From a bacterium (GTDB taxonomy: Bacteria; DRYD01): a stretch of 64,000 nucleotides of DNA. Positions within the stretch are counted from its first letter, which is position 1. Every line of letters starts with the position of its first letter. A model generated the notes under the pieces. It did no database searches. It had not been told where the DNA came from and saw only the letters and a program-made list of their open reading frames with translations. The stretch is from contig JAUQQQ010000002.1 in NCBI GenBank assembly GCA_030549815.1, positions 111,232-175,231 on the forward strand, read 5' to 3'. Positions 1-64,000 of this stretch are shown here, in pieces. The translations under genes and the position numbers were made by a program.

Positions 1-1
1 G

Positions 2-820
2 AAAATTAACTACAAAGAGTTTGAAAAATTAATAAAGCATTTAGAGGAAAATAGTGATAGTATTTTGGTTTTTGGGACAACAGGAGAATCCCCTACCCTA
101 ACCCTGGAAGAAAAAATTCAAATAGCTAAATTTGCAAAAGAAACAACAAAATTACCTGTCATAGTAAACATTTCATCAAATAATACTGAAAAATCGCTAA
201 AGGAAATGGAAGAGTTAGAAAAAACAAATGTCGACGGTTTTTTAATAACTACACCTTATTACAATAAACCACCTCAGGATGCTCTTTACGATTATTTCAG
301 CTTATTAGCATCTAAGACTACAAAACCAATCATAATTTATAACATCCCATCAAGAACAGGTGTTGATTTAGAACCAAAAACAATAGCAGAATTATCAAAG
401 ATTAAAAACATAGTTGGATTAAAGCAATCACACAGTGATATTACTAAAATTTCGGAGATACTCCACTTAAATCCCAATTTCACTATTTATTCAGGAGACG
501 ATATTCTAACTCTACCCGCATTGTCCTTAGGTGCTAAGGGAGTTGTCTCAGTTTGTTCTCATATTGCAGGAAAAATGATAAAAAGAATGATAACATTATT
601 CCCAACAAATCCAGATGAAAGTAAAAAAATACATTACCAACTTTATAGATTATTCAAAGTTTTATTCATAACAACAAACCCAATACCTGTTAAATATGCT
701 CTAACTTTATTAGGTTTAGATGTTAATAACTTAAGACCACCACTGAGAAAAGCTAATAAAGAAGAAATGGAGAAAATTAAAGAAGTTGTCCAAGAATTAT
801 TAACCCAAGTTACAAAATAA
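2..820 (+). CDS. dapA: 4-hydroxy-tetrahydrodipicolinate synthase (DapA), 5' end cut by window edge
   Basis: The frame is open from base 2 (..INYKEFEKLIKHLEENSDSILVFGTTGESPTLTLEEK). The translation has typical DapA/NAL-family motifs (FGTTGE, IIYNIPSRTG, GVVSV). The ORF track start at 65 is an internal TTG. Confidence 0.85.
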   Translation, partial: KINYKEFEKLIKHLEENSDSILVFGTTGESPTLTLEEKIQIAKFAKETTKLPVIVNISSNNTEKSLKEMEELEKTNVDGFLITTPYYNKPPQDALYDYFSLLASKTTKPIIIYNIPSRTGVDLEPKTIAELSKIKNIVGLKQSHSDITKISEILHLNPNFTIYSGDDILTLPALSLGAKGVVSVCSHIAGKMIKRMITLFPTNPDESKKIHYQLYRLFKVLFITTNPIPVKYALTLLGLDVNNLRPPLRKANKEEMEKIKEVVQELLTQVTK

Positions 821-844
821 AAAAGATTAATCGAATAGAAAAAT

Positions 845-2833
845 ATGACTTTTGCAGCAACAATAGGAAGATATCAACTAAAAGAAGAAGTAGATAGCAC
901 CCCTTTAGGACAAATTTACCTTGCGTTTGATCCAATAGTTGATAGAGAAGTATATTTACGAATTTTAAGTCCATTTTTATTAGAAAATGATCAGCAAAGA
1001 GATACTCTTTTCAAGGAAGTTCAATTAGCAACTAAAATAAAACATCCCAATATAGCACAAATATACGAAATCCAAGAACAAGAGGGAATATATTTTGTAT
1101 CATTAGAAAAGGTAGAAGGAATTAAGATAGATGAGGTTTTTAAACCTTTAAAAAATCCAACCGAGAGTGATATCCATAAAATAACAGATTTATTCACTAA
1201 AATAGCTGAAGTATTGCAATATATACATGAGTACAATATAATCCACAAAGACCTAAAACCTAAAAATATACTGATACTTGGGGAAAATATAGAAAACATC
1301 AAAATATCGAACATAGCGTTTGGATATTTGGATAGTAATTTTCTTTTTCAGAGTAATCAGTTTTCTGATAAAATGATATTTTGGGCACCTGAACAAATAT
1401 CTAATCCTGATAATATTACAAAAAAGGCAGATATATTTTCATGGGCACTCCTTTTCTACTATTTTTTGACAGGAATTAATCCTTTTGTAAAAGATAGCAT
1501 TACTTTAACTTTAGAAGCAATACAAAAGGAACAGCATAAAAGTTTAAGCAAAGTTATTTCTTTTATTAATCCTTTGCTTTCTTCATTGATAGACAAGTGT
1601 CTTTCTAAGTCTATTGAAGACAGGCCAGAAAATTTCAGAGAAATAATAGATAATCTATATTCCATAAAAAAAGAAAACAAGAAATATCATCTTTCACCTG
1701 CCAAAGCAACCATGCATAACACACTCGGTACAAATTATTTCAAACAAGGTAATTTAGAATTAGCTATATTGGAATGGCAGAAAGCTGTTGATTATGATCC
1801 ATTTAATCCTCTTATTCACAATAATTTAGGAACAGCGTTTGACGGTGTTCAACATTTAAAAGAAGCATTAGAAGAATACAGAAAAGCTGTAGAATTAAGT
1901 CCAGCAAATTTCGTGGCACATTACAACTACGCCTCTGCATTATATAGAATTGGTGAAATAGAAAAATCTATTGAACATTACAGGAAAGTTGTGATGCTTA
2001 ATCCTAAATTTGCAGCAGGACATCACAACTTAGCAAATGCTCTGTATAAAAGAGGATTTACGGAAGAAGCAATAGAAAATTGGCAAAAAGCACTTGTAAT
2101 TAATCCCAATTTAGTTGAAGCAATGTATAATTTAGCCAATGCATATTTTTCTTTAGATAGAATTGAAGAAGCGGTACATTACTGGCAAAAAGTTATAGAA
2201 ATAGACCCTAACTTCGTTATGGCATATTATAGCTTAGCAATATATAATCTGGAAATAGGAGATTTAAACCAAGCAAACGAATATTTCAGTAAATGTATAG
2301 AAATAAACCCTAATTTTGCAGAAGCTTATTTCTATTTAGGTAATATATATTACAACTCATCAGATATATATACAGCGATAGATTATTGGCAAAAATGTGT
2401 TAGCCTAAAACCATCTTTTTGGAAAGCATACTACAATATAGGAAATGTCTATTACATTCAAGGCAATATAGAATTAGCATTGGATAATTGGAAAAAAACA
2501 GTTTTGTATAACCCCGATTTTTGGCAAGCACACTGGAATATAGCAAACGTAAGTTATTTTGAATTGGGAGATATAGATACAGCAATAATAGGTTGGCAAA
2601 AAGTAACAAATATTAATAGAAAACATTGGCAAGCACATCATAATTTAGGAGAAGCGTATTATGTCCAAGGAAAGTATAAATTAGCAATAATGGAGTGGGA
2701 AAGAGTAATAGAACTAAACCCTTATTTCTGGCCTGCTTATTTCAATATAGCTGTTATTTATTTCCAAAGTAAAGAATATTCAAAAGCAATACAATATTGG
2801 ACTAAAGCATTTGCAATAATGCTTTTTGGATAA
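845..2833 (+). CDS. Ser/Thr protein kinase-like domain fused to C-terminal TPR repeats (predicted pseudokinase)
   Basis: It has a kinase catalytic loop HKDLKPKNILI and WAPEQ (APE), followed by about 10 TPR repeats (WQKA..NP periodicity). The Gly-rich loop (LGQIYLAFD), the VAIK Lys (read as VYLRIL) and DFG (read as IAFGY) are degenerate. Confidence 0.7.
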   Translation: MTFAATIGRYQLKEEVDSTPLGQIYLAFDPIVDREVYLRILSPFLLENDQQRDTLFKEVQLATKIKHPNIAQIYEIQEQEGIYFVSLEKVEGIKIDEVFKPLKNPTESDIHKITDLFTKIAEVLQYIHEYNIIHKDLKPKNILILGENIENIKISNIAFGYLDSNFLFQSNQFSDKMIFWAPEQISNPDNITKKADIFSWALLFYYFLTGINPFVKDSITLTLEAIQKEQHKSLSKVISFINPLLSSLIDKCLSKSIEDRPENFREIIDNLYSIKKENKKYHLSPAKATMHNTLGTNYFKQGNLELAILEWQKAVDYDPFNPLIHNNLGTAFDGVQHLKEALEEYRKAVELSPANFVAHYNYASALYRIGEIEKSIEHYRKVVMLNPKFAAGHHNLANALYKRGFTEEAIENWQKALVINPNLVEAMYNLANAYFSLDRIEEAVHYWQKVIEIDPNFVMAYYSLAIYNLEIGDLNQANEYFSKCIEINPNFAEAYFYLGNIYYNSSDIYTAIDYWQKCVSLKPSFWKAYYNIGNVYYIQGNIELALDNWKKTVLYNPDFWQAHWNIANVSYFELGDIDTAIIGWQKVTNINRKHWQAHHNLGEAYYVQGKYKLAIMEWERVIELNPYFWPAYFNIAVIYFQSKEYSKAIQYWTKAFAIMLFG

Positions 2834-2835
2834 AT

Positions 2836-3750
2836 ATGATTAACACCTTCATTTATTCACTAAATAAAAATATTTTCAAATTGCTATCAATATATTTAAA
2901 AAAAGAATATAAAGAAAACATCGATACCCTATCTTTGCCAGTAGAAACTAATGAATTTCGAAAATTGATTAATCTGTTTAATCCACAAAAAATAACATAT
3001 GAAAACATTGTTTTTTATACAAAATCTTCAGAAAAATTCAAAGAAATGGTATCAAGTGATTTCAATATACTAATTTTTAATTCTAAGCAACAAATGGAGG
3101 AAGAAGCAAAAAGTATAAAAGAGAGAGATATTGAAATTATTAATAATTATTTAAATTCCAAAGCAATACAAAAAAATCCTGATCTAAAGCCCAAAATAGA
3201 GCAAATAACAACCTACATAAATAAATTCCCAAGTTTAAAAATTAGTGAATCAATACAAATAAATTCACAATATGAAGAAATAATAACTCTACTAAGTTTG
3301 ATATCAATTAAAAAAAATTTAATAATCGTTGATGAAGAAAAAGTAGAAGAAAATGAAACAATTGTTCTCTATTATCCTCTTTCGTTGTTAGTTGAAATAA
3401 ATGAATTGGAAGAAAACGACGCTAAAACTTTTCTTAGTTCTTTAAATCTATCAACAGATTTAGAAGAAGAAGTAGAAAAAATAGTAAAAAAAATAGTTGA
3501 TAGAATTTTATTACATTGGACCATATTCTATACAGGTAACAAAAAAGAAGTGAAAGAATATTTGGTACCTATAAACACTGATGTATTAAAAGCAAGTAGT
3601 AAAATACACACAGATATAGCCAAAAAATTCATACAAGCAGAAGTTTGCAACATTACTGAAATGGTAGATAATAAATTACCACCATTCAAAACATTCGGAA
3701 AAACATACATAGTTCAAAATCATGATTACCTATCAATAAAAACATCATAA
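2836..3750 (+). CDS. YchF/Ola1-like protein retaining the C-terminal TGS/DUF933 region but lacking the GTPase P-loop
   Basis: The C-terminus KIHTDIAKKFIQAEV...GKTYIVQNHDYLSIK aligns to YchF IHTDFEKGFIRAE...GKDYIVKDGDVM, and FYTGNKKEVKEYLVP matches YFTAGVKEVRAWTIP. There is no GxxxxGKS/T motif anywhere. The gene abuts the upstream kinase stop with a 2 nt gap. Confidence 0.45.
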   Translation: MINTFIYSLNKNIFKLLSIYLKKEYKENIDTLSLPVETNEFRKLINLFNPQKITYENIVFYTKSSEKFKEMVSSDFNILIFNSKQQMEEEAKSIKERDIEIINNYLNSKAIQKNPDLKPKIEQITTYINKFPSLKISESIQINSQYEEIITLLSLISIKKNLIIVDEEKVEENETIVLYYPLSLLVEINELEENDAKTFLSSLNLSTDLEEEVEKIVKKIVDRILLHWTIFYTGNKKEVKEYLVPINTDVLKASSKIHTDIAKKFIQAEVCNITEMVDNKLPPFKTFGKTYIVQNHDYLSIKTS

Positions 3751-3752
3751 AA

Positions 3753-4532
3753 ATGGATGGAGAAAAATTTCTACTTTGGAATTCAGAAGAATCCTCCATT
3801 CTTATAACCACGGGGAGGGGGCTCTCATCACAAGGGAAAGGGCTATCATCCCTAAAAGATAAAATCATTTTTACTCACAAGGGGAAAATAGAGATTGAAA
3901 ACTTAGAGTATGGAGATACCATTTTTTCGACGCAATCAAAAAAATATTTTGTTTTAAAACCTACAAATGAAGATATAAATTCAAAAATAACAAGAAAAAC
4001 TAATACGTTTGTAATAAAAGATTTAAGTATGATTTTGAGCTATACTTCAGTAAACAAGTTTTCGAAAGTTTTAGAGATAGGAGTAGGTAGTGGTGCTTGT
4101 AATATTTTCCTTTCAAATTTTGTTAATAAAGTAGTTTCAATAGATATAGATATAAACAATCTTAGAATTTCCAAAGAAAATATAATAAAATACGGGAATA
4201 GTAGGGATTCATTTTTGATTTTATCGAATGAAAAGTTGATTTCTTTTAAAAAAGAATCATTTGATTGTATTGTTATCGATATTCCCGAGCCAGAGATATA
4301 TGTAGATCTGTGTTATGATGTTTTGAAATTTGGTGGTGATTTGGTTTTTGCTGTTCCAAATATAGAGCAAGTGAAAAGAGCAAGGGAAGTTTTTTCTAAA
4401 CATAAATTCGTTTATTTCAGGACAATAGAAGTATGGGTAAGAAAGTGGTTAGTAAGACCGAATTACAGCAGACCACACCATGAAATGCAAGCACACTCAA
4501 TGTTCTTTACTTTCTGCAAAAAAATAAAATGA
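3753..4532 (+). CDS. trmI: tRNA (adenine-N1)-methyltransferase, TrmI/Gcd14 family
   Basis: SAM motif VLEIGVGSGA. Overall N- and C-terminal collinearity with TrmI (the ..IEVWVRKWLVRP..HSMFFTFCKK tail). 259 aa. Confidence 0.8.
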   Translation: MDGEKFLLWNSEESSILITTGRGLSSQGKGLSSLKDKIIFTHKGKIEIENLEYGDTIFSTQSKKYFVLKPTNEDINSKITRKTNTFVIKDLSMILSYTSVNKFSKVLEIGVGSGACNIFLSNFVNKVVSIDIDINNLRISKENIIKYGNSRDSFLILSNEKLISFKKESFDCIVIDIPEPEIYVDLCYDVLKFGGDLVFAVPNIEQVKRAREVFSKHKFVYFRTIEVWVRKWLVRPNYSRPHHEMQAHSMFFTFCKKIK

Positions 4533-5152
4533 ACATAATTGAAATAGAGGACCTATCTTTTTCATATAAAGATAAACCAATTTTTGAAAAATTATCAGTT
4601 AGAATACCTAATAATTCAATTAATTTTTTAATCGGTACTAACGGAAGCGGAAAAACTACATTTCTTAAAATCCTTTTCTTCAACAATAAAAAATACTTAA
4701 AAACAGATGATTTTCAATTCATATGGGAATTTCAAAATTTATACGAAGAATTAACAGTTCTACAAAATTTTAAAATCTTTTTCCATCTTAACAAAAAGAA
4801 AAATTTGGAATTTGAAAAAGAATTAGGAAAAATACTGAAATACTTTAATATTAAAGAATACTTAAACAAAGAAGTAAAAAAGTTATCCTATGGTTACAAG
4901 CAAAGAGTTTTAATAGCAAGGTCAATAATGATTAATCCAAAGCTATTAATTATAGATGAGCCTTTTTTAGGTTTAGATTATTCTTCTTATCTTTCTTTTC
5001 TAAAAATCATCAATGATTACAATGAAAACACTACGTTTTTAATATCTACACAAAACCCAAATACTAAAACAGAATTCCTAAATATTTTTCAAAGACAAGA
5101 AAAAAATAAAATAAACCTTAACGAACAAATTACACTTTTCACAATATTATGA
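4529..5152 (+). CDS. ABC-type ATPase (stand-alone nucleotide-binding protein)
   Basis: Walker A GTNGSGKTT, Q-loop LTVLQN, signature-like LSYGYKQRV and Walker B LLIIDEP. The start overlaps the trmI stop as ATGA. No permease gene is adjacent. Confidence 0.75.
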   Translation: MNIIEIEDLSFSYKDKPIFEKLSVRIPNNSINFLIGTNGSGKTTFLKILFFNNKKYLKTDDFQFIWEFQNLYEELTVLQNFKIFFHLNKKKNLEFEKELGKILKYFNIKEYLNKEVKKLSYGYKQRVLIARSIMINPKLLIIDEPFLGLDYSSYLSFLKIINDYNENTTFLISTQNPNTKTEFLNIFQRQEKNKINLNEQITLFTIL

Positions 5153-6921
5153 AAGTGGAAAAGAGAACACTTTTTGAATACAAGCAACAGAATGATTTTT
5201 TGAATAAACTTAATGAAGTCCAAAGAATAGCGGTAGAAAGCCCAATTAAGCAACAATTGGTATTGGCTGGCCCTGGAACAGGAAAAACAACCGTAATAAC
5301 ATTCAAAACAATTTTTTTACTTTTAAATAATAACATAAATCCTGAAAAACTATTAATTCTTACCTTTACCAACAAAGCAGCAGATGAAATGATAAGAAGA
5401 ATAAAGCAATATACAAATCAAAAAATACCCTACATAGGAACTTTTCACTCTGTCATAATCAAAATATTGAGAGAAAATTTACCTATAAAAACAACCCAAT
5501 ATTCAATAAATGATAAAATAAACATAGTTGATGAGGAAGAAAAAATCGAAATCATCAAAAACATTTTATCAAAAAATAAAAACAAAAAGAAACATAGCCC
5601 TTATATGATCTCAAACATTATATCTTCGATAAAAAATGGAATACCAGTAAAGGTAAAAAATGATGAAATTGAAGAAATAATTTTTGAATACAACCACTTT
5701 TTAAAGAAGATAAATTCACTCGATTTTGATGATATTATCCTTTGTATGAACAATTTGTTAACCGAAAACAAAAAAACAAAAGAAAAAATTTCTAACAAAT
5801 TCGATTATGTAATTATTGATGAATTTCAAGATATAAACAAAACTCAGTTTGAATTTGTATATCATATAACTGGAAGAGAAAAGGCAATATTTGCAGTAGG
5901 TGACGATGATCAAAGTATATACCGATTCAGAAATTCAGACGTAGAAATAATGCTAAATTTTAAGAAATACTATCCTGAATCAGAACTAATAATATTAAAA
6001 TACAATTATCGATCAGGTTCTAAGATAATAAAAACTTGTAGCCAGTTAATATCTTTTAATATTAATAGATTTGAAAAAAATATCCTTCCTTTTTATTCAA
6101 AAAATGATGAGGTTGAAATCAGGATTTTTAAGGACGAAGAAAATGAATTCGATTATATAGCTCAAAAAATTAATGAAAATAAAGATAAGCATATTGCTGT
6201 TTTATGTAGAACAAATGATGTAGGCAAGGAAATAGAAAAAAACCTTATAAAAAGAGGAATAAACGCAAAATTCGTAGGTAACTATGATTTTTTCGAAAGA
6301 AAAGAAGTAAAAGATATTATCGCTTTCCTTAAAGTTATTAATAATCCTAAAGATGACCTGAACTTAATTAGAATCCTTAAAAATTATTTCAAACTAAAAA
6401 AATCGGAACTAAATAAAATAATTGCTAAAATGGAAGAAAAAAATGTAATAGATGTCCTTGAAGAGGAGAATTTTGAAATATACACAAAAATAAATGAACT
6501 AATCAAAAAACAAAATAAAAGCGTTGATACTGTACTTGAAAAAATTATTGAACTAACAGAAAAAAATGAGATAAATGAAACTTTTTTAAGCTTTGTTAAC
6601 AACTTTTGCAAAAACAATGAAAAAAATGACGTTGAATCATTTCTAAATTACATAACACTTATAAGAATGAACAATGAGCAAAAAGTGGAGAAGAAAAATA
6701 AAGTATGGATAATGACAATGCATTCTTCTAAAGGTTTGGAATTTGAAGTAGTTTTTGTTTGTAGAGTTAAACAAGGAGTAATACCACATTTCAAAACAAG
6801 CGATGATGAAAAAGAGGAAGAGCGAAGGCTATTGTATGTTGCTCTTTCTAGGGCTAAGGAAAAACTATATATAACCACTCCAGTACCTCCCTCAGAATTT
6901 ATTATTCCACTCCTAAATTGA
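5149..6921 (+). CDS. UvrD/PcrA/Rep-family SF1 DNA helicase
   Basis: GPGTGKTT (motif I), VIIDEFQD (motif II), NYRSGSKI (motif IV), MTMHSSKGLEFEVVF and RRLLYVALSRAKEKLYI (motifs V/VI). The start overlaps the ABC ATPase stop by 4 nt. Confidence 0.8.
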   Translation: MKVEKRTLFEYKQQNDFLNKLNEVQRIAVESPIKQQLVLAGPGTGKTTVITFKTIFLLLNNNINPEKLLILTFTNKAADEMIRRIKQYTNQKIPYIGTFHSVIIKILRENLPIKTTQYSINDKINIVDEEEKIEIIKNILSKNKNKKKHSPYMISNIISSIKNGIPVKVKNDEIEEIIFEYNHFLKKINSLDFDDIILCMNNLLTENKKTKEKISNKFDYVIIDEFQDINKTQFEFVYHITGREKAIFAVGDDDQSIYRFRNSDVEIMLNFKKYYPESELIILKYNYRSGSKIIKTCSQLISFNINRFEKNILPFYSKNDEVEIRIFKDEENEFDYIAQKINENKDKHIAVLCRTNDVGKEIEKNLIKRGINAKFVGNYDFFERKEVKDIIAFLKVINNPKDDLNLIRILKNYFKLKKSELNKIIAKMEEKNVIDVLEEENFEIYTKINELIKKQNKSVDTVLEKIIELTEKNEINETFLSFVNNFCKNNEKNDVESFLNYITLIRMNNEQKVEKKNKVWIMTMHSSKGLEFEVVFVCRVKQGVIPHFKTSDDEKEEERRLLYVALSRAKEKLYITTPVPPSEFIIPLLN

Positions 6922-6957
6922 TTTTGTAAAGGTAATTAACTAATTATATAGAATTAA

Positions 6958-8175
6958 TTGATTATGATAAATTACATTTTGTTTTCAATATTTGTCCTAA
7001 TAACGTTTGCTTTAGCATTTTTTACAATAAAAGCTGAAAAAAATAAATTCCAAATAATAAAACATTCAAAAACAATATTATCTATTATCTCTGTCTATTT
7101 TGGCTTTTTTTTACTTATAATTTTTTACTCCATTTTTTCAGGAAAAATATACAATATGCTGGGAATAGATTTTGTAGGTGGAACTCTTACTGAAATAAAA
7201 ATTCCCAAAAACATTACTGATACCGATTTATCAAATATTTATAAAAAATATAATATGGAAATAACAATTCAAGACGTAATTCTGCAAGAACAAGAGAAAG
7301 ATAAAAGAACAATAGTAATAAAGACAAAACCAATGGATGAAAAACAAAAAAATGAAATATTAAAAGAACTAAAAAATATGGGTGCAGAGATAAGAAAAAC
7401 TGAAAATATCAGTGCAACAATAGGAAAAGAAACATTGATAAATGCCCTAATAGCACTCATAATTGCATTAATTGCTCAAGTTATTTATATAGCATTTAGA
7501 TTCGGAAACAATATAATGTACGGAATTATTGCAGATATAGGACTAATACATGATGTTGTTATCATGTTAGGCGTTTATGTTATACTTGGAATGCTTGGTT
7601 TTGCTGGTTTTGAAATAAACAGTATTTTCTTAGCTGCGGTCCTTACAGTAGTAGGATATTCAGTAATGGATACAATCATAATTTTCGACAGAATTAGAGA
7701 AAACCTAAGAATAGAGTTAAAGAAAAATCAAAAAATTTCGTTAGATGAGTTCGACAATTTAATAAATAATTCTATTATTCAAACAATCGTTAGGTCAGTT
7801 TTCACTACTTTCACAGTTTTACTAACATTGTGGGGTATAGTTTTTTTAGGTGGAGAAACATTAAGAAGTTTTGCAATAGCTTTATCAGTAGGAACATTTA
7901 GTGGAGCTTTTTCTTCAATATTTATTGCAGCACCATTGGTTTCAATCTTTAAAGAAAAAATTCTTTCCAAAGATATCAAATTAATAACTGAAGAAGGGGA
8001 ACCTGAGAAAACCAAAGCTTTAGCCCAAAACATAATGCAAATCTTTGCACATCAACAAGAAAATCCCGAAGAAATCCAAGAAGAAGTAAAAAATATAGAA
8101 GTTAAACAAGACCCAAAAAGCATAAGAAATAAATATCTCAGAACCAAATTAATTAGAAAAGAAAAAAATCAATGA
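6958..8175 (+). CDS. secF: protein translocase subunit SecF-like (SecD/SecF family) with a charged C-terminal extension
   Basis: GIDFVGGT motif, a conserved RFG..IHDV..block and TVVGYSVMDTIIIFDRIREN. The protein is predicted to be polytopic. Confidence 0.6.
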   Translation: MIMINYILFSIFVLITFALAFFTIKAEKNKFQIIKHSKTILSIISVYFGFFLLIIFYSIFSGKIYNMLGIDFVGGTLTEIKIPKNITDTDLSNIYKKYNMEITIQDVILQEQEKDKRTIVIKTKPMDEKQKNEILKELKNMGAEIRKTENISATIGKETLINALIALIIALIAQVIYIAFRFGNNIMYGIIADIGLIHDVVIMLGVYVILGMLGFAGFEINSIFLAAVLTVVGYSVMDTIIIFDRIRENLRIELKKNQKISLDEFDNLINNSIIQTIVRSVFTTFTVLLTLWGIVFLGGETLRSFAIALSVGTFSGAFSSIFIAAPLVSIFKEKILSKDIKLITEEGEPEKTKALAQNIMQIFAHQQENPEEIQEEVKNIEVKQDPKSIRNKYLRTKLIRKEKNQ

Positions 8176-8354
8176 AATAATCATTTAAGAAAAATTTAAG
8201 AAAAACCCAAGAAAACTCTCCACAAATTATTCTCATTTGTATTCTTATTAATTCCTGGCGTAAAGGAAATTTTCAAAGACAGTTTCAGGAAGTAGTTTAA
8301 CTATTATCTCCAGTAACTTATGACTATTTAAGACTAAAATTCGTTATTACAAAA

Positions 8355-9414
8355 TTATATTTTAAAAACTTTTATTTTTCCATTTCTTTGGGTAAAAACA
8401 AAATATTTTCCATCATGGGAAATTTTTATATATCCTAACATTTCATTATCAATAACTTTTTCCAAAGCATAATTTTCTTCTTTTTTACCCACGTAAACAT
8501 CCATTCTGTTAAATTTTGGTTTGAAATTACCGATTATTATTGATTCTGAGTTTTTAGAAATGAAATTATATGAAGGTGGGAAATCTATTTGTTTTTGAAG
8601 ATAAATTTTATTTGAACTATAATCGAACAATGAATAATAAATTTGATTATTTTTCTTTATTCCGTATAAAATAAAATTATAAGAAAAACTTAATCCGCTA
8701 AAAGTTTCCCCTTCATCAATTTTCTTCATTTTTAATTCTTTATCAACTAATCCTAAATATTGTTTTTTATTTTCTTTTCCAACAAAAGCAATTTGTGAGT
8801 GGTTTAGAATTACAAAATTTAATGGATCAAATTTTTTTTCAAAAGCAGTTATGTTAAAGCCAGTGTTTATAAAACTTGGTTTATTTTCCACAGATTCTAT
8901 TTTCACGATATAATCATCTGTTGCATTTTGTTTTTCATCCATATAGTATCCTGTTGTAAATAAATTTTCTCCTTCGTACCAAATAAGCCCAAAAAACCTG
9001 AATGATTTCTTCCCATACTTAACAGTCGATAATTCTCTATAAGAATAATTTTTCATATCTATAACAGCTAAGGTAGTCAATTTATTACCTATTAGGAATA
9101 ATTTGCTGTCATCGTTACTAAAAAGGGATTGTTGAATACTATACATAGGTATATCGATTGAATCTATTTTATTGTTCTCCAAATTAATAAAGAATAGTCG
9201 GTAATTTTTATTTTGTTTTTTCATAGATACATTATTTATTGGTGCCATTGCGAATAATATCTTTGATGAATTATTAAATCCTCCTACGTAGAATTTTTTA
9301 GTATCCAGATTTTGGTCCGCTATATTATACAAGTCATATTCTTTAAAAACTGATGCAAAAACTAAGGAGATTATGAAAATAACAAAGGCCATTATACTTA
9401 TAAACTTTTTCATT
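8355..9414 (-). CDS. hypothetical secreted/lipoprotein-like protein, possibly propeller-like
   Basis: The likely true start is MKKFISIMAFVIF at 9414, preceded by AAGGAGG. It has a signal-peptide-like N-terminus and no recognisable catalytic motif. Confidence 0.4.
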
Positions 9415-9481
9415 ATTTGTTTCCTCCTTGGTGGAATAGATCCCACCCTTAAAATGTTAATTCATTTTTTATATTAGACAC

Positions 9482-9521
9482 AAAATAAACTCCCCCTTTG
9501 AAAAAAATATCAAAGGGGGAG
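9482..9521 (-). terminator. intrinsic terminator hairpin downstream of the 9544-10569 gene
   Basis: A perfect 12 bp inverted repeat, CTCCCCCTTTGA / TCAAAGGGGGAG, spans 9490-9521 with a 7 nt loop. It is followed by a T-rich run on the minus strand (TTTATTTT). Confidence 0.7.
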
Positions 9522-9543
9522 CTTGGTTACATGAATTCAATAT

Positions 9544-10569
9544 TTATTTAATATTATTGAATTTTACGCTTAATGCATTTGGATACCAATCCCACATAAG
9601 ATAAATCTTGCCATTTCTTTCAAAACTGCCAATCATATTTGGTGTGTATGAAGTATAAATCTTAGTTATACCTAATTCTTTTATATTTCTAATTTCATTC
9701 CTTTGTATTTTACCATCATTGTTAATGTCCTGATATACGTATAGATTATCCAATTCATTACCACTAATAAATTTATCTCCATTTAAATCCATTTCTTTTA
9801 GTTTTTCAAAACCATTGACATATCCATTAGATTGCCCAAATAATTCTTGCCCATTCAAGAATCCTCTTTGAACTATTTTATCAGGATTATCTGTAACTAA
9901 CAATAATCCATCATTTGGCCCTAACTTTTCAACTAAATCCAAAACTCCATCTCCATCTATATCCATAACTTGCCATGTTCTTTTCTGAATTTCTTCCTTA
10001 GTTGTTATTGGATAATTTATATGTTTTCCTGTAAATGTATCTATTTTCCTGTTTCCGTCCATATCTAATACAAGAGGAGATATGTCGTGAGTAGCCCATA
10101 CATGAACTTTTATTTCACCGGTTATATTACCTTGAATATTGATTTGCACATCACCTTCATCTGCTGCAGTAGCAGAGTAAGACCCAAACGCATCTTTAGA
10201 AGCATTGACATAACCTACACTTTCTCTTCCCGGAAAATAGAAATTATCTATGGAAGGTTGAGAGTAGGTAAGAAAGAAATTAGCATCAGCATATCCTATT
10301 GCTGCTAATATCTCTGCATTGGAATAATAAGTATTGTTAGCAATATCTTTTGCAGTATTTATCATTCCTTGTTTAAACTCTTCAGACCAGGTATTGGTTC
10401 CATCAAAATGATCATAGTAGTAACTTATATACTTTTGTTGTAAAACAATGTCTTTTTGAACAGTTTGAGTAAATGTTTGATCTTCTTGTATATTTCCTTT
10501 CTTTATACCTGCCATTGCAATAGTAATAAGGATAACAGCAATTAACATTAAATATAAAGCTTTCCTCAT
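9544..10569 (-). CDS. secreted protein with four EF-hand/dockerin-like Ca-binding loops
   Basis: Signal peptide MRKALYLMLIAVILITIAMA, with GGAGGTGA 9 nt before the ATG at 10569. Loops DIDGDGVLD, DMDGNRKID, DLNGDKFISGNELD and DINNDGKIQRNE fit the DxDxDG pattern. Confidence 0.45.
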   Translation of the reverse strand: MRKALYLMLIAVILITIAMAGIKKGNIQEDQTFTQTVQKDIVLQQKYISYYYDHFDGTNTWSEEFKQGMINTAKDIANNTYYSNAEILAAIGYADANFFLTYSQPSIDNFYFPGRESVGYVNASKDAFGSYSATAADEGDVQINIQGNITGEIKVHVWATHDISPLVLDMDGNRKIDTFTGKHINYPITTKEEIQKRTWQVMDIDGDGVLDLVEKLGPNDGLLLVTDNPDKIVQRGFLNGQELFGQSNGYVNGFEKLKEMDLNGDKFISGNELDNLYVYQDINNDGKIQRNEIRNIKELGITKIYTSYTPNMIGSFERNGKIYLMWDWYPNALSVKFNNIK

Positions 10570-10676
10570 TATCATTCACCTCCTTTTACATTTATATTTA
10601 TAATCAAAAATTTCTAAAAAATGTTAACAAAATGTTACAAAAATTAAGAAAAATTAAGAAAAAACCACTTCAAAAA

Positions 10677-11237
10677 TTACTGATTTTGATTACTAATCTT
10701 TTTATAATTTTCGTAAAACTCGAGGACTTTCTTAACATAATTTTGAGTTTCTTTGAAAGGAGGAATTCCTTTATGTTTTCTAACATTTCCTGGTCCTGCA
10801 TTATAAGCTGCAAGGGCAAGTCCAAGATCACCGAATTGGTTAATTAATTGTCTTAAGTATTTTGTTCCTCCCATGATATTTTGTTTTGGGTCAAATGAAT
10901 TCTTTACACCAACGGCTTTTGCTGTGTTACTCGTTAACTGCATCAAACCTTTAGCTCCTACTTTTGAAACTGATCTTGGATTAAAATTACTCTCTTTTTT
11001 TATAATTGCTTTTATTAAATTAGGATCTACATTATACTTTTTAGAAGCTTCACAAATTATATCATCAAATTTATCTTCAACACCACCAGCTTTTGCTATA
11101 CTACAAGCCAACTTTTCCTGAATTTCTAATTTTTTCCTATTATTATCAAAACCCTTATGTGTTTCAATTTGATTATTTACAATTACCCGCCTTTCAAAAT
11201 TAATTCTATTCCTTTCAATGTTTGAATTTATATTCAT
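10677..11237 (-). CDS. lytic transglycosylase (SLT domain)
   Basis: KESNFNP, GAKGLMQL and AYNAGPGNV are the classic SLT catalytic motifs. Confidence 0.75.
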   Translation of the reverse strand: MNINSNIERNRINFERRVIVNNQIETHKGFDNNRKKLEIQEKLACSIAKAGGVEDKFDDIICEASKKYNVDPNLIKAIIKKESNFNPRSVSKVGAKGLMQLTSNTAKAVGVKNSFDPKQNIMGGTKYLRQLINQFGDLGLALAAYNAGPGNVRKHKGIPPFKETQNYVKKVLEFYENYKKISNQNQ

Positions 11238-11324
11238 AACTTATTCCCCTCCATTATAATAAATTTACCGATGAATAAAAAATTAAATATTTTTTAAGAT
11301 AAATTTAACAAAAAATTTACAAAC

Positions 11325-12098
11325 CTATTTTCCAAGGAAAAAGAAAGCATAAACAAATCCCAAAATTATTCTGTAAACACCAAAAACAAAAAACGAATTT
11401 TTTGACAGAAAATTTAATAAATACCTAACAACTATTAAAGCAGAAATAAAAGAAGATAAAAAGCCAATAACTAACAAATGAATATCATGAAAAGTCAAAA
11501 TATGAAAAGATTTATAAATATCATAGGTTGATGCCATTAACATAGTAGGCACAGCAAGAATGAACGAAAATTCAGCAGCAGATTTCCTGCTTAATCCCAT
11601 CAGCATTCCACCAATTATTGTAGCCCCCGACCTCGAAACACCAGGTATCATCGCTATGCTCTGAAAAACACCTATTGCAAATGCTCTCCTTAAATCTAAA
11701 GAAGTAATATCATTAATTTTAGCAAATCTTCCAGCATAATTATCCGCAAATATCAATAATAAACCACCAATGATCAAAGATATAACAACAACCAAATCAT
11801 TACCTATTAAATAAGACTTTATCAATTTATACAATAAAAACCCTAAAATTCCAGTAGGAATAAAAGCAATTAATATCCTTTTCCAAACTTGAAAATCCCT
11901 TAGAAATCTTTCAAAATAAACAAAAATAACGGCAAATATTGCTCCCAATTGTATTACTATAGTAAATGTTTTGACAAAATCAGTTTGTTGTATTTTCATT
12001 ATATGAGTAGCCAATGTTAAATGCCCTGTGGATGATATCGGTAAAAACTCTGTTATTCCCTCTATTATTCCTAAAATTATCGCTTGCAAAATACTCAT
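11325..12098 (-). CDS. uppP: undecaprenyl-diphosphatase UppP/BacA
   Basis: N-terminus MSILQAIILGIIEGITEFLPISSTGHL and GVSRSGATI. 257 aa and polytopic. Confidence 0.9.
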   Translation of the reverse strand: MSILQAIILGIIEGITEFLPISSTGHLTLATHIMKIQQTDFVKTFTIVIQLGAIFAVIFVYFERFLRDFQVWKRILIAFIPTGILGFLLYKLIKSYLIGNDLVVVISLIIGGLLLIFADNYAGRFAKINDITSLDLRRAFAIGVFQSIAMIPGVSRSGATIIGGMLMGLSRKSAAEFSFILAVPTMLMASTYDIYKSFHILTFHDIHLLVIGFLSSFISALIVVRYLLNFLSKNSFFVFGVYRIILGFVYAFFFLGK

Positions 12099-12214
12099 TA
12101 ATTTTTTATTCTACAATTCTCTAAAAAATCTTTTATAAAAGGAAATAATAAAAATTTGAAGAAATATCTATTGAGAAATTAAAAATATGTAAGTAAAAGA
12201 AATATTCTCTTATT

Positions 12215-12433
12215 ATGTGTTTAGGTGTTCCATTAAAAATTGTCCAAAAGATAGATGAAAATAACGCATTAGTTGATATTGGGGGAAGCAAAATGGAAGT
12301 ATGTATCGCTTTAACTCCAGAAGCAAAGGAAGGAGATTTTATAATTGTTCATGCGGGATTTTCAATTTCTATCCTTTCAGAAGAAGAAGCAAATTATATT
12401 ATCAATTTAACACAAACCTCAAATTACAATTAA
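12215..12433 (+). CDS. hypC: [NiFe]-hydrogenase maturation factor HypC
   Basis: N-terminal MCLGVP with the essential Cys2. 72 aa. Confidence 0.85.
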   Translation: MCLGVPLKIVQKIDENNALVDIGGSKMEVCIALTPEAKEGDFIIVHAGFSISILSEEEANYIINLTQTSNYN

Positions 12434-12458
12434 GCCCAAAAGAAAGGAGTAAAAAAGA

Positions 12459-14633
12459 ATGAGTATAACAAAAAAAAGATGGATAACTGATTGGTGGCCA
12501 AATAGATTGAACCTTAAGATACTAAGACAAAACTGTCCAACATCAAATCCCTATGGAGTAGATTACAACTATATTGAAGAAGTCCAAACACTCGATATAG
12601 ACGAAGTTATAAAAGATTTAAAAGACTTAATGAAAAAATCTCAGAAGTGGTGGCCAGCAGACTTTGGACACTATGGACCTTTATTTATAAGATTAGCATG
12701 GCATAGTGCAGGAAGTTATAGAATATTCGATGGTAGAGGCGGAGCAAGAGACGGAAGCATAAGATTCCCCCCAAGAATTAACTGGCCTGATAATATTTCT
12801 TTAGACAAAGCAATAAAGCTATTATGGCCAATAAAAAAGAAATACGGAAAGAAACTTTCATGGGCAGATTTAATAATATTATCAGGAACCATCGCTTTCG
12901 AAGATATGGGAATGAAAATATTAGGATTTTCATTAGGAAGAGAAGATATTTTTGAACCTGATGAAAGCGTATATTGGGGACCAGAAGAAGAAATGCTCTC
13001 CTCAAAAAGAGGAAAAGAAGAAAATGTTGAAAGACCATTAGCAGCAACAGAAATGGGATTAATTTATGTTAATCCCGAAGGACCAGGTGGTAATCCAGAC
13101 CCATTACAATCTGCAAAGGAAATTAGGGAAATTTTTGCACGAATGGGAATGAACGATGAGGATACAGTGGCTTTGGTTGCTGGAGGACATTCATTTGGTA
13201 AATGCCATGGTGCCGCTTCAGACAAATATCTTGGAAAAGATCCATCATCCTCACCTGTAGAAATGCAAGGATTAGGCTGGAAATTTGAATATGGAACCGG
13301 TAAAGGACCTGATACATTTACATCCGGATTTGAACTGACCTGGAGCCCTACACCTACCAAATTTGGTATATACTATTTGAAGCTACTATTTGAATACGAA
13401 TGGGAATTAATGAAAAGTCCCGCTGGTAAATATCAGTGGGTAGCTAAAGATGCACCAGAAATAATACCTGATGCACATGATCCAAATAAAAAACATAAAC
13501 CAATGATGTTAACAGCAGATTTAGCCTTTAGATACGATCCCCAATACGCCCAAATATGTAAAAAATTTATCGAAAACCCTGACGAATTTGAAAAAGCTGT
13601 AGCCAGAGCATGGTTCAAACTAACACACAGAGATATGGGACCTAAAACATGTTATATTGGTAAATATGTTCCCCAACAATCTTTCATATGGCAAGATATA
13701 ATGCCAGAAAGAAATTACGAGGTTGTTGATAAAGAAGACATAAGAAAACTAAAAGAAGAGCTTATAAATTCTGGATTGTCAATAAGAGAAATGGTATATT
13801 ATGCCTACGTTTCTGCATCAAGTTACAGAAATTCAGATAGAAGAGGTGGAGCAAACGGAGGAAGAATAAGATTGCATCCATTCAATAAATGGAAGATTAA
13901 CATGCCACAAATACTACCAAAAGTAATCAAGGTATATGAAGAAATTACAAATAAATTCAATAATGAACAAAACAATAAGGGAAGTAAAAAAAGAATATCT
14001 ATAGCAGATTTAATAATATTAGGAGGATGCGTCGGAATAGAACAAGCAGCTAAAAAAGCAGGATTTAATATTGAAGTGCCATTTACTCCAGGCAGAGTTG
14101 ATACTACACAGGAACTTATAGAAGTTGAATTTTATGAAAAAATAGAACCTTTTGCAGACGGATTTATTAACTTCTTTGATAAAGATTTCGACGAAAACAA
14201 TATTTATTCAACACCTGAATACTACTTAGTAGATAAAGCTCATTTACTCACTCTAACAGTTCCAGAAATGTGTGTCCTTTTAGCAGGCTTAAGAACAATT
14301 GGAGCTACTTACAATTTTGAAAATTACGGAGTATTAACGGATAATCCTGAATCTTTATCAAATGACTTCTTCGTAAATATCCTTGATATGAATTACGAAT
14401 GGGAAAGAATTGATAAAAAAGGATATCTATTTAAATGCAAAAATAAAGAATGGACAGCAACAAGAGTTGACCTAATTTTTTCTCATCACGATGAATTGAA
14501 AGCAGTAGCGGAAGTTTATGCATCTGATGATTCAAAAGAAAAATTCATAAATGACTTTGTAAAAGTATGGCATAAATTAATGAATCTCGATAGATTCGAT
14601 TTAATCTTCAAAAAAGAACCATTGAAAGTTTAA
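12459..14633 (+). CDS. katG: catalase-peroxidase KatG
   Basis: WWPNRLNLKIL, RLAWHSAGSYR and a two-lobed 724 aa architecture. The RBS AAGGAG precedes the start. Confidence 0.95.
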   Translation: MSITKKRWITDWWPNRLNLKILRQNCPTSNPYGVDYNYIEEVQTLDIDEVIKDLKDLMKKSQKWWPADFGHYGPLFIRLAWHSAGSYRIFDGRGGARDGSIRFPPRINWPDNISLDKAIKLLWPIKKKYGKKLSWADLIILSGTIAFEDMGMKILGFSLGREDIFEPDESVYWGPEEEMLSSKRGKEENVERPLAATEMGLIYVNPEGPGGNPDPLQSAKEIREIFARMGMNDEDTVALVAGGHSFGKCHGAASDKYLGKDPSSSPVEMQGLGWKFEYGTGKGPDTFTSGFELTWSPTPTKFGIYYLKLLFEYEWELMKSPAGKYQWVAKDAPEIIPDAHDPNKKHKPMMLTADLAFRYDPQYAQICKKFIENPDEFEKAVARAWFKLTHRDMGPKTCYIGKYVPQQSFIWQDIMPERNYEVVDKEDIRKLKEELINSGLSIREMVYYAYVSASSYRNSDRRGGANGGRIRLHPFNKWKINMPQILPKVIKVYEEITNKFNNEQNNKGSKKRISIADLIILGGCVGIEQAAKKAGFNIEVPFTPGRVDTTQELIEVEFYEKIEPFADGFINFFDKDFDENNIYSTPEYYLVDKAHLLTLTVPEMCVLLAGLRTIGATYNFENYGVLTDNPESLSNDFFVNILDMNYEWERIDKKGYLFKCKNKEWTATRVDLIFSHHDELKAVAEVYASDDSKEKFINDFVKVWHKLMNLDRFDLIFKKEPLKV

Positions 14634-14639
14634 CAAAAT

Positions 14640-15743
14640 ATGACAAATCTACAAAGTATCATAAAAATTACAAAAATAGGCAAAGATGAAGTAAACTTCC
14701 TAATTAACGAAATAAGAAAGTTAGCTTCAGACCGTGAATACTGCATAATGGAATTTTGTGGGACTCATACACATGAGATCTCAAGGTATGGTATTAGAAG
14801 TATCCTTCCAAAAACATTAGACCTTAAATCAGGCCCAGGGTGTCCAGTATGTGTAACTGCACAAGAAGATATCGACCATATAACAAGTATAGCAGAAAAA
14901 TACGACTTAGGAATAATCACATTTGGAGATATAATTAATGTTCCTGGTAGTAAAGGTAGCTTAAGCTACCTTAGAGCAAAGGGTAAAGAAGTAAAAGTAG
15001 TATATAATCCATTAGAATCTATCAAAATAGCTCAACAAAATCCAACTAAAAATTATGTTTTAATTGGAATAGGTTTTGAAACAACTGTCCCTGGATTGGC
15101 ATTCACTATAAAGAAAATTATTCAAAACAATATAAAAAATCTTTTTTATTTTTCTTTACATAAATTAACTCCTCCTGCAATGAAAGCACTCCTCGATCAA
15201 GGGGAAATTAAATTAGATGGTATAATCGGACCAGGACATGTATCCACTGTAATAGGAATAAAAAAATGGCAAGAGTTTATAGGAAAATATAACATACCAT
15301 TCGTTATAATGGGATTCGAACCAGAAGACATAATATACGGCATATACATCCTCTTGAAAAAAATAAAAAATAAAGAATATGGAGTTTTCAACACTTATTT
15401 TAGGAGTGTAAGTTTTGAAGGTAATATCTTGGCACAAAAAATCGTAGATGAAGTATTTGAAATATCAGATGCAAATTGGAGAGGATTTGGAATACTACCC
15501 AACAGCGGGTTAGAACTAAAAAAGGAATACCAACATATAGATGCAAAAAAAATATTCAAACTTGATGAACCTATAAAAGTAAAAAAAACTGGCTGTAGAT
15601 GCGGGGAAGTTTTAAGAGGAGTTATAAAACCATTTGAATGTCCTCTATTTAAAGTTGCTTGTAGTCCATCAAATCCAAAAGGTCCCTGCATGGTATCATC
15701 CGAAGGAACATGCTCAGCATATTATTTGTACGAGATAGAATAA
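14640..15743 (+). CDS. hypD: [NiFe]-hydrogenase maturation factor HypD
   Basis: FCGTHTHE, GPGCPVCV and FETT motifs. 367 aa. Confidence 0.9.
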   Translation: MTNLQSIIKITKIGKDEVNFLINEIRKLASDREYCIMEFCGTHTHEISRYGIRSILPKTLDLKSGPGCPVCVTAQEDIDHITSIAEKYDLGIITFGDIINVPGSKGSLSYLRAKGKEVKVVYNPLESIKIAQQNPTKNYVLIGIGFETTVPGLAFTIKKIIQNNIKNLFYFSLHKLTPPAMKALLDQGEIKLDGIIGPGHVSTVIGIKKWQEFIGKYNIPFVIMGFEPEDIIYGIYILLKKIKNKEYGVFNTYFRSVSFEGNILAQKIVDEVFEISDANWRGFGILPNSGLELKKEYQHIDAKKIFKLDEPIKVKKTGCRCGEVLRGVIKPFECPLFKVACSPSNPKGPCMVSSEGTCSAYYLYEIE

Positions 15744-15759
15744 AATTATCATATAACAC

Positions 15760-17088
15760 TTATTTTTCTACATAAAACCTTTTTCTTATTTTCTCTAATA
15801 CTTCATAATGATTAACAATAGGTTGATAATATGGTATTTTATGTTTTATAGGGTTATGTAATTTTTCGGGTTCTATTTTGGATAATTCTGGTAAATATTT
15901 TTTTATATATAAAGCATTGGGATCAAATTTTTGAGATTGCAGGATAGGGTTGAAAATTCTTAATGGTCGAGGATCAGGACCAACACTTGCAACCCATTGC
16001 CAATTACCAATGTTTACAATTTCGTCATAATCAAGTAAATGTTTGGAAAAAAATTTTTCTCCTATCATCCAACTCGAAAGTAAATGTTTAGTAAAAAAAG
16101 AACCAACAATTAGTCTTGCTCTGTTGTGCATCCATTTTTCCGTTTTTAACTGTATTATCGCTGCATCAACTATAGGATACCCTGTTTTTGCTTCAAAAAA
16201 TGCTTCTATGAGTTTTTCATTATTCTCCCACTCTATATTTCTCCTCTTTTCCTGAAATTCAAGATCAACAAAATCATTAAAGTAATGATATATGTGATAC
16301 CAGAATTCTCTCCAAGCTAATTCTTTAACAAAACTCTCACTCTTATTTTTTGAAAGCTGGTATATTTTTCTAATAGAAAATACTCCAAACCTTATATAAG
16401 GAGACAATTTAGAAGATCCATCTTCTGCTAAACTATTTCTTAAAATATCGTATTTGGAAAAATCATAATTTTTTATCCTATCTAAACCAAATTCATAATC
16501 CCAATATAAACCAAAATTTTTAATCTTCTCTTGTATAAAAGAGATAACTTTTTGTGTTTCTATTTCTAAAAAATCATCGAACAATGTTTTAACATTATAG
16601 TTAGGATCACTAATCATCTTTTCATCAACTTTACTCTTCCATTCGTTATAGAAATGCGTGAATATTTTTTTGAAGGGGATTTTTGCATAATCAACCAGAA
16701 CATTATCAAGAATTTGAATTAATTCAATACCTTTTAAGCTGAGGAATTTTTCAATTTTTCTTACTCTATTAATTCCTGCCTTAGTAAGAGGTTTAGATGT
16801 AAAAACCTTCGAAATTTCAAATTTTTCAATTAGCTTTTCAAATACTTTTTCATCTTCTTCAAAAAAAACATAAAGTTTTATCTTCCTTCTTAATTCTTCA
16901 ACTATATTTAAGATAAATTTTAGTCGAGGGTCAAAAAGAAGATTAGAAAAGCTTTGTAAGATAGATGGATTGAAAATAAATATTGGTATAAATTTCTCAG
17001 AATTATTAAAGCAAGCAAAAAGAGCTCTATTATCTTCTATTCTCAAATCTCTCTTAAACCAAAAAACATTTACTTTTTGTTTACTCAT
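15760..17088 (-). CDS. phr: deoxyribodipyrimidine photolyase / cryptochrome-family FAD protein
   Basis: WFKRDLRIEDNRAL N-terminus, WREFW, and TGYPIVDAAIIQLKTEKWMHNRARLIVGSFFTKHL (FAD-binding region). Confidence 0.8.
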   Translation of the reverse strand: MSKQKVNVFWFKRDLRIEDNRALFACFNNSEKFIPIFIFNPSILQSFSNLLFDPRLKFILNIVEELRRKIKLYVFFEEDEKVFEKLIEKFEISKVFTSKPLTKAGINRVRKIEKFLSLKGIELIQILDNVLVDYAKIPFKKIFTHFYNEWKSKVDEKMISDPNYNVKTLFDDFLEIETQKVISFIQEKIKNFGLYWDYEFGLDRIKNYDFSKYDILRNSLAEDGSSKLSPYIRFGVFSIRKIYQLSKNKSESFVKELAWREFWYHIYHYFNDFVDLEFQEKRRNIEWENNEKLIEAFFEAKTGYPIVDAAIIQLKTEKWMHNRARLIVGSFFTKHLLSSWMIGEKFFSKHLLDYDEIVNIGNWQWVASVGPDPRPLRIFNPILQSQKFDPNALYIKKYLPELSKIEPEKLHNPIKHKIPYYQPIVNHYEVLEKIRKRFYVEK

Positions 17089-18517
17089 CTACTACTCTTA
17101 TTTTTCTTTCTTTCAAATTGTATATTCCTGTTATTTTGGTTCCATATTCTATTTCACATAGGATATAATCAGCAATTTGCTTAGTTATTCTTTCACCCGG
17201 TATAATGATAGGTATTCCAGGGGGATAGGTAGTAATCAATTCCGTAGATATTTTTCCGACGCTATCCTTTATACTTATTTCCCTTGATTTAGCAGTATAT
17301 GCTTCTCTTGGTGAGATGACTAATTCAGGCCAATCAGGATACTCCGTTAATTTCCTTAATACACTATTGGGCTTAATATCACCATTCTTAACTTTTTTTA
17401 TTATGTCTTTAATTGCTTTTACAAATCTTTTTAAATCTCTTTTTCTGTCTCCCACAGTAACAAGAATGAGGATGTTAAACAAATCTGAAAGTTCTACTTG
17501 TATATTATAGGAATTTAGTAAAATTTTCTCCACTTCATAACCTGATAACCCATACTTTGATAAATTAACAACAACTTTTGTTATGTCATGATTATCCAAT
17601 AATATTTCTGTATCTACTTTTTCTAGCTCTTTTCTTACAAAGATAGAATTATCAAAAACTCTTTCAAAAATTTCTTTTTTGTTGTTTAGTATATATTGTG
17701 TGTAATCGAGAGAAATGAAGAAGAACGGAGAAGGGCTTGTCGAATTCAACATCAAAACTGTCTGATGTATTTTGGGAATCAAATCAGGAAATTTTTCTAC
17801 TAAAGTATTGTTTAAATGTAAAACAGAAGCTTGAGTAAACGCAAATAATGTTTTATGAGGACTCATTATAATAATGTGAGATTTAGTAGAGGTAGAGCAA
17901 AGAGGAAATTGAGGGTGGAACTTAAAGTGGGATCCCCATGCTTGATCAACGATCAAAAGAATACCCCTTTGATCCAAATAATCCGCTATTTTTTCTATAT
18001 TATTTACCAAACCATAATAAGTTGGATACCCTATTACAACAGCCGAAATATCCTCTTTTTCAACTAAAGCTTTTACTTCCTCAAATTCGACGTTATAATC
18101 GACATTAAATTTATAATCATACTTTGGGTAAACAAATAGAGGTGTAGAACCCGATAAGATTACTGCAGAAAAAACAGATTTATGTGAATTCCTTGGAATT
18201 AAAATTTTTTTTCCTTCCGAAATAGAACTTATTATGGCAATATGATTAGAAATAGTAGATCCCCCAACGATATAATAAGTTTTATTAACGCCATAAGCTT
18301 TAGCCATCAACTCTTGTGAATTTTTCAAAGATTTTTGAGGATTCTGAAAAGTATCAATTAAGCCTATCTCATTAGTATCAAGTATAAACAAATTTTTTTT
18401 CAAAAAATCTTTAAAATTTTTATCAAAAGCTTTCCCAGCTTTGTGCCCAGGACATTGAAACGGCAAAACTCTCCTACCCACATATTCCATTAAACTATTG
18501 ATATATGGTGTATTCAT
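17081..18517 (-). CDS. Orn/Lys/Arg decarboxylase-family PLP enzyme (arginine decarboxylase-like)
   Basis: PLP-lysine motif SPHKTL. 478 aa. Overlaps the photolyase gene by 8 nt. Confidence 0.75.
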   Translation of the reverse strand: MNTPYINSLMEYVGRRVLPFQCPGHKAGKAFDKNFKDFLKKNLFILDTNEIGLIDTFQNPQKSLKNSQELMAKAYGVNKTYYIVGGSTISNHIAIISSISEGKKILIPRNSHKSVFSAVILSGSTPLFVYPKYDYKFNVDYNVEFEEVKALVEKEDISAVVIGYPTYYGLVNNIEKIADYLDQRGILLIVDQAWGSHFKFHPQFPLCSTSTKSHIIIMSPHKTLFAFTQASVLHLNNTLVEKFPDLIPKIHQTVLMLNSTSPSPFFFISLDYTQYILNNKKEIFERVFDNSIFVRKELEKVDTEILLDNHDITKVVVNLSKYGLSGYEVEKILLNSYNIQVELSDLFNILILVTVGDRKRDLKRFVKAIKDIIKKVKNGDIKPNSVLRKLTEYPDWPELVISPREAYTAKSREISIKDSVGKISTELITTYPPGIPIIIPGERITKQIADYILCEIEYGTKITGIYNLKERKIRVVDE

Positions 18518-19305
18518 AATTTCTTTCTATACTCAACTGAATACAGAACTAACGGCTCAGGTGGTGCTAAAAACTTACCTTTTGAAGGACACGGTTGAGC
18601 AAAAGTATCCTCTATATAATTCAAATCTACTTTATCTTCAAGAAAAGCTAAAAACATACCAACAATCTTTCTAATCATATTTCTTAAAAAATATGGAGCA
18701 GTAAAAGTTAAAGTTAATACAAAAAATTCAGGAAAATCGTAAATATCAAAAGAAGTAGTAAGATCGATGACAGTATTTTTACGAACATCTTTATCAGGTT
18801 TATAATAGCTTGAATAGTCCTTTTTACCATTAAATAAATCAATAAATTTATCTAATCTTTCAAAAAGAAAATCTTTATTAATTTTTTTTAGTATTAAAAC
18901 ATTAACAAGGTTGTATTTTTTTATAATTTCTTCATCTTCAACAAAAGCAATTTTATAGACATAATTTTTTTGTATAGCATCAAATCTGGCACTAAATGTA
19001 TTATCAACTTTGAAAAAATCTATAATAAAAATATCATTAGGTAGATTTTTATTTAAAATAGAAATAAAAGAATTGTGATCATTTATTTTTTTTTCGATAA
19101 AAAAGTTGAAGTACTGTGTCAGAGCACTTACTCCTCTATCTGTCCTACCAGTATACGAAGATTTCAATACTTTTGTTTCTAATACTTTTTCCATTGTTTT
19201 TATTACTACCTCTTGTATTGTATTTTTGTCTTCCCTTTGTATTTGCCAACCACTATAATTTATACCACTATAACTTAGTACAATAGTGTAGTTATAAAGA
19301 TGAAT
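18514..19305 (-). CDS. truA: tRNA pseudouridine(38-40) synthase TruA, with probable non-canonical (ATT) start
   Basis: GRTDRGVSA (catalytic Asp). The conserved N-terminal block YSGINYSGWQIQ..TIQE..IKTMEKVL lies in frame upstream of the first ATG at 19194. A strong SD, AAGGAGGGG, sits 8 nt before the ATT at 19305. Confidence 0.65.
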   Translation of the reverse strand: MHLYNYTIVLSYSGINYSGWQIQREDKNTIQEVVIKTMEKVLETKVLKSSYTGRTDRGVSALTQYFNFFIEKKINDHNSFISILNKNLPNDIFIIDFFKVDNTFSARFDAIQKNYVYKIAFVEDEEIIKKYNLVNVLILKKINKDFLFERLDKFIDLFNGKKDYSSYYKPDKDVRKNTVIDLTTSFDIYDFPEFFVLTLTFTAPYFLRNMIRKIVGMFLAFLEDKVDLNYIEDTFAQPCPSKGKFLAPPEPLVLYSVEYRKKL

Positions 19306-19389
19306 AGAGGTCCCCTCCTTCTGTAGATGTAAAAACTACTCCTACACAGAGAGGGATTTCCTCCATAGATAGCTTTATTTTTTAACTTT

Positions 19390-20658
19390 TTATTTCTTCT
19401 CTTGATTACCTTCAGGTATAGGTACATTTTGTGGATTTTGTTGCTGCAAACTTTGTTGCTGTGGATTTTGTTGTTGGCTATATTGAGCATATGTCATGTT
19501 GAACTGTGGATTAAATTGTTGTTGTCCTTGATATGGATTATACGGTTGTTGAAAATAAGGTGGTTGTTGGAAATTTGGTTGGTAAGGTTGTTGAGGATAA
19601 GATTGCTGAGTATAAGGTTGCTGCGGATACTGTGGATACGGTTGTTGTGGATAATTTGGATAAGGTTGCTGTGGATATGAAGGGAAAGGTTGTTGTTGGT
19701 AATACGGTTGTTGATAAGGATACTGAGGGTATGGTCCAGGTCCAGGATATGGAGGTTGTTGATACATACCAAAACGTTTGAAATATTCCTCCTCAGTTAT
19801 ATACATTCCATTTAAGATATTTTGGCACTCTTGAGATTTTATCCATTCATCCAACTCTTTTACTCTATAAGGAACAAATGGATGAGTCATTTGAACCATT
19901 GCAATGTATTTATGAACAGTTTGCAAAAGATTAGTTTCATCCAATTGCCTTGCTTGCATAAGAACTTCATCAATGTTTACTTCTCCATCTGAATATTTAT
20001 GAGAATATCCTGCCAATTTAGACAAAGCTCTTAGTGCAGTATTTCTATCCTGGACAACAAGAAAACCTGCTCTATCAGCAGAGAATTCTGCCATTCTACT
20101 CCAATGTAATAAACCCAATTGCAAAGATAATGCAGCCAATTGACCAACTCCACCTAAAACAGCAGTTATTACACCTACCCCAAGGCTACCTAAAATATAA
20201 GCAATAGTCTTATTCAACATATGATCAAATTTATTGTGTCCTAATTCATGACCTATAACAAAAATTAATTCTTCTTCTGTAAGGATTTCTGTAAGGCCGC
20301 TTGTAACAACAACAAATTTTCTATCCATTCCCATTGCAAAAGCATTAGGAACCTCTGCAGTTTGAAGGAAAAATTCAGGTTCATAAGGTAAATCCAAAAT
20401 TTCTATTGCTTCTCTATAAACTTTGTAAAGCCTTGAATATTGATTAGGAGTAACTCTTAAAGCTTGCCCAGTAAAGATAACATACAGTGCTTCTTCACTA
20501 AATATCTTATTCAATATTTTAAATAACTGTGGTAGAAGTGGTATTTTCTTTAACCCCTCTGTAGCGACAGAATCAAATTTATGTTGAATAGCTTTGAGAG
20601 ATATTCCTGGAAACTTTAGTTTACCACTATCAGTCTTAGGCAAAGTAGTAGCTTGCAT
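19390..20658 (-). CDS. M48-family zinc metalloprotease (HtpX/Ste24-like) with a Q/P/Y-rich low-complexity C-terminal tail
   Basis: HELGHNKFDH (HExxH). The C-terminal ~115 aa consist of PQQPYP/YPQQPY-type repeats. Confidence 0.75.
   Translation of the reverse strand: MQATTLPKTDSGKLKFPGISLKAIQHKFDSVATEGLKKIPLLPQLFKILNKIFSEEALYVIFTGQALRVTPNQYSRLYKVYREAIEILDLPYEPEFFLQTAEVPNAFAMGMDRKFVVVTSGLTEILTEEELIFVIGHELGHNKFDHMLNKTIAYILGSLGVGVITAVLGGVGQLAALSLQLGLLHWSRMAEFSADRAGFLVVQDRNTALRALSKLAGYSHKYSDGEVNIDEVLMQARQLDETNLLQTVHKYIAMVQMTHPFVPYRVKELDEWIKSQECQNILNGMYITEEEYFKRFGMYQQPPYPGPGPYPQYPYQQPYYQQQPFPSYPQQPYPNYPQQPYPQYPQQPYTQQSYPQQPYQPNFQQPPYFQQPYNPYQGQQQFNPQFNMTYAQYSQQQNPQQQSLQQQNPQNVPIPEGNQEKK
19400..19750 (-). 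repeat. imperfect in-frame tandem repeats encoding the Q/P/Y-rich tail
   Basis: Repeated GGTTGTTG/GGATA(T/C)GG units on the plus strand generate spurious overlapping ORFs on both strands (19402-19781). Confidence 0.7.
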
Positions 20659-20664
20659 TCTGCT

Positions 20665-21909
20665 TCACCTCCTTATAAGGGATAGAACTTTATTGACTTT
20701 TTCAACAAAAACATCCAGAATAGCTTGGCTATGAGAGTAATTAATATAGTTAGGCTCAACAGGATGAGGAGCTAATACGATACCTTCACTTAGCAAAGCT
20801 TTATAAAAATCTATAAAAGAAATTATGTCCATATTACCAAGATTTTCCAAGCTTTCTATCCTATCATTAGAAAAATAAAAACAAAACATGCCATTTGTAT
20901 GGTTTATTTTTAAGTAATCATCTTTTACATTCCTAACTATAAAATCAACCTTACTTTTGATAATATTATAAAAATCGGGTATAGACTTAATTATTGATAA
21001 TACCTTGTATCCAGTAAAAACTGATATAGGATGCCCTGCAAAAACACCACTGTGCGACATATTTCCAATCGGTGCCATAACTTCCATATATTCTTTACTT
21101 GATACTATTGCTCCAATAGGGAATCCTCCACCTATAACTTTTCCTATAACCGTTATATCAGGTTTTATATTTCTCCCTAATCCTTCAAAACTTTCTCTAA
21201 AACATGTCGATACTTCATCAAATATTAATAAACATCCAAATTTTTTTGTTAATTCTCTTAATTTATTTAAAAATTTATCAGTTGCCTTTATGAGTAAATT
21301 AGAAGTTTGTATAGGTTCAACGATAACTGCAGCTATTTCCTTTCCATAATTACTAAAAAATTCTTCAATTACTTCCACATCGTTATAAGGTAAGCTAACC
21401 GTATCCTTAATTAATCTCTTTGGAATTCCGCTGGATGAAGATATTTGATTACCAAATTCATTGGATCCCGATTCAACTAATAAGTAATCTATACTACCAT
21501 GATAACCCCCGTCAAATTTAACTATTTTCGACCTTCCTGTAATAGCTTTTGCTAACCTAAGTGCGATAGTATTTGCTTCTGTTCCACTGTTAACAAACCG
21601 TAGCATTTGATGATAAGGATAAGCTTCGATTATTATTTCAGCCAACAAATATTCATATTCAGTTGATAATCCACTATATATACCCTCATTAATTTTTTCC
21701 TTTAATTCATCTATTAATTCAGGATAAGCATCACCAAGTATGATTGATCCCCATCCTGAAATAAAACTAATGTAACTTCTGCCTTCTGTATCGGTTATAT
21801 AAGGACCAACTGACTTTTTAATGTATAGAGGTTTTATATCGATCAATGGGAAAGCTCTAATTGGAGCATTAACTCCACCAACTAAATATTTTTTGGCTTT
21901 TTCATACAT
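20665..21909 (-). CDS. hemL: glutamate-1-semialdehyde 2,1-aminomutase HemL
   Basis: LVGGVNAPIRAF N-terminus and aminotransferase class III features. The start is trimmed to the MYEKAKKY Met because the longer ORF (to 21945) runs into the tRNA-Leu gene. Confidence 0.85.
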   Translation of the reverse strand: MYEKAKKYLVGGVNAPIRAFPLIDIKPLYIKKSVGPYITDTEGRSYISFISGWGSIILGDAYPELIDELKEKINEGIYSGLSTEYEYLLAEIIIEAYPYHQMLRFVNSGTEANTIALRLAKAITGRSKIVKFDGGYHGSIDYLLVESGSNEFGNQISSSSGIPKRLIKDTVSLPYNDVEVIEEFFSNYGKEIAAVIVEPIQTSNLLIKATDKFLNKLRELTKKFGCLLIFDEVSTCFRESFEGLGRNIKPDITVIGKVIGGGFPIGAIVSSKEYMEVMAPIGNMSHSGVFAGHPISVFTGYKVLSIIKSIPDFYNIIKSKVDFIVRNVKDDYLKINHTNGMFCFYFSNDRIESLENLGNMDIISFIDFYKALLSEGIVLAPHPVEPNYINYSHSQAILDVFVEKVNKVLSLIRR

Positions 21910-21915
21910 AATTAT

Positions 21916-22002
21916 TGGTGCGGGTGGTGGGACTCGAACCCACACGCCCTGACGGGCACTACCCCCTCAAGATAGCGCGTCTACCAGTTCCGCCACACCC
22001 GC
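21916..22002 (-). tRNA. tRNA-Leu (anticodon GAG), 87 nt, CCA encoded
   Basis: GCGGGTGTGGCGGAACTGGTAGACGCGCTATCTTGAGGGGGTAGTGCCCGTCAGGGCGTGTGGGTTCGAGTCCCACCACCCGCACCA. It has a 7 bp acceptor stem, a long variable arm and an anticodon loop TTGAGGG. Confidence 0.85.
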
Positions 22003-22014
22003 TTTATACCTTCC

Positions 22015-22281
22015 TTAATCGTTTATCGTTTTCACAATAAATTTTATAGCTGTCCTAACTTCCCCATTTATCTGGACTTCTGTAAAAGCAGGGATAGTAA
22101 CTAATTCATAACCCAAAGGAGCAACATATCCTCTTGCTATAGCAATTGCTTTCACTGCCTGATTTATAGCTCCAGCACCAATAGCTTGAACTTCTGCTTT
22201 ATTACCCTGTTTTATAACCGCAGCCAAAGCAGCAGCCACAGATTGAGGTTTAGATTTTGATGAAACCTTTAATACTTCCAT
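22015..22281 (-). CDS. spoVS: SpoVS-family protein
   Basis: MEVLKVSSKSKPQSVAAALAAV..IGAGAINQAVKAIAIARGYVAP is near-identical in pattern to the SpoVS family. 88 aa. Confidence 0.8.
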   Translation of the reverse strand: MEVLKVSSKSKPQSVAAALAAVIKQGNKAEVQAIGAGAINQAVKAIAIARGYVAPLGYELVTIPAFTEVQINGEVRTAIKFIVKTIND

Positions 22282-22331
22282 TTTTTATTCAACCTCCCAT
22301 AACTTTTCTCTTCTATTTATTTACACATTTA

Positions 22332-24398
22332 CTATATAGTTCCCTTCAGTATTATATTTTCCTGTAAGTTCTGTGGTACCTCTTTATAAGTATATAATTC
22401 CATACTAAAAGTTCCTCTTCCTTGTGTAATAGACCTTAAAACAGTACTGTATCCAAATATTTCTCTTAATGGTACCAATGCTAAAATTTTATTTATTACA
22501 TTATTACCCAACGATTGATATATTGATATTTCCTCTATTTCCCCATTTCTTGCATTGATATCATTTATAACATTACCCAAATATTCTTCAGGAACAATTA
22601 TTTCTAACTTCATAACGGGCTCAAGTAGGATGGGTTGAGCGTTAGATAAAGCTAATTTAGTTGCTTCAAAAGCAGCAACTTTAAAAGCTAAAGGAGTTGA
22701 AAAATCTTTATCGTATTTGCCATCAATAACTCTAACTTTAACTTTGCTACAGGGGAAACCTGCAAGAACTCCAAAAGCCAATGCTTCCACTATACCCTCT
22801 TTTACAAATGGAACGATTTTATCAGGAATTTGATCCGTATCCACAAAAACCTTTATACCTTCATCAATAGGCATTACTTCAAGTTTTACATAAGCTGTTT
22901 GCAATTTATTACCAACTTGTTTTTGGAAATCATACTCCTCTACTGCTTTTTTAGTAATACTTTCCCTAAATTCCACTTGAGGTTTGCCAGAATGTATTTT
23001 TAAATTATAATCCCTTTGTATTCTATCCTTAATAATGTCAAGATGTAATTCTCCCATCCCATAGATAATTATCTGTCCTGTTTCTTCATTTATTTTATAC
23101 TTAAAAGTTGGGTCTTCTTCAGACAATCTTTCAAGTGCTTTAAATAATTTATCTTCATCTGCCCTTGAATAAGCTTCTATAGAAGCGAATATCACCGGTT
23201 CCGGTACAAAAATAGATTCAAGGAAAAGATTTTTTTCCTCATCCAGCAATGTATCACCCGTAGCCGTTTTTTTCAAACCCAATATAGCTCCTATCTCTCC
23301 CATTTTCAATTCCTTAATTTCTTCAATATAGCTTGCGTGCAACTTTATTATCCTATTTGCTCTTTCTTTGATGTTCTTAGTTGAATTATACAAAACATCG
23401 TTTTCCTTTATACTTCCACTGTAAACTCTTACAAAAGAAACTTTACCTATAGAAGGGAAATAAGATATCTTAAAACATAAGGCTAATAATTTATCTGAAT
23501 TTTCTAAAGTATTAACATAAATTTCTTTTTCTAAACCATTTTCAATATAAAAAGCTTTTTGTAAAAATCGATCCTTAGGTGAAGGTAAATAAAGTATGGC
23601 AGCATCAAGTAATAACTGAATACCAATGTTTTTGATAGCACTTCCACACAAAACAGGACTACCAAGATTATTAAGAGTTATCCTCCTTAAAGCATTATTT
23701 ATATCATCAACAGTATACTCGGAATTAAGGTATTTTTCCATAAATTCCTCATCCAATGAAGCAATCTCTTCCAACATGTAGATTCTATCTTTTTCATATG
23801 TAGAATGATCTATATCTTCGTAAACATACTGACTCCCGTCCTCATTAACCCATCTAACTTTTTTCATATTGATCAAATCAACAACTCCAGCAAATTCATC
23901 TTCCCTACCAATAGGAACTTGGATGGGAATAGGATTTATAAGTAATTTTTCCTTAATAGAATTAACAGAGAATTCAAAATTTGCTCCCAACTTATCCATT
24001 TTATTAACAAAGAATATTATTGGAACTTTATATTTTTGAGCTTGTCTGAAAACTGTTTCAGTTTGAGGTTGAACTCCTGCAGAAGCATCAAGTATAATTA
24101 TAATTCCATCCAGAACTCTAATGGATCTTTCAACCTCTATAGTAAAATCCACATGACCTGGTGTATCGATCAAATTAAACTCATAATCTTTCCATTTAAA
24201 GAAAGTTGCAGCACTTTGTATTGTTATACCATGCTCTTTTTCTTGGACCATATAATCCATCGTTGCAGTTCCTTCATCTACACTACCTATTCTGTAAATT
24301 CTGCCAGTATAGTATAGAATTCTTTCCGTAGTAGTAGTTTTACCAGCATCTATATGAGCAACTATTCCTATATTTCTTATTTTATCCAGATTTTTCAT
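22332..24398 (-). CDS. elongation factor G-family GTPase (EF-G paralog outside the str operon)
   Basis: [32 protein letters not shown] and NKMD. 688 aa. Confidence 0.85.
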
Positions 24399-25570
24399 TT
24401 TACATCCTCTATTATTTTTTTAGTATCCAATTTAGTATCTACTTTAGTTGTAGCTTCCTTACTTTTCTTTATCTGGTCGATATAACTTTGTATAATTTTT
24501 TTCATTTCTGGATCTTTAGTATTAAGAGCATTAGCAAAATAAATTTCTGCTATTACCTTGTTTGACTTATTCCAAAATTTTCTACCTATTTCGAGATTAA
24601 TGTATGGGTTTTGGTTTATCAAAACTTTAACCTCTGGACGGTAAACATAAATCTTAGAAATAATTATCTTATAAGCTTCAAAGGTTATTTCAGGCCTATC
24701 AATAAGGAAAAGTAGAAAATTATTCAAATCAATATGATTTAACCCCAAAGATAATGGAATTACACGATCAACAAGAATATCAAAAGGCAATATTTTTGAA
24801 TAAATCAAATAATAGGTGGTTACATCATCGATAGAGAAAGGTTGTTTATTTTTCTTCTTATAATCGATAATAAAATCTATTTTTTCCTTAGCAATTTGGT
24901 ATTTACCACTAATATAATATTGATTTGCTAATAAGTACTTTAGCTGAATATTATTTGAGTATATTTGTTCCAAATTATGTAGTATATTTTCTGCCAAGCT
25001 AAAATTTCCCATATTATTATAAATTTCAACGATGGAAGCTATAATTTGGAAAAACTCTGGGTTTGAAGGCTTAGTTATTTGTAACAATACTATCAAGTAA
25101 TGAAGAATATTATCAATTTTTTCATTTCTTTGATAAGAAGCCTCCAAAAGTTTTACTACCAAATCTCTATTTTCATACAACTGATTAGGTTTAAGAAGAT
25201 TATAAGCTTGTTTTAAATAAGTATAATATTCTTCAGGACTTTTTTCTTTATATAATTCGGCTAAAGCTTTATATATTTCAACGGATGGCCCTTCTTTCTT
25301 TAGTTTATCAAGTATATATTTTTTAGATTGATCAAATAAAATATCTTTTTGACTTTTATTATTCAAAAAGAAAACAATTGAAGAAGAAAAAAAGATAATA
25401 GTAATCAGAGACATAAAGAATACCCGCCAAAAAGAGTAATTAGATTTTCCTGTTTGAATTTCATCATTTCCGTCCTGAAGTTTATCATTTTCTGAAACAG
25501 GTAATACTTTCTTAGAAGAAGTATTCTTTTTCAGATTTTCCTTTTTTTTATACTTCTTTTTCTTATCCAC
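24395..25570 (-). CDS. hypothetical membrane-anchored TPR-like protein with Lys-rich N-terminus
   Basis: [12 protein letters not shown].. followed by one TM segment and helical-repeat composition. The stop overlaps the EF-G start by 4 nt. Confidence 0.4.
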
Positions 25571-25673
25571 ATTTATAAAATTTTAACAAACAACATCAAA
25601 ATCCTTGTATATTCAAAAGGGTATTTTATTTTATGGATAGAAAATATATTTTGAGGGGGTTTTGTAGAGTTTT

Positions 25674-26186
25674 ATGGAATATTATGAATCTCAAAAAATA
25701 TCTCAGGACATAGAAAAAACCATTTTTTCAATTCAAGAAAATATAAAAAACAAAAACTATAATTACATATCAAGCCAAATAGCAAATTTAAACACCCTTA
25801 TACTCAATTACTTGCTGGCATTAGATTATGAAATAAGAAACTTAGACATAAAAGACGAAAAATTAAAGAATATAAAAGAAATAATTAATCTAAATCTACA
25901 AAAGATTACAGAATACTTAAAAACAAAAGATGAAAATTTAATAATAGATGTTCAAAATAGTCTTACTCAAATATATAACACAATTTTCCAACCTCAAAAT
26001 CTGGAAACAACAAATTGGACAGACACAGAAGAACAAACCTTCTTTCAACTACTATCTCAAATATCAACTCTATCCAATAAAGTTTATCAATATTATCAAA
26101 AGAAAAATACAGGAAATATTTCTACAAAAGAAGAATTAAAGGAAATAGCGATAAATATACAAAAATTAATAGAAAAGATACCATAA
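25674..26186 (+). CDS. hypothetical protein (helical, no recognised domain)
   Basis: ORF with a GAGGGGG RBS. 170 aa. Confidence 0.35.
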   Translation: MEYYESQKISQDIEKTIFSIQENIKNKNYNYISSQIANLNTLILNYLLALDYEIRNLDIKDEKLKNIKEIINLNLQKITEYLKTKDENLIIDVQNSLTQIYNTIFQPQNLETTNWTDTEEQTFFQLLSQISTLSNKVYQYYQKKNTGNISTKEELKEIAINIQKLIEKIP

Positions 26187-26193
26187 ATAGATT

Positions 26194-27120
26194 ATGTTAA
26201 AAGCAATTCCTTTAAAAGTATTCCCACTTACAAGAGATATAAATAATAGTAACTATATTTTATTTGAATTTTTCCTCCTACTTGAAAACCTCTCTAAGTA
26301 TAAATATAGTGGATACATAGAAGTTAAAGGATCCAAAAACAGTTTTATTATAATCATAGATGAAGGATTAATAGTTAGTTATGTTGATACAACTGATACT
26401 CCTCATGAAATATCGAATTTAATATTTAAATACAGAATAGAAGAAGAAATAAAAGCTATAACATATACAATGCCAATAGGATTTAGCAATATCCTAAGAG
26501 GATTTTATTTATTTGAAAATCAAATAATGAATTACAATTTAACAAATTACAGAGATTGGGAATCATTATTATTAAAATTAGCAAAGAAAAATACAACTGG
26601 AATAATAGAAATCGAAATCCAAGGACAAACCTATTATATGCTTATTAAATCTGGAAACATATTCTTAAGAACTGATACATTAAATAACAACAACTTGATA
26701 ATATCTTCATACTACTACAATGAAGTAATATTAAAAAAAATAAAAAATGGGGCAAGATGTATTATTAATGTTACAGGAATAGATAACAAAGAATTGGAAG
26801 AAAAACTAAAAGAAAACGACATAAAACATTCATTAGTAAGAGAATTAGAAGTTAGGGAAGCAAAGTTCTTTGGCTTATCAGGAAACACAATATCTTTATC
26901 GCAAGAAATAATTGATTTCTGGGTTTCTACCCTACAAACTACAAAAATAGGAGTAAAAATAGAAGGTTTAGAAGGAAATCTCAATGCGCAAACCAAACCA
27001 GACCCCAAATTACCCCCAGATGTAATACAATTACCTTCAAATATAATACAAAGAATAAAAATAAGAGATAGAAAAATTATGAGTGGAGAAAAAATAATTG
27101 TATACCCCGAAATATTATAA
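26194..27120 (+). CDS. hypothetical protein, possibly two DUF4388-like modules
   Basis: Two internal segments (..YSGYIEVKGSKNSFIIIIDEGLIV.. and ..TTGIIEIEIQGQTYYMLIKSGNIF..) resemble the DUF4388 pattern. The assignment is weak. Confidence 0.35.
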   Translation: MLKAIPLKVFPLTRDINNSNYILFEFFLLLENLSKYKYSGYIEVKGSKNSFIIIIDEGLIVSYVDTTDTPHEISNLIFKYRIEEEIKAITYTMPIGFSNILRGFYLFENQIMNYNLTNYRDWESLLLKLAKKNTTGIIEIEIQGQTYYMLIKSGNIFLRTDTLNNNNLIISSYYYNEVILKKIKNGARCIINVTGIDNKELEEKLKENDIKHSLVRELEVREAKFFGLSGNTISLSQEIIDFWVSTLQTTKIGVKIEGLEGNLNAQTKPDPKLPPDVIQLPSNIIQRIKIRDRKIMSGEKIIVYPEIL

Positions 27121-27138
27121 GGAGAAGATGAACAAAAA

Positions 27139-28269
27139 ATGAGGTTACTTATACTTTTTATAATTCTTGTTTTAACTATTTCATTACCCAATAATCAAAA
27201 CCTTAACATCCTTCTAAATAAGTTGGAAAATTATTACACTTCAAATCAAATTAATCAGTTTAAACTAACAATGGATTTAATTAAAGAAATAGCAATAGAA
27301 AACAACCAAAATGAAAAAGTTATAGAATTTTTGAAACAAAAAATCCTAAACCAAGGATATAAAAACCCATTCATAACAGAACAATTAGCGGATACTATTT
27401 TTGATCTCGGTGATTATGAATTATCACAAAAACTATATACTGAAGCAATAAAATACATCAATCCATCATCCAAAATATCCTCATCAATTTTATCAAGACT
27501 ATTTTTCAAAATATCACAAATAAATCTATTACAAGGACAAATCCAAGACTACATAAATAATCTAAATAAATCATACTTATATGAAATAGAGCCAGAAAAT
27601 AAAATAAATCTAAAAACACAAATAATAAAAGACCAGATAACTTATTTAAAAAATGATCCTACAAAAATAATAAATGAAATAAAAGAATTAATCGAAAAAT
27701 CTAACACTCTACCTAATGAAAAAAAAGAAAAAATCTATATATCTTTGGTAGAAATATACAGTAATCTTAATATGGAAGATGAAGCAAGAAAAATTGTAGA
27801 AAACATACTTCCTCAATTCAATACATCCTCATCCATTATTACACAATATCAATTCGCAAAAGACAAAGAGAAACAAAAACAATTACTTGAAAGGTTAGTA
27901 AAAGAATACCCTAAAATAGACCCTTATTACATTGAACAATTAGCAAATTTATACTATGAAGAAAATAACATAGATAAAGCAAAAGAATTGTATATCCACG
28001 TTATAACTGCTATACCTACCAAATATCACCTACTCTATAAATTAGCCCAAATATCATTAGAACAAAAAAATCTATACGATGCAAAAAAATACATAGATTT
28101 AGCACTAAAACAAACGGGGAATCCTGAATTCTTTGAATTGGCAGGCGACATCTACCAAGGAATGGATAAAAATAAAGCAATCGAATTTTATCAAAAAGCT
28201 TACGAACTATATCAAGAAATAAAAGATAAAGCTAAAGTCAGACAAAAAATTTCTAACCTACAAAACTAA
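27139..28269 (+). CDS. secreted TPR-repeat protein
   Basis: Signal peptide MRLLILFIILVLTISLP, with TPR-like helical repeats through the C-terminus. Confidence 0.45.
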   Translation: MRLLILFIILVLTISLPNNQNLNILLNKLENYYTSNQINQFKLTMDLIKEIAIENNQNEKVIEFLKQKILNQGYKNPFITEQLADTIFDLGDYELSQKLYTEAIKYINPSSKISSSILSRLFFKISQINLLQGQIQDYINNLNKSYLYEIEPENKINLKTQIIKDQITYLKNDPTKIINEIKELIEKSNTLPNEKKEKIYISLVEIYSNLNMEDEARKIVENILPQFNTSSSIITQYQFAKDKEKQKQLLERLVKEYPKIDPYYIEQLANLYYEENNIDKAKELYIHVITAIPTKYHLLYKLAQISLEQKNLYDAKKYIDLALKQTGNPEFFELAGDIYQGMDKNKAIEFYQKAYELYQEIKDKAKVRQKISNLQN

Positions 28270-28468
28270 TTTTTATACGCGTTATTTAAAAAGTACGGAC
28301 AGAAAAAACTTTGAGTAAAGAAAACTTTCATTTTTCAAAACTATTATATATATCCAACAAAGCAATTTTATGAGCTACGGATAATTTCTATGTATTTTAA
28401 AAAGGAGGTTTTATTTCTTTGTCAAATAAAAATTATGGTTAGCTTTGCTAACTATTCTAAAATAATAG

Positions 28469-28493
28469 TTATCAAAGGCTAACTAATTGATAA
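28469..28493. promoter_or_regulatory. operator-like palindrome TTATCAA-N11-TTGATAA immediately upstream of the protoglobin RBS
   Basis: A perfect 7 bp inverted repeat ends 8 nt before AAGGAGG and the ATG at 28510. A second small hairpin, GTTAGC-TTT-GCTAAC, lies at about 28437-28452. Confidence 0.3.
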
Positions 28494-28509
28494 AAAGGAG
28501 GTGTTAAAA

Positions 28510-28974
28510 ATGCACGGATACGATTACGGAAAAGTCCCAAATGCACCTTATACAACTCAAGATATCGAATTACTTAAAAAGACACTCTTATTTACAGATG
28601 AAGATATTAAATACCTAAAATTAGCTGGCCAAGTATTAGAAGACCAAATAGATGATGTTCTTAATCTATGGTATGGATATGTAGGATCTAATCCACACTT
28701 AGTTTATTACTTTACAGATAAAAACACAGGAGAACCTATACAAAAATACTTAGAAAACGTAAGATTAAGATTTGGACAGTAGATAGTAGATCACATACCT
28801 TTACGACATCTTATCGCCTTTATATTTCCAATAACTTTTACAATAAAATCATTTCTTTCTAAGAAAGGCCATTCTCAAGAAGAAGTAGAAAAAATGTATA
28901 ATGCATGGTTTAAAGCAATTGTCCTAACCGTTGTCTTATGGAGTTATCCTTACACAAAAGAAGGAGAATGGTAG
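28510..28974 (+). pseudogene. protoglobin-like (globin-coupled-sensor-type globin) gene disrupted by in-frame internal deletion plus TAG stop
   Basis: The N-terminal segment GYDYGKV..LLFTDEDIKYLKLAGQVLEDQIDDVLNLWYGYVGSNPHLVYYFTDKNTGEPIQKYLENVRLRFGQ is followed by TAG at 28780. The same frame then continues as IPLRHLIAFIFPITFTIKSFLSKKGHSQEEVEKMYNAWFKAIVLTVVLWSYPYTKEGEW. Both blocks align to archaeal protoglobin, but about 38 residues (the predicted proximal-His region) are missing. Confidence 0.6.
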
Positions 28975-29006
28975 ATGTAGAATTATAATTGGGGGAGGTG
29001 AAAATT

Positions 29007-30158
29007 TTGATAGAAAAATTTTTCAATGAAGGGAACACCCACATAAAAAAAGAGAATCCTGTAGAAGAATCCTTTTTGAATAAAAAGATAATTTTTTCAG
29101 AATATCCACTTCTTATATATTGGGAATTAACAAGAGCATGCGATTTAGTTTGTAAACATTGCCGTGCAAATTCAATAAAAAATCCTGAACAAAATGAGTT
29201 AAATACCAACCAAATATTCAAAATAATAGACGATATAAGGGAAAACTTTTCGAAAAATACAACGATTGTATTTACAGGTGGAGACCCATTGAAAAGAAAT
29301 GATCTATTTGAAATTATAGATTACACAAGAAAAAAAGGAGTAAGGTTTGCATTGGCACCATCAGCAACCAATCTTATAACATACAAAATTATTGAAAAAC
29401 TTAAAGAATCCGGTGTAGAATCAATATCTTTAAGTTTAGACTCTCATAATCCAGATATACATGATAAAATTAGAGGAGTAGAAAAAACTTTCCAAAGAAC
29501 AATAGAATTAGCAAATATCATAAATAGTCTAAACATAAACCTTCAAATTAATACCTTAATCTACAAAGAAAATTATAATGATTTAGAAAGAATGTATGAA
29601 TTCTTAGAGAAAAACATAAAACCCCATAGATGGAGTTTATTTTTATTGATCAAGACAGGAAGAGGAACAGAATTAGAAGAGCCAACAGCAAGCGAAGTAG
29701 AAAAATTTAATAATAGACTTTACAAAATACACAAAAATTCTTCTTTTCTAATAAAAACAACAGAATTACATCACTACCGCAGAACATTTATAAAGAGAAT
29801 GATTAATGAGGGTAAAAGTATAGAGGAGATCAAAAAAACAAGTATTTACAGGGGAGCAGGAATAAGAGATGGAAATGGAATAATATTCATCTCATCCAAA
29901 GGATTTGTATACCCATCTGGTTTTCTTCCCTTAATCGTTGGTAATTTGAAAAAAAATATATTATCAGATATTTATAAAAACAGTTCTTTGCTAAAAAAAT
30001 TAAGAGACCCTGATAATTTTGAAGGTAAATGTGGATATTGCGAATTTAGGTATATTTGCGGGGGTTCAAGAGCAAGAGCATTTGCTAAAACCAAAAATCC
30101 TTTTTCTTCTGAACCACTCTGTTTATATAAACCACAAGTTTTTAACAAATTTTATTAA
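29007..30158 (+). CDS. radical SAM / SPASM-domain protein, AhbC/AhbD/NirJ-like
   Basis: WELTRACDLVCKHCRA (CxxxCxxC), TGGDPLKRNDLF, and the C-terminal CGYCEFRYICGGSRA SPASM cysteines. The start is probably the TTG at 29007, 8 nt after GGGGGAGG, although the ORF track starts it at 28989. Confidence 0.75.
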   Translation: MIEKFFNEGNTHIKKENPVEESFLNKKIIFSEYPLLIYWELTRACDLVCKHCRANSIKNPEQNELNTNQIFKIIDDIRENFSKNTTIVFTGGDPLKRNDLFEIIDYTRKKGVRFALAPSATNLITYKIIEKLKESGVESISLSLDSHNPDIHDKIRGVEKTFQRTIELANIINSLNINLQINTLIYKENYNDLERMYEFLEKNIKPHRWSLFLLIKTGRGTELEEPTASEVEKFNNRLYKIHKNSSFLIKTTELHHYRRTFIKRMINEGKSIEEIKKTSIYRGAGIRDGNGIIFISSKGFVYPSGFLPLIVGNLKKNILSDIYKNSSLLKKLRDPDNFEGKCGYCEFRYICGGSRARAFAKTKNPFSSEPLCLYKPQVFNKFY

Positions 30159-30233
30159 AATAAAAAACACAAAATAAAAAAAGAAGAAAACTGTTATTTG
30201 ACATGTTAAATTTTTTTTGCTTTGTAGATTAGA

Positions 30234-32150
30234 CTACTTTATAGAAGCGTTTAATTGTCCTAAGGCAATCCCACTATCGTTAGGTGGAATATTTTTGTGA
30301 AAATAAATCTTAAAAACTCTAAATTTTTCTAATATTGAATAGCAAAGGATTTTATTTTGGAAAACTCCTCCAGAAAATCCGACAGTATCAATCCCATAAT
30401 TATCCATTATATTTTTCGCAATTTCATACATTGCTTGTGTAATAGTATTATGGAATTTTCTTGCTAAATCATTATAATTCTCATAATCCCTTTTTTCAAG
30501 GATATACTTAAAGGTTTCCAAGAAATCAACAATCAGCATATCATTTTCTTTATTAATACTGAATGGTAGGTAAGAATTTTCGCTTGATTTCAACGCCAAA
30601 TTTTCTAATTCTATTGCTGCTTGACCAGAAAACATTATTTTTTGATTTTCTCTTATTTTTAGCAGAACAGCAGCAATATCAAAAAGCCTTCCTACCGACG
30701 ATGTATAATAAACATTCTCATCTTTTTCTATCTGCTTTATTACTATCTGTTTTTGGAAGTTATTAATTTCATTAAATAAGTTCAACTTTTGTGGTAAAAA
30801 TTTAGCAACAAAAGAAAGTGCTATAAACACAGGATTCTCGATAGCAGAGTCACCCGCAACTATAGGGATATACCTAAAATGTGCTACCCTGTATAAATTA
30901 AAAATATCCCCAACAAAAACTTCTCCCCCCCAAATTTTTCCATCTTCCCCATAACCAGTACCATCAAAAGAAAACCCTATTAACTTGTCCTTGATATTCC
31001 TGTCAATTATTAAAGAATATATATGAGCCTTATGATGTTGCACCTTCCTTAATTCAACCCCTATATTATAAGATAAATCCTCAGCAAAAGTAGTAGATAA
31101 ATAATAAGGATGTAAATCGCAAACTACCATTTTTGGATTCAAATCATATAAATCGATCAATTTATGAACCATTTTCTGATAATTATCAAAAACATGTTGG
31201 CTAACAAGATGACCTAACCTTGTAGATAAGAATATTTTATTTTCTTTAACTAAACAAATAGAACTTTCCAATTCTGGCCCTAAACAAATACTATCAAAAA
31301 ATTCATAATCCGTTTTAATAAATTTTCCAACTCTTCCAATTCCTCTCCTAATACATAAACCCAGCTCATTATAAACAATAGAAAAATCCTGAATGTTATT
31401 GATTTTTAAATTATTATAAACAATGTATTTTACTTTATCATAAAATTTTTCTAAAACTTCTTCATCATCTATATAAGGGCTTTCTGAAGAAATATTTAAA
31501 CTACTAAATACCAAGGGTTTATTAAAAAAATTAAAAATCAAAACAAAAAAAGGATCATTAGCAATCCATATTCCGAAATAATCGTTACTTGAAATCTTGG
31601 AAGAAAATTTAGAATTTAAAGCTCTGATGATTTTTATATCAAGAGAATTATCATCGATCTTTTCCTCTGTTGTAATATATTCCTTCAACATTTCAAGAGA
31701 GGAAAAAGCTATAGGTAAAGGTTTTTGAGTTCTCTTTATACTTCTTAATTTTTCAATAGCTGATTCATTAGTTGCATCACAAATTAGATAATAAATATTA
31801 GAAGTCTTTAAAGCAATAATCTCTCCTTTACTTAAGATCATAGAAATCTCTTTGAACAGCAAGTAGTAATCTTCGAAATATTGGTTGTTCAAATATATCT
31901 TTGGACCACATTTAGAACAACATATAAAACTATACTTAAATCTTCTTGATTTAACATCATCATATTCTTTTTTACATTCATCACAAATATCAAAATACAA
32001 TTCTTTTTTTGAAAATATTGAAAAAAAAGAACCGCAATTATTACAACCACTAAAAGGATAAAAATATCTCCTACTATTTGGGTCCAAAATTTCATTCCTA
32101 CATTCCTGACAAATAGGTTTATCATTGTTTTCTTTAACTATTTCAATCAT
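30234..32150 (-). CDS. hypF: carbamoyltransferase HypF lacking the N-terminal acylphosphatase domain
   Basis: Two CxxC-x18-CxxC zinc fingers at the N-terminus, a YrdC-like block and a Kae1/HypF C-terminal domain. 638 aa. Confidence 0.85.
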   Translation of the reverse strand: MIEIVKENNDKPICQECRNEILDPNSRRYFYPFSGCNNCGSFFSIFSKKELYFDICDECKKEYDDVKSRRFKYSFICCSKCGPKIYLNNQYFEDYYLLFKEISMILSKGEIIALKTSNIYYLICDATNESAIEKLRSIKRTQKPLPIAFSSLEMLKEYITTEEKIDDNSLDIKIIRALNSKFSSKISSNDYFGIWIANDPFFVLIFNFFNKPLVFSSLNISSESPYIDDEEVLEKFYDKVKYIVYNNLKINNIQDFSIVYNELGLCIRRGIGRVGKFIKTDYEFFDSICLGPELESSICLVKENKIFLSTRLGHLVSQHVFDNYQKMVHKLIDLYDLNPKMVVCDLHPYYLSTTFAEDLSYNIGVELRKVQHHKAHIYSLIIDRNIKDKLIGFSFDGTGYGEDGKIWGGEVFVGDIFNLYRVAHFRYIPIVAGDSAIENPVFIALSFVAKFLPQKLNLFNEINNFQKQIVIKQIEKDENVYYTSSVGRLFDIAAVLLKIRENQKIMFSGQAAIELENLALKSSENSYLPFSINKENDMLIVDFLETFKYILEKRDYENYNDLARKFHNTITQAMYEIAKNIMDNYGIDTVGFSGGVFQNKILCYSILEKFRVFKIYFHKNIPPNDSGIALGQLNASIK

Positions 32151-32151
32151 G

Positions 32152-34023
32152 TCAGGATACCTCCTGAAAATTTTTTGAAAATTCTCGAGGGAAATTTTTC
32201 ATTGCAGTAATCAAAGGAATAGGAGCAGCTTGTCCCAATCCACATAAACTTGCATTCATAACAGTCCTAATTATTTCATCTATTTTTCTATCTAAATTTT
32301 TACCGTTAAGGAAATCATTCAGTTTTTCAGTTAATTTAACTGTGCCAACTCTACACGGGATACATTGACCACAACTCTCATCAGCAAAAAACTGCATTAA
32401 ATCCCTTACTAACTCTGGAATACTCATGCTATTGGGAATAGCAAAAATTGCTCCTGATCCTAACATAGCCCCTTCCCTCTGTATATCCTCATATGTATAA
32501 TCCAAATCAAGAGAAGAATTTGTTAATATCCCTCCTGACGGACCACCTATTAACAATCCTTTATTAGGTTCTCTAAAACCAAATCCAATTTCCTCTATTA
32601 TTTTTCTAACTTTTATCCCATATGGAACTTCGTTAACACAAGGATTATTAACATTTCCTGTTAACGAAATCATCTTCGTTCCAATAGATTGTCCTTTACC
32701 GTATTCTTTAAACACTTCTGGTCCGTAACTAACAGCACATGCTAAAGCAGCTAATGTTTCAACGTTATTTATTAAAGTAGGTTTTCCAAAAAGTCCTTGC
32801 TGGAAAGGGAAAGGTGGTCTATTTCTGGGCATAGCCTTCTTACCCTCTATTACTTCCAACATTGCAGTTTCTTCACCTGCAATATAAGCACTTGGCGACC
32901 TTCTTATTTCTATGTCAAAATCATTACTTACAAAATTAAAAAATCCCATATCCTTTGCTTGTTTTATAACATTTTTCAACCTCTCTATAGCTTCCTTAGC
33001 TTTGTAATTAACGAAGATATATCCTTTTGTTGCCCCCACAACATAAGCAGCAATAATTATTCCTTCAATAATAATGAAAGGATTAGATTCAGCAAGGATT
33101 ACATTACAGTAAGAAGCAACTTCACCCTCTTCCAGATTAGCAACTACAAATTTTGGATTTTCTTTCTGCTGCATTACTCCTTGCAATTTTATATGCAATG
33201 GGAAAGCGGCTCCTCCCCTACCCCTTATACCTGCCTCTTTTGCAATCTCTATAATTCTTTCCTTTCCTAATTCCACCGCCTTTTTTATACCTTCAAAACC
33301 ACCAATTTTAATATAACTGTCAATATTAAAAGGATCAACAAAATCATTGTATTTCATTATAATTTTGCCTTTTCTATCAAAATTTAAGAAATTCTCTCTA
33401 TTTATAATCGTAGGATCTTGTTTAATTTTATTAAGAAAAGTTGGTGATAGCTGAAAAACTTTGTTATCAATAATTCCTACAGGAGCAAAACCACAAAATC
33501 CTAAACAACCACAGTTCTCAACATCAAATCCTGATAAATCTACATCCTTATGTAAGCAATTACCAGCAACACATCTCCTTATCTTTATCTTCCCATTAAC
33601 ATTTGAGTTAAAAGATATGTTCCTTTCTAAATTTTTTACATCCGGATTTTTAATATTAATGATATATTCCATTTTTTGATTAAGAATAAAGCGATCTTTA
33701 AATTTAACTACCGGAGCTTGAGCACATTTCTTGAAACAATAAGATCTTCTTACATCAAACCCCTGTTTTTGTAGTTCTTCATATAACTTTCGAGAACCCT
33801 TTTCTAAACAAGATATTCCAAAACACACATAAACAGCATTTTTATTTTTTATTTCTGAAAACTCTTTATAAAAAGATATAATGGCCTTTATTTCATTTTT
33901 TACAATTTCCAATTCTTTTGACAAATTTTCTATATCTTTTTCTTCTATTCTTCCTTTTTCTTCCAAAATATCAAACAGTTTTTCTATGAGCAAAGATTTT
34001 TTTATTTGGTTCTCCTTTAACAT
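32152..34023 (-). CDS. NuoE-NuoF-like fused flavoprotein (NAD(P)-linked hydrogenase/diaphorase subunit, HndC/HoxF-like)
   Basis: An N-terminal thioredoxin-like 2Fe-2S motif (CFGISC..CFKKC), then RGRGGAAFP (FMN/NADH site) and CGQCIPCRVG (N3 4Fe-4S). Confidence 0.8.
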   Translation of the reverse strand: MLKENQIKKSLLIEKLFDILEEKGRIEEKDIENLSKELEIVKNEIKAIISFYKEFSEIKNKNAVYVCFGISCLEKGSRKLYEELQKQGFDVRRSYCFKKCAQAPVVKFKDRFILNQKMEYIINIKNPDVKNLERNISFNSNVNGKIKIRRCVAGNCLHKDVDLSGFDVENCGCLGFCGFAPVGIIDNKVFQLSPTFLNKIKQDPTIINRENFLNFDRKGKIIMKYNDFVDPFNIDSYIKIGGFEGIKKAVELGKERIIEIAKEAGIRGRGGAAFPLHIKLQGVMQQKENPKFVVANLEEGEVASYCNVILAESNPFIIIEGIIIAAYVVGATKGYIFVNYKAKEAIERLKNVIKQAKDMGFFNFVSNDFDIEIRRSPSAYIAGEETAMLEVIEGKKAMPRNRPPFPFQQGLFGKPTLINNVETLAALACAVSYGPEVFKEYGKGQSIGTKMISLTGNVNNPCVNEVPYGIKVRKIIEEIGFGFREPNKGLLIGGPSGGILTNSSLDLDYTYEDIQREGAMLGSGAIFAIPNSMSIPELVRDLMQFFADESCGQCIPCRVGTVKLTEKLNDFLNGKNLDRKIDEIIRTVMNASLCGLGQAAPIPLITAMKNFPREFSKNFQEVS

Positions 34024-35021
34024 ATTCTTGGTAATATATCTCCTTTCAAACTTTCTAATATTCTTCTGGTTCCTATTCTTGTAATGAGAAAAGTTTTCGG
34101 TTTTTCAAAGCTTTTTACTTTTCCTATAACTTTAGCATTTTTTCCTAATGGATGTTGATGAAGATACTCAATTATTTGCTGGGATTGGTTTTTGGAAGCG
34201 ACGATCACAGCTTTCCCTTCATTTGCAGCATATAGTGGGTCAATCCCCAATACTTCAGAAGCACTTATAACCCATTCTTTAACCGGTATTTCCTCTTCAT
34301 AAATTTCAATCTCAACTTTATATTTTTGGTTAATTTCATTGAGAACAGTAGCAACTCCACCCCTTGTTGCATCTCTAACAAACTTTATGCCATCAAATTT
34401 ATCAAGTAAAGGTAATATAAGGTTACTCAAGTTAGCCAAGTCTGATTGAACCTCATCATCAGTTTCTACTCCTAACCTTTCAAGCATAATATAAAGTCCA
34501 TGCTCTCCTATGGATCCAGTAACAATAATAACATCCTCTGGCTCTATTTTTCTATCTTTCCATTTTCTTTGTTTATCTATTATTCCTATACCCGATGTAT
34601 TGATAAAAACTTTATCTCCTTTATTTTTTTCAACAACCTTCGTGTCTCCTGTTATTATTTTTACATTGGCTTCCTGAGCTGCCTGCGAAATAGAATTGAG
34701 TATTCTTTTTAGATCTTTCATTTCGAATCCCTCTTCAAAAATAAAAGCAAGAGAGAGAAATAGTGGTTGAGCACCAACAACACAAAGATCATTAACCGTC
34801 CCAAAAACCGCCAACTTTCCTATATCCCCATTCTTAAAAAATATCGGATTAATAACATAAGAATCAGTAGTAAAAGCCAATGTACCAGAAATTTCAAATA
34901 TCCCCGAATCTAAAAGTTCATCAAGTATAGGATTAGAAAAATATCTCAAAAAATCTTTTTCTATTAAGTTCCGCATTGATTCTCCACCACTACCATGAGC
35001 CAACAAAATTAAATCACTCAT
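34017..35021 (-). CDS. hypE: [NiFe]-hydrogenase maturation factor HypE
   Basis: N-terminal LAHGSGG and the diagnostic C-terminal PRIC. 334 aa. Confidence 0.9.
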   Translation of the reverse strand: MSDLILLAHGSGGESMRNLIEKDFLRYFSNPILDELLDSGIFEISGTLAFTTDSYVINPIFFKNGDIGKLAVFGTVNDLCVVGAQPLFLSLAFIFEEGFEMKDLKRILNSISQAAQEANVKIITGDTKVVEKNKGDKVFINTSGIGIIDKQRKWKDRKIEPEDVIIVTGSIGEHGLYIMLERLGVETDDEVQSDLANLSNLILPLLDKFDGIKFVRDATRGGVATVLNEINQKYKVEIEIYEEEIPVKEWVISASEVLGIDPLYAANEGKAVIVASKNQSQQIIEYLHQHPLGKNAKVIGKVKSFEKPKTFLITRIGTRRILESLKGDILPRIC

Positions 35022-35164
35022 TCACACCACCACCTACTCAAAAAAATACAATAAACTAAAAACTTTACCTTCTTTTTTAATCTCAACAAAACAGTAAAAG
35101 GAATTAAATTTGTTCAGGAAAAATTATAATAATGAAGCAATAAAAAATAAATAGGAGGAAAATA

Positions 35165-36127
35165 ATGATAGAATTGGCAAATAAAATAGAAAAACTAAAA
35201 GAAATCACAAAAAACAAAAATGTAGCTGTCTTATTTCCAGGTCAAGCAAGCCAATACAAAGACATGGGAATGTCATGGTACAACTGTTTTGATAAATTCA
35301 AACAAACATTTGATTATATCAACAATAAAATTGAAAAAGAGTTTAAAGATTACTTAGGTTCTAATTTGTTTGAAATTATAAAAGACGAAGAAAAATTGAA
35401 TATAACACTCTATAGTCAAATCTCAATATTTGCAGTATCCATTTCATGTTATTACACAATAAATGAAACAATAGAAAATGTAGTTTGTTTTGCTGGACAT
35501 AGTTTAGGAGAATACACAGCTTTAACTGCTTCAAATACTATAAATCTTGACGATGCAATAAATTTAGTAGTAAAAAGAGGATATTATATGCACCATTATT
35601 CACAAAACGGTACAATGTTCGCTATCATCTACCCCTTCTCAACAGAATCAATCTCTAAATTAGAAAATATCCTACAAAATTACAATGCAGTTATAGCAAA
35701 TTACAACTCATACAACCAATTAATAGTATCATCTCCTATAAACAATACAGAACAAATAAAAGAAGAAATAAAAAAAGAATTCAACAGTTGCAAGATTATC
35801 CCACTAAAAGTTTCAGGCGCTTTCCACAGTTATTTAGTAAATCAAGCTAATAACTATTTGGCACAAGAAATAGAAAAAGTAGAATTCCAAAAACCACAAA
35901 AACCAATATTCCTTGACACACAACCAGTAACTGATCCGCAACAAATAAAAGAAATAATGAAAAAACAAATGATAACACCTGTAAATTGGATAAAAACAGT
36001 AGAAAATATCAATAAAAAATACTCAAATCTAATATTACTTGAAGTCTTACCAAACAAAATCTTAACAAATTTAGGTAGAAAAGGACTTAATGTGGGCGAA
36101 ATATCAATATCAATCGAAGAAATTTAA
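35165..36127 (+). CDS. fabD: [acyl-carrier-protein] S-malonyltransferase FabD
   Basis: LFPGQASQYKDMG and GHSLGEYTAL (active-site Ser). Confidence 0.85.
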   Translation: MIELANKIEKLKEITKNKNVAVLFPGQASQYKDMGMSWYNCFDKFKQTFDYINNKIEKEFKDYLGSNLFEIIKDEEKLNITLYSQISIFAVSISCYYTINETIENVVCFAGHSLGEYTALTASNTINLDDAINLVVKRGYYMHHYSQNGTMFAIIYPFSTESISKLENILQNYNAVIANYNSYNQLIVSSPINNTEQIKEEIKKEFNSCKIIPLKVSGAFHSYLVNQANNYLAQEIEKVEFQKPQKPIFLDTQPVTDPQQIKEIMKKQMITPVNWIKTVENINKKYSNLILLEVLPNKILTNLGRKGLNVGEISISIEEI

Positions 36128-36148
36128 CAATAAAAAACTTAACTTAAA

Positions 36149-38203
36149 GTGCAACAAATAAAAGAATTAGAAAAAATCAAAGAAATTATAATAAATCAAA
36201 CATCTAATTTAGGGAAAATTTTAACAGATTACATCTTTTCAAAGATATCAAAACAAGAAAATTTAACAGGATTAAAAGAAATATCCTTCGAATATTATCA
36301 ACTTATTTCAAATCAAGAGTTCTTATCGAAAGTTCATAAAAGATTCAACGATAACTACATAACTAAATTATTTTCAATAGAAATAATAGAAGGAGAAAGT
36401 ATTCAATCCTTAGTTTTTTCAATAAAACCAAACTATTCTATATTCGATGCAAAAAGCATATTAACTATTGGAGAATTCATACAATCGTTTGTCAATTACA
36501 AAAAATTATTTCTCAACTTTATTTCTGAAAACAACCTACCTTATAAAAACATAAGGAATTTTGTTTCATCAACCTCCAATTTCAAAGATCTTCTGAACAC
36601 GATATTTTACTTTATTGATAGTAAAGGAAACATAAGGGACGACGCTACAGTAGAATTAAAAAAAATAAGACAAGAAATATCAAACTTGATTAAATATATA
36701 CCAAACAAACTTCATGAATTTATTAGAGAAAATAACCAATATTTAGTTTCTAACGAAGTAAGTTATAGGAATGGAAGGTATGTTATTTTACTAAATTCTC
36801 AATATGTAAGCAATTTTGAAGGAATCGTCCAGGATTACTCATGGACCCATAAGACCGCATTCTTTGAACCACACTTCATAATTAATCTCAATAATAAACT
36901 AACTATATTACAAAACATGGAAAATATTGAAATACAGAAAATTTTATCTCATTTATTTCAAAAAATAGTGGAAAACATAGAAAATATAGGAACATTAATA
37001 AAGGTTTGCTCATTCTTGGAATTTTTTAACAGTTATTTTTCTTTATCTTCTTACTTTTGCTTAGCAGAGGTAAATCAAGAAAGAAAAGTTGAAATAAAAA
37101 ACTTGATCAATCCATTAATAAAGGAATGTGTACCGATTGATATAGAATTTAATGAAGGTTTAATGATAGTGGGGCCCAATAGTGGAGGAAAAAGTGCAGC
37201 ACTAAAATCCACATTTTTAGCATTAATGTTTTCTGCGTGTGGATTACCAATCTTTGCTACAAAAGCCTCATTACCATTTAATAGCAATACAGAACGAATA
37301 AAAGTTTTTTACGATATTCCTGACCCTCAAGATATCACTTTAAACATAAGCACATTTTCAGGACACGTCAAATACTGGAAATACATAATAGAAAATTTAA
37401 ATAAGGATAATTTGGGAAAAACAAAGATTTTTATAATAATGGATGAGCCAGCTTCAGGTACTGAACCAATAGAAGCAAGCACAATAACAATTGCTATAAT
37501 AGAATACTTCTTATCAAAACAAGCATTCGTTATTTTCACAACTCACTACGACTACGTAAAAAATTATTTTTATAAAAAAATAACTACAGCCTCAGTGGAT
37601 TATGATTTTCAAACCAATCATCCCAAATACAAACTCGTCTATAATACCCTACTTCCATCATTACCCACTAACTTACTTTCTTCATTACCAGACTCCATAC
37701 TAACAAGAATAAATGAATTAAAAAACTATTTTCTATCCAACGAATATCAACAAAAATTAAAAGAAATTTACTTAGAAATAAACTCAATAAAACAAGATAT
37801 TCAAGAAAAACAAAAAATAATAGAACAAAAAATTAGAGAAATAGAAGAAGAAAAATTCACGATTAAACAGAAACTTAAAAACGAGCTTATACATAAATTA
37901 TACAATGAATACTCACAAAAAATAGAGAAAATTATCCAAGAATGGGAAAAAGAATTAATCAAAGAAAAAAACAAAGGTATAGATAAATTAGAAAAAAAAT
38001 TGAAATCAATAAAAAATTTTGATCTTATAGATTACTTATCAATGATTGAAACAGAACAAGAAAAAGAAGATATCAAAATAGGAGATGTTGTAGAAATTAA
38101 ATTCCTGCAAGAAAAAGGAATCGTAAAAGAAATCAAAGGAGACAAAATAGTTGTCGAAATAAAAAACAAAAATTTTACTTTGTCAAAAAAAGATATAAAG
38201 TAA
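36149..38203 (+). CDS. MutS2-family protein lacking the C-terminal Smr domain
   Basis: MutS domain V with Walker A GPNSGGKSA and IIMDEPASGTEP. The C-terminal KOW-like IGDVVEIKF..GIVKEIKGDKIVVEI is followed directly by the stop. 684 aa, GTG start. Confidence 0.7.
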   Translation: MQQIKELEKIKEIIINQTSNLGKILTDYIFSKISKQENLTGLKEISFEYYQLISNQEFLSKVHKRFNDNYITKLFSIEIIEGESIQSLVFSIKPNYSIFDAKSILTIGEFIQSFVNYKKLFLNFISENNLPYKNIRNFVSSTSNFKDLLNTIFYFIDSKGNIRDDATVELKKIRQEISNLIKYIPNKLHEFIRENNQYLVSNEVSYRNGRYVILLNSQYVSNFEGIVQDYSWTHKTAFFEPHFIINLNNKLTILQNMENIEIQKILSHLFQKIVENIENIGTLIKVCSFLEFFNSYFSLSSYFCLAEVNQERKVEIKNLINPLIKECVPIDIEFNEGLMIVGPNSGGKSAALKSTFLALMFSACGLPIFATKASLPFNSNTERIKVFYDIPDPQDITLNISTFSGHVKYWKYIIENLNKDNLGKTKIFIIMDEPASGTEPIEASTITIAIIEYFLSKQAFVIFTTHYDYVKNYFYKKITTASVDYDFQTNHPKYKLVYNTLLPSLPTNLLSSLPDSILTRINELKNYFLSNEYQQKLKEIYLEINSIKQDIQEKQKIIEQKIREIEEEKFTIKQKLKNELIHKLYNEYSQKIEKIIQEWEKELIKEKNKGIDKLEKKLKSIKNFDLIDYLSMIETEQEKEDIKIGDVVEIKFLQEKGIVKEIKGDKIVVEIKNKNFTLSKKDIK

Positions 38204-38224
38204 ATATAAAGAGAAGGTTTAAAA

Positions 38225-38575
38225 ATGGGAATAAAATTATCAGAGATATTAGGTAGTCTAAGCCAAGCCTTGGATATGACAGAAGGACAATTAAGAGGAC
38301 ATTCAAAAAGAACAGCATACATAGCATTAAAAATAGCAAGAGAATTATCATTGTCAGATTTCTGGGAATCTTCCAAATTCGCATTAAAATTTGTAAAAAA
38401 GTCTAACTTCCTACAAAAGGTATTTCATCTATACAAGGAAACAGGGCTATCTCCAAAAATAATGGATGATTTGACATTAACAAGATGTACTAATGGTTCA
38501 AAAATAGCAACATATATTGGCTTTAGTAGTGAAGTTGCCAAAGCTATCGAATGCTTAGATGAGCACTGGGAATAG
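38225..38575 (+). CDS. degenerate HD-GYP-like N-terminal fragment (HD motif lost)
   Basis: LSQALDMTEGQLRGHSKRTAYIALKIAREL resembles the HD-GYP entry segment, but no HD dipeptide follows. This may be a decayed tandem duplicate of the next gene. Confidence 0.3.
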   Translation: MGIKLSEILGSLSQALDMTEGQLRGHSKRTAYIALKIARELSLSDFWESSKFALKFVKKSNFLQKVFHLYKETGLSPKIMDDLTLTRCTNGSKIATYIGFSSEVAKAIECLDEHWE

Positions 38576-38636
38576 AATTAGTAAATATTGCTTTCAAATT
38601 TAAGGACAATAAGGAATTCTGGGAAATATACAAAAA

Positions 38637-39155
38637 ATGCTAAACAATCCAGCATTAAACATAAGTTTGGGAATAGAAAATATTGAAGAAAAATTAACTG
38701 TAGATGATATAGATAGAATATGCCAAGCTTTTGCAATGATAATCGACGCCAAAAGTAATTACACTTATGAACATTCATCAAGGGTAGCCAAATATTCAGT
38801 AGCAATTTCTAAAAAAATTGGATTTGATGAAGAAAAGATAAAATTCATATACAGAGCAGGACTTTTACATGATATTGGAAAATTAGGAATACCATCATCT
38901 ATCATAGATAAACCTGGCAAATTAACCAATGAACAAAAGCTCAACGGCAAAGGATATCATCGCAAATTAAAAGGTCAAGAAATAAACGTAGAGTCAAGAA
39001 TTCTGGCAGTAGCAGATGTGTTTGATGCACTTCACAGTGAAAGACCATACCGCCCAGCAATGCCCATTGAAAAAGTCTTTAAAATAATGCAAGAAGAAAT
39101 GAAAGAAGAACTTGATCAAAACATAGTCCTTACACTAAAAGAAATTATCCAATGA
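38637..39155 (+). CDS. HD-GYP-like HD-domain protein with shortened, divergent GYP region
   Basis: YEHSSRVAKYSVAISKKIG..AGLLHDIGKLGIPSSIIDKPGKLT, then directly KGYHRKLKGQEI (GYP read as GYH), then AVADVFDALHSERPYRPA. The usual block carrying the HHE residues appears to be absent. Confidence 0.55.
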   Translation: MLNNPALNISLGIENIEEKLTVDDIDRICQAFAMIIDAKSNYTYEHSSRVAKYSVAISKKIGFDEEKIKFIYRAGLLHDIGKLGIPSSIIDKPGKLTNEQKLNGKGYHRKLKGQEINVESRILAVADVFDALHSERPYRPAMPIEKVFKIMQEEMKEELDQNIVLTLKEIIQ

Positions 39156-39490
39156 CAAAAATAAGAACCTGTATATTCTGCAAAAAAAAATTCAAACAAG
39201 AAAAAATGTTAAGAATATTCTTTATTAATTCTCCTATCCTATTTTACAATAAAAAAGCAATCGATCTAGAAAAACAAGAATACCTTAAAGACATAAAAAC
39301 AATATTCAAGAAAAAAAGTAGAAGTTTTTATATTTGTTTAGAATGTTTATTTAAAGAAAATTATCGAAAATCTGAACGAATAAGACAAATAAAATATGCT
39401 CTTTCAAAATTTAAGGATAATTCTATCAAAATCAATCCAGAATATCTATTTTCCAAAATTGAAGAACTAAAAACGAAAATTTTTATATAG
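39152..39490 (+). CDS. YlxR-like (DUF448) small protein
   Basis: KIRTCIFCKKKFKQEKMLRI and ..SRSFYICLEC fit the YlxR pattern R.C..C..K.EL.R / GRGAY.C..C. Confidence 0.4.
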   Translation: MTKIRTCIFCKKKFKQEKMLRIFFINSPILFYNKKAIDLEKQEYLKDIKTIFKKKSRSFYICLECLFKENYRKSERIRQIKYALSKFKDNSIKINPEYLFSKIEELKTKIFI

Positions 39491-39493
39491 AAC

Positions 39494-40099
39494 ATGATTG
39501 AGAAAATATTAGGAATCGATTTAGCAGGAAGTGAAAGAAGAAAAACAGGAATTACTTTCGTAAAAAATGAAAAACTGATCACTTTTGAAATTAATACAGA
39601 TAATGAAATTCTTGATATCATTGATTATGTTCAACCTAATCTCATTTGTATCGATGCACCATTGTCTATACCAGAAGGTAGAAAATCAATAGACGATAAA
39701 AGAGGAAAACACTTGAGAGAGTGCGATAAAATTCTTCTTAAAATGAAAATAAAATTCTTTCCCATTACATTAGGTCCTATGAGAATGCTAACAAAAAGAG
39801 CAATATTTCTATTACAAAAGATAGATAAAAATATAGAAACCATAGAAGTTTTCCCAGGAGCATTATATGATTCAATAAAAATAGGAAGAAAAAACAAAAT
39901 ACAAATCACAAAAACTTACAGTAAAATATTTGCAAAAATGAATGTATTTTTTGAAATACGAGAATATTCACAGGATGAATTAGACTCCATCGCCTGTTTT
40001 TTAACAGGAGTTTTATATAAACAAAATAAAACAATAATCCTTGAAGGTAAAGATGGAAAAATCGTTATCCCAATAAATGATTTTACCGAATATATTTAA
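39494..40099 (+). CDS. DUF429-family protein (predicted RNase H-fold nuclease)
   Basis: ILGIDLAGSE and ICIDAPLSIP, and RECDKIL motifs are characteristic of DUF429. Confidence 0.5.
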   Translation: MIEKILGIDLAGSERRKTGITFVKNEKLITFEINTDNEILDIIDYVQPNLICIDAPLSIPEGRKSIDDKRGKHLRECDKILLKMKIKFFPITLGPMRMLTKRAIFLLQKIDKNIETIEVFPGALYDSIKIGRKNKIQITKTYSKIFAKMNVFFEIREYSQDELDSIACFLTGVLYKQNKTIILEGKDGKIVIPINDFTEYI

Positions 40100-40102
40100 T
40101 CT

Positions 40103-40996
40103 TTAATAAAGAATCATCCAGATACCATAATTAAGTCTTGGTTCTATCCTTTTCGAGATAGAATTACCTCCCAAAATCTTTTCTAATGGTGTTTTTTTAT
40201 AGAGTTTTATCTCCACAAATTTCAGTTTATCATCCTTCAATATTTCCTTTGCTTTCTCTTTAGCATCATCAAGAACACCAACCTTATCAACAAGACCATA
40301 TTTAAGTGCAGTGTTAGAAGAAAAAACTCTTCCATCAGCTATTTCATATAATTCCTTTATTTGTGATTGTGTTTTGAAATTTCTATTTTCAGCAACGTCC
40401 CTAACAAATTGATAATAATACTCCATAACGAGTTGTTGAAAATATTCTTGTTGATCCTTGGAAAGAGGTTTAAAAGGACTAAGGCTATCTTTATACTTTC
40501 CACTTTTTATATTAATTATTCTCACTCCTATCTTATTCATCAAATCGTATACTTGTGGAACAGATATAATTACTCCAATACTGCCAACGATTGCCTGCGG
40601 GTTAGATACGATATAAGTTGAAGCGGAGGATAAATAGTATGCTCCAGATGCTCCCAAATTTTGGATGTAAGCAATTACAGGCTTTTGCTTTTTTAACTTT
40701 CTAATTTTATATGTTATTTCAAGGCTTGGTGCAGCCATCCCACCTGGACTATCAACTATCAACAAAACCCCTTTGTATTTTTTGCTCTTTTCTATTTTAT
40801 CCAGGACAGAAATAACTTGGTTTGAATTAACTGTTCCTTCCTCATCCTCAGTATTAGTTATTATACCTTGAATTCTTATAACAGCAACAGAATTATCAGA
40901 TTGGCCTTCCTCATCTTTGGGTATCAAAAAAATTAGAATCCCACAACCTATCAAAATAATAAAGAAAATTAAAAAGATCGTTTTTATAAATCTCAT
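40103..40996 (-). CDS. sppA: signal peptide peptidase SppA (36K type)
   Basis: N-terminal TM segment, YIQNLGASGAYYLSSAS and GSIGV (Ser/Lys dyad region). Confidence 0.85.
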   Translation of the reverse strand: MRFIKTIFLIFFIILIGCGILIFLIPKDEEGQSDNSVAVIRIQGIITNTEDEEGTVNSNQVISVLDKIEKSKKYKGVLLIVDSPGGMAAPSLEITYKIRKLKKQKPVIAYIQNLGASGAYYLSSASTYIVSNPQAIVGSIGVIISVPQVYDLMNKIGVRIINIKSGKYKDSLSPFKPLSKDQQEYFQQLVMEYYYQFVRDVAENRNFKTQSQIKELYEIADGRVFSSNTALKYGLVDKVGVLDDAKEKAKEILKDDKLKFVEIKLYKKTPLEKILGGNSISKRIEPRLNYGIWMILY

Positions 40997-41031
40997 TCTT
41001 ATACCTCCTTTATGTCATTAATAACACTTAT

Positions 41032-42207
41032 TTAATTAGAAAAAGTTCTTACATCTAATTTCATAGATAATATTTGTTCCAAATCTTTTATTATTCTTCC
41101 TTTTCTACCTATTATATCTTTTTTATGTTTTTCACTTACCCAAATTACAGCATATTTTTGATTGATTAACTCCACTTTGAATTTCTTATTGTCAAGTATT
41201 GCTCTTACACTATCTTCAACTTTTTTTATAATCTCCTCATTATTCTTTTGTATGTTTTTGGAAACGGGTACAATTATCGTTTGTTCTCCAAAAGTGTATA
41301 TTTCATATTCCAAATTATTATCTATGAAATTCCTTACTTCAACGACGGGACGAGCCAATCCAGGGTCCGCCATACCCTCGGGAACCTTAACCAATATATT
41401 AAGTGTAAGAACTTTGGCTATCTTACCTTTATCAACGAATATAACTGTATCAATAACATTAGGTATTACTCCCAGCTCTATCCTATGTATAAATCTCTGT
41501 ATTGCAGCAAAAGGGGACGTAGAATGGACAACGCCAACCATCCCAACACCAGCTAACCTCAAATCTATATACAAATTAAAATCCTCATCGTTTCTCATTT
41601 CATCAAATATCACATAATCGGGTCTTGAAAGTAATAAGATATCATATATCTCATTAATACTTGCATAGTTTTTGGAATACTGAGTTAGATCAGCCTCTAT
41701 GTATAGATCTCTTGGAGATTCCAGAGTTTTAACTATTTTTTTGTTTTTTGAGAAGTATTCGGTAAGAGCCTGAGCAAATGTAGTCTTACCCTGTCCAGGA
41801 GCACCCGCTATTAATAAACCCTCAACTTTTGCATTTATTCTTTCCTTGAGTTTTTCAAGCGAATTTTCACCATATTCCCTGAAGCTTTCCAAATATTCAT
41901 CCAAAGATAACTTCTTTATTGGCCTGACGCAAGTTATTTCTGTTTTATCAGAAACAGGTGGAAAAACTATAACTATCCTAAACCTCTCCAACTGAACAAC
42001 TTTTGTATACTGTCTATCTATTTCGACAACAGCTTTTGGGGAACTCAATATTTCATTGATTATTTCTCTAACCTCTTCTTCAGAAAATACTTTATCCTCT
42101 CTAATTAGTTTCCAATCAGCTGGTGTGCCCTCTTTTTTTAGAATATATCTATCAGCTTTTATATGAACACTTGTCGTTAATTTATTAAAAAGTTCCTCTA
42201 ACTTCAT
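41032..42207 (-). CDS. PilT/VirB11-superfamily-like P-loop ATPase with C-terminal KH domain
   Basis: Walker A GAPGQGKTT, Walker B VIFDE, a His-box-like GVVHSTSPFAAIQRF and a C-terminal KH-like IIGRKGRIIKDLEQI. Confidence 0.5.
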   Translation of the reverse strand: MKLEELFNKLTTSVHIKADRYILKKEGTPADWKLIREDKVFSEEEVREIINEILSSPKAVVEIDRQYTKVVQLERFRIVIVFPPVSDKTEITCVRPIKKLSLDEYLESFREYGENSLEKLKERINAKVEGLLIAGAPGQGKTTFAQALTEYFSKNKKIVKTLESPRDLYIEADLTQYSKNYASINEIYDILLLSRPDYVIFDEMRNDEDFNLYIDLRLAGVGMVGVVHSTSPFAAIQRFIHRIELGVIPNVIDTVIFVDKGKIAKVLTLNILVKVPEGMADPGLARPVVEVRNFIDNNLEYEIYTFGEQTIIVPVSKNIQKNNEEIIKKVEDSVRAILDNKKFKVELINQKYAVIWVSEKHKKDIIGRKGRIIKDLEQILSMKLDVRTFSN

Positions 42208-43043
42208 AGTTCTTTTGTGCTAAACAATAAATTACATATACTTAAGAAAAAGATAATATAAGAAATTCCATATATAAAGGCGAAAAATACATACCATGGA
42301 TTTAGAGGAATACCAGTAAAAACAACAGCTTGGGTTATATTAAAATAATCAAAATATGGAAATAAAAGTTTTATAAATAAGAGGATCTTCTGTAAAATCC
42401 CCTCAGATATTGTTGATACATAAAGAACAGATAACTCACTAAAAGTGTAAAAAAGAAGAGTTAATGTTATATTAACAGGAGCAGAAACATATATTGACAA
42501 AATCATTGTAAATGCCAAAATTATCATCGATTTTATTAACTGAAGTCCTAAAGCAGCAAAGATAATAAACATTAATTTTTTGGTATAAAAATAAACAATT
42601 AAAAAAGTTTCAAAACTAAAGAGCAAAAATGCAAAAAAAAGGAAAAAAGAAGTTCCTAAAAATTTCCCAATAAAATACTGATCCCTTGATAAAGGTTTAC
42701 TGATAAAAGTATATATTATTTTTCTTTCAATTTCAAAAGCAATGTTTGACACACCTAAACTTATTGCCAAAATTAATAATAATAATCCTATAAGAGTAAG
42801 AGAGATATCATAAAAAACCCGTTCCTGGAATTTTAATCCAAAAAAGTTAAATGTTGAACTTATAGCTACAAAAACCATCCCAAGAAACAGAATAGTATGA
42901 GGTAAAAATCTTCTAAACTCGAAATCTATCGTATATTTTGCGATAGTTATTATATTCTTCAAATCCATTCTATTTATTAGTATTCTCCCGAAACTTACTA
43001 TCTTCCTGCCTATTGGAAATTTAATAGAAAACAGATATAACAA
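42204..43043 (-). CDS. polytopic membrane protein (ABC-2-like permease fold?)
   Basis: At least six hydrophobic segments. Overlaps both neighbouring genes. Confidence 0.4.
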   Translation of the reverse strand: MLYLFSIKFPIGRKIVSFGRILINRMDLKNIITIAKYTIDFEFRRFLPHTILFLGMVFVAISSTFNFFGLKFQERVFYDISLTLIGLLLLILAISLGVSNIAFEIERKIIYTFISKPLSRDQYFIGKFLGTSFFLFFAFLLFSFETFLIVYFYTKKLMFIIFAALGLQLIKSMIILAFTMILSIYVSAPVNITLTLLFYTFSELSVLYVSTISEGILQKILLFIKLLFPYFDYFNITQAVVFTGIPLNPWYVFFAFIYGISYIIFFLSICNLLFSTKEL

Positions 43044-43572
43044 CAGGCAAAGCTAAAAAAATATAATTTTTATTTGCATCAAGAAAATTGTTAATATTTA
43101 CATTATAACTATCCTCGAAGATTGTAGATCCTGCTTTGTATATGGTCGCAAAAACAAGATTATTCTTATCAACAACTTCATATTCTAATAACTTCTTTCT
43201 ACGACACATAAAAACTAAATTCCTACCTTCGAAAATATTAAAACTAAAAACAATAGGTAAAAAAGAGCCAAAAGTTTCAATTCTATACAAATCATAAAAA
43301 TTTTCTTCAAAAGGATACTTCAAATAAATTGAACTCTTAAATTGATCTTTTACTAATTTAAAAGCAACATCGTCTCCTATTAAAAAATCAAACTCAATTT
43401 TACCAATAAGCCTAAAGGTAATAACATTAAGTATCTTTGAAAAAATATCTTTCGAGGAGTTATTTTTTATTTTCAAAATCGTTTGGTTAGATAACGGATC
43501 AATGATTAAACCATCTTTATTTAAATTACTAATTTTAACTAAGAAATTTTTTCTTCCAGAAAACATCATCAA
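43021..43572 (-). CDS. hypothetical protein
   Basis: ORF whose ends overlap both neighbours (translational coupling). Confidence 0.3.
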   Translation of the reverse strand: MMMFSGRKNFLVKISNLNKDGLIIDPLSNQTILKIKNNSSKDIFSKILNVITFRLIGKIEFDFLIGDDVAFKLVKDQFKSSIYLKYPFEENFYDLYRIETFGSFLPIVFSFNIFEGRNLVFMCRRKKLLEYEVVDKNNLVFATIYKAGSTIFEDSYNVNINNFLDANKNYIFLALPVVISVFY

Positions 43573-44654
43573 TAACTTCTATTAACAAGAGAATATACCA
43601 AATTGCGTAAAGCACCTCCAAAAAATGAATCAAAATTAATTTTATTAAGAACTTCACTAAATCTATCCATATCCATAAATTCATTAGTTTTTTGGAAAGA
43701 ATTAAGAATAATACTTTTATTATTTTTTATTAATTTTCTAACAAATCCTGAAAATGATGAAGGATTTTTTAACCATATCTTTCTCATCTTTTCCTTATCA
43801 TTATTCGACAATAGAACTATCAGGGGATAAGTAACTCTACCACTTAATAGATCATTGTTAGAATCCTTTTTTAATATTTTCTCATCTTGAGTATAATCAA
43901 GCAAATCATCCACTATTTGGAAAGCAACTCCAAACTTATCAAAAATCTCTGCTAATAAAACAGAAATTGCTTCATCATAATTAATATTTAAGTATTTACA
44001 AGACAAATGGTAAGCAATTTTACTTATTGCACCAAATAAAACACCCGTTTTCAAAGAAAGTATCCTAAAGTATTCTTTCTCATCCAAGAAAACGTTAAAT
44101 TTATTTTGATATTGTAAGATTTCTCCTAAACACATATTTTTCAAAGCTTCCATCAAAATTTTGGAATAAATTGGTTCTACCTCAAAAGCTTTATTCAAAA
44201 CAGAAATAATAAGTATATCACCAAATATAATAGCTCCATCAATACCAAATTTCACATGAACAGCATCTTTTCCTCTTCTCTTTTTAGCCCCATCAAGTAT
44301 ATCATCATGAACCAATGTAGCAGAATGAGACAATTCAAAAACAGCTCCCAATGTAAATAACCTATCCCAGAAATCATAATCAAAATCAAATACATCTTTA
44401 CTATTACCTCTTATCATTCCTAAAACAAATAGATAAAAAAATGAGGAACGAAGCATCTTTCCACTGTAAACAATATATTCATTTATCCTTTCTAACAACC
44501 AATTCTCCTTACTAAAATCAGTAATCCTTTTAAAATAGTCAATCGTATATTTTCTTAGATCCGAAATAAACAAAATCAAATTTACTTCATCACCTATATC
44601 TTTGAACCTATTTAAGTATTCCAAATCTATTTTTTCACTTACTAAATTACCCAT
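43569..44654 (-). CDS. polyprenyl diphosphate synthase (trans-isoprenyl diphosphate synthase family)
   Basis: FARM LVHDDILDGAKKRRG and SARM FQIVDDLLDY. Confidence 0.85.
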   Translation of the reverse strand: MGNLVSEKIDLEYLNRFKDIGDEVNLILFISDLRKYTIDYFKRITDFSKENWLLERINEYIVYSGKMLRSSFFYLFVLGMIRGNSKDVFDFDYDFWDRLFTLGAVFELSHSATLVHDDILDGAKKRRGKDAVHVKFGIDGAIIFGDILIISVLNKAFEVEPIYSKILMEALKNMCLGEILQYQNKFNVFLDEKEYFRILSLKTGVLFGAISKIAYHLSCKYLNINYDEAISVLLAEIFDKFGVAFQIVDDLLDYTQDEKILKKDSNNDLLSGRVTYPLIVLLSNNDKEKMRKIWLKNPSSFSGFVRKLIKNNKSIILNSFQKTNEFMDMDRFSEVLNKINFDSFFGGALRNLVYSLVNRSY

Positions 44655-46482
44655 TCACTATTCCATCCAATTCATTGTAGATATGCTTTATTTTTTCTTC
44701 CACTTCCTGAAGAGTAATAAAAATAGATAAACTATCAAAAAGTTTTGAAATGAATTCAGAATTAATTTTTTTATTTGAAATCGTCTTAGGAAAATTTGGA
44801 TTAACTTTAATTTCTACTAAACCTTCTTTTATCTTATTTCCGATTACAATACAAATGGGAATTCCGATTAACTCCCAATCCTTAAATTTAGTTCCAGCAG
44901 ATTCTTTCCTGTCATCCCACAAAACTTCAAAATTACTCAAACCATTATAAATATTATCAGAAATCTTATACTGTGCTTCATCATCCATATTAATTGTTAT
45001 CAAATAGACAAAAAATGGAGCAGAATTAAAAGTCCAAGTCATAGAATTTTCAGAAGAATAAGCTTCCAATATTGCAGAAATTATCCTACTAACACCTATT
45101 CCATAGCATCCCATTATCATTGGCTTAATCTTACCATCCTTATCAGCAAAATAAGCTTTCAAAGGCTCACTGTATTTTGTTCCCAATTTGAATATATGCC
45201 CTAATTCAAGAGCAGGAAAAATTCTATATTCTTCCCCACACTTAACACACTTATCCCCATCAATAACTGTCGAAACATCCGCAAATGAATCAATTTCAAT
45301 ATTGTCAAAATCAATTCCTACAAAATGGTAATCCTTCTCATTAGCACCTACAATAACATCTTTCAAACCATACACAGAGAAATCCGCTATAATCTTTAAG
45401 TCAATCTCATCACTTAGTTTCTTCTCATTTTTCAAAAACAAGATTTTATCTTTCAAATTCAAAGGTCCAATAAATCCAATAACACTTCCTAATCTATCAA
45501 AATCATCTTCCTTAGCCATTGAAATTTCTTCCATAATTTTCAATTCATTCTTGATGTATTTTTCTAACTTTATTTCGTTAACTTCTTTATCTCCCCTTAC
45601 CAAGACAAGTATATAAGTTGAACCAACCCTATACAGAACACTTTTAACAAAATTTTGAGGTTTTTTACCAAGAAAATTAACAAGTTGCTCAACAGAACTA
45701 ACAGAAGGAGTATGAACTTTATTTAATTTATCAATTGGTTTATACTTATAATTGATTTCAGGTTTTTTGATCTGTGCTATTTCAGTACTTGCAGCATATC
45801 CGCAATTAGTACATTTTACGAATTTATCTTCCCCTGCCTCAGTTACAACCATAAATTCGTGTGATACATCTCCACCTATTGGCCCAGAAAAAGCTTCCAC
45901 AGATTCAACAGGAATCGACAACCTTTCGAAAATTCTGACATAAGCTTGATAAACATCTTGATATGTTTTATCTAAGCATTCCCAATTAGTATGAAAACTA
46001 TATAAATCTTTCATTATGAATTCTCTTGCTCTAACTAACCCACCTTTTGGTCTTATTTCGTCTCTAAATTTAACTTGTATCTGATAAAGCAACAAAGGTA
46101 AATTTTTATAACTCTTGACGAATTTAGAAACTATATCAGTTATTATTTCTTCATGGGTTGTTCCAAGTACCATGTTTGCGCCTTTTTTATCTTGTAGCTT
46201 AAACATTACGTTATCCATTGTTTGCCATCTTCCGGTTTTTTCCCACAGATCTGAGGGATGCAAAGCAGGCATAAGAACTTGTAATGCTCCAATCCTATCC
46301 ATTTCTTCTTCAATAACCTTCCAAACTTTTTTCAAAACCCTAAACCCAATAGGAAGAAAATTATAAATACCAGAGGAAAGCTGAGAAATAAAACTACCTC
46401 TAATTAACAAAGAATGGCTAATATTAATAGCTCCAGCAGGATTCTCTTTACTGGTAAATAAAAAATATTTGCTATACCTCAT
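44647..46482 (-). CDS. proS: proline--tRNA ligase ProS (bacterial type with editing insertion)
   Basis: MRYSKYFLFTSKENPAGAINISHSLLIRG..SGIYNFLPIGFRVL N-terminus, with class II motifs. 611 aa. Confidence 0.9.
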   Translation of the reverse strand: MRYSKYFLFTSKENPAGAINISHSLLIRGSFISQLSSGIYNFLPIGFRVLKKVWKVIEEEMDRIGALQVLMPALHPSDLWEKTGRWQTMDNVMFKLQDKKGANMVLGTTHEEIITDIVSKFVKSYKNLPLLLYQIQVKFRDEIRPKGGLVRAREFIMKDLYSFHTNWECLDKTYQDVYQAYVRIFERLSIPVESVEAFSGPIGGDVSHEFMVVTEAGEDKFVKCTNCGYAASTEIAQIKKPEINYKYKPIDKLNKVHTPSVSSVEQLVNFLGKKPQNFVKSVLYRVGSTYILVLVRGDKEVNEIKLEKYIKNELKIMEEISMAKEDDFDRLGSVIGFIGPLNLKDKILFLKNEKKLSDEIDLKIIADFSVYGLKDVIVGANEKDYHFVGIDFDNIEIDSFADVSTVIDGDKCVKCGEEYRIFPALELGHIFKLGTKYSEPLKAYFADKDGKIKPMIMGCYGIGVSRIISAILEAYSSENSMTWTFNSAPFFVYLITINMDDEAQYKISDNIYNGLSNFEVLWDDRKESAGTKFKDWELIGIPICIVIGNKIKEGLVEIKVNPNFPKTISNKKINSEFISKLFDSLSIFITLQEVEEKIKHIYNELDGIVNG

Positions 46483-47207
46483 GAAACCACCGTTTCAAAT
46501 TTTCTTATTCTTTTTCCTTTAGATTCAAGGAATTTGGGCATATCAAACCTTCTGGTTTTTGATATTTCTTTATTTTTCATATACAAAGCACCCGTGGGAC
46601 ATACCATCACACACTTTCCACAACTAATACAAGTAGAAGATTCACCCCATTTATCATCAAAATCAATTATTATCCTCGAATTAGCTCCCATATTTTTAAC
46701 ATCCAATGTATGTGGCCCCGCATATTCATGACAAATCCTAACACACCTAAAACATAATATACACCTATTATGATCAATAACATAGAGCTTATGTGTATCA
46801 TCAACAGGAATATTTTCTTCATTATAATCAACTAATCTACCGTTTATCTCAAATATTTTATACTTCCAATTTTGTAGATCACAATACCCATCAGCTAAAC
46901 ACACATAACAGGGATGTGGTCTTTCCCCAAACAAAAACTCTGTTAAATACTTTCTATAAATTTTTAGTTTTTCAGTGTTTGTATAAACATGCATACCATC
47001 AAATGGTTTTGTTATGCAAGAAGAAACAGGACGTCTAAAACCTTTCACTTCAACAATACACATCCTACAAGCACCAATCGGAGTTAAACCATCCAGATGA
47101 CAACCCACAGGAATATACTTTCCTAAACTGCTAATTATCGAATACAAAGTTTGATTACTTTGTTCTTCATTTAACTCTATTTCTTGATCATCTATAAATA
47201 TCTTCAT
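46479..47207 (-). CDS. NuoG/HydA-N-terminal-like iron-sulfur protein (2Fe-2S plus 2x 4Fe-4S ferredoxin)
   Basis: C..CRMC..C 2Fe-2S, then CILCFRCVRIC and CISCGKCVMVCP. Confidence 0.65.
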   Translation of the reverse strand: MKIFIDDQEIELNEEQSNQTLYSIISSLGKYIPVGCHLDGLTPIGACRMCIVEVKGFRRPVSSCITKPFDGMHVYTNTEKLKIYRKYLTEFLFGERPHPCYVCLADGYCDLQNWKYKIFEINGRLVDYNEENIPVDDTHKLYVIDHNRCILCFRCVRICHEYAGPHTLDVKNMGANSRIIIDFDDKWGESSTCISCGKCVMVCPTGALYMKNKEISKTRRFDMPKFLESKGKRIRKFETVVS

Positions 47208-47218
47208 AATTCCCCCCG

Positions 47219-48934
47219 CTATAGCTGTATTATTTGCAAATACTCACCTATCGATTTAGAAAACGAATGAAAATTAATCACACTCAAATTCTTGGAAAAA
47301 CTATTTAATAAATAGGAAATTGCTTTGGGAATATATTCTATGAACAAGGACGGATTTGAGGATATGAAAGAATTATCTTTTTTTGCTAATTGCCCAGCTA
47401 AACCATGTATAAATACAGCATTATTAACAGCGCTCAATATTGGATCATGGATATTTTTATTAATATTAAAATTATAAGCTGCTATAAAAGCAGCAATCAT
47501 ACCAGCTAAAACATCCCCACTACCAGCTTTTGCCAATGCCAAGCCATTTGTCAAATTAATATAAACATTATCAACCCCATCAAAATAACAAATAAACGTA
47601 GGATTACCCTTAGAAACAACCAAACTATTCGGAATAAAATTTGCTAATCTACTAGAATTATTTAATCTATCAATATCATCAACAACAGAAGCCTTAACTT
47701 TAGAGGATAATTTAGAGAAGAAACTTGTTAATTCCCCTGGATGAGGAGTTAAAACAATCTTTCTTAAATTTGTTTTAAAATCATTCTTGTTTGCTATAAA
47801 ATAATCATAAAACATGTGTAATCCCGTTCCATCAATAACCAAAACACCATTAAAATTATTGATAATGTGCTTCAATATATTGAAATTGACTTGGTTATCC
47901 TCTATCCCATTACCAAAAAGTATAACCTGAACCTTAGAATAATAACTACTAAGTATTTCTTCAAAATTGTTTTTATCATATGCTTCAACTATTTCCTCAG
48001 TTGTTTTAGAAGAAATGATATTATGTATAGATTTATCAACCATTAAGTAGACCATACCTGCGCCAGAGTATAGGGCTGCTTTAGATGCCAAAACAGGGGC
48101 ACCCGTATATTTATGGCTCCCACCAATGATAAGAACATTACCTAACCTATTTTTGTAGTAGTTGGGAGGGAAATACTGAATAGAATCAGCAACTTCAAAC
48201 GGCAAAATAACGTTTAAATTAGGATTTTCTTTTTTGTTTATGTAAGGTATAGAAATATTTGCAAGTACCAATTTACCAACGTATAGGTAAGAAGGATATA
48301 AGAATAATCCCAATTTTGGATAAGCAAAAGTAACAGTTGTAGTTGCTCTTATCGGCTCAGTAGCAAAAAATTTACCCGTATCAACATCTAAACCACTTGG
48401 AACATCAACACTAATAATAACATTAGCAAATTTATTTACCGTTTGTATTATTCTATCATAAAATTTTCCGATATCAGATTTAACTCCTATACCTGTTAAA
48501 GCGTCAACAACAACCTGAGAGAAACCTATATCAACAGTTAATTTCTTAATAAAATTTTCCTGTTCATTTTCATCATCTTCCGATTCTTCTAAATAAACAA
48601 TTGGTACTTTTAAATTTTTAAGTATATTGAATTGAGTAAGAGAATCGGATTTCAATTTACTAATTTTAGAAGCGATATAAACTTTTACGGGTATATTTCT
48701 TAAAAACAGGTGTCGTGCAATAGCCATTCCATCCCCACCATTATTTCCACTTCCACAAACAACTAACACTCCAAGTCTTGCAATATCTAAATAATTGTTG
48801 TGAATAACTTCAACTACAGAAAGAGCAGCGTTCTCCATTAACACAACAGAAGGAATCTTTATCTTTTCAATTGATTCCTTATCGATTTCCTGCATTTGTT
48901 TTCTTGTCAAAACTTTCATAAAAATCCACCTCAA
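47219..48934 (-). CDS. nnr: bifunctional NAD(P)H-hydrate repair enzyme Nnr (epimerase + ADP-dependent dehydratase)
   Basis: YjeF-N motif VVCGSGNNGGDG and C-terminal AKAGSGDVLAGMIAAF. The start may be the internal Met at MKVLTRKQ. Confidence 0.85.
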   Translation of the reverse strand: MRWIFMKVLTRKQMQEIDKESIEKIKIPSVVLMENAALSVVEVIHNNYLDIARLGVLVVCGSGNNGGDGMAIARHLFLRNIPVKVYIASKISKLKSDSLTQFNILKNLKVPIVYLEESEDDENEQENFIKKLTVDIGFSQVVVDALTGIGVKSDIGKFYDRIIQTVNKFANVIISVDVPSGLDVDTGKFFATEPIRATTTVTFAYPKLGLFLYPSYLYVGKLVLANISIPYINKKENPNLNVILPFEVADSIQYFPPNYYKNRLGNVLIIGGSHKYTGAPVLASKAALYSGAGMVYLMVDKSIHNIISSKTTEEIVEAYDKNNFEEILSSYYSKVQVILFGNGIEDNQVNFNILKHIINNFNGVLVIDGTGLHMFYDYFIANKNDFKTNLRKIVLTPHPGELTSFFSKLSSKVKASVVDDIDRLNNSSRLANFIPNSLVVSKGNPTFICYFDGVDNVYINLTNGLALAKAGSGDVLAGMIAAFIAAYNFNINKNIHDPILSAVNNAVFIHGLAGQLAKKDNSFISSNPSLFIEYIPKAISYLLNSFSKNLSVINFHSFSKSIGEYLQIIQL

Positions 48935-48955
48935 AACATTAATTAAATTTTATAG

Positions 48956-50212
48956 TTATAATTTCTTCAAATAATCCTCTCTTACCTCCTTAATTACATT
49001 TTCAAACTTATCAGCAAGGAATTGTATAGAATAGTTTTTTTCTACGAATTTTTTTCCTTTTAATCCCATTTCCTTTCTTTCTTCTTCTGATAAATTCATT
49101 AATTTTTTTATTGCATCTATAACTTCGTCTAAATTTTTTACAGTAATTCCGCATCCAGCTTCTTGAACTATATTATTTGGAACATTTGCAAAGAATATTA
49201 TCGGTTTACCAACAGCCATATAATCAAATAATTTATTACTACTAATGCCATACTTAAAAACATTAGCATCAGCAATATGAAAAATAAAAGCATCAAAAAA
49301 TGAAAGTACTCTATGTATATCATTTTTAGAAAAAGTTTGCTGGAATAAAATAATGTCTTCTAACCCATTTTCTATTATATTCTTTTTAAAATTTTCCTGT
49401 TCGTAACCACTACCCATGATATAAAATTTAACATTCATAGAATTATCCTTAATGTACTTTCCAAGGTTAATCAAAAAGTGCAAATCATTACCTTTTCCCA
49501 TTGCTCCAGCATAACCAATTTTAAGAAATTTACTATCCTCACTTTGGATAGGAGATGTTTCTTTTTCCAATCCTTGGATTCTTTCAACATCAAATCCGTT
49601 GGGTATCCAAATTAGTTTTTTTTCAACCCCGAATTTTTCGAAGTAATTTTTTGAATTTGGCAAAAGTGTAATTATTTTTTGGGCTCTTCTATACAGGAAC
49701 TTTTCCAAAATAGAAAGCAGAAGAATAAATGGATGATACTTACTGATACCCAAATCAATCAGAGTTTGTGGCCAAATATCCCTTATTTCCAAAATAAAAG
49801 GAACATTAAATTTCCTTGATAAAAAATAAGCAGAAAGTGGGGCAAAAAGATGAACAGAAGAGCCAATTATAATATCTGGCTTCTCTTTCTTACCAATCAA
49901 ATTACCAACAATAAAAGATCGATAAGAATAGACTAACATATTAACAACTCTTTTCCAATCGCTTCTTTCATAAGGTGGAGTCTTTATCCAAACAAATTTA
50001 ACAAATGAATCATTATTCTCATAAACTTTTTCCTCGATAAAAAAACTCTTTACGTAATTTTTTGTTTCTTTTAGAAGTAAATAGTGAAAACTTGAAGCAA
50101 AAATGGTAACCTTATGTCCTCTTTTTACTAATTCTTTGGAGAAATCGAAATGTCTTGTAGCGCCCGGAAAATCTGGAGTAGTCGCATAATGATTAAAAAT
50201 CCATATGTTCAT
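48956..50212 (-). CDS. glycosyltransferase family 4
   Basis: MNIWIFNHYATTPDFPGATRHF N-terminus (WbuB/WcaI-like) and a GT4 C-terminal E-x7-E region. Confidence 0.8.
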   Translation of the reverse strand: MNIWIFNHYATTPDFPGATRHFDFSKELVKRGHKVTIFASSFHYLLLKETKNYVKSFFIEEKVYENNDSFVKFVWIKTPPYERSDWKRVVNMLVYSYRSFIVGNLIGKKEKPDIIIGSSVHLFAPLSAYFLSRKFNVPFILEIRDIWPQTLIDLGISKYHPFILLLSILEKFLYRRAQKIITLLPNSKNYFEKFGVEKKLIWIPNGFDVERIQGLEKETSPIQSEDSKFLKIGYAGAMGKGNDLHFLINLGKYIKDNSMNVKFYIMGSGYEQENFKKNIIENGLEDIILFQQTFSKNDIHRVLSFFDAFIFHIADANVFKYGISSNKLFDYMAVGKPIIFFANVPNNIVQEAGCGITVKNLDEVIDAIKKLMNLSEEERKEMGLKGKKFVEKNYSIQFLADKFENVIKEVREDYLKKL

Positions 50213-51489
50213 ATATTAATTTGTTTTCGCATATACTCAACAAATTCCTGATTGTTCTTAGTTTTCTTAATATATTCTATTATTTTCTGTGTAGCTTCTT
50301 CAGGTTCAAGCTTACTTATTAGCCTTCTTAAAGTCCATACCACGTTTAGAGTATTAGAATCAAGAAGCAACTCTTCATGTCTTGTGCCTGACTTGTTTAT
50401 ATCGATGGCCGGAAATATTCTTTTTTCGCTTAAAGTTCTTGATAAATGCAATTCCATATTTCCGGTTCCTTTAAATTCTTCAAATATAACTTCATCCATT
50501 TTACTTCCTGTTTCTACAAGAACAGTAGCAACAATCGTTAAACTTCCACCATTTTCTATTTTTCTCGCAGCTCCAAAGAATTTTTTAGGTCGATAAATAG
50601 CAGAGGTATCTAATCCGCCTGACAATGTTCTACCCGTAGGAGGTAAAACCATATTACAAGCCCTCGTTAACCTTGTTAAACTATCCATAATAATTAAAAC
50701 ATCCTTACCTAATTCGACCATACTCTTAGCCTTTTCAACAGCTAATTCAGTAACCTTAAGATGCTTTTCAGGGACTTCATCAAAAGTAGATTTAACAATT
50801 TCAGCTTTAATCGATCTTGACATATCCGTTACTTCCTCAGGACGCTCATCAACAAGTAATGCTATGACATAAACTTCGGGATGATTACGATTAACAGCTT
50901 GTGCTATTTTCTTAAGCAAAGTTGTTTTACCTGCTCTTGGTGGAGCAACTATCAAAGCACGTTGCCCTTTACCTATTGGAGTAAAAAGATCTATTATCCT
51001 TAAAGAAACATCTCCTGGAATTTCTAAATTCAACTTCTGATGTGGAAAGATAGGGACCAATTTTTCAAAAGGTTGCCTTTTTTGAATTTCATCAGGTGTT
51101 AAATCTGATATTTTAAATATTCTTTGTAAATTTCTGTATTTTTCACCATCCTTAGGTAATCTTGCCCAACCTACAATGTAGTCCCCGCTTCTTAAATTAT
51201 AGCGCTTTATCAATTGTAAAGAAACATAAACATCATCAGGAGAAGGATTATAGAAATCCTTTCTTAAAAAGCCATAATTTTCCAATATTTCCAATGTTCC
51301 TTCAACCTTTTCAAATCCAGTAACCTTAGCTTCATACTCAAGAATATTTCTTATGATATCCTCTTTTGTAGATTTAGAACTAACTTTTATTCCCACAGCC
51401 TTCGCTATTTCTATCAACTCTTCCTTATCAAGTAAGAACAAATTCAATGAAAGTTCAGTGTCATTTTGTAATTCTTTTATTTCTTTCAT
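50209..51489 (-). CDS. rho: transcription termination factor Rho
   Basis: Walker A ppRAGKT, RPKKFFGAAR and LVETGSKMDEVIFEEFKGTGNMEL. The start is placed at MKEIKEL (51489) after a GGAG RBS, because the longer ORF overlaps the upstream gene by 50 nt. Confidence 0.9.
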   Translation of the reverse strand: MKEIKELQNDTELSLNLFLLDKEELIEIAKAVGIKVSSKSTKEDIIRNILEYEAKVTGFEKVEGTLEILENYGFLRKDFYNPSPDDVYVSLQLIKRYNLRSGDYIVGWARLPKDGEKYRNLQRIFKISDLTPDEIQKRQPFEKLVPIFPHQKLNLEIPGDVSLRIIDLFTPIGKGQRALIVAPPRAGKTTLLKKIAQAVNRNHPEVYVIALLVDERPEEVTDMSRSIKAEIVKSTFDEVPEKHLKVTELAVEKAKSMVELGKDVLIIMDSLTRLTRACNMVLPPTGRTLSGGLDTSAIYRPKKFFGAARKIENGGSLTIVATVLVETGSKMDEVIFEEFKGTGNMELHLSRTLSEKRIFPAIDINKSGTRHEELLLDSNTLNVVWTLRRLISKLEPEEATQKIIEYIKKTKNNQEFVEYMRKQINI

Positions 51490-51493
51490 CTTC

Positions 51494-52354
51494 CTACTCC
51501 CATACCACTCTTTGCATTTCTTTGTTATTCCTTTTAACAACAATGTAAATGACTAAAAATAAAGATACAATCAAAAAAATAAAATAAGGTTCAAATTTGA
51601 AATCTCCAAAAATAGGCCCTAAAACAAACATCAAACCAAAGAAAAAATTAATAAATGAAAAAAGATGATAATTTTTCATAACCCACGAAAGAACTCCATA
51701 AACATAAGAAGCAAAGAAAAATAAAAACAAAATCATAATCAACTCATTACTAAAACCAAAAATTAAAGTATATATACCAATAACTAACAACAATAATAGA
51801 GTAGAAGAAAAAGATTTAGATAAAATTAACATATTAACATCATCAAAAATTAAAGCAGTTTTCTTTATCTTTTCTCTATACACTTCAGAAGATACAAATG
51901 AAAAAAGGCTCCACAAACCAAATCCCAACATCATTTTTGAAAAAATATCAATATTATATTCCTCATAATAAACACTAAACTTGATAGGATCAACTAACCC
52001 TTTTTCTGAAAAATATATCTTATAAAACATTAAATTAACAAAAGGGACAAATTTAAGAGCATTAAACTTATTAACTTTAACATTAACTATCCAGTAATTG
52101 GACTGAAGATCTACATTGACAACTAAATCAGGATCATTTCCTGCTATAACTATCTTTCCCGAATAATAGTTATCGACAAAATTTCTTATTTTTTCACTAA
52201 TGTTAATAGGAGCATTTATTTGCATCTTAAATCTTGTATCTATCATAAATTTAGCAAGAAAATAATAAATTACTAAAATAGCACTCATAATTAATATAAA
52301 CCTTGACTTTAATATTAGTAAAAAATCCTTATAAAGAAGGTAAAGAAATTTCAT
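51494..52354 (-). CDS. hypothetical membrane protein
   Basis: Several hydrophobic segments. Sits between rpoZ and rho. Confidence 0.35.
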   Translation of the reverse strand: MKFLYLLYKDFLLILKSRFILIMSAILVIYYFLAKFMIDTRFKMQINAPINISEKIRNFVDNYYSGKIVIAGNDPDLVVNVDLQSNYWIVNVKVNKFNALKFVPFVNLMFYKIYFSEKGLVDPIKFSVYYEEYNIDIFSKMMLGFGLWSLFSFVSSEVYREKIKKTALIFDDVNMLILSKSFSSTLLLLLVIGIYTLIFGFSNELIMILFLFFFASYVYGVLSWVMKNYHLFSFINFFFGLMFVLGPIFGDFKFEPYFIFLIVSLFLVIYIVVKRNNKEMQRVVWE

Positions 52355-52356
52355 AC

Positions 52357-52617
52357 TTAAGGTAAATATTGTTCAGCAATAAGCTTGAGTATATCATCTT
52401 TTTTTTCTTCTTTTTCTAAGATAATTTTTACTTTGTCATTATATATTTCTTCCAATGCTCTTTCAAAAGGTTTTGAGAGTTTATAATTTATGGGAATGAT
52501 AGATTTATTTTCAATTATTTTTTTTGTTCTCAAAGCTGCAGCATTAATAAGAACAAACCTTGAATTAGAAGGAGTCTTCTCTAAGAGTTCATCATTAGGT
52601 GGATAAAATCCTTCCAT
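52357..52617 (-). CDS. rpoZ: DNA-directed RNA polymerase subunit omega
   Basis: SRFVLINAAALRTKKI resembles the RpoZ NRFELVLLAARRARQL core. It sits in the classical position immediately downstream of gmk. Confidence 0.6.
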   Translation of the reverse strand: MEGFYPPNDELLEKTPSNSRFVLINAAALRTKKIIENKSIIPINYKLSKPFERALEEIYNDKVKIILEKEEKKDDILKLIAEQYLP

Positions 52618-52646
52618 AATTCTCTCCTTTCATTTACAGGGATTTT

Positions 52647-53312
52647 TTATTCTGCTTCCCTGTTAGCAGTAATTGAAAGGCTTTGAACTTTTGAACTCAT
52701 TTTCTGGACTTTTAAAATATTTTCGACATCTTCGATGCATTTTCCTAAATCGTCATTAACAACAATATAATCATATGCATTGATATAATTTATTTCAATA
52801 AGAGATGTTGTTATTCTCGTAGCAATTTCATCCATGTTTTCAGTGTTCCTTTTATATAATCTGTTAAGTAATTCCTTACCTGTGGGAGGAATAATATATA
52901 TTAAAGTTGTCGAATTAGGTAGTTTACTTTTTACTTGAATAGCTCCTTTAACATCAATATCGAGAATAACATCTATATTATTTTCTAATTTTGATAAAGT
53001 AATAGATTTTGGTGTGCCGTAGAAATTATCATTAACTACTGCCCATTCCAAAAATTCATCTTTAAGGATCATTTTTTTGAAAGTTTCCTTATCAACGAAG
53101 TGGTAATCCACGCCTTCAACCTCATTTTCTCTTTTCCTTCTTGTTGTGTAAGATACAGAGAAATAGATTTGTGGGTTTCTTGATAAGATTTCCTTAATAA
53201 TAGTTCCTTTACCAACTCCTGAAAAACCAGATATAACGAATAAATGCCCTCTTGTCGTAATATTGAATTTGAATGTTTCAAAAAAATCTATTAATTCGTG
53301 TTTAATATTCAT
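52647..53312 (-). CDS. gmk: guanylate kinase
   Basis: P-loop ISGFSGVGKGT and SVSYTTRRKRENEVEGVDYHFV. Confidence 0.9.
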   Translation of the reverse strand: MNIKHELIDFFETFKFNITTRGHLFVISGFSGVGKGTIIKEILSRNPQIYFSVSYTTRRKRENEVEGVDYHFVDKETFKKMILKDEFLEWAVVNDNFYGTPKSITLSKLENNIDVILDIDVKGAIQVKSKLPNSTTLIYIIPPTGKELLNRLYKRNTENMDEIATRITTSLIEINYINAYDYIVVNDDLGKCIEDVENILKVQKMSSKVQSLSITANREAE

Positions 53313-53347
53313 TTTTTACTGCGATCAGGTTTAATTAGATGGGGGAG

Positions 53348-53420
53348 CTCCAGCGGCAGGACTCGAACCTGCGACCCGGTGCTTAACAGGCACCTGCTCT
53401 ACCACCTGAGCTACGCTGGA
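53348..53420 (-). tRNA. tRNA-Asn (anticodon GTT), 73 nt, CCA not encoded
   Basis: TCCAGCGTAGCTCAGGTGGTAGAGCAGGTGCCTGTTAAGCACCGGGTCGCAGGTTCGAGTCCTGCCGCTGGAG. Cloverleaf with anticodon loop CTGTTAA. Confidence 0.85.
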
Positions 53421-53519
53421 TTACTATCATTATTATATTTCTACAAAAAAAATTATACTCCTTCTTTTTTAATATTATTTATTCTATTTTTATAACAAAT
53501 GCATCTAAATTAAAAACAT

Positions 53520-53740
53520 TGGAACTAAATCCTGTGATATAAACTCTTCCACTTTTATATTGAAGAAGCAAAATCATGAGAATTTCCATCAGCGATATTG
53601 TTTAGAATAACAGCACTGTTGTTATCACCATTTCTGCTTATATCTCTTCCCAACAAACTACCAAATTTGTTTTATGCTTTTCCTACAACATTTAAACCAC
53701 TACCCCAACCTGATATCATTAGTATTACCAATCCTATCAT
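53520..53740 (-). pseudogene. possible decayed ORF remnant in a 650 bp non-coding gap
   Basis: Minus-strand frame reads ..VILMISGWGSGLNVVGKA*NKFGSLLGRDISRNGDNNSAVILNNIADGNSHDFASSI*. It has protein-like composition interrupted by stops and no intact ORF. Confidence 0.2.
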
Positions 53741-54077
53741 TACTAATAAACACAACTACCCACTCTTTTTTCACTATTAATATAGCTTTAAACCAGCCGC
53801 TATTTTCACTATTATAAGTAGGAGTTTCCTACTTGCGTTTGATATTATACTTTTTTATTAGCTAACAACAATAACAAATAATTGATTACAGTTTATACCT
53901 GGATTATTTTACTAATTACTATCCTCTTTTGACCCTCTTTTATATTTCTATAAGCAGAACAAATTTCTTATTTCCCATATTTATGTATAATACATTACAA
54001 AATAAAAAAGGAAAAATTTCTCTCTTCTTTCCTTTTTTCTTTCTTTTTTATCCTCTAACCTATATTTCGTTCTACGT

Positions 54078-54824
54078 TTATTTTTTTATACTTATTCCAG
54101 TAAGATAGAAAAGATAAGGGATAACAAGAGGTAGAGTGCAAGGAGAAAGGAAAAGAAAAATACCAGCAATAAAAGAAACAACAGCAGTAGATAAAGAAAA
54201 ATTTGTTATTTCATAATTCATCTTTTCAAGTAGATCAGTACCCAAACCTAATGATAAAAATATATTTGCTTTTGAAAAGATAATAAGTAATCCTAAAATT
54301 ATAAAAATAACTCCCATAACCCTTTCTAAAAATATAGAAACTTTTGAAAGTTTGCTTATAATATTACCAAAAATAATAACGATAAAAGACACTAATAAAA
54401 AGCTTGTCATTAATCCGGTGGTCATTATTAACAACAAAAGAATAGCAGATAATAAATTTTGCTGATTAGAAAGTAAAGATAGTAACCCTAACATTACAGG
54501 GCCTACACAAGGTGCCCATCCTGCAGTAAAACTAATACCCACAAAAATTGAACCTAAAAAAATACCTAATAACCCCCTCTTACTATCAACCTGATTAACT
54601 TTGTAATCAACAAACTTAAAATATCTACTCAAAAGTGGTATTTTTAAAACATCTAATAAAATAAGCCCAACCATGATCAAAACAATTCCACCAAGATAAG
54701 ATATAAATATTTTTACAGAGTTTATTAAAGATAATCCAATAAAAGGTAAGGAAATTAGAAAAAACATTAGTCCAAAGCCTAAGGAAAAACCTAAAGCAGC
54801 AATTAAAACTCTAATCTTATCCAT
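54078..54824 (-). CDS. ccdA: cytochrome c biogenesis / thiol-disulfide transporter CcdA (DsbD family)
   Basis: Polytopic, with the two signature Cys motifs GWAPCVGP and LSPCTLP. Confidence 0.7.
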   Translation of the reverse strand: MDKIRVLIAALGFSLGFGLMFFLISLPFIGLSLINSVKIFISYLGGIVLIMVGLILLDVLKIPLLSRYFKFVDYKVNQVDSKRGLLGIFLGSIFVGISFTAGWAPCVGPVMLGLLSLLSNQQNLLSAILLLLIMTTGLMTSFLLVSFIVIIFGNIISKLSKVSIFLERVMGVIFIILGLLIIFSKANIFLSLGLGTDLLEKMNYEITNFSLSTAVVSFIAGIFLFLSPCTLPLVIPYLFYLTGISIKK

Positions 54825-56892
54825 CCTTCTTAATATCCTTTCCTTCTAGAAAATCAAGACTAAGCTTTATAAAAATTACTCCTTTTCTTAAATTAATCTC
54901 TGGATCAAAATTAAAACGAAGAGGATAAGTATCAAAATAAACTATAATGATACCTTTAAATACATCTTTATTTGTAATAAATATCTTTTCAGGAAGCTTT
55001 TCCAGTAATTCTTGAAGATCTTCATTATTAATTACATTTTTTTCAATGAAAATGTGGGAGGCAAAAATTCTGTTATTCGAATACTCACTTTTAAAAACAA
55101 AAATCCTTTCATACATTTCTTTATTTGTAATTATTGCATAATTATTATACGAATTTAGAAATAAAAAGAGAGAATTTTCACTCTTAATACTAATTTTAAC
55201 AAAGTGAATAGAATTGGAATATATTTTTTCGACAAATAGTATCCTATCGATTTTCACATTGCTCAAATTAGTTTCTTTTTGCACACTTAAATTTTCAAGA
55301 AATATAAATTTTTCTTTACCCTTGTAATCGATTTTGTTAAACTTTAAAAAAATTTTACTGTCATTTTCTGGAATACTTATTAAAGACTCAACTGGACTAA
55401 TGAAAACTTTATTGTTATCAATTAATAGGTAATTATTATTGACATTAAAAAATTTGTTATTAAAATCTTCTATTTTAATAGTAGGTTTTTCATTATTTTC
55501 TCCAAATGGTTCCATTATGCTAATAATTCTATCTATATTTTTTATGAATTTAGTGAAAAAGTAGGGGGACAATTCTAAATCAACATTTTGTTTATATTTT
55601 AAATTAACTGAGTTTTGAATTTTCTTTCTAAATTCGTCAAAGTTTTTTACACTTATTTCCAATCCTGCTGCTTTTTTATGCCCTCCAAATTTAATAACCA
55701 GTTCCTTGTAGTTTGATATAACATCAGTAATATCGAGCCCATCTATTGGATTTCTTATGGATCCCTTTAATACATCTCCCCTTTTTACAAGAATAAAAGT
55801 TGGTTTTTTATAATGATTAGATATTTTTCCTGCAACTATCCCAACGACACCAAGTTCTAATCCATTTTCCTCTTCAATATAATCCGGAATTATAATACTA
55901 TTGTTATAAAACTCTTTTTCTTGAATATTCTTTATAATTTTATCCAAAATTTTTTTTTGTATTTGTTGCCTTCTAATATTAATATTCTCTATTTCTTGCA
56001 ATTCAGTTTCTATATCTTCCTCTTCATTAGTATATGATTGTTTTATTGTTTTGTATATCAATTTAAAAGATATAAGAGGATCATCTATTCTTCCAGGAGC
56101 ATTTAAGCGTGGAATGATAATGTATGAAAAATGAAATGAATTAGATGGAATTGTTTCTTTTCCATATGCTTTACTAAACATTCTAAAAATAGGGTAAGGA
56201 ATGTATTGACTTCTAAGTAACCCGAACATTTTTTTCACTATTTTTCTATTATCTTCAAGTAAAGGAACAACGTCCGCAATAGTTGCCATTCCCGCTAAAA
56301 AAGTAAAAACCTTTTCCAAAGTTTCATTATTTTTTATCCAATTAAGTAAAAATAGAGACAGCTTATAGACCAAACCAGAAGCACATAAATATCCATATCC
56401 AATATCAAAAAAATGAGGATGCACTATTATATCAGCCTTAGGAACATGATGATCAGGTTTATGATGATCAATAACGATTATTTTTAAACCTTCTTTTTTT
56501 AAGCATTCTATTTCATTATAAGAAGATATACCATTATCAACTGTTATAATAGTATCAATCTTTCCTCTATACTGATTGATTATAAACTCAACTGTATTCT
56601 TATTTAATCCATAACCGTGGCGAAACCTATTAGGTATAAAAACATTTATTTTCTTCTCATTTCCAAATAATTGTTTTAAGACAAAAAAAAGCATAGAAGT
56701 AGAAACTACTCCATCTACATCATAATCCCCTACTATCAAAATTGAATTACTTTTTTTTACAAGATTCAAAAAACTATAGAAATATGGTATTTTTATATCT
56801 TGTGTATAGTGTTGATTTATATACTTTTCTATTTCTTCTTCTGTAAAGTTACGATTTTTGAGAATGTGTTTTAAAAAAATGGAATCCCACAT
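54817..56892 (-). CDS. recJ: single-stranded-DNA-specific exonuclease RecJ
   Basis: DHH motifs GDYDVDGV, TVDNG and IVIDHH, and DHHA1 GGHKKAAG. 691 aa. Confidence 0.85.
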   Translation of the reverse strand: MWDSIFLKHILKNRNFTEEEIEKYINQHYTQDIKIPYFYSFLNLVKKSNSILIVGDYDVDGVVSTSMLFFVLKQLFGNEKKINVFIPNRFRHGYGLNKNTVEFIINQYRGKIDTIITVDNGISSYNEIECLKKEGLKIIVIDHHKPDHHVPKADIIVHPHFFDIGYGYLCASGLVYKLSLFLLNWIKNNETLEKVFTFLAGMATIADVVPLLEDNRKIVKKMFGLLRSQYIPYPIFRMFSKAYGKETIPSNSFHFSYIIIPRLNAPGRIDDPLISFKLIYKTIKQSYTNEEEDIETELQEIENINIRRQQIQKKILDKIIKNIQEKEFYNNSIIIPDYIEEENGLELGVVGIVAGKISNHYKKPTFILVKRGDVLKGSIRNPIDGLDITDVISNYKELVIKFGGHKKAAGLEISVKNFDEFRKKIQNSVNLKYKQNVDLELSPYFFTKFIKNIDRIISIMEPFGENNEKPTIKIEDFNNKFFNVNNNYLLIDNNKVFISPVESLISIPENDSKIFLKFNKIDYKGKEKFIFLENLSVQKETNLSNVKIDRILFVEKIYSNSIHFVKISIKSENSLFLFLNSYNNYAIITNKEMYERIFVFKSEYSNNRIFASHIFIEKNVINNEDLQELLEKLPEKIFITNKDVFKGIIIVYFDTYPLRFNFDPEINLRKGVIFIKLSLDFLEGKDIKKDG

Positions 56893-57972
56893 TTATTTTC
56901 TTTTAGATGAAGCGGAGATTAACCTTTCTAATTCTTCAGGATTGAATGCTGCTGCAAGAGCGTATTCCAAAGATATTAATCCTTGCAAATACAGGTCTCT
57001 GAGGCTTTGGTCGAAAGATATCATTCCATCCTCTGCTCCTGATTGGATTGCGTTTGGTAGCATATGCGTTTTCCCTTCTCTTATTAAATGTCTTACTGCA
57101 GGTGTGCCCGTCATGATTTCCAAAGCCAATACTCTTCCAGAGCCAGTTGCTTTGGGGATCAAATTCTGAAAGATTACACCTTCTAATATCATTGATAACT
57201 GTACTCTAACTTGATTTTGTTGGTGGGGAGGAAAAATATCGATAATTCTATCTACCGCATTGGCACAACCTGTGGTATGTAATGTTCCCAAAACCAAGTG
57301 TCCCGTTTCTGCTGCAGTAATTGCAGTTTGTGTAGTTTCAAAATCTCTTAGCTCACCGACCAGAATAACATCAGGATCCTGTCGCAAAGCCGATTTAAGG
57401 GCATTTGCAAAACTATGAGTATCCGAACCAAGCTCCCTTTGGGAAATAATAGCTAATTTATCCTTGTGTAAAAACTCTATAGGATCCTCAATAGTTATAA
57501 TATGGCACTTCCTGTTAGAATTAATATGATCTATCATTGCGGCCAATGTTGTTGATTTTCCTGATCCTGTTGGTCCTGTAACTAAGACTAATCCCCTTGG
57601 CCTTAATGCCAAATATTTAAATATATCAGGTAATTCAAGTTCATCTATGGAAAAAGGTCTTGATGGAATTATTCTTACTGCCAAGGCCCAAGAATTTCTC
57701 TGAAAATAAGCATTACATCTAAACCTGGCTAATCCTGGGACAGAATAAGCAAAATCCAACTCTCTTTCAGCAACAAGCTTTGCCTTTTGTTGCTCTGTAA
57801 TCATACTTTCTATTATTTTTCTTATTGCATTAGGCGGAAGCACTTGTGGAATAGCAGGTTCTAATTCTCCATCTATTCTCAACATTGGAGGAGAGCCAGC
57901 TTTTAAATGTAAATCACTGGCATTTTTCTCTACCATCATTTTTAACAAAACATCTATTGGATTTTCTTGCAT
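56893..57972 (-). CDS. pilT: type IV pilus retraction ATPase PilT
   Basis: N-terminal ASDLHLKAGSPPMLRIDGEL, Walker A GPTGSGKST and a His box. 359 aa. Confidence 0.85.
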   Translation of the reverse strand: MQENPIDVLLKMMVEKNASDLHLKAGSPPMLRIDGELEPAIPQVLPPNAIRKIIESMITEQQKAKLVAERELDFAYSVPGLARFRCNAYFQRNSWALAVRIIPSRPFSIDELELPDIFKYLALRPRGLVLVTGPTGSGKSTTLAAMIDHINSNRKCHIITIEDPIEFLHKDKLAIISQRELGSDTHSFANALKSALRQDPDVILVGELRDFETTQTAITAAETGHLVLGTLHTTGCANAVDRIIDIFPPHQQNQVRVQLSMILEGVIFQNLIPKATGSGRVLALEIMTGTPAVRHLIREGKTHMLPNAIQSGAEDGMISFDQSLRDLYLQGLISLEYALAAAFNPEELERLISASSKRK

Positions 57973-58004
57973 ACTACCTCACCCTCCTTTTAATTAATTA
58001 TCAA

Positions 58005-59966
58005 TTAACTAATTATCAATAAATTAGATCCTGAACAAAGTAAATGAATTTTGTTATTATAATAAGCAATTGCAAAAATATTATCGAAAGTGTTTAATCT
58101 AATTTCTTGATAATTATCAAAGTTATCAGTTTTATAGAATCCCCCACTATTTGAACAAATATAATAACTGCCATTTACAAAATCGATATCATTAACTTCT
58201 AAATAAGATTTAGGTAAATTGTATTTAACTATTTTTTGATTATCAAATTTTGCCAATAAACCAGATCCTAAAATAAATAAATCATTACCCAACACCTTTA
58301 CTTTTTTGATTTGCTGATAAGAACCCGTTTGATATTCTTGCAATTTTTCAAATTTCTCATTAAATATTAAAATACTGCTACTACCTCCTATTATTTTTCC
58401 ATCAAAAACTTCTAAAAAATTAATATTAATACTTTTCTCTTCCACTACTTTTCCTTCCTGTAGGGTATATAATCTTCCGCTACTTAAGGCAAAAATTTGG
58501 TTATTATAAATAATAAAGTCTAAAATATCGCTGTATCCTATTTTGTAAAAATTAACAACGTTAAAATCCTGGTCTATTATTAACATACTACCTGATGAAC
58601 CACTCAAGTATATTTTATCATCTATTTTTTTAACTTTTTTTATCCTGAAATTCAATTCCTTAATTTTTATTTCTTGAAAAGAATATGTTGGTAAGTTACT
58701 TACAAGAAGATAGATTTTGTTTTCTGAAAAAACAATAAATTTATCATTCAATGTTAAATAGAATAGGAGGTTTTCAAAGGAGGGAAGTCGTATTTTTTCT
58801 ATATTGAATGTATTTTCAAGCTTAGTTGATGGTTGTTGTATAGGTTGGTATTCAGATTTTTGTTCAACTTTTTGTTCAATTTTTTGTTCAATTTTTGATT
58901 CAACTTTTGGTTCAACGTTTGATTCATCTTTTGATTCATCTCTTCGTTCAATTCTTGGTTCAACTTTTGGTTCCATTTTTGGTTCTATTTTTTGCTTTAT
59001 TCTTTGTTCTGCTTTTTGTTCAGATGATTTAGCAATCTCGGATGATTTATTTATATTTGTTAATTCGAAAGAGCTTATTTCTTTTTCTTTCTCTTGTTGG
59101 AATTCTATTTCCACAGCAATTCTATCCTTTAAGCTATTAGATCTTATATCAATGAATTTTATGATATTTTGAATGTGTGTTTGTAAGTCTTCAATTTGTT
59201 TTTGATTACCATACTTTTGGTACATATTTCTTATTTCTTGGTTAATTAATCCTAATTCATTAAGTTCTTCTGCAAAAATTTGCTTATTCATTAATTTTTT
59301 TAGTTCAAGGATATTTTTAGATTTTATTGCATCTTCAATTTGTTTTACTTTATATACTACTTGATCTTTTACTTTTTGTATTCTTTGAGCTAAGTTTTTT
59401 ACATCATTTAAAAATTGATATTTAGTATCTGAATCTTGTTTAGTAGATGGTTCTTCGAAGGAGGTTGTTGATTCTGCTGACATCAATGGTTGCCTTTCTT
59501 GGTTAGTTTGTTGAGTTTGAGAAGAAAACTGTAAAGGGTTAAGGGAATAAAGTTTTATTAATTCTAATTCACCTGAATCGAGGAATATACCGCAACCATT
59601 AGAACATATATCAACCCAAATATTACTGTCTTTTGAATAATTAACAAGCGTCAATTGTTTTTGACAGATGGGGCAAATTCTCTTTCCACTACCTTTAACA
59701 CTTTGTTTGGTCTTTGAGGGAAAGTATTTTGATATGTCTTTCAAATCAATTTCTAAAGCTTTAACCAATTCTCCTCTGTCAAACCATAAAGATTCACATT
59801 CCTGGCAAAAATCAAGTTCAAGATAATTATTTCCATAATTTCCCAAAATTTTGATTGATATTTTCTTCATCACGGAATAGCAATTTGGACATTTTAAATT
59901 GGGAGGTCTTTTATATCCTGTTATTCCTAAATCTTTTAAAATATCATTAAATAAGTCTTTAAACAT
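58005..59966 (-). CDS. novel protein: two TFIIB-type zinc ribbons + coiled coil + (K-I/V-E-P/Q)n repeat tract + C-terminal propeller-like repeats
   Basis: CPNCYSV..FCQECESLWFDRGEL and CPICQKQL..CSNGCGIFLDSGEL match the zf-TFIIB-like (PF13453-type) pattern. The tract KIEPKMEPKVEPRIERRDESKDESNVEPKVESKIEQKIEQKVEQK follows. The C-terminus has recurring ..KIYLxxSxG.. and ..NQIFALSSG.. blades. 653 aa. Confidence 0.5.
   Translation of the reverse strand: MFKDLFNDILKDLGITGYKRPPNLKCPNCYSVMKKISIKILGNYGNNYLELDFCQECESLWFDRGELVKALEIDLKDISKYFPSKTKQSVKGSGKRICPICQKQLTLVNYSKDSNIWVDICSNGCGIFLDSGELELIKLYSLNPLQFSSQTQQTNQERQPLMSAESTTSFEEPSTKQDSDTKYQFLNDVKNLAQRIQKVKDQVVYKVKQIEDAIKSKNILELKKLMNKQIFAEELNELGLINQEIRNMYQKYGNQKQIEDLQTHIQNIIKFIDIRSNSLKDRIAVEIEFQQEKEKEISSFELTNINKSSEIAKSSEQKAEQRIKQKIEPKMEPKVEPRIERRDESKDESNVEPKVESKIEQKIEQKVEQKSEYQPIQQPSTKLENTFNIEKIRLPSFENLLFYLTLNDKFIVFSENKIYLLVSNLPTYSFQEIKIKELNFRIKKVKKIDDKIYLSGSSGSMLIIDQDFNVVNFYKIGYSDILDFIIYNNQIFALSSGRLYTLQEGKVVEEKSININFLEVFDGKIIGGSSSILIFNEKFEKLQEYQTGSYQQIKKVKVLGNDLFILGSGLLAKFDNQKIVKYNLPKSYLEVNDIDFVNGSYYICSNSGGFYKTDNFDNYQEIRLNTFDNIFAIAYYNNKIHLLCSGSNLLIIS
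58856..59020 (-). repeat. 12-nt in-frame minisatellite (~13 units) inside the 58005-59966 gene
   Basis: Plus-strand units of the form GTTCAAnTTTTT / GATTCATCTTTT / GGTTCAACTTTT, each encoding a 4-aa K-x-E-x period. Confidence 0.7.
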
Positions 59967-60096
59967 TCCTTTATCTCCTTAAAAAATTTGCATTTCCTAT
60001 TTAAATTTTTCTCATAAAAAAAGAAAAAACCTGCAAAGGTTAATTTACTGAACAAGGATATGATAATTTAGTGTGGAATTATAAAAATAAGATGGT

Positions 60097-61470
60097 ATGA
60101 AAGTTTTTTATAGTTTTGGTACAGATGGAATAAGAGAGAAATATCCATTTTTAAACGATCTTGTAGCATACATAGTTGGAAAAAGCTTTGCCAAAATTGT
60201 TGATAAAAAGGAGAAAGTTGTAATCGGGTTTGATACAAGATTTAACAGCTACTCAATGTCATTGGCACTATCTTCCGCATTGGTTAGCAGTGGCTTCAAA
60301 GTTGAACTTTCTTCTAATCCCATATCTACTCCAGCCTTAGCTTTTATAACAAAACATAGAAAATGCTTTGGATTTCAAATTACAGCATCCCACAACCCCT
60401 ATTACTATAATGGTATAAAAATACTACACAAAGGTTTAAAAATAAATGACAGTTTAGAAAAAAAAATAGAAAATGAATTAAATAATTACTTTGAGTTATT
60501 ACATCAAGATTTTTCTAATTACTTACAGCTTTTTAAAGATAATATTAATTCACACAACAATTTTAAAATTTCTAACTTTGCAAATATTTACATAAAACAC
60601 CTCTTGCTTTTTGCAAAAAAGAAAATATTCTTTGAAAAAAAACCACCAGAATTGTTGGTTATAATAGATTTAGCTAATGGAGCATTATCAACATACGCTT
60701 TAACCATTTTTAAACAATTAACTAAAAATGTAAAAGTCATAAACAATAAACCAAACGGTTTTAACATCAATGATAACTGTGGAGCAACGAACATAGAAAC
60801 ATTTAAAAAGACTTTTCAAACATTATCGAAAAATTATCAAAAAGCTATAGGATTTACCTTTGATGGGGATGGAGATAGAGTGTTATGTACATACAAAGAA
60901 AACAAGAATTTATTCGTTTTAGATGGAGATGTTATTTTATTAATAATTTCCAAATTTTTAAAAAATTTCTATCCTATAAATACGGTGGCTTTAACCCATA
61001 TGAGTTCGTTAGGAATAGAGAAAGCGTTTGTCAGTCAAGGGATTAATGTATTAAGGACAGAAGTCGGGGATAAATATTTAACAAAAGCAATACTGGAAGG
61101 TAAAGCTCAATTAGGAGCAGAACAATCAGGACATATAGTTATTCCTCCTTTCCTCTATACAGGAGATGGCATTTTATCTTCCCTGTTTTTACTTTCTGCT
61201 TTAAATTATACTAATGTTGATAACATAATACAATCTATCGAAAAATTTGAACAAAAATTAATAAACGTGAAAGTTTTAAATAAAAAAGAATTCATTGAAA
61301 AAAATAAAAGCTTATTTGAAAAAATACAAAAACAATATCCAAATAGCAGGATCTTTGTAAGACCATCTGGCACAGAAGATGTTGTTAGAATACTAATAGA
61401 ATCGAAAGAAAAACAAAAAATAGAGGAAATTGAGGAAATAATAAACAAAGAGGTGGTTATAAATGTTTGA
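60097..61470 (+). CDS. glmM: phosphoglucosamine mutase (GlmM-like phosphohexomutase)
   Basis: FGTDGIRE, ITASHNPYYYNGIK (phospho-Ser loop) and FDGDGDRV (Mg site). Confidence 0.75.
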   Translation: MKVFYSFGTDGIREKYPFLNDLVAYIVGKSFAKIVDKKEKVVIGFDTRFNSYSMSLALSSALVSSGFKVELSSNPISTPALAFITKHRKCFGFQITASHNPYYYNGIKILHKGLKINDSLEKKIENELNNYFELLHQDFSNYLQLFKDNINSHNNFKISNFANIYIKHLLLFAKKKIFFEKKPPELLVIIDLANGALSTYALTIFKQLTKNVKVINNKPNGFNINDNCGATNIETFKKTFQTLSKNYQKAIGFTFDGDGDRVLCTYKENKNLFVLDGDVILLIISKFLKNFYPINTVALTHMSSLGIEKAFVSQGINVLRTEVGDKYLTKAILEGKAQLGAEQSGHIVIPPFLYTGDGILSSLFLLSALNYTNVDNIIQSIEKFEQKLINVKVLNKKEFIEKNKSLFEKIQKQYPNSRIFVRPSGTEDVVRILIESKEKQKIEEIEEIINKEVVINV

Positions 61471-62842
61471 AAAATTAGTAGATAGCTTCAGTAAAATAGT
61501 TAAAGGTTTATCAGGAAAAGGTAAAATATCTAAGGAAGAAATTGAACAGACCATAAGAGAAATCAGAATAGCCCTCTTAGAAGCAGATGTCCATCTAAAT
61601 GTTGTGAGAGATTTAACATTAAAAATTAAGGAAGATGTAGAAAAATTAGAAAGTAGTGAATTTTTTACTCCTTCACAATTAATAATAAGGTCAACAAGAG
61701 ATAAGATTTTGGAAATATTAGGAGGAGAAGCCACAAAATTGGAAATAAATAAAAATCCATCCATAATTCTAATGGTAGGGTTACAAGGGTCTGGTAAAAC
61801 CACAACAACTGCAAAATTAGCTTATTATTTTAAAGAACAAGGATATAACCCTGTAGTAGTAGCAGCAGACTTTAACAGACCAGCTGCTATAGATCAATTG
61901 GTTCATATCTCTACAACAAATTCCATACCTGTAGTTTTTGATAAAAATTCCAATTCAATGAATATCGTTAAAAAAGCAGTAGAAGAAGCAAAGGAAAAAG
62001 GGTATAATCCAATAATTGTTGATACAGCAGGAAGAATTCATGTAGATCAAGAAGTATTGGATGAAATAAAAAAGTTGAAAGAAAAATTTGATGTAGAACA
62101 TACAATTTTAGTAATAGATGCAATGATTGGTCAAGAAGGTGTAAGTGTAGCACAAAAATTTGATGAAAGCATCAATTTAAGCGGATTTATCGTTACCAAA
62201 ATGGATGGAGACACAAGAGGTGGTGTAGCACTATCAATAAGATACATTACAGGAAAACCACTGTATTTTATAGGTGTTGGTGAGAAAATAACAGACTTGG
62301 AAGTGTTCCATCCTGATAGAGTAGTATCAAGAATACTTGGTATGGGAGATATACTTACTTTCATTGAAAAAATCGAAAAACAAATAGAAGAAGATCAATT
62401 ACAGAAAGTCGAAAAATATCTTGAAGGTGAATTTACATTCGTAGATTATCTATCTTATTTGAGAATGATAAAAAAAATGGGAGATTTTAAATCTATTCTT
62501 TCAATGCTTCCTCTGAAAATGTTTGGAATAGATCCAATAGCACTAAGGGATGTTCAAGTAGATCCCAAAACAATCGATAAAATAGAAGCAATCATAAATT
62601 CTATGACCAAAGAAGAAAGGACAAAACCCGATATAATAAACAGCAGTAGAAAAGCAAGAATAGCACGTGGTAGCGGAACATCAATAAGAGAGGTAAATAA
62701 TCTTATCAAACATTTCAGAGAAATGAGAAAAGTGTTGAAGAAAATGGGAGGGATCGTAAAGAAAGAAAATATACCAGAATTAAACATGCCTTTTAAACCA
62801 ACAAACATAAAAGATATAATGAGCATGTTTGGAAATAAATAA
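61463..62842 (+). CDS. ffh: signal recognition particle protein Ffh
   Basis: NG domain GLQGSGKTTT, DTAGR, and an M-domain Met-rich C-terminus. Overlaps glmM by 8 nt. Confidence 0.95.
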   Translation: MFEKLVDSFSKIVKGLSGKGKISKEEIEQTIREIRIALLEADVHLNVVRDLTLKIKEDVEKLESSEFFTPSQLIIRSTRDKILEILGGEATKLEINKNPSIILMVGLQGSGKTTTTAKLAYYFKEQGYNPVVVAADFNRPAAIDQLVHISTTNSIPVVFDKNSNSMNIVKKAVEEAKEKGYNPIIVDTAGRIHVDQEVLDEIKKLKEKFDVEHTILVIDAMIGQEGVSVAQKFDESINLSGFIVTKMDGDTRGGVALSIRYITGKPLYFIGVGEKITDLEVFHPDRVVSRILGMGDILTFIEKIEKQIEEDQLQKVEKYLEGEFTFVDYLSYLRMIKKMGDFKSILSMLPLKMFGIDPIALRDVQVDPKTIDKIEAIINSMTKEERTKPDIINSSRKARIARGSGTSIREVNNLIKHFREMRKVLKKMGGIVKKENIPELNMPFKPTNIKDIMSMFGNK

Positions 62843-62859
62843 AAAGGAGGTTAAAAATT

Positions 62860-63111
62860 ATGTTAAAGATAAGATTATCAAGGTATGGCCACAGACATAA
62901 TCCTTGGTATAGGATAGTTGTTGCAGACGCAAAAAACAAAAGAGATGGGAAATATGTTGAAAAAATAGGATATTACAATCCAAGAATGCAACCAAAAATC
63001 TTAGAAATAAATTTAGAGAAATTTAAGTATTGGGTTAACAAAGGAGCTCAACCAACTGAAACCGTTAAAAAGTTAGTCCAAAAATATCAAGAAAAATTGC
63101 TAAAAAAATAG
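62860..63111 (+). CDS. rpsP: 30S ribosomal protein S16
   Basis: MLKIRLSRYGHRHNPWYRIVVADAKNKRDG. Confidence 0.95.
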   Translation: MLKIRLSRYGHRHNPWYRIVVADAKNKRDGKYVEKIGYYNPRMQPKILEINLEKFKYWVNKGAQPTETVKKLVQKYQEKLLKK

Positions 63112-63150
63112 AAACATAAAAAAATAGAAAAATAAGAGGGGTGTAAATTT

Positions 63151-63711
63151 ATGCTAATAACTCCTAATGATTTTCATAGAGGAGTTATAATAGAATATGA
63201 TGGTAGTTTATGGCAAGTTGTAGATTATCAACATACAAAAATTGCTCAAGCGAGAGCTTTTGTTGCAACAAAAATAAAAAACCTTAAAACAGGACAAGTT
63301 TTAGAAAAAAAATTTGATAGTGAAGAAAAATTTAAAAGAGCAATCGTAGAAACGAAACAAATGCAAGCACTATACAGAGATTCCGAATTTCTATACTTAA
63401 TGGATAATGAAACTTTTGAACAATATTCACTACCTTTAAACTTAGTAGAAAAAGAAATAGGGTTTATAAAAGATGGAGATACAGTTAATGTTTTGATGTA
63501 TGAAGGAAATCCAATAGGTGTTCAATTGCCATCAACAGTGGTATTAAAAGTAGAATATACAGAAAAAGCAGTAAAAGGAGATAGAGTATCAAGCGTAATG
63601 AAACCTGCAACATTAGAAACAGGAATAACAGTAAATGTACCCATATTTATCGACATAGGTGATAGCATAGTCGTAAATACCGAAACAGGTGAATATGTAA
63701 GTAGAGCATAA
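63151..63711 (+). CDS. efp: elongation factor P
   Basis: MLITPNDFHRGVIIEYDGSLWQVVDYQHTK..ATKIKNLKTGQV. 186 aa. Confidence 0.95.
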   Translation: MLITPNDFHRGVIIEYDGSLWQVVDYQHTKIAQARAFVATKIKNLKTGQVLEKKFDSEEKFKRAIVETKQMQALYRDSEFLYLMDNETFEQYSLPLNLVEKEIGFIKDGDTVNVLMYEGNPIGVQLPSTVVLKVEYTEKAVKGDRVSSVMKPATLETGITVNVPIFIDIGDSIVVNTETGEYVSRA

Positions 63712-63733
63712 AATACTTTATTAAGATAATAAA

Positions 63734-64000
63734 ATGATCCAAAAGCTCTTTTTATTAACTACGAAAGTATCGGTATTGATACTTTTTTTTCTATTTATTC
63801 TTTTTTGCTTTGCATATACAAATAATGGTAAATCTATTCCTTTTAGTTTCGAAAACAAAACGTCAATATCCATCTTTGACGTTTATTCAAATGAAATAGT
63901 TTATTTTTATAAAGAGCGAGAATTATTAATGCCAGCTTCAACGATGAAATTAGTAACATCAATAGATGCTCTTTCTATTCTTGGACCATATTACATCTTC
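63734..64000 (+). CDS. D-alanyl-D-alanine carboxypeptidase/endopeptidase (PBP4/DacB family), 3' end beyond window
   Basis: Signal peptide followed by the LMPASTMKLVTSIDAL active-site SxxK region. The ORF is open at the window end. Confidence 0.6.
   Translation, partial: MIQKLFLLTTKVSVLILFFLFILFCFAYTNNGKSIPFSFENKTSISIFDVYSNEIVYFYKERELLMPASTMKLVTSIDALSILGPYYIF

Follow-up and report, generated by a model that had tools for sequence, protein, structure and literature searches.

In a bacterial lineage from hot springs, two neighboring genes encode proteins that, in every ortholog we aligned, have lost the residues of nucleotide chemistry: a kinase-like protein fused to a TPR array, and a homolog of the ATPase YchF that has no P-loop, which we refer to as pseudo-YchF. 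Their constant adjacency, together with these losses, suggests a non-catalytic partnership that was previously undescribed. We put the probability at roughly 0.55 that the two genes form a module of two pseudoenzymes that work as a complex, with the TPR protein as a platform and pseudo-YchF docking on the ribosome. The initial annotation of this DNA had called both proteins dead enzymes and the kinase-like one a scaffold; the loss of residues stands for both, and we treat "dead" and "scaffold" as our reading of that loss.

The pair lies in a 64,000-nt stretch of contig JAUQQQ010000002.1 (the window), where the pseudokinase-TPR gene occupies 845..2833 (662 aa) and the pseudo-YchF gene 2836..3750 (304 aa), both on the + strand. 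As initially annotated to the nucleotide, the TAA stop of the first and the ATG of the second are separated by 2 nt (2834..2835).

A pseudokinase fused to TPRs

Residues 1-285 of the first protein form a PknB-type kinase-like domain, as judged from both Pfam Pkinase (PF00069; 103.4 bits, cut-off 31.7) and an AF2 model (pLDDT 88.6 over residues 1-290). The top Foldseek matches to this model are PknB, PknA and Stk1, the closest Hanks-type folds (E~1e-18, TM 0.7-0.82). The rest of the protein (1700..2830, + strand) consists of a TPR array, residues ~286-655, and a conserved hydrophobic tail ending in ...AFAIMLFG; Pfam TPR_1/TPR_2 finds 10 repeats, matching the approximately 10 first proposed. Full-length orthologs are 67-85% identical.

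We set the register of the kinase motifs by aligning the protein to PknB plus 17 active kinases, and scored invariance in 10 aligned full-length orthologs. The Gly-rich loop, GxGxxGxV in active kinases, is replaced by D17-S-T-P-L-G-Q-I24 (893..916, + strand), in which the third Gly alone is left (G22) and D17, S18 and P20-I24 are invariant in 10/10 orthologs. The column of the beta3 VAIK Lys (959..961, + strand) holds R39 in all ten and K in all active homologs aligned. The alphaC Glu58 is present and invariant, as is the APE motif (A181-P-E). In the catalytic loop, H134-K-D-L-K-P-K-N141 (1244..1267, + strand), D136, K138 and N141 are invariant, the Arg of HRD is replaced by Lys, and the His position varies among H, C and F. 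Finally, the former DFG motif reads N156-I-A-F-G160 (1310..1324, + strand), with N156 in place of the metal-binding Asp; N156, A158, F159 and G160 are invariant, and in the columns of residues 156 and 157 the active homologs have nearly invariant D and F.

The alignment thus supports the initial annotation as to the loss of the Gly-rich loop and beta3 Lys and the retention of HKDLKPKN and APE. That the DFG Asp is gone also holds, but the register given for it (IAFG, implying D to A) was shifted: the Asp column contains N156, so that the segment is N-I-A followed by F-G-Y. The concern raised there that intact equivalents had been mis-registered is answered by the alignment, which shows no equivalent of the VAIK Lys or DFG Asp. 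A pseudokinase has been defined operationally as lacking at least one of the VAIK-Lys, HRD-Asp and DFG-Asp (bioRxiv 10.1101/2025.01.12.632604); here two of the three are replaced (K to R and D to N) and the Gly-rich loop is lost, in 10/10 orthologs. With these motifs gone, the protein would be a "dead" scaffold.

The nearest homolog outside the lineage, found on metagenome contig Ga0123519_10005898 (L035), is a 659-aa protein of the same architecture. Its TPR array aligns without gaps at 52% identity and it shares the C-terminal tail (...A(I/L)MLFG), and its kinase domain, 29% identical, has intact GRGGMG, VAVK, HRD and DFG motifs and a Pkinase score of 188 bits vs 103 for the pseudokinase. 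No YchF-like gene was found among its neighbors, an FHA gene and a gene for an AAA+ protein of the ClpB/C type. Because this homolog keeps every motif, the changes in our protein represent derived loss, and because it combines an intact kinase with the absence of a YchF-like neighbor, the decay is specific to the lineage.

A C-terminal TPR array is a recurrent architecture among bacterial Ser/Thr kinases (bioRxiv 10.1101/2025.01.12.632604), but the PknG, GN-NS1, Myxo1 and Strep1/2 kinase-TPR families are catalytically canonical, unlike the protein described here, which is without the Gly-loop, VAIK Lys and DFG Asp. Of the bacterial pseudokinases already described, DYD and ActPs2 show the same beta3 Lys to Arg replacement; DYD proteins are membrane-associated, with a DYD motif and no alphaC Glu, the HRD Asp is missing in 97-100% of members of ActPs1-3 and GLW, CP1 is tied to COG3899 and domains related to it, and in DLHK there are four other C-terminal domains (O'Boyle et al. 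2025). Neither TPRs nor a YchF-like partner appears in ActPs1-3, GLW, CP1, DYD or DLHK as published. Compared by published motif descriptions, the combination seen here (K to R, alphaC Glu and HRD Asp kept, DFG D to N, TPRs) fits no described family.

The retained residues raise the question of whether the kinase domain is instead an atypical active enzyme or a nucleotide sensor, R39 and N156 allowing nucleotide binding, with pseudo-YchF as its substrate, activator or effector. Because D136 and N141 are invariant and the K to R and D to N changes are conservative, such activity or nucleotide binding is possible, and the invariance of these two residues would count against a purely structural pseudokinase, in which they would be free to drift. 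That K138, Glu58 and APE are also invariant and that the dN/dS of the domain is very low point the same way, as does modeling in which beta3-Arg bacterial pseudokinases (DYD, ActPs2) may bind ATP (PMC12599244; bioRxiv 10.1101/2025.01.12.632604). Nevertheless, we consider this explanation unlikely: three elements that handle nucleotide or metal have been lost jointly, namely the VAIK Lys, the DFG Asp and the Gly-loop, where a Pro now stands, and the intact motifs of the L035 protein mark these changes as losses. Moreover, K to R and D to N are the classical kinase-dead substitutions.

A full-length YchF homolog without a P-loop

As judged from profile alignments and its predicted structure, pseudo-YchF corresponds to the whole of YchF in compacted form, its G-like domain degenerate. 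Pfam YchF-GTPase_C (PF06071) matches residues 230-302 with 46 bits (cut-off 27, E=5.9e-12), and the whole protein scores 36.4 bits against TIGR00092, below its equivalog cut-off of 279.2. The alignment produced by hhalign pairs residues 12-304 with YchF 17-362 at 98-99% probability, and in tblastn a short, P-loop-bearing YchF-like query spans residues 8-302. For the AF2 model (pLDDT 93.3, pTM 0.90), 15/15 of the best Foldseek matches in the PDB are full-length YchF/OLA1 structures aligned over ~360-370 columns (E 1e-17 to 1e-14; query-normalized TM 0.60-0.68). The similarity to YchF that the initial annotation had recognized in this 304-aa protein is therefore significant, but it covers the whole of YchF rather than the C-terminal two-thirds. 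Because the ORF begins at the first start codon past a stop, it has no in-frame upstream extension, and its orthologs all begin M-I/L-N/K-x-F.

The protein shares the three-part architecture of YchF/OLA1, an Obg-family TRAFAC ATPase (1JAL, 2OHF, 5EE9, 8KIE): a G-type domain, here shrunken and degenerate, with a helical coiled coil inserted, and a C-terminal TGS/YchF_C domain. Unlike YchF/OLA1, it is without Walker A, FPFxT, DxxG and NxxE, and it is ~60 residues shorter. By alignment and regex, the Walker A/G1 motif GxxxxGK[ST] is absent from 15/15 family members; in the hhalign register and a regex screen, G2 (FPFxT), G3 (DxxG) and G4 (N[MLV]xE) are absent as well, so that the loss of G1-G3 noticed earlier extends to G4. 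In that register KKEYKEN falls at switch I, F-Y-T-K at F-V-D-I-A-G and V-D-E-E at N-V-D-E. The former P-loop site (2854..2871, + strand) was located by the DSSP assignment of the model, the family alignment and the hhalign register. In the model, strand beta1 (aa 2-7) leads into helix alpha1 (aa 11-21) through a Gly-free loop of three residues, S-L-N, with no GK[ST]. At the YchF G3/Walker B strand, F60-Y-T-K63 (3013..3024, + strand) has lost the Asp, and F60, Y61 and K63 are invariant across the family. Stripped of G1-G4, pseudo-YchF is predicted to be unable to bind or hydrolyze ATP in the canonical way.

The TGS motifs (KIHTD..F..AEV) are shared with YchF/OLA1, and, to judge from the sequence, the basic helical tip may be as well. 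The helical, coiled-coil insert (aa ~84-153; 3085..3294, + strand) is modeled with helices at residues 84-106 and 117-130, and its basic tip (nt 3157-3195) carries S108, K/R109, K113, K118 and K120, of which S108 and K113 are invariant. In E. coli YchF, tip residues K149/152/156/159 touch H62 of the 23S rRNA (PMC11814078); at the positions that may correspond to these, as judged from sequence and secondary-structure register, pseudo-YchF has the conserved residues K/R109 and K113 as well as K118 and K120. The TGS/YchF_C (DUF933) domain that follows (aa 227-304; 3514..3747, + strand; PF06071) contains the motifs IFYTGNKKEVK and KIHTDIAKKFIQAEV and is matched by phmmer to E. coli YchF (8kie_y).

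Outside the family, the best matches to its profile (E 1e-19 to 1e-15) are short "DUF933 domain-containing" YchF-like proteins of 310-345 aa from Omnitrophota, Caldisericia and other uncultivated lineages, many of which align over nearly their full length. They too have neither switch I nor G3 in the canonical YchF form, and 106 of the 125 full-length matches keep GxxxxGK[ST]. The P-loop is also degraded in some of these short proteins (P0039, P0041, P0045 and P0101). P0041, the one whose genomic context was checked, has no kinase neighbor, so loss of the P-loop alone needs no pseudokinase partner. In a rough NJ tree, the pseudo-YchF family forms a long-branch clade separate from the short proteins.

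The two genes stay together while their surroundings change

Linkage was counted at loci with readable flanking DNA, namely those of 8 GTDB species genomes and 6 metagenome contigs. In 8/8 of the genomes that have pseudo-YchF, the pseudokinase-TPR gene is directly upstream on the same strand (in one it is truncated), and of the contigs identified through the kinase gene, 6/6 that reach past it have pseudo-YchF directly downstream. This invariable pairing is a further difference from YchF/OLA1. The carriers are mostly MAGs, some of them Candidatus Calescibacterium, and the pseudo-YchF family is confined to 3 clusters (50% identity) at E<1e-30 among 1.84 billion representatives.

In the window, three more genes follow the pair on the same strand, overlapping or nearly abutting: a class I SAM methyltransferase (3753..4532), a short ABC-type ATPase of 207 aa (4529..5152) with an atypical signature (LSYGYKQ), Gln at the H-loop and no permease partner, and a UvrD/PcrA-like helicase (5149..6921), the latter two identified by profile matches. 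The initial annotation had placed the pair in an operon with trmI, an ABC ATPase and a UvrD-like helicase; the second and third identities are correct, and the first is moderately supported (GCD14/TrmI- or PCMT-like, with 52 bits for GCD14 and 30 for PCMT). As a conserved unit this operon does not hold up: the kinase/YchF pair alone is kept across both subclades. In subclade A it is flanked by dapA on one side and the methyltransferase and ABC genes on the other, and in subclade B by an RT gene and a 319-aa ORF on one side and tpiA and dprA on the other, so that the methyltransferase and ABC genes adjoin it only in subclade A. In none of the related loci was a UvrD-like match found beside the pair; two loci have other genes after the ABC gene (L001 and L003), and two stop just past it (L007 and L008). 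The RT beside the pair in subclade B is of the retron type, and L001 has HEPN and PDDEXK genes close by. The best explanation for this distribution is a two-gene module inherited vertically.

Purifying selection on both genes is strong (dN/dS 0.01-0.10). Within the pair, constraint is greatest on the TPR array with its C-terminal tail (0.01-0.03, and 0.01 in unsaturated pairs), and the kinase domain gives 0.03-0.07 (unsaturated pairs). For pseudo-YchF we obtained 0.07-0.08 overall, 0.03-0.10 for its G-like domain and 0.05-0.08 for its TGS domain (all from unsaturated pairs; 0.04-0.08 for TGS over every pair with usable dS). Between subclades, pseudo-YchF is 43% identical vs 67-69% for the pseudokinase-TPR protein, and thus evolves much faster; for comparison, a radical-SAM enzyme is 73% identical. 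This rate mismatch counts against the reading of the two genes as a joint module.

It would be more easily accommodated if the two were functionally unrelated neighbors, each acting alone, and their adjacency were inherited by chance in a small genome whose gene order changes slowly; the TPR protein might, for example, be an independent scaffold and pseudo-YchF the YchF of the lineage in divergent form. Phylogenetic independence is limited because only ~8 species-level genomes from a single lineage are represented, and the spacer between the genes, 2-3 nt in some orthologs (L001, L003), reaches ~136 nt in another (L012). We nonetheless consider a chance arrangement quite improbable: on either side the genes have been rearranged between the two subclades, yet the pair is intact and co-directional and its spacers contain no ORF. 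In addition, the active kinase-TPR homolog L035 has no YchF-like neighbor and the P-loop-less P0041 no kinase neighbor, so the pairing coincides with the decay of both proteins. Adjacency could also reflect co-regulation only.

That the cluster is an anti-phage defense island, MADS-like or PD-T4-6-like, with its kinase, methyltransferase, ATPase and helicase, is highly improbable. The domain-level PADLOC matches (the kinase to PD-T4-6 with 157 bits and mad6 with 112 bits, the methyltransferase to mad2, the ABC ATPase to mad3, and the helicase to GajB/RTasHel) and the RT, HEPN and PDDEXK genes mentioned above favor it, but those matches span generic catalytic domains only, pseudo-YchF has zero, and NCBIfam MAD6 gives the kinase 87.6 against a cut-off of 460. 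MADS needs MAD6-8 and an N6-methyltransferase with a specificity subunit, and the required partners are unmatched among pseudo-YchF, the methyltransferase, the ABC ATPase and the helicase, the ABC ATPase having a weak mad8 match among its generic ATPase matches. Furthermore, a defense kinase would be required to catalyze, in subclade B the pair has no linkage to the methyltransferase, ABC or helicase gene, and the identity of the pseudokinase-TPR protein between subclades, close to that of the radical-SAM enzyme, is more like housekeeping constraint.

A possible role for the pair

The module of two pseudoenzymes that we favor can be outlined as follows. The first gene derives from an active Ser/Thr kinase-TPR family, having lost the Gly-rich loop, beta3 Lys and DFG Asp in this lineage while keeping the fold, the alphaC Glu, the catalytic-loop Asp and Asn and the substrate-side APE and alphaF elements; the second encodes a YchF/OLA1 homolog whose G domain was compacted and stripped of G1-G4, with TGS and the helical insert, which has a basic tip, preserved. 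A nucleotide-independent scaffold is the likeliest function, the pseudokinase-TPR protein serving as a protein-binding platform. By analogy with the 50S site of the YchF helical domain (uL14/bL19/H62), pseudo-YchF may dock on RNA or the ribosome, possibly on the 50S subunit, and partner-dependent regulation would replace the ATP-dependent cycle of canonical YchF. A bolder version, in which pseudo-YchF is the lineage's only YchF homolog, a nucleotide-free adaptor that has passed control to an obligate pseudokinase-TPR partner in a new ribosome-regulatory complex, we regard as a long shot. Whether a canonical YchF coexists with it would change the reading: pseudo-YchF would be the competitor of an active paralog in one case and its replacement in the other.

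Few NTPases are as widely conserved as YchF/OLA1, which almost all cells have and whose molecular role continues to be debated; a full-length, pocketless YchF under strong purifying selection would reveal functions of YchF that are independent of ATP. Bacterial pseudokinases are experimentally almost unexplored, and one that has an active relative, highly constrained TPRs and a candidate partner to which it is strictly linked offers a defined two-protein system for their role, its impact limited by the small, uncultured lineage and by a function that we infer. The literature we searched contained no YchF-derived or bacterial pseudoGTPase. Eukaryotic pseudoGTPases, such as CENP-M and the p190RhoGAP domains, likewise have a G fold without nucleotide motifs that serves as an interaction module, in a different superfamily context.

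Catalytic residues lost from the kinase domain

The initial annotation placed two adjacent open reading frames at 845-3750, and both lie exactly there on the + strand, separated by 2 nt (TAA-AT-ATG). The first (845-2833) encodes a 662-aa protein with a kinase domain that scores 103 bits against its Pfam model (cut-off 31.7), followed by 10 TPRs. Residues 1-290 give a confident AF2 model (pLDDT 88.6, pTM 0.87), which in the PDB most closely matches PknB, PknA and Stk1 (E~1e-18, TM 0.7-0.82). We aligned the protein with 17 active bacterial kinases and with PknB, which aligned cleanly. As had been proposed from the sequence, the Gly-rich loop and the beta3 lysine are lost, the former being replaced by D17-S-T-P-L-G22 and the VAIK Lys by R39. 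The DFG Asp is also absent as claimed, but the "IAFG" register suggested for it is a few residues off: the triplet corresponds to N156-I-A, with Asn in the Asp column. The alphaC Glu58, the catalytic loop H-K-D136-L-K-P-K-N141, A181-P-E, the alphaF Asp196 and Arg260 are all retained. Ten full-length orthologs from related contigs, 67-85% identical to the window protein, carry identical substitutions in every case. By the standard triad rule the domain thus classifies, from its sequence, as a pseudokinase; compared by published descriptions rather than profiles, its motif pattern and TPR fusion fit none of the seven described bacterial pseudokinase families.

The main rival to a non-catalytic role is that this domain still binds nucleotide or has an atypical activity. 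In its favor, the alphaC Glu shows no variation, nor do the Asp and Asn of the catalytic loop, and pseudokinases with an Arg at the beta3 position have been modelled with ATP; set against it are the triad substitutions common to all 10 orthologs.

A homolog with all its catalytic motifs was found in the JGI metagenome scan described below, on contig Ga0123519_10005898 (L035; GC 36%). It is a 659-aa kinase-TPR protein with these motifs intact (GRGGMG, VAVK, HRDVKPAN, DFG and SPE; Pkinase 188 bits). The TPR arrays of the two proteins are 52% identical over 375 residues with zero gaps, and the L035 protein ends in the same tail (in it ...LALMLFG), while their kinase domains are merely 29% identical. 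The window protein therefore descends from an active kinase-TPR family. The L035 gene has no YchF-like neighbor, and the YchF-like partner appears together with the loss of catalytic residues. The L035 gene is followed by a MauE/DoxX gene in convergent orientation and by one for a rhodanese; at L035 1154-5974 it lies directly behind genes for a ClpB/ClpC-like AAA+ protein (797 aa) and an FHA-domain protein (108 aa). There are hints here that the conserved TPR platform may originally have worked in a phospho-signalling and chaperone context.

A YchF homolog without a nucleotide pocket

The second gene (2836-3750) encodes a 304-aa protein, here called pseudo-YchF, whose claimed similarity to YchF is borne out by sequence and structure. 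The YchF C-terminal/TGS domain PF06071 scores 46 bits (cut-off 27), the YchF equivalog TIGR00092 36 bits (cut-off 279), and a phmmer search of PDB sequences matched the last ~120 residues to E. coli and H. influenzae YchF. For the AF2 model (pLDDT 93.3, pTM 0.90), the 15 best PDB matches are all YchF/OLA1 structures of full length (E 1e-17 to 1e-14, ~360-370 aligned columns, TM 0.60-0.68). The protein had been described as collinear with only the C-terminal two-thirds of YchF; this does not hold, as alignments and model span the full length. In a 15-member family profile, residues 12-304 align to canonical YchF 17-362 (probability 98-99%), and a short YchF-like protein that does bear a P-loop aligns to residues 8-302 (tblastn, E=3e-22).

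The first ~80 residues make up a G-type half-domain of reduced size, in which beta1 (2-7) leads to alpha1 (11-21) via a three-residue loop, S-L-N, where canonical YchF has the eight-residue Walker A. The switch I motif FPFCT is replaced by KKEYKEN and the G3 strand F-V-D-I-A-G by F-Y-T-K, so that alignment and model agree with the reported absence of G1-G3; the G4 motif N-V-x-E is also altered, to V-D-E-E. No family member contains GK[ST]. The helical insert keeps a basic tip (S108, K/R109, K113, K118 and K120), and conservation extends to the motifs IFYTGNKKEVK and KIHTDIAKKFIQAEV of the TGS domain.

Both genes are functional, judging from codon-level comparison of unsaturated ortholog pairs (dS 0.3-0.7). 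For pseudo-YchF, dN/dS is 0.07-0.08 over the whole protein, 0.03-0.10 in the degenerate G-like domain and 0.05-0.08 in the TGS domain; for its partner it is 0.03-0.07 in the pseudokinase domain and 0.01 in the TPR array. The ORF allows no in-frame upstream extension and all orthologs share an identical, conserved N-terminal start, so pseudo-YchF is not a truncated gene call; given these features and the constraint on the G-like domain, we rejected both a pseudogene and a mis-called start. Between the two subclades of the lineage, the pseudokinase-TPR protein is 67-69% identical, close to the 73% of a radical-SAM enzyme common to the same genomes, and pseudo-YchF is 43% identical.

Relationship to other YchF-like proteins

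A full HMMER search of the family profile against 1.84 billion cluster representatives returned only 3 clusters at E<1e-30, one of them a fragment. The next matches (E 1e-19 and weaker) were not canonical YchFs but "DUF933 domain-containing" proteins of 310-345 aa, a large and little described set (P0035-P0181) from Omnitrophota, Caldisericia and other uncultivated groups. Most of these retain Walker A and lack the YchF-specific switch I and G3. In a few (P0039, P0041, P0045 and P0101) the P-loop is degraded too, and it has degraded independently in several members of the set. In a rough neighbor-joining tree without support values, the pseudo-YchF family sits on a long branch as a clade of its own, apart from the cluster of canonical YchFs. 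Upstream of the independently P-loop-less P0041 lie PmbA/TldD genes and no kinase, and the kinase pairing is therefore specific to the lineage studied here. Searches of the literature for a YchF lacking the P-loop, a YchF-derived pseudoGTPase or a DUF933 paralog yielded no relevant report. Two other proteins from the profile search combine YchF parts with foreign segments: P0172 carries a ribosomal protein bS6 domain (residues 4-91) fused to YchF's helical and TGS region, with the G domain missing, and in P0136 an Arg-tRNA-synthetase-N-like segment is attached to YchF_C. They may be real YchF fusions that lack the G domain, or else chimeras produced by gene calling.

When canonical YchFs were compared with the 64-kb window by tblastn, just pseudo-YchF was matched. 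We also traced to contigs the relatives of P0044, the best-scoring canonical YchF of the profile search. One of them, P0235, is found together with a pseudo-YchF contig in a single ENA record, ERZ6863514 (contigs L015 and L021). Rho on the canonical-YchF contigs is only 51% identical to that of the window, and for NDK the identity to the proteins of four related loci is only 37-39%; these contigs thus belong to a different organism, and the P0235/P0044-type YchF was rejected as part of the same genome. ERZ6863514 is evidently a mixed assembly, so the shared sample accession is not evidence of one genome here.

Linkage of the pair

In a GTDB scan with one genome per species, eight species-level MAGs contained pseudo-YchF: two carry the label Candidatus Calescibacterium sp. 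and one that of "Deltaproteobacteria bacterium", and the others are called "bacterium" or "uncultured bacterium". The linkage is strict: in all eight, the pseudokinase-TPR gene immediately precedes the pseudo-YchF gene in the same orientation, with just its last 208 codons present on the shortest contig. A JGI metagenome scan from the kinase-TPR protein added the full pair on 6 further contigs. The spacers run from 2-3 nt up to ~136 nt and contain no ORF. The nearest named relatives of pseudo-YchF are DUF933 domain-containing proteins of Candidatus Calescibacterium sp. (candidate phylum Calescibacteriota); the GC content of the window is ~29%.

The flanks differ by subclade: truD-dapA upstream and methyltransferase and ABC genes downstream in subclade A, which includes the window, and a retron-type reverse transcriptase and a 319-aa ORF upstream with tpiA and dprA downstream in subclade B. 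The kinase/YchF pair is a conserved unit across both, and mere inheritance of the adjacency is a less likely reading. This pair of two pseudoenzymes is real, and apparently undescribed so far.

In E. coli, YchF attaches to the 50S subunit at uL14/bL19/H62, for the most part via the basic tip of its helical domain, in a complex solved with the YchF(H114A) variant (PMC11814078). Compared with that protein, pseudo-YchF retains the helical and TGS domains and lacks the nucleotide pocket. A reasonable model by analogy is that pseudo-YchF docks on the ribosome or RNA independently of nucleotide, and that the pseudokinase-TPR protein, with which it would form a non-catalytic complex, sets its availability. 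The extremely constrained TPR array might be an ancient binding platform common to the active relatives, and its binding partners would be expected to be shared with the L035-type kinases. As it stands, the pair is a variant of two well-known families; it would be of considerably greater interest if the lineage had no YchF other than pseudo-YchF, or if the two proteins were shown to act as a complex on the ribosome.

Neighboring genes

The co-directional run in the window, all on the + strand, starts with dapA (65-820) and continues past the pair with genes for a class I methyltransferase (3753-4532), a short ABC ATPase (4529-5152, 207 aa), a UvrD/PcrA-like helicase (5149-6921) and a SecD/SecF-type protein (6958-8175). 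The initial annotation read the pair as co-operonic with the genes for the methyltransferase, the ABC ATPase and the UvrD-like helicase. The run itself is confirmed, but we rejected it as a functional unit because it is not conserved in subclade B. The UvrD-like gene had no match at related loci and adjoins the pair only in the window: other genes follow the ABC gene on L001 and L003, and L007, L008 and L010 end shortly past it, hence are uninformative on this point.

A defence-island role for the pair is likewise less likely, and MADS, PD-T4-6 or Gabija-like defence was rejected, the similarity being at the level of domains only. The 590-aa helicase is shorter than PcrA and scores ~270 bits against the PADLOC GajB and RTasHel models; its position directly after an ABC-type ATPase loosely resembles Gabija, but the window ATPase has just 207 aa and no Toprim domain. 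In subclade B, the reverse transcriptase (RVT_1; PADLOC retron-type RT_XIII, 173 bits) and the 319-aa ORF lie immediately upstream of the pair (L004 3607-5806, L005/L006 3630-5791). The latter ORF is divergent, with no Pfam or PADLOC match, and L005 and L006 also have a stand-alone protein kinase gene (247-253 aa) nearby.

The ABC ATPase has no adjoining permease gene. Its Walker A and Walker B are intact, the signature is atypical (LSYGY[KR]Q vs LSGGQ), and the H-loop His position holds Gln; signature and Gln are kept in the orthologs at L001 11649-12284, L003 9674-10327 and L021 2282-2950. From these motifs, the ATPase may represent a third NTPase of the run whose catalytic machinery is altered.

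Follow-up and report, generated by a model that had tools for sequence, protein, structure and literature searches.

Genes and signals at the hypC-katG-hypD locus

The window, by which is meant the whole 64,000-nucleotide stretch of DNA that was analysed, carries on its forward strand a block in which a catalase-peroxidase gene stands between two genes of [NiFe]-hydrogenase maturation. The first of these, hypC (12215-12433, +), encodes a maturation chaperone of 72 amino acids (Pfam HupF_HypC, 1.9e-22; TIGR00074, 65.6 bits against a cutoff of 48), whose N-terminus MCLGVP includes the essential Cys2 and which is 66-69% identical to the HypC of the related loci L007, L008 and L009. A spacer of 25 nt (12434-12458, +), which carries the strong Shine-Dalgarno sequence AAAGGAG (12443-12449), leads to katG (12459-14633, +), the gene for a bifunctional catalase-peroxidase HPI of 724 amino acids (Pfam peroxidase, 2.1e-64; TIGR00198, 1156.2 bits against a cutoff of 770.25). 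Reading of the sequence leaves 6 nt, CAAAAT (14634-14639, +), between the katG stop and the start of hypD (14640-15743, +), which encodes a protein of 367 residues, the Fe-S scaffold on which Fe(CN)2CO is assembled (Pfam HypD, 6.5e-140; TIGR00075, 440 bits against a cutoff of 193). HypD has the motifs FCGTHTHE, GPGCPVCV, GFETT and GPGHVS together with the C-terminal Cys cluster, and is 84% identical to the HypD of Ca. Calescibacterium SKYB82, so the HypC/HypD pair both shows its hallmark motifs and exceeds both curated cutoffs.

The neighbours of the block are bacA (11325-12098, -; Pfam PF02673) and a photolyase (15760-17088, -; profile annotation) which is convergent with hypD, and the window tRNAs closest to katG lie at 21916 and 53347. 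In the first-pass annotation of this DNA katG separated hypC from hypD, at distances of 25 and 6 bp, and this placement is confirmed by the open reading frames, by Pfam and NCBIfam profiles, and by no fewer than eight independent assemblies of this species, whose nucleotide identity of about 99% (99.1-99.6%) spans 17-22 kb on both sides of the join. The gene order and both gaps are identical in six of these other assemblies (L001-L006), and the order agrees over the extent of two more, of which one (L022) ends within katG and the other (L023) within hypD.

The encoded KatG is intact and has two domains (NF011635, 1099 bits against a cutoff of 981): the Pfam peroxidase profile matches two stretches, as expected of two fused peroxidase-like domains, and an internal repeat of 79 nt at 1107-nt spacing (the 1.1-kb repeat D1) corresponds to the two-domain duplication. 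Alignment to the Burkholderia pseudomallei enzyme 5l05 (E 2e-259, residues 10-715 covered) gives matches to BpKatG R108/W111/H112, D141, Y238, M264, H279, W330, D389 and R426, with positions counted from the alignment, so that the distal Arg-Trp-His, the proximal His/Trp/Asp, the Met-Tyr-Trp cross-link residues and the mobile Arg are all conserved. The best explanation is that katG is a functional catalase-peroxidase gene, for whose product both activity and haem b binding are predicted. The window KatG is not identical to the common allele P0001, from which it departs at one or more residues, and an exact look-up gave no match. Among strains the variable codons number seven synonymous and one nonsynonymous in katG, and six synonymous and none nonsynonymous in hypD, the one hyp gene examined in this way; both genes are under purifying selection.

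The signals that surround these genes bear on how they are expressed. The Shine-Dalgarno sequence of katG lies 9 nt before its ATG, in the slot which in all relatives holds a GGAGG-type sequence directly before the hypD ATG (in L007, AAGGAGG, 8 nt, ATG), and this comparison supports the proposal that katG captured the ribosome-binding site of hypD. Upstream of its start hypD has no Shine-Dalgarno sequence of its own, and none is obvious before hypC. Since katG occupies the ribosome-binding slot of hypD and hypD lacks a replacement, translation of hypD is probably coupled to that of katG, as the spacing suggests. Co-transcription of the three genes, which the first-pass annotation took to follow from their proximity, is plausible on the basis of the 25- and 6-bp gaps and of a consensus scan that returned no terminator-like site on the forward strand within 12215-15743. 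The unit presumably has its promoter in the divergent, AT-rich intergenic region of 116 bp between bacA and hypC (12099-12214), where no consensus promoter passed the scan. A promoter-like match, TTGAAA-17-GATAAT at 14317-14345 within the 3' end of katG, could drive hypD independently; the scan found 27 promoter-like sites where shuffled sequence leads one to expect 34.7, and is uninformative in such AT-rich DNA.

Base composition and homologs of katG

By eye, katG had been judged to have about 40% GC and to favour G/C-ending codons in the manner of a horizontally acquired gene, and neither impression survived measurement. Its total GC is 34.0%, the third-highest of the 53 window genes, and the excess lies in codon positions 1 and 2 (GC1 0.443, GC2 0.352). 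Its GC3 is 0.226, where the genes of the window average 0.208 (SD 0.025). The GC expected from the amino-acid composition of KatG and the window's synonymous codon usage is 0.343, and that observed is 0.341; in the amino-acid-corrected test the GC3 of katG has a z-score of -0.54 and ranks 22nd of 53. Its codon-usage divergence (KL), 0.076 per codon, lies within the range of the other long genes (0.040-0.087). In GC3 and codon usage katG is therefore indistinguishable from the native genes of the window, an outcome that the first-pass annotation had listed first among those counting against its view, and because its total GC is predicted by amino-acid composition there is no compositional sign of recent transfer. 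Such native-like codon usage means that any transfer is old, so that the gene has ameliorated, or that the donor was equally AT-rich. KatG homologs elsewhere have a GC3 of 0.39-0.51, equal to that of their hosts, just as the GC3 of the window katG equals that of its own host. Neither direct nor inverted repeats of the kind left as target-site duplications bracket katG, the only repeats being those of the internal domain duplication of KatG, and no recombinase, att-like scar or mobile-element gene was found at katG.

Matches to HypD and HoxH track organismal relatedness, falling in Calescibacterium, then Dictyoglomaceae, then Caldisericia. The taxonomy of the KatG matches is discordant with this: the best homologs, at most 76% identical to the window protein, are unnamed or come from Thermodesulfatator, Thermosulfidibacter, Thermotoga, Deferribacter, Methanophagales and an archaeal contig, and the hosts of the closest known sequences are unrelated, GC-richer thermophiles, an archaeon among them. 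None of the 120 best matches, all at least 69% identical, is labelled as Calescibacterium, although proteins of named Calescibacterium MAGs are present in the searched collection, where the HypD and HoxH matches are so labelled. Elsewhere the homologs adjoin Fur-family regulators, integrase fragments or transposases, and none of the homolog loci examined has katG beside hyp genes. A KatG phylogeny had been proposed as a means of identifying the donor lineage; the neighbour-joining tree of the 120 homologs is star-like, most of its members are unnamed, and the window KatG stands by itself on a long branch, with a weak pairing to Thermosulfidibacter, so that the tree names no donor.

The hypC/hypD junction in relatives and the dispersed hydrogenase operon

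The source organism is related to Candidatus Calescibacterium (Calescibacterota), and the evidence for a foreign or secondary origin of katG comes from comparative synteny. In five relatives, L007, L016, L017, L018 and L019 (HypD 84%, 75%, 73%, 68% and 64% identical to that of the window), hypC adjoins or overlaps hypD within a Hox-type [NiFe] hydrogenase operon, which upholds the earlier statement that the two genes are usually adjacent. No katG is found at the hyp locus in any of the seven relatives, and the synteny with close relatives breaks at hypC/hypD. In the remaining two, L008 and L009 (HypD 83% and 81% identical), a cassette of an AbiLi/PDC-M38A ATPase and a DUF3226 protein, resembling AbiL-type defence, lies exactly at the hypC/hypD junction, and so the one site received two independent insertions, katG here and the AbiL-like cassette there. 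In SKW172 and SKYB25 the ORFs of the AbiL-like inserts are split, either as true pseudogenes or through errors of low coverage. The loci of close relatives number three only, of which two come from low-coverage MAGs; the survey was extended to further relatives through the protein collection, and a HypD alignment run against metagenome contigs from JGI found no relatives. Relative to L007 several local rearrangements are seen, in that bacA, an S49 peptidase block and hypE/hypF have all moved; a non-coding stretch of 2 kb which follows hypD in L007 gave no tblastn match to remnants of hypE or nuoEF. Across the relatives, intact, pseudogenised and invaded versions of the Hox operon are observed.

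The rest of the hydrogenase system in the window lies on the reverse strand. Three tightly packed genes at 30234-35021 (-), about 15 kb from the hypC-katG-hypD block, were identified by Pfam and NCBIfam as hypE (34017-35021, -), whose product ends in PRIC, a HoxF-like NuoE/NuoF fusion (32152-34023, -), and a hypF without the acylphosphatase domain (30234-32150, -), in agreement with the first-pass annotation, which had hypE and hypF split off together with a NuoEF-like gene. These proteins are 57-75% identical to those of L016 and L017, in which hypE, nuoEF and hypF flank hypC-hypD, and on this comparison the cluster is a second fragment of the ancestral operon, with NuoEF as its HoxF-like diaphorase subunit. 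A stand-alone gene (46479-47207, -), flanked by genes for a YjeF-type NAD(P)HX repair enzyme and a prolyl-tRNA synthetase, encodes a HoxU-like 2Fe-2S/4Fe-4S protein of 242 amino acids that scores 246 bits with NF005745 HoxU, below the cutoff of 333. Over their N-terminal part, the HoxU-like subunits encoded in the operons of relatives share 38-41% identity with it.

The window had been described as free of hydrogenase structural subunits, which holds for the catalytic subunits by tblastn and Pfam but not for the HoxF-like and HoxU-like genes just described. With HoxH and HoxY of L007 as tblastn queries no match at E < 1e-3 was obtained in the window, and no NiFeSe_Hases or Oxidored_q6 domain occurs among the scanned window ORFs and the precomputed calls to the left of bacA, five further window ORFs being covered by the tblastn search alone. 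Neither the window nor the DNA directly beside it has hoxY, hoxH, hypA or the genes for the protease and the Mrp/ParA-type ATPase, no hydrogenase, hypA or hypB gene occurs in the roughly 9 kb to its right or 4 kb to its left, and no HoxH cluster was found with a contig footprint matching that of the window species, in which the structural genes for HoxY and HoxH seem to be missing.

Origin and meaning of the arrangement

The reading that best accounts for these observations, to which we assign a probability of about 0.7, is that katG, ultimately of foreign origin, was inserted secondarily and long ago into the hypC-hypD spacer in an opportunistic invasion of the operon. It is synteny and phylogenetic distribution, not base composition, that lead to this reading, and the earlier claim of horizontal acquisition into the hyp operon thus survives as regards a secondary insertion and fails as regards a recent transfer visible in GC3 and codon usage. 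The ancestral locus would have been a Hox-type [NiFe] operon of the order hoxU-hoxY-hoxH-protease-hypF-hypC-hypD-hypE-hoxF, whose short hypC-hypD spacer katG would have entered in a lineage with kinship to Candidatus Calescibacterium. The gene would since have ameliorated to host-like synonymous codons, with no mobile-element scar left. Transcription would run from the bacA-hypC intergenic region through hypC, katG and hypD; katG would be translated from the strong Shine-Dalgarno sequence at the former slot of that of hypD, and hypD, starting 6 nt past the katG stop, most likely by termination-reinitiation coupling to katG. The remainder of the operon is likewise dispersed in this species, with hypE-hoxF-hypF about 15 kb away, and hoxY and hoxH have apparently been lost. 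The linkage would then reflect the invasion of an insertion-tolerant junction and give no evidence of a mechanistic partnership of KatG with hydrogenase maturation.

It is possible, if unlikely, that a katG long resident in the genome, whether vertically inherited or gained very early, was moved into the hypC/hypD spacer during the rearrangements that scattered the hyp genes, without a separate transfer at this site. The fully native codon usage is equally compatible with an old resident, the species has clearly seen several local rearrangements relative to L007 (bacA, the S49 peptidase block, hypE/hypF), and a resident catalase is expected in an aerobic lineage (PMC4791363, PMC11696919). A resident gene should, however, have a Calescibacterium ortholog at some 80-85% identity, and none was among the 120 best matches in a collection that holds Calescibacterium proteins; the neighbours of KatG are instead taxonomically scattered.

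Considerably less probable is that the placement was selected, with peroxide removal by KatG shielding the O2/H2O2-labile Fe-S/Fe(CN)2CO scaffold of HypCD, or making the expression of Hyp follow oxidative conditions. HypD is a [4Fe-4S] protein, its translation appears to depend on katG, and the arrangement is fixed, with katG and hypD under purifying selection; the host inhabits oxygenated water of about 80 C (PMC11696919). Against this, the arrangement is confined to a single species, the other KatG homologs examined are never linked to hyp genes, the literature searched gave no katG-hyp link, and the junction in sister lineages is empty or holds an unrelated defence cassette, which points to a permissive site rather than to a selected partnership. 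A wider coupling of H2 metabolism with defence against oxygen and UV, proposed from the photolyase immediately downstream on the opposite strand, fared no better: the photolyase is there, but it is convergent, belongs to a different operon, and does not occur in the 21-kb hyp locus of L007, so a katG-photolyase-hyp stress island was rejected. The lineage inhabits oxic, sunlit hot-spring streamers at about 80 C (PMC11696919, PMC4791363), a habitat that explains both genes without any coupling.

Recent acquisition of katG from a GC-richer donor, with the composition of that donor retained, is very improbable. Its total GC (0.340) is indeed the third-highest of the 53 window genes, and homologs do sit in GC-richer hosts next to integrase and transposase genes; but the GC3 of 0.226 and the synonymous codons (z = -0.54) are those of native genes, the observed GC of 0.341 is that given by amino-acid composition (0.343), no known homolog exceeds 76% identity, flanking repeats and mobile-element genes are absent around katG, and the insertion is fixed in all sampled strains. 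The source organism is uncultured and known from metagenome assemblies only, but that the join is an assembly or binning chimera has a negligible probability and was rejected, because identical joins occur in independent assemblies from ENA (two studies), the NCBI MAG GCA_041640495.1 and three Logan SRA assemblies, at 99.1-99.6% identity over 17-22 kb.

The katG of this locus is thus a case of ordinary operon reshuffling by an old insertion, not of fresh gene transfer, and a cautionary one, as a gene that looks GC-rich by eye is compositionally native once amino-acid composition is counted. In a deep-branching aerobic hot-spring lineage (Calescibacterota) which is dismantling an ancestral NAD-linked hydrogenase operon, the hypC/hypD junction has taken up unrelated cargo at least twice. 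There is a slim chance that this species has lost HoxY and HoxH but keeps hypC, hypD, hypE, hypF and the HoxF/HoxU-like parts, with katG wired translationally to hypD, and that, provided the genome has no other [NiFe] hydrogenase, the Fe(CN)2CO-building Hyp machinery of this aerobic hyperthermophile serves a non-hydrogenase client or a role linked to peroxide or oxygen stress. Persistence of hyp genes without any hydrogenase would, if true, be worth following up; otherwise the locus is a gene-order curiosity of well-understood enzymes.

Set beside known systems, the window KatG falls in the same length class as the bacterial HPI enzymes of Burkholderia pseudomallei (5L05) and M. tuberculosis (1SJ2), and shares with them the two-domain class I peroxidase architecture, the catalytic and adduct residues and the Arg switch. 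A classic katG is monocistronic or paired with a regulator of the Fur/PerR/OxyR type; the katG of the 76% homolog (L013) is so paired, whereas that of the window has no neighbouring regulator and sits between hypC and hypD. Compared with the hypABFCDE operons that accompany the Hox-type (group 3, NAD-linked) hydrogenases of L016 and L017, the window has orthologous HypC, HypD, HypE and HypF (57-84% identity) with their hallmark motifs and keeps the HoxF-like fusion and the HoxU-like protein, but its genes are split into hypC-katG-hypD and hypE-hoxF-hypF and the catalytic subunits are missing. The insertion shares its hypC/hypD junction, empty in the other relatives, with the AbiL-like cassette of L008 and L009, but the cargo is unrelated: there it is a defence cassette, and here a housekeeping-type stress enzyme that came to rest without recombinase, repeats or att-like scars.

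Gene order at the hypC-hypD junction

On the + strand of the window, hypC (12215-12433; Pfam HupF_HypC, 1.9e-22), katG (12459-14633, 724 aa; Pfam peroxidase, 2.1e-64; TIGR00198 "catalase/peroxidase HPI", 1156 bits, cutoff 770) and hypD (14640-15743; Pfam HypD, 6.5e-140; TIGR00075, 440 bits, cutoff 193) lie exactly where the first-pass annotation had placed them, with spacers of 25 and 6 bp between the ORFs, and these Pfam and NCBIfam matches leave no doubt as to the predicted identities of the three proteins. The photolyase gene (15760-17088, - strand) and the cluster of hypE, a NuoE-NuoF fusion and hypF (35021 down to 30234, - strand) also match their earlier description by Pfam. The order and gaps are identical in six loci from other assemblies of the species (L001-L006), and two further loci, which end inside katG (L022) and inside hypD (L023), are concordant over the sequence covered. 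An assembly artefact at the join is ruled out by the independent ENA, NCBI-MAG and Logan assemblies, at 99.1-99.6% nucleotide identity. The strains do differ by a 2.75-kb indel: the stretch 8268-11020, absent from assembly ERZ27245615 (L001/L023), contains two genes without a known function, one encoding an SPM/EF-hand-like secreted protein, and part of an SLT transglycosylase gene, for which several strains have calls of 144 + 39 aa and the window has one of 186 aa.

A HypD scan of species-representative genomes yielded three relatives with HypD 81-84% identical, two labelled Candidatus Calescibacterium sp. (L007, SKYB82; L009, SKYB25) and one labelled "bacterium" (L008, SKW172), and a HypD protein search added four more distant ones (L016-L019); the HypD identity matrix groups the window with L007 and L008 (83-86%) and leaves L016-L019 outside. 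None of these seven hyp loci contains katG. In L007 the order is hypA, a Mrp/ParA-type ATPase, HoxU-like, small subunit, HoxH-type large subunit, protease, hypF, hypC and hypD, with 29 nt between the last two. L016 (75%) and L017 (73%) share the order hoxU-hoxY-hoxH-protease-hypF-hypC-hypD-hypE-nuoEF, in which the hypC and hypD ORFs overlap (by 14 and 8 bp, respectively), and this layout is the fuller form of the ancestral operon. In L018 (68%) and L019 (64%) hypF-hypC-hypD-hypE are still together and parts of the operons are decaying: L019 carries hoxH in pieces of 46, 167 and 126 aa (11975-13431), and L018 (7305-8645, 10172-11176) has a hypF cut short at 446 aa and a hypE divided between two called ORFs.

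The junction in L008 and L009 is occupied by about 1.3 kb of other cargo (L008:8638-9971; L009:8590-9973), an AbiL-like defence pair consisting of an AbiLi/PDC-M38A-type ATPase (AAA_15/AAA_21) and a DUF3226 protein. The pair is broken up over 2-3 ORFs, which may reflect real pseudogenisation or low-coverage error (the contig names give 2.9x and 6.2x). Taken with the HypD identity grouping, the junctions of the relatives imply by parsimony that hypC and hypD were ancestrally adjacent, and that two independent insertions have occurred at one permissive junction. The proposal that katG was inserted into the hyp operon is supported by synteny, the decisive line of evidence, and not by the compositional argument originally offered for it.

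Base composition and origin of katG

The GC content of katG had been put at about 40% by eye, which was an overstatement: the measured total is 34.0%, third among the 53 genes of the window. The surplus sits in codon positions 1 (0.443) and 2 (0.352), and GC3 is 0.226 versus a window-gene mean of 0.208 ± 0.025. When amino-acid composition is combined with the synonymous codon usage pooled over all other genes to give an expected GC for each gene, katG has an observed value of 0.341 versus 0.343 expected and a GC3 z-score of -0.54 (rank 22/53), and its codon-usage divergence of 0.076 per codon lies inside the range of 0.040-0.087 spanned by the remaining genes that have 400 codons or more. The visible surplus is therefore that of a Gly/Ala/Pro/Arg/Trp-rich enzyme in a 29% GC genome, and composition fails as evidence of horizontal transfer. 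Homologs elsewhere have GC3 values of 0.39-0.51, in line with their own hosts. A similar local GC peak (0.35) comes from an M48 peptidase gene (19390-20658, - strand), whose product has a long C-terminal tail of low complexity, rich in Q, P and Y, with PQQPY-type repeats over about 130 aa.

Outside the species, the best KatG matches reach at most 76% identity and are unnamed or come from scattered thermophiles (Deltaproteobacteria MAGs, bacterium HR37, Thermodesulfatator, Thermosulfidibacter, Thermotoga, Deferribacter, Methanophagales), and in a star-like neighbour-joining tree the window sequence occupies a lone long branch that points to no donor. Among the homologs placed in context none has hyp genes nearby: one (L013, 76%) adjoins a divergent Fur-family regulator, one (L014) stands alone, one (L015) has a DDE transposase and toxin-antitoxin genes in its vicinity, and a 74%-identical KatG (P0124/P0005) is encoded on archaeal contigs (L010/L011, with a ribosomal protein S3Ae gene close by), immediately downstream of phage-integrase ORFs that are in fragments (L010:1786-2188; L011:100-502), a sign of movement of katG between domains in thermal environments. 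The lone branch, the scattered matches and the host-like codon usage together indicate that katG was probably acquired long ago, or from an AT-rich donor that has not been sampled. No repeats or recombinase genes marking the insertion were found, and the insertion event is old rather than recent. That a long-resident katG was instead relocated within the genome seems unlikely; the 120 best KatG matches include no Calescibacterium-labelled protein, though the collection searched holds proteins so labelled.

Expression and functional state

A sequence scan of the + strand from hypC to the end of hypD found no terminator-like site. In every relative a GGAGG-type Shine-Dalgarno sequence lies right before the hypD ATG; the window has a similar motif, AAAGGAG (12443-12449), 9 nt upstream of the katG ATG, and hypD, which starts 6 nt past the katG stop, lacks a good one. 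On the simplest reading, the katG ORF would have landed between the hypD ribosome-binding site and the hypD start codon, and hypD would be translated by reinitiation after katG.

All catalytic and adduct residues of KatG align (R108/W111/H112, D141, Y238, M264, H279, W330, D389 and R426 in the numbering of the B. pseudomallei enzyme), and the protein is a predicted catalase-peroxidase. HypC starts with MCLG, HypD carries its characteristic motifs and HypE ends in PRIC. Variable codons among strains comprise 7 synonymous and 1 nonsynonymous in katG and 6 and 0 in hypD, which, with about 20% of sites synonymous, argues for purifying selection on both genes, small as the counts are. There is no evidence for the suggested functional unit of katG, photolyase and Hyp proteins coupling H2 metabolism to O2 and UV defence. 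Calescibacterium/Calescamantes are aerobic heterotrophs of oxygenated (40-50 uM DO) hot-spring streamer communities at about 80 C (PMC4791363, PMC11696919), a habitat in which neither a catalase-peroxidase nor a photolyase comes as a surprise.

The divided hydrogenase operon

In the window species the ancestral operon is split into hypC-katG-hypD and hypE-hoxF(nuoEF)-hypF, and a stand-alone HoxU-like gene (46479-47207) is retained apart from both. No HoxY or HoxH homolog occurs in the window or in the 4-9 kb of flanking sequence followed on each side; with a relative's HoxH as query the matches mirror the HypD list, and the protein collection contains no HoxH cluster with the footprint of the window species (15-19 contigs, four sources). 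These results suggest that the species has lost the Hox-type catalytic subunits while keeping the maturases under selection. The maturases may have been left without a client, or a hydrogenase of another class may depend on them; the obvious explanation would be a different class of [NiFe] hydrogenase encoded at another place in the genome.

Where L016 and L017 carry hypE-nuoEF, L007 has about 2.1 kb directly 3' of hypD (L007:11105-13224) with a single 62-aa ORF, otherwise no ORF of at least 60 aa, and no detectable hypE/nuoEF remnant, which may be decayed or non-coding sequence. Throughout the lineage HypF (window 30234-32150, - strand; L007:7762-9744; L016:6675-8648; L017:4998-6911) is about 640-660 aa long and begins at the zinc-finger region, without the N-terminal acylphosphatase domain; the window copy matches TIGR00143 from model position 97 only, scoring 443, just under the cutoff of 466.

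Overall, the enzymes are standard ones and their arrangement, though unusual, can be explained, so that the interest of the finding is low to moderate; the only points that appear worth pursuing are the repeated use of the hypC-hypD junction and a Hyp machinery that may be orphaned.

Follow-up and report, generated by a model that had tools for sequence, protein, structure and literature searches.

A proline-, glutamine- and tyrosine-rich C-terminal tail on an M48 metallopeptidase of a probably thermophilic low-GC bacterium

The locus

The analyzed window, a 64-kb stretch of bacterial DNA, contains a complete gene for a metallopeptidase of the M48 family whose product ends in a long low-complexity tail (Table 1). 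The hemL gene lies on its upstream side in the same operon-like block, and truA follows downstream. The GTG start listed for hemL at 21945 is spurious; a tRNA-Leu gene occupies 21916–22002. A scan for promoters and terminators returned signals at background level only, and no second copy of the M48 gene was found within the window. A protein identical to the 422-aa product is present in a public collection (P0125); an exact-match query for the product gave no record, whereas the near-identical P0121 yielded one. The genome has a GC content of 29%. A rough composition-based estimate, made from stop-to-stop ORFs, gives a growth temperature of about 60 °C; the host is probably a low-GC thermophile.

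Table 1. Features of the M48 peptidase locus, in window coordinates
Feature	Position	Strand	Details and evidence
M48 peptidase gene, complete	19390..20658	−	422 aa; stop codon 19390–19392; ORF list
Folded M48 metallopeptidase core, residues 1–297	19768..20658	−	Pfam, AlphaFold2, Foldseek
HELGH zinc-binding/catalytic motif, residues 137–141	20236..20250	−	Sequence and alignment; E138 and G140 invariant
Glu191, presumably the third zinc ligand; part of the conserved RMAEFSADR helix	20086..20088	−	Family alignment
Hydrophobic segment, residues 147–186, the only one in the protein	20101..20220	−	Kyte-Doolittle 19-residue maximum 1.91
Tail body, residues 298–385	19504..19767	−	Proline-dense, evenly spaced P-Y motifs, purifying selection
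Tail end, residues 386–422	19393..19503	−	Q/N-rich, fewer prolines, polar/charged tip EGNQEKK
Phantom ORFs (82–92 aa), wholly inside the tail repeats	19402–19680; 19494–19772; 19533–19781	+; −; +	ORF list
Shine-Dalgarno sequence GGAGGTGA	20665..20672	−	6 nt before the M48 ATG; overlaps the hemL stop codon; read from sequence
hemL (glutamate-1-semialdehyde aminomutase), upstream gene	20665..21909	−	tblastn with HemL from the locus of the 94%-identical relative (L001); synteny
truA (pseudouridine synthase), downstream gene	18514..19299	−	tblastn and synteny; frame reaches at least 19299

The peptidase core and its classification

The core can be assigned to the M48 family with confidence, as the profile, the HExxH and Glu residues, and the fold all agree. 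Pfam Peptidase_M48 (PF01435) matches residues 75–272 (E = 3e-29; score 102.5 bits, cut-off 20.3), and a profile search with the protein recovered HtpX, Ste24, and BepA among PDB sequences. The AlphaFold2 model of the core has pLDDT values mostly between 82 and 98. Its top Foldseek matches include ZMPSTE24, Ste24, 3c37, BepA, and HtpX, with a stated probability of about 1.0, and BlaR1 is also listed among the top matches. The alignment contains a helix with the Glu191-x3-Asp195 pattern, and we take Glu191 to be the third zinc ligand from the general M48 pattern HExxH...E. Thus, the normal HExxH peptidase domain reported by the first-pass annotation is borne out. With its zinc ligands intact, the enzyme looks active.

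In the AlphaFold2 model, residues 147–186 form a helical hairpin (helices 146–168 and 170–202) that separates the HExxH helix from the Glu helix. The hairpin may possibly insert as a membrane anchor; membrane association is uncertain, because in distant relatives the hairpin is less hydrophobic (Kyte-Doolittle values of 1.4–1.65). The protein has no signal peptide and no hydrophobic segment before residue 147.

The resemblance to HtpX (subfamily M48B) consists of the M48 fold, the HExxH motif with a downstream Glu, and a hydrophobic hairpin placed straight after the HExxH helix. In contrast to HtpX, the window protein lacks TM1 and TM2, carries the long P/Q/Y-rich C-terminal tail, and belongs to a separate subfamily. 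This widespread M48 subfamily comprises 292 clusters at 50% identity (E ≤ 1e-30). Assignment as an HtpX orthologue was rejected: the NCBIfam HtpX models gave at most 66.4 bits against cut-offs of 245–422 (the best being 66.4 against 369), and the N-terminal pair of TM helices is missing.

Composition and repeat structure of the tail

The tail covers residues 298–422, that is, 125 aa rather than the approximately 115 aa initially reported. It consists of 33% Q, 24% P, 16% Y, and 7% N, with P+Q+Y amounting to 73%, whereas the other long ORFs of the window contain 3.0% Q, 3.3% P, and 4.5% Y (binomial P of about 3e-54 for the enrichment). AlphaFold2 assigns the tail pLDDT values below 50 and no secondary structure, so that it is predicted to be disordered. 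The four charged residues are all at the tip. Prolines occur about once per three residues (median gap 3), and the longest proline-free run is 14 aa. YPQQPYP is found twice and YPQQPY three times.

As initially suspected, the tail is encoded by imperfect tandem DNA repeats: TRF detects repeat periods of 15, 24, and 48 nt, all of them multiples of three, whose copies match at 72–83%. The phantom ORFs noted initially on both strands are also there, with three such frames inside the tract; they exist because the repeat tract is free of stop codons. The annotated M48 frame is the real one, judging from the sequence: it is continuous with the core, identical in the available assemblies, and accumulates mostly synonymous changes. 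Neither the window nor the 85 loci examined contained further P/Q/Y-rich ORFs apart from M48 tails. A protein search with the tail alone returned 999 candidates sharing words with it, none at E ≤ 0.001 with composition correction.

Stability between strains and selection

The tail is a real, translated, conserved element that is stable between strains, as far as can be read from the genomes, and neither an assembly artefact nor hypervariable. No differences in 378 nt of tail DNA were observed across eight independent assemblies, so that in none of them is the tail absent or its frame altered. All six variants in the 90% identity cluster are 422 aa long, and only three tail substitutions separate them. 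The suggested comparison of tail length across strains thus revealed no differences, and the idea of a hypervariable, contingency-like region is unsupported in this lineage.

A comparison with the 94%-identical relative (L001) gives dN/dS of 0.077 for residues 298–385, against 0.055 for the core; the substitutions in this part of the tail are 16 synonymous and 7 non-synonymous. An in-frame indel of 6 nt is located at the tail start. Residues 386–422 cannot be aligned with this orthologue, and in-frame indels of 9 and 3 nt occur there. Evolution of the final third of the tail is thus unconstrained.

Tails in related proteins

Every relative of the Calescibacterium type carries a tail of like composition that has no alignable sequence but is enriched in evenly spaced P-Y motifs. 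Such P/Q/Y tails, 65–138 aa in length, are present in all 11 relatives of clade A and in about 20 of clade B. Similarity between tails reaches only z = 2–4.6 over shuffled sequences, compared with z > 130 for the cores. The cores of the two clades are about 50% identical, yet in both of them PY, PYP, QPY, and PPY are enriched past composition (z = 4.6–14; z = 6.3 for the window tail body). The gaps between aromatic residues in the window tail have a coefficient of variation of 0.35, against 0.81 in shuffles, and none of 2000 shuffles was as even; of 15 tails, 11 space their aromatic residues more evenly than shuffled sequences do. Repeat origin alone could yield both the even aromatic spacing and the motif enrichment.

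In the sister clade B, the zinc ligands are gone. HELGH is replaced by REIGL and E191 by H, so that both His and the Glu are lost. The tail is kept as a near-perfect (NIPYPQQ)n repeat of 7–14 copies, encoded by DNA with 98% matches at 21 nt × 10.8 copies, in genomes of 25% GC. Copy-number variation of the repeat was seen only in this clade, where a few gene models (P0017, P0143, P0141) are frameshifted or truncated. P0211, from a third lineage, ends in a Y/N/P tail.

Among 142 representatives of the family at 50% identity, a Q/P/Y tail occurs in about 2%, and zinc ribbons, single or double, occupy the same C-terminal accessory position in 69 (~49%). The latter relatives, from Chloroflexota, Armatimonadota, Cyanobacteria, Acidobacteriota, and others, have a core of about 285 aa that is 31–45% identical and ends in ILxGxY. 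There, they carry one or two Cys4 ribbons (PF13240, PF12773, PF13248), whereas the window protein has a Cys-free disordered P/Q/Y tract. A literature search for M48 metalloproteases with a zinc ribbon found no papers.

Comparison with known systems

Tracts sharing the composition of the tail and the exact YPQQPYP heptapeptide are common in bacteria; they occur in proteins with zinc ribbons or TM segments, in DUF4190 and DUF3300 proteins, and in PrsW. The tail is rare within its M48 family, but the initial remark that such tails are unusual on bacterial housekeeping proteases was overstated. The class, defined by a P+Q+Y share of 55% or more across a minimum of 40 residues together with YPQQPYP-type motifs, includes the window tail, and such tracts make up 79 of 120 metagenome matches. 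They often adjoin membrane spans, and one forms a C-terminal tail on a PrsW membrane protease (L160). The zinc-ribbon Pfam families seen in the M48 relatives directly adjoin YPQQPYP tracts beside TM helices in unrelated proteins. The tracts are mostly found in high-GC genomes (0.55–0.75) and on unrelated domains, whereas the window genome has low GC; the resemblance is one of kind, not of homology.

The P/Q domain of ZipA and the linkers of FtsK are rich in Pro and Gln. Together with the IDL of E. coli SSB, they resemble the tail in being bacterial, uncharged, flexible, and Pro/Gln-rich. However, these tracts are Tyr-poor linkers between folded or peptide modules, whereas the one in the window protein forms the C-terminus and has about 20% aromatic residues. 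For the SSB IDL, a contribution to phase separation is described (PMC7584906). A literature search for the disordered linkers of ZipA and FtsK found nothing relevant.

Aromatic residues set at even intervals in a Q-rich, polar and uncharged sequence are also characteristic of the FUS-type, tyrosine-rich prion-like domains of eukaryotes and of cereal prolamin repeats. The tail motifs are almost the same as the gliadin and hordein repeats (PQQPFPQQPYPQ). Its 24% proline brings the tail nearer to prolamins than to prion-like domains (PrLDs) prone to amyloid formation, a case of convergence without homology.

A lead to another M48 system comes from PGM48, which has no TM helices and measures about 290 aa in its mature form. 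PGM48 and Synechocystis sll1280 are M48 peptidases located on lipid droplets, plastoglobules and cyanoglobules, respectively (PMC12223511; PMC12587418). They may be related to the window subfamily; many cyanobacterial proteins are homologues of the core of the window protein.

Possible functions of the tail

The explanation that we tentatively favour, while giving it somewhat less than an even chance, is that the tail is a cytoplasmic, multivalent module for interaction or clustering, attached to an active-looking M48 peptidase and working independently of catalysis. The tail would have originated by in-frame expansion of short repeats that have since degenerated. Selection may then have kept (i) composition, (ii) length (~95–125 aa), and (iii) some 10–15 evenly spaced P-Y motifs (QPY/PYP/PPY), but not positional sequence. 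A chain of this kind would be flexible and polyproline-II-like, and its aromatic residues could make many weak contacts leading to protein clustering or to recruitment of partners or substrates. It would reside in the cytoplasm, close to the membrane should the hydrophobic hairpin serve as an anchor. The role would be independent of catalysis, because the tail persists in clade B despite the loss of the zinc ligands. In this protein the tail may replace the zinc ribbon or ribbons and do their targeting job. What we infer is that the tail is cytoplasmic, that it binds or clusters multivalently, and that it is equivalent to the zinc ribbons. Phase separation, one of the roles initially suggested, would be compatible with the evenly spaced aromatic residues. 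Together with the uncharged polar spacer, these make up a sticker-and-spacer pattern in the sequence, which repeat origin could mimic.

A passive role is somewhat unlikely in our judgment. Here, the tail would be an entropic spacer or solubility bristle that makes no specific contacts and serves only solubility, spacing at the membrane surface, or steric limitation of the access of folded proteins to the active site. The conservation limited to composition and length, the uncharged, proline-dense, and predicted disordered chain, and the freely evolving last third are all as expected of a spacer. It does not account for the P-Y motifs enriched past composition in two clades, or for purifying selection on the exact sequence of residues 298–385 at short range, and a bristle is expected to be charged or polar, not 20% aromatic. 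Under neutral expansion, the tail would be a functionless by-product of replication slippage that is merely tolerated. The repeat origin of the tail, the fast divergence of its end, and the recent expansion in clade B (98%-identical 21-nt units) with copy-number variation agree with such a process. Nevertheless, it is improbable, since similar tails persist over clades A and B and in the P0211 lineage, dN/dS is as low as 0.077, length stays within about 65–138 aa, and the composition opposes both the 29% GC of the genome and the background of 3% Q and 3% P. A contingency locus or an assembly artefact is an extremely unlikely source of the tract. The DNA is repetitive, and clade B has its 7–14 heptads and some broken gene models, but in the window's lineage the repeats match at only 72–83% with all periods multiples of three, and the invariance across the eight assemblies, the uniform 422-aa length of the cluster members, and purifying selection all argue against it.

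Other alternatives assign the tail a specific role. As an autoinhibitory pseudo-substrate or propeptide, it would fill the active-site cleft of its own or another molecule, with self-cleavage removing it on activation. Projannalysin (4jix), a minigluzincin zymogen whose C-terminal segment blocks the cleft, is among the fold matches; HtpX and OMA1 are known to self-cleave; and in the AlphaFold2 model residues 334–345 have slightly higher pLDDT, at least 50. However, the rise is marginal, most metalloproteases cut Pro-rich sequences poorly, and a stretch of 125 aa or 10–15 repeated motifs exceeds the needs of inhibition. Clade B, lacking all three zinc ligands, keeps and even expands the tail, and we regard autoinhibition as quite unlikely. 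The prion-like character ascribed to the tail by the first-pass annotation stands as far as a long, disordered, Q/N-rich region is concerned, but a prion-like or amyloid switch is very improbable. Q+N reach 40% and Y 16% over the 125 disordered residues, and surveys list PrLD candidates among bacterial peptidases; in two surveys of bacterial prion-like proteins, M48 or HtpX goes unmentioned. One 41-residue window (~367–407) scores 0.086 by a simplified PAPA scheme, but the mean is −0.12, maxima across relatives range from −0.13 to 0.09, and the borderline window (>0.05) falls solely in the unconstrained last third. Moreover, proline recurs about every three residues, and conservation of the 14-aa proline-free run does not extend even to the 94%-identical relative. 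An extracytoplasmic or envelope-anchoring tail, also proposed initially, has hardly any likelihood. Some P/Q/Y tracts elsewhere follow signal peptides, e.g., in DUF3300 proteins, but the window protein has neither a signal peptide nor an N-terminal TM segment, and a two-helix hairpin would leave the N- and C-termini on one side of the membrane, presumably that of the cytoplasm, which the active sites of M48B enzymes face. An N-terminal domain of 145 residues is unlikely to be exported without a signal sequence.

The multivalent interaction module can be extended to a bolder scheme, which we consider unlikely. In a thermophile, the tail could be a heat-stable and possibly temperature-responsive sticker-and-spacer element that reversibly clusters an HtpX-like protease scaffold in a condensate or surface assembly. 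This function would be separable from proteolysis to the point that clade B retained just the scaffold and tail, as a pseudo-protease, and could tune the behaviour by heptad copy number. Bacterial PQQPY tracts near zinc ribbons or TM segments would then represent a general membrane-proximal module for self-association or recruitment.

Significance

Low GC content (29%) and probable thermophily are both expected to disfavour a Gln-rich disordered region, yet here such a region is under purifying selection. If the tail is merely a tolerated repeat, it is an ordinary low-complexity tail, and the main practical lessons concern annotation: the three overlapping ORFs listed there are not genuine, and the tract did not arise from faulty assembly. 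If the function proposed here is true, the family would provide a compact test case for the common but unstudied bacterial P/Q/Y tracts, combining a recognisable enzyme, a catalytically dead sister clade, natural copy-number variants, and relatives with zinc ribbons at the same position.

The M48 core and its gene neighborhood

The 422-aa protein matches Pfam Peptidase_M48 over residues 75-272 (E = 3e-29; 102.5 bits against a cut-off of 20.3), in agreement with the first-pass annotation of an M48 peptidase with a HExxH domain. The motif is HELGH (residues 137-141), and Glu191 is supplied by the conserved RMAEFSADR helix, as judged from the sequence and the family alignment. The highest score against any NCBIfam HtpX equivalog is 66 bits, far below the cut-offs of 245-422; therefore this protein is not an HtpX orthologue. 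In an AlphaFold2 model built with a 62-sequence alignment, pLDDT is mostly 82-98 in the core (residues 1-297), to about residue 300, and Foldseek matches include ZMPSTE24, Ste24, the soluble M48 protein 3c37, BlaR1, BepA, and HtpX. Hydrophobic sequence is limited to one two-helix hairpin (residues 147-186), which separates the HExxH and Glu helices and has a Kyte-Doolittle maximum of 1.91. Because its hydrophobicity is lower in distant relatives, membrane entry of the hairpin is uncertain. The M48 protein has neither a signal peptide nor an N-terminal transmembrane helix, and both termini, hence the tail, would be cytoplasmic.

The gene order hemL-M48-truA is kept in Calescibacterium-type relatives (clade A), and in the Calescibacterium contig L003 the three genes overlap or abut. 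This is a housekeeping neighborhood that gives no clue to function. The order of the EF-G-like GTPase and SpoVS genes is also kept in L003. The tRNA-Leu(GAG) gene accounts for a local GC peak (0.45), and its position makes the listed hemL GTG start (21945) spurious, the real start being the ATG at 21909. Upstream of its listed ATG (19194), the truA frame stays open at least as far as 19299, and the extended frame fits the 265-aa orthologues; truA probably has a non-ATG start, and the 217 aa of public gene calls for this species probably fall short of the full protein.

Features discussed in the text, with window positions unless a relative or metagenome locus (L number) is named
Feature	Position	Strand	Description
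M48 peptidase gene	19390-20658	-	422 aa
Shine-Dalgarno GGAGGTGA	6 nt upstream of the M48 ATG		overlaps the hemL stop codon; read from the sequence
truA upstream frame	19195-19299	-	upstream of the listed ATG
tRNA-Leu(GAG)	21916-22002	-	directly upstream of hemL
SpoVS-family protein	22015-22281	-	upstream of tRNA-Leu and hemL
EF-G-like GTPase	22332-24398	-	688 aa; upstream of tRNA-Leu and hemL
Clade B examples	L005:10001-11371, L013:6001-7152		proteins P0012-P0020, P0126-P0148
Clade B heptad array	L005:11117-11342		21-nt unit, 10.8 copies, 98% identity, encodes NIPYPQQ
PrsW-family protease tail	L160:about 3349-3398 (Ga0154020_10005430)		C-terminal (QQPYP)n, about 120 residues

Composition and stability of the tail

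The tail begins at Met298 and, as first described, is long, of low complexity, and rich in Q (33%), P (24%), and Y (16%); its length is 125 residues and not about 115. The background in the other long ORFs of this 29%-GC window is 3.0, 3.3, and 4.5%, respectively, and the P+Q+Y excess over the protein's own core has a binomial P of about 3e-54. The only four charged residues are at the extreme C-terminus. Both the imperfect tandem repeats (in frame; periods 15, 24, and 48 nt; 72-83% matches) and the phantom ORFs on both strands (three stop-free frames of 82-92 aa inside the tract) were found as described. The AlphaFold2 model predicts disorder: from residue 308 on, nearly all pLDDT values are below 50, without secondary structure. 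Aromatic residues are evenly spaced (coefficient of variation 0.35 versus 0.81 in shuffles), and none of 2000 shuffles was as even.

The protein P0125 from a public collection is identical to that of the window, and the near-identical P0121 is encoded on 15 contigs. In eight P0121 loci, each from a separate run or sample, the 378 nt that make up the tail and stop codon match the window exactly (8/8). The 90%-identity cluster holds six variants, each 422 aa long, with only three tail substitutions among them (P303S, A391T, S403N). Compared with the 94% identical orthologue in L001, dN/dS is 0.055 for the core and 0.077 for tail residues 298-385, where 16 changes are synonymous and 7 non-synonymous. 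The final 37 residues do not align with L001, and the tail has in-frame indels, one of 6 nt close to its start and two, of 9 and 3 nt, close to its end. Identical DNA, constant length, and low dN/dS thus rule out both an assembly or frame artefact and, in this lineage, the hypervariable, contingency-like behavior that had been proposed. These comparisons show that selection acts on the annotated frame and that the tail is real, translated, conserved, and strain-stable.

Tails of close relatives and the ligand-less sister clade

P/Q/Y tails of about 95-125 aa are present in every one of the closest proteins, which form clade A (62-99% identical; several bear the name Candidatus Calescibacterium sp.). 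Tail-to-tail similarity is only z = 2-4.6 over shuffled tails, versus z > 130 for the core; conservation lies in the composition and length of the tail and in short motifs. Composition alone does not account for the frequency of PY, PYP, QPY, and PPY (enrichment z = 4.6-6.6 in clade A and as high as 14 in clade B), and in 11 of 15 tails the aromatic residues are more evenly spaced than after shuffling.

Clade B comprises proteins from 25%-GC genomes with a core about 50% identical, a different gene context (nusG - gene - apbA), and an added N-terminal extension rich in K, E, and N. In the alignment HELGH is replaced by REIGL and Glu191 by His; therefore all three presumed zinc ligands are gone, and clade B is likely a pseudo-protease. 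The tail is retained as near-perfect (NIPYPQQ)n (P0018, P0126-P0144). Proteins more than 90% identical to one another have between 7 and 14 heptads and total lengths of 429-476 aa; tails are frameshifted in the P0017 and P0143 gene models, and P0141 stops at the tail start. This spread may be either real polymorphism or short-read mis-assembly, which for arrays of up to about 290 nt could add to the variation. Tail length is constant in the window's cluster, and all five members of the P0014 cluster have 443 aa. Thus, length variation tracks repeat perfection, being seen in clade B and not in these two groups.

Occupants of the C-terminal position and P/Q/Y tracts elsewhere

When the core was used in an exhaustive HMMER search, matching clusters (50% identity) numbered 292 at E <= 1e-30 and 1636 at E <= 1e-10; they come from Chloroflexota, Armatimonadota, Cyanobacteria, Acidobacteriota, Myxococcota, Actinomycetota, and some archaea. 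In 69 of 142 core-complete representatives, one or two Cys4 zinc ribbons (PF13240, PF12773, PF13248) occupy the position held here by the P/Q/Y tail; 53 others have different extensions (five of low complexity), and 18 have none. Besides the query's own cluster, only two carry P/Q/Y-like tails: a clade A fragment and P0211, a 267-aa fragment from a third lineage with a 41% identical core, an intact HELSH, and a (YPN)n tail. The latter is rich in Y, N, and P, with Asn instead of Gln and the P-Y/Y-P pairing retained. The C-terminal end is thus variable and accessory, with the P/Q/Y tail as a rare, lineage-restricted occupant. Within the set examined (representatives P0149-P0297 and proteins P0022-P0120), many actinobacterial-looking members have a common short motif, ...S.DPLAK..., at the C-terminus in place of zinc ribbons. 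N-terminal extensions of 60 to 370 residues occur in about 27 representatives, and P0166 has GRELGH where HExxH is expected.

Such tails had been considered unusual on bacterial housekeeping proteases. A metagenome scan for DNA encoding YPQQPYP gave at least 120 loci, and in 79 of the 120 matches listed the motif is in frame within a P/Q/Y-rich stretch, mostly in high-GC genomes; this kind of tract is therefore not unusual in bacteria, and the tail falls into a common, functionally uncharacterized compositional class. New here are its attachment to this M48 core and its upkeep in a 29%-GC genome. Nine ORFs among these matches were annotated with Pfam: four combine a zinc ribbon (PF13240, PF12773) with a transmembrane segment, one of them also with DUF4190, two contain DUF3300, and one a TFIIB-type zinc ribbon. 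Another is a PrsW-family intramembrane protease, an independent membrane protease with the same kind of C-terminal tail. The zinc-ribbon families at the M48 C-terminal position are the same that adjoin P/Q/Y tracts elsewhere, a correlation that may be meaningful. In three unrelated samples (L130, L164, L186) we also observed small TFIIB-type zinc-ribbon proteins (CPVC...CPNCKGVWLDRGELDKL) in which a P/Q/Y tract occupies the middle and the basic/acidic C-terminus, KKKKSVLDxLGDLFD, is conserved.

Possible role of the tail

The best-supported explanation is that the tail is a cytoplasmic, multivalent, catalysis-independent module replacing the zinc ribbon. The 10-15 P-Y motifs, arrayed along a flexible, uncharged, polyproline-II-like chain, would make many weak contacts, resulting in protein clustering or recruitment of partners or substrates, and would stand in for the zinc-ribbon appendage. 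Its role would be separate from catalysis, because ligand-less clade B retains it.

Of the competing explanations, a passive spacer or bristle is the most probable, though still unlikely. Retention in clade B also weakens the idea of an autoinhibitory or self-cleaved segment, which we consider improbable, and neutral repeat expansion, made less likely by the dN/dS value and the deep conservation of the tail, is slightly more so. The prion-like character initially proposed, and with it a prion or amyloid switch, is very improbable given a proline about every three residues and a simplified PAPA score that averages -0.12 and reaches 0.086 only in a non-conserved window. Hardly any credence is left for a contingency locus or artefact in view of the identical tail DNA, and equally little for envelope anchoring of a protein lacking both an export signal and an N-terminal membrane helix.

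Calescamantes populations inhabit springs at about 80 C (PMC4791363), and the growth temperature estimated from the composition of the window is about 60 C, a rough value; the source organism is likely thermophilic. The most informative by-products of the analysis are the ligand-less clade B with its copy-number-variable perfect heptads and the alternation of zinc ribbons and P/Q/Y tails at a single accessory position.

Follow-up and report, generated by a model that had tools for sequence, protein, structure and literature searches.

Results and discussion

In an uncultured thermophile related to Candidatus Calescibacterium, the gene of a single-domain protoglobin is interrupted by an internal deletion and a premature stop codon; this is very probably a genuine and recent loss-of-function allele that segregates in natural populations of the organism. 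The main reading of the preliminary description, namely a protoglobin recently inactivated by an internal deletion together with a stop codon, is supported; I infer that the allele lacks function.

The interrupted protoglobin gene

The window, that is, the whole 64-kb stretch of DNA analysed here, carries the gene on its forward strand. The features needed for what follows are, in window coordinates:

28497..28501, + strand: Shine-Dalgarno sequence GGAGG, 8 nt 5' of the protoglobin ATG (from the sequence)
28510..28782, + strand: N-terminal protoglobin fragment, 90 codons and the premature TAG (PF11563 and PDB alignments)
28777..28794, + strand: deletion junction CAGTAGATAGTAGATCAC (alignment to intact alleles and k-mer breakdown)
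28783..28974, + strand: C-terminal protoglobin fragment, 63 codons and the original TAG (PF11563; G and H helices)
29007..30158, + strand: TIGR04053-family radical SAM/SPASM gene, intact (NCBIfam TIGR04053, 408 bits)

Translated in a single frame, positions 28510-28974 give 90 amino acids, a TAG (28780-28782), 63 amino acids and a second TAG (28972-28974), exactly as had been described: the first block ends at a TAG and the second continues in the same frame. The claim that both blocks match protoglobin also holds for each fragment taken alone, at a PF11563 gathering cut-off of 25 bits. The N-terminal fragment scores 46.3 bits (E 5.7e-12) over positions 3-60 of the 158-position profile and the C-terminal fragment 39.5 bits (E 7.2e-10) over positions 98-157, with profile positions 61-97 finding no match in either. 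When joined, the fragments align with the solved structures of ApPgb (7ute, 8eum) and MaPgb (2veb) at E 5e-55 to 1e-50, in two stretches (chain residues 7-97 and 133-195) from which the middle is absent; in ApPgb, chain residues 98-132 are left unmatched.

According to the PDB alignments, the N-terminal fragment spans the Z to E helices. It keeps the distal-site residues Trp54, Tyr55 and Phe88, equivalent to Trp60(B9), Tyr61(B10) and Phe93(E11), which line the distal site of MaPgb (PMC3680402). Inspection of the sequence revealed no start codon or ribosome-binding site for the C-terminal fragment itself. The window allele, its reading frame broken by an in-frame TAG after codon 90 of 190, has neither a complete globin domain (about 190-195 residues, with contiguous helices Z and A to H) nor the proximal haem ligand His F8.

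TAG closes 5 of the 45 long open frames in the window, and it is therefore an ordinary stop codon here. Its use as a sense codon is ruled out by this count and by the intact allele, which has TGG (Trp) at the same place; a read-through product would in any case still be without the proximal His.

The intact allele and the segment that was lost

A protein search retrieved an intact allele of 190 residues, P0121 (a member of the P0001 cluster), which consists of both window fragments plus the 38 residues WIRDLTRAEYDQNWINYQYEIAIRHHKNKKNKTDDVNS. The N-terminal fragment is identical to P0121 residues 1-90 and the C-terminal fragment, after the Ile of the junction, to residues 129-190. In the window, the 38 codons W91-S128 are replaced by TAG-ATA (stop plus Ile), so that the net loss with respect to P0121 is 36 codons, or 108 nt.

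P0121 has the complete globin domain. Its residues 2-190 align over their full length with MaPgb and ApPgb (E 5e-76 to 1e-73), and it keeps Trp(B9), Tyr(B10), Phe(E11) and an RHH motif with the proximal His(F8). The alignment with MaPgb (2veb) runs end to end, with an offset of +5 in the lost region, and places His115 of P0121 on His120; the proximal haem ligand of MaPgb is His(120)F8 (PMC3680402). His115 lies inside the deleted stretch W91-S128, and the window allele is without the region from about E14 to just before helix G, all of helix F included. As the haem ligand is absent, the allele is expected to be haem-negative, and it would not be expected to give a haem-binding globin even if the stop codon were read through.

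That some 38 residues including the proximal His were missing had been proposed by comparison with characterised protoglobins, and the figure proves exact against P0121 (W91-S128, His115). The estimate of a missing segment of 110-120 bp agrees with the deleted stretch of 115 nt, while the net loss of 108 nt comes close to it and falls just outside. Neither the missing 108-115 nt nor a second protoglobin copy was found within the 64-kb window. A weak 38-residue match at 33518-33631, considered as the displaced segment, lies inside the NuoF-like gene and was taken as a chance match.

Anatomy of the junction

At the junction, AGTAGAT stands in two tandem copies (28778-28784 and 28785-28791), with the TAG at 28780-28782. 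The intact allele reads TTTGGACA followed by ATGGATAAGAGATCTAAC at the left breakpoint and GTTAATTCA followed by GTAGATCACATACC at the right one; the window allele reads TTTGGACAGTAGATAGTAGATCACATACC. Split into exact k-mers, the junction consists of the left flank TTTGGACA as far as CA, then the right-flank stretch CAGTAGAT, and then the right flank again, beginning with AGTAGATCAC. The lesion is thus a 115-nt deletion at a 2-nt CA microhomology combined with a 7-nt tandem duplication. The TAG arises because the first right-flank copy is read one base out of register. Since the 7-nt duplication restores the frame, the in-frame state is a coincidence of lengths and does not point to function.

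The junction motif occurs only once in the window. At the endpoints in the intact allele there is, beyond the CA microhomology, no direct or inverted repeat, no recombinase-type site and no mobile-element signature; neither strand contains another template for the junction within 600-800 nt. The lesion may go back to a single complex event in which the 115 nt between two CA dinucleotides were lost and 7 nt of the right flank were duplicated in tandem, presumably through microhomology-mediated joining or else through replication slippage accompanied by a short templated duplication. Translation that begins at the normal start would then stop after 90 residues.

Intact and deleted alleles in three lineages

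P0121 is present on 17 public contigs, which come from many runs; on each of them it is flanked by a TPR-repeat gene and a radical SAM gene, the same as in the window, so that close relatives have an intact orthologue at this locus. Compared with the window, the contigs have 0 mismatches over about 3 kb, made up of the TPR gene (1041 nt), both protoglobin parts and 1426 nt downstream. L007, the one locus given by a 32-nt pattern search of JGI metagenomes, carries the intact allele and is 99.8% identical to the window over 12 kb. The window strain is nearly clonal with strains that carry the intact gene, and the deletion is therefore young on this background, referred to as lineage A. The lesion had been called a fresh-looking pseudogene, and the absence of mismatches to the intact-allele strains over the ~3 kb of flanks bears this out. 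Comparison of the same locus in related DNA, proposed at the time as a check, finds the TAG and the deletion again in three contigs (L001-L003) and an intact gene on the P0121 contigs.

Tengchong in China is the source of runs SRR27730012-50, metagenomes of hot springs and of enrichments (PMC11604079); several of them contain the intact allele and one (SRR27730028) the deleted allele. The remaining deleted contigs form another lineage, B, sampled at a spring of the Kirishima region in Japan (PMC10762115). Lineage B diverges from the window by about 1.5% overall and by 4.6% in the TPR gene, and its protoglobin Shine-Dalgarno sequence is GGAAG, weakened from GGAGG. An intact allele was not found in lineage B. 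In lineage C (L006, about 93% identical) the gene is intact, with 198 residues as called.

In the N-terminal part, lineages A and B differ at four positions, all of them synonymous. In the C-terminal part, the intact lineage-A protein is separated from lineage B by four non-synonymous and no synonymous changes, and three further non-synonymous changes (P>L, S>P and T>N) are specific to lineage B, where the C-terminal fragment is untranslated. The SNPs that distinguish A from B nearest to the junction are at 28623 on the left (156 nt away) and at 28799, 28807 and 28816 on the right (7-24 nt away).

Over positions 28795-28974 as a whole, the comparison of A (intact alleles included) with B yields seven non-synonymous and 0 synonymous changes. 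Tyr136His (window 28807), one of the four changes of the intact lineage-A protein, lies at a nearly invariant position, at least 90% conserved among 17 protoglobins. The non-synonymous changes of the C-terminal part may be a sign that selection on the intact gene has been relaxed or has changed.

The intergenic region upstream of the gene differs as well. It is about 250 nt longer in lineage B than in the window, and around window positions 28270-28400 lineage A is shorter by that amount than both B (L001:5512-6001) and C (L006:5570-6001), with separate losses of 112, 25 and 79-114 nt. Within the lost part, which begins and ends with TTAATTCCATT, a motif like AAATTAACTGTCGTT occurs two or three times and may serve as a binding site of a regulator. 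What remains in the window (28400-28482) includes a second Shine-Dalgarno-like sequence, AAGGAGG, 93 nt 5' of that of the protoglobin gene and absent in lineage B, followed by a mini-ORF of 7 codons (TTG...TAG); just 5' of the gene stands a hairpin, CTTTGCTAACTATT / AATAGTTATCAAAG, with 14-nt arms and a 7-nt loop. Together, the upstream Shine-Dalgarno sequence, the mini-ORF and the hairpin could form a leader or an attenuator.

The host and the spread of protoglobins

The window has a GC content of 29%. The EF-G encoded there shares 79% identity with its Candidatus Calescibacterium counterpart and 66% or less with those of the next phyla. The protoglobin, at 78-79% identity to its counterparts in Candidatus Calescibacterium SKYB25 and a related MAG, shows the same divergence as EF-G and hence looks vertically inherited in this clade. 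Protoglobins had been thought uncommon in bacteria of this kind. This view does not agree with their presence in Candidatus Calescibacterium, nor with the protoglobin loci of many hot-spring bacterial MAGs, among them MAGs of Bacteroidota, Chloroflexota, Acidobacteriota, Armatimonadota and Bipolaricaulota.

Neighbouring genes

The radical SAM gene starts 32 nt 3' of the protoglobin stop codon. It is undamaged in the deletion strain, with 0 mismatches to the intact-allele strains, and its product passes the NCBIfam cut-off of TIGR04053 (408 against 395 bits). The next-best match and closest characterised relative is AhbD, the haem b synthase; the score of 289 bits lies below the AhbD cut-off of 500 bits, and the gene product is therefore not AhbD itself. 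The pairing of a protoglobin gene with a radical SAM gene recurs on one related contig of 4934 nt (P0006 and P0129). As a general arrangement it is ruled out, since a close radical SAM homologue stands beside the protoglobin at 0 of 80 other loci. From gene order and similarity, a haem-related functional link between the globin and a haem-synthase-like enzyme would be possible but weak.

Next, on the other strand, come genes for HypF, a NuoF-like protein and a HypE-like protein. This block of about 4.9 kb (window 30134-35096, minus strand; the NuoF-like protein is a flavoprotein) lies between the radical SAM and acyltransferase genes in lineages A and B; lineage C has about 260 nt (L006:7757-8018) in its place. 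Further along, a MutS-domain-V gene is called with 684 residues in the window (36149-38203) and in lineage C, and with 534 in lineage B (L106:17575-19179). The DNA alignment of B with the window has three gaps in this gene, which may be frameshifted or have a different start in lineage B.

An older pseudogene nearby

A gene of HD/HD-GYP type is a single ORF of 440 residues in lineage C (L006:11154-12476). In the window (38225-39155) it has been split into ORFs of 116 and 172 residues (38225-38575 and 38637-39155) by losses of 138, about 154, 1 and 99 nt with respect to lineage C, the 99-nt loss taking out the HHE part of the metal-binding motif. The eroded state is common to all lineage-A strains, those with an intact protoglobin included, and in L096, L097, L099 and L101 the gene is called with this split as well; no record matched the 172-residue fragment exactly. 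Lineage B (L106:19201-19938) has the first deletion in common with the window, as well as the left edge of the second, and another 530 nt are missing from it.

All indels of at least 25 nt that separate the window from lineages B and C lie in the region upstream of the protoglobin gene, in the protoglobin gene itself or in the HD gene, and every one of them is a loss in the window. The HD/HD-GYP-type gene is a pseudogene older than the protoglobin lesion. Together with the non-synonymous changes in the C-terminal part of the intact lineage-A protein, the pattern suggests that selection on dispensable sensing genes is relaxed and that deletions are eroding them. The latest step in this appears to be the protoglobin deletion, which is still polymorphic.

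Reality and origin of the lesion

The alternative that the lesion is a sequencing or assembly artefact, the genome really having an intact gene of 190 residues, had been left standing by the preliminary description; it is now extremely improbable. The window is metagenome-derived, which speaks for an artefact, and so might a contig from SRR28200751 in Logan (L004). This is 100% identical to the window for 1003 nt and ends exactly at the deletion site (~28780), two bases into an intact-type CAAT; the end may be a graph branch, with both alleles coexisting in that sample. Against this, other assemblers working independently on other data arrived at the identical junction, in three further contigs and two further read sets: L001 (ENA ERZ1669417, a SPAdes-style NODE contig), L002 (Logan DRR163687) and L003 (Logan SRR27730028). 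The first two are 100% identical over 2830 nt and probably derive from one sample; the 90-residue product (P0100) is recorded on four contigs, these three and L004, where it merely ends with the contig. Moreover, the k-mers of the junction are absent from the intact allele, and a de Bruijn assembler cannot invent them. A chimeric assembly of A-intact and B-deleted strains is ruled out by L003, a single contig in which the junction is physically tied to lineage-A SNPs (28799, 28807 and 28816), 7-37 nt away from it. Because of the independent assemblies, the junction-specific k-mers and the linkage in L003, artefact and chimera are excluded at the assembly level, and at that level the assemblies from DRR163687/ERZ1669417 and from SRR27730028 place the lesion in the DNA of the organism.

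How the same junction came to stand on two backgrounds is a separate matter. Most likely it arose once and was then passed on by homologous recombination within the species, an account that is favoured because the junction is complex and without any hotspot feature. With distinguishing SNPs so near to the junction, such an exchange would need either a very short conversion tract or a longer heteroduplex in which mismatch repair was patchy. The lesion could instead have arisen independently in A and B, through a deterministic hotspot, a programmed excision or a templated switch, and such a recurrent or directed deletion would act as an irreversible off-switch of the globin. This is quite improbable, even though the same junction occurs on both backgrounds with SNPs 28799, 28807 and 28816 close by and in samples from both China and Japan, and even though the net loss is in frame, as are the 138- and 99-nt deletions of the HD-GYP pseudogene. 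The endpoints share only the 2-nt microhomology, and a second step, the 7-nt duplication, would be needed each time; neither a flanking repeat, inverted repeat or recombinase-type site nor another template within 600-800 nt is present to direct it. In addition, the lost segment encodes conserved core residues and is not an insertion, and no other truncated protoglobin was found among the best 120 of 587 homologues. Taken more widely, the proposal that the null allele either recurs by a site-directed process or was spread by recombination across lineages and across Chinese and Japanese springs because loss of the globin is advantageous seems unlikely.

It is very unlikely that the truncated allele has gained a function, its 90-residue peptide serving as a haem-free regulator or as a dominant-negative partner of a dimeric globin. 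The start codon and Shine-Dalgarno sequence are intact in lineage A, and the differences between A and B, all synonymous in the N-terminal fragment (4/4) and all non-synonymous in the C-terminal one (7/7), speak for it. However, the synonymous changes probably predate the deletion, the Shine-Dalgarno sequence is weakened in lineage B, and the N-terminal fragment is without half of the globin fold, haem ligand included. Nor is there a family of protoglobin fragments of ~90 residues among the same best 120 of 587 homologues, P0100 being a cluster of one.

Significance and comparison with known systems

The lesion is an ordinary product of bacterial genome evolution and not a new kind of element; as one more bacterial pseudogene, it brings no conceptual change. 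The puzzling point is that one complex junction occurs on two haplotype backgrounds in two countries. If an advantageous null allele had indeed been spread by recombination, this would amount to a gene-specific sweep of a knockout; and recurrence or a sweep, if true, would provide a natural on/off contrast for the role of a bacterial protoglobin.

The sampled hot springs hold near-isogenic natural strains with and without a working protoglobin. The biological role of protoglobins is unknown (PMC3680402), and the distribution of the two alleles along oxygen, sulfide or temperature, or a comparison of transcriptomes, could hint at it. For annotation there is a warning: the 90-residue 'protoglobin' ORF of this MAG is a fragment. 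Together with the eroded HD-GYP gene, the allele points to an ongoing loss of sensing and signalling genes, by deletions of about 100-150 nt, in a little-known phylum.

MaPgb (2veb) and ApPgb (7ute, 8eum) resemble P0121 over the full length, and the window fragments are identical to P0121 outside the lesion. The window allele differs from MaPgb in that the equivalent of MaPgb residues 96-133 is absent and a stop stands at the junction, and from both structures in its host, a Calescibacterium-related bacterium and not an archaeon.

Bacterial pseudogenes form and erode under a deletional bias. The present case is alike in that a dispensable gene has been disabled by a mid-size deletion, with an older, eroded HD-GYP pseudogene nearby; it differs in that the allele is still polymorphic and in that its junction is shared by two backgrounds, from two countries.
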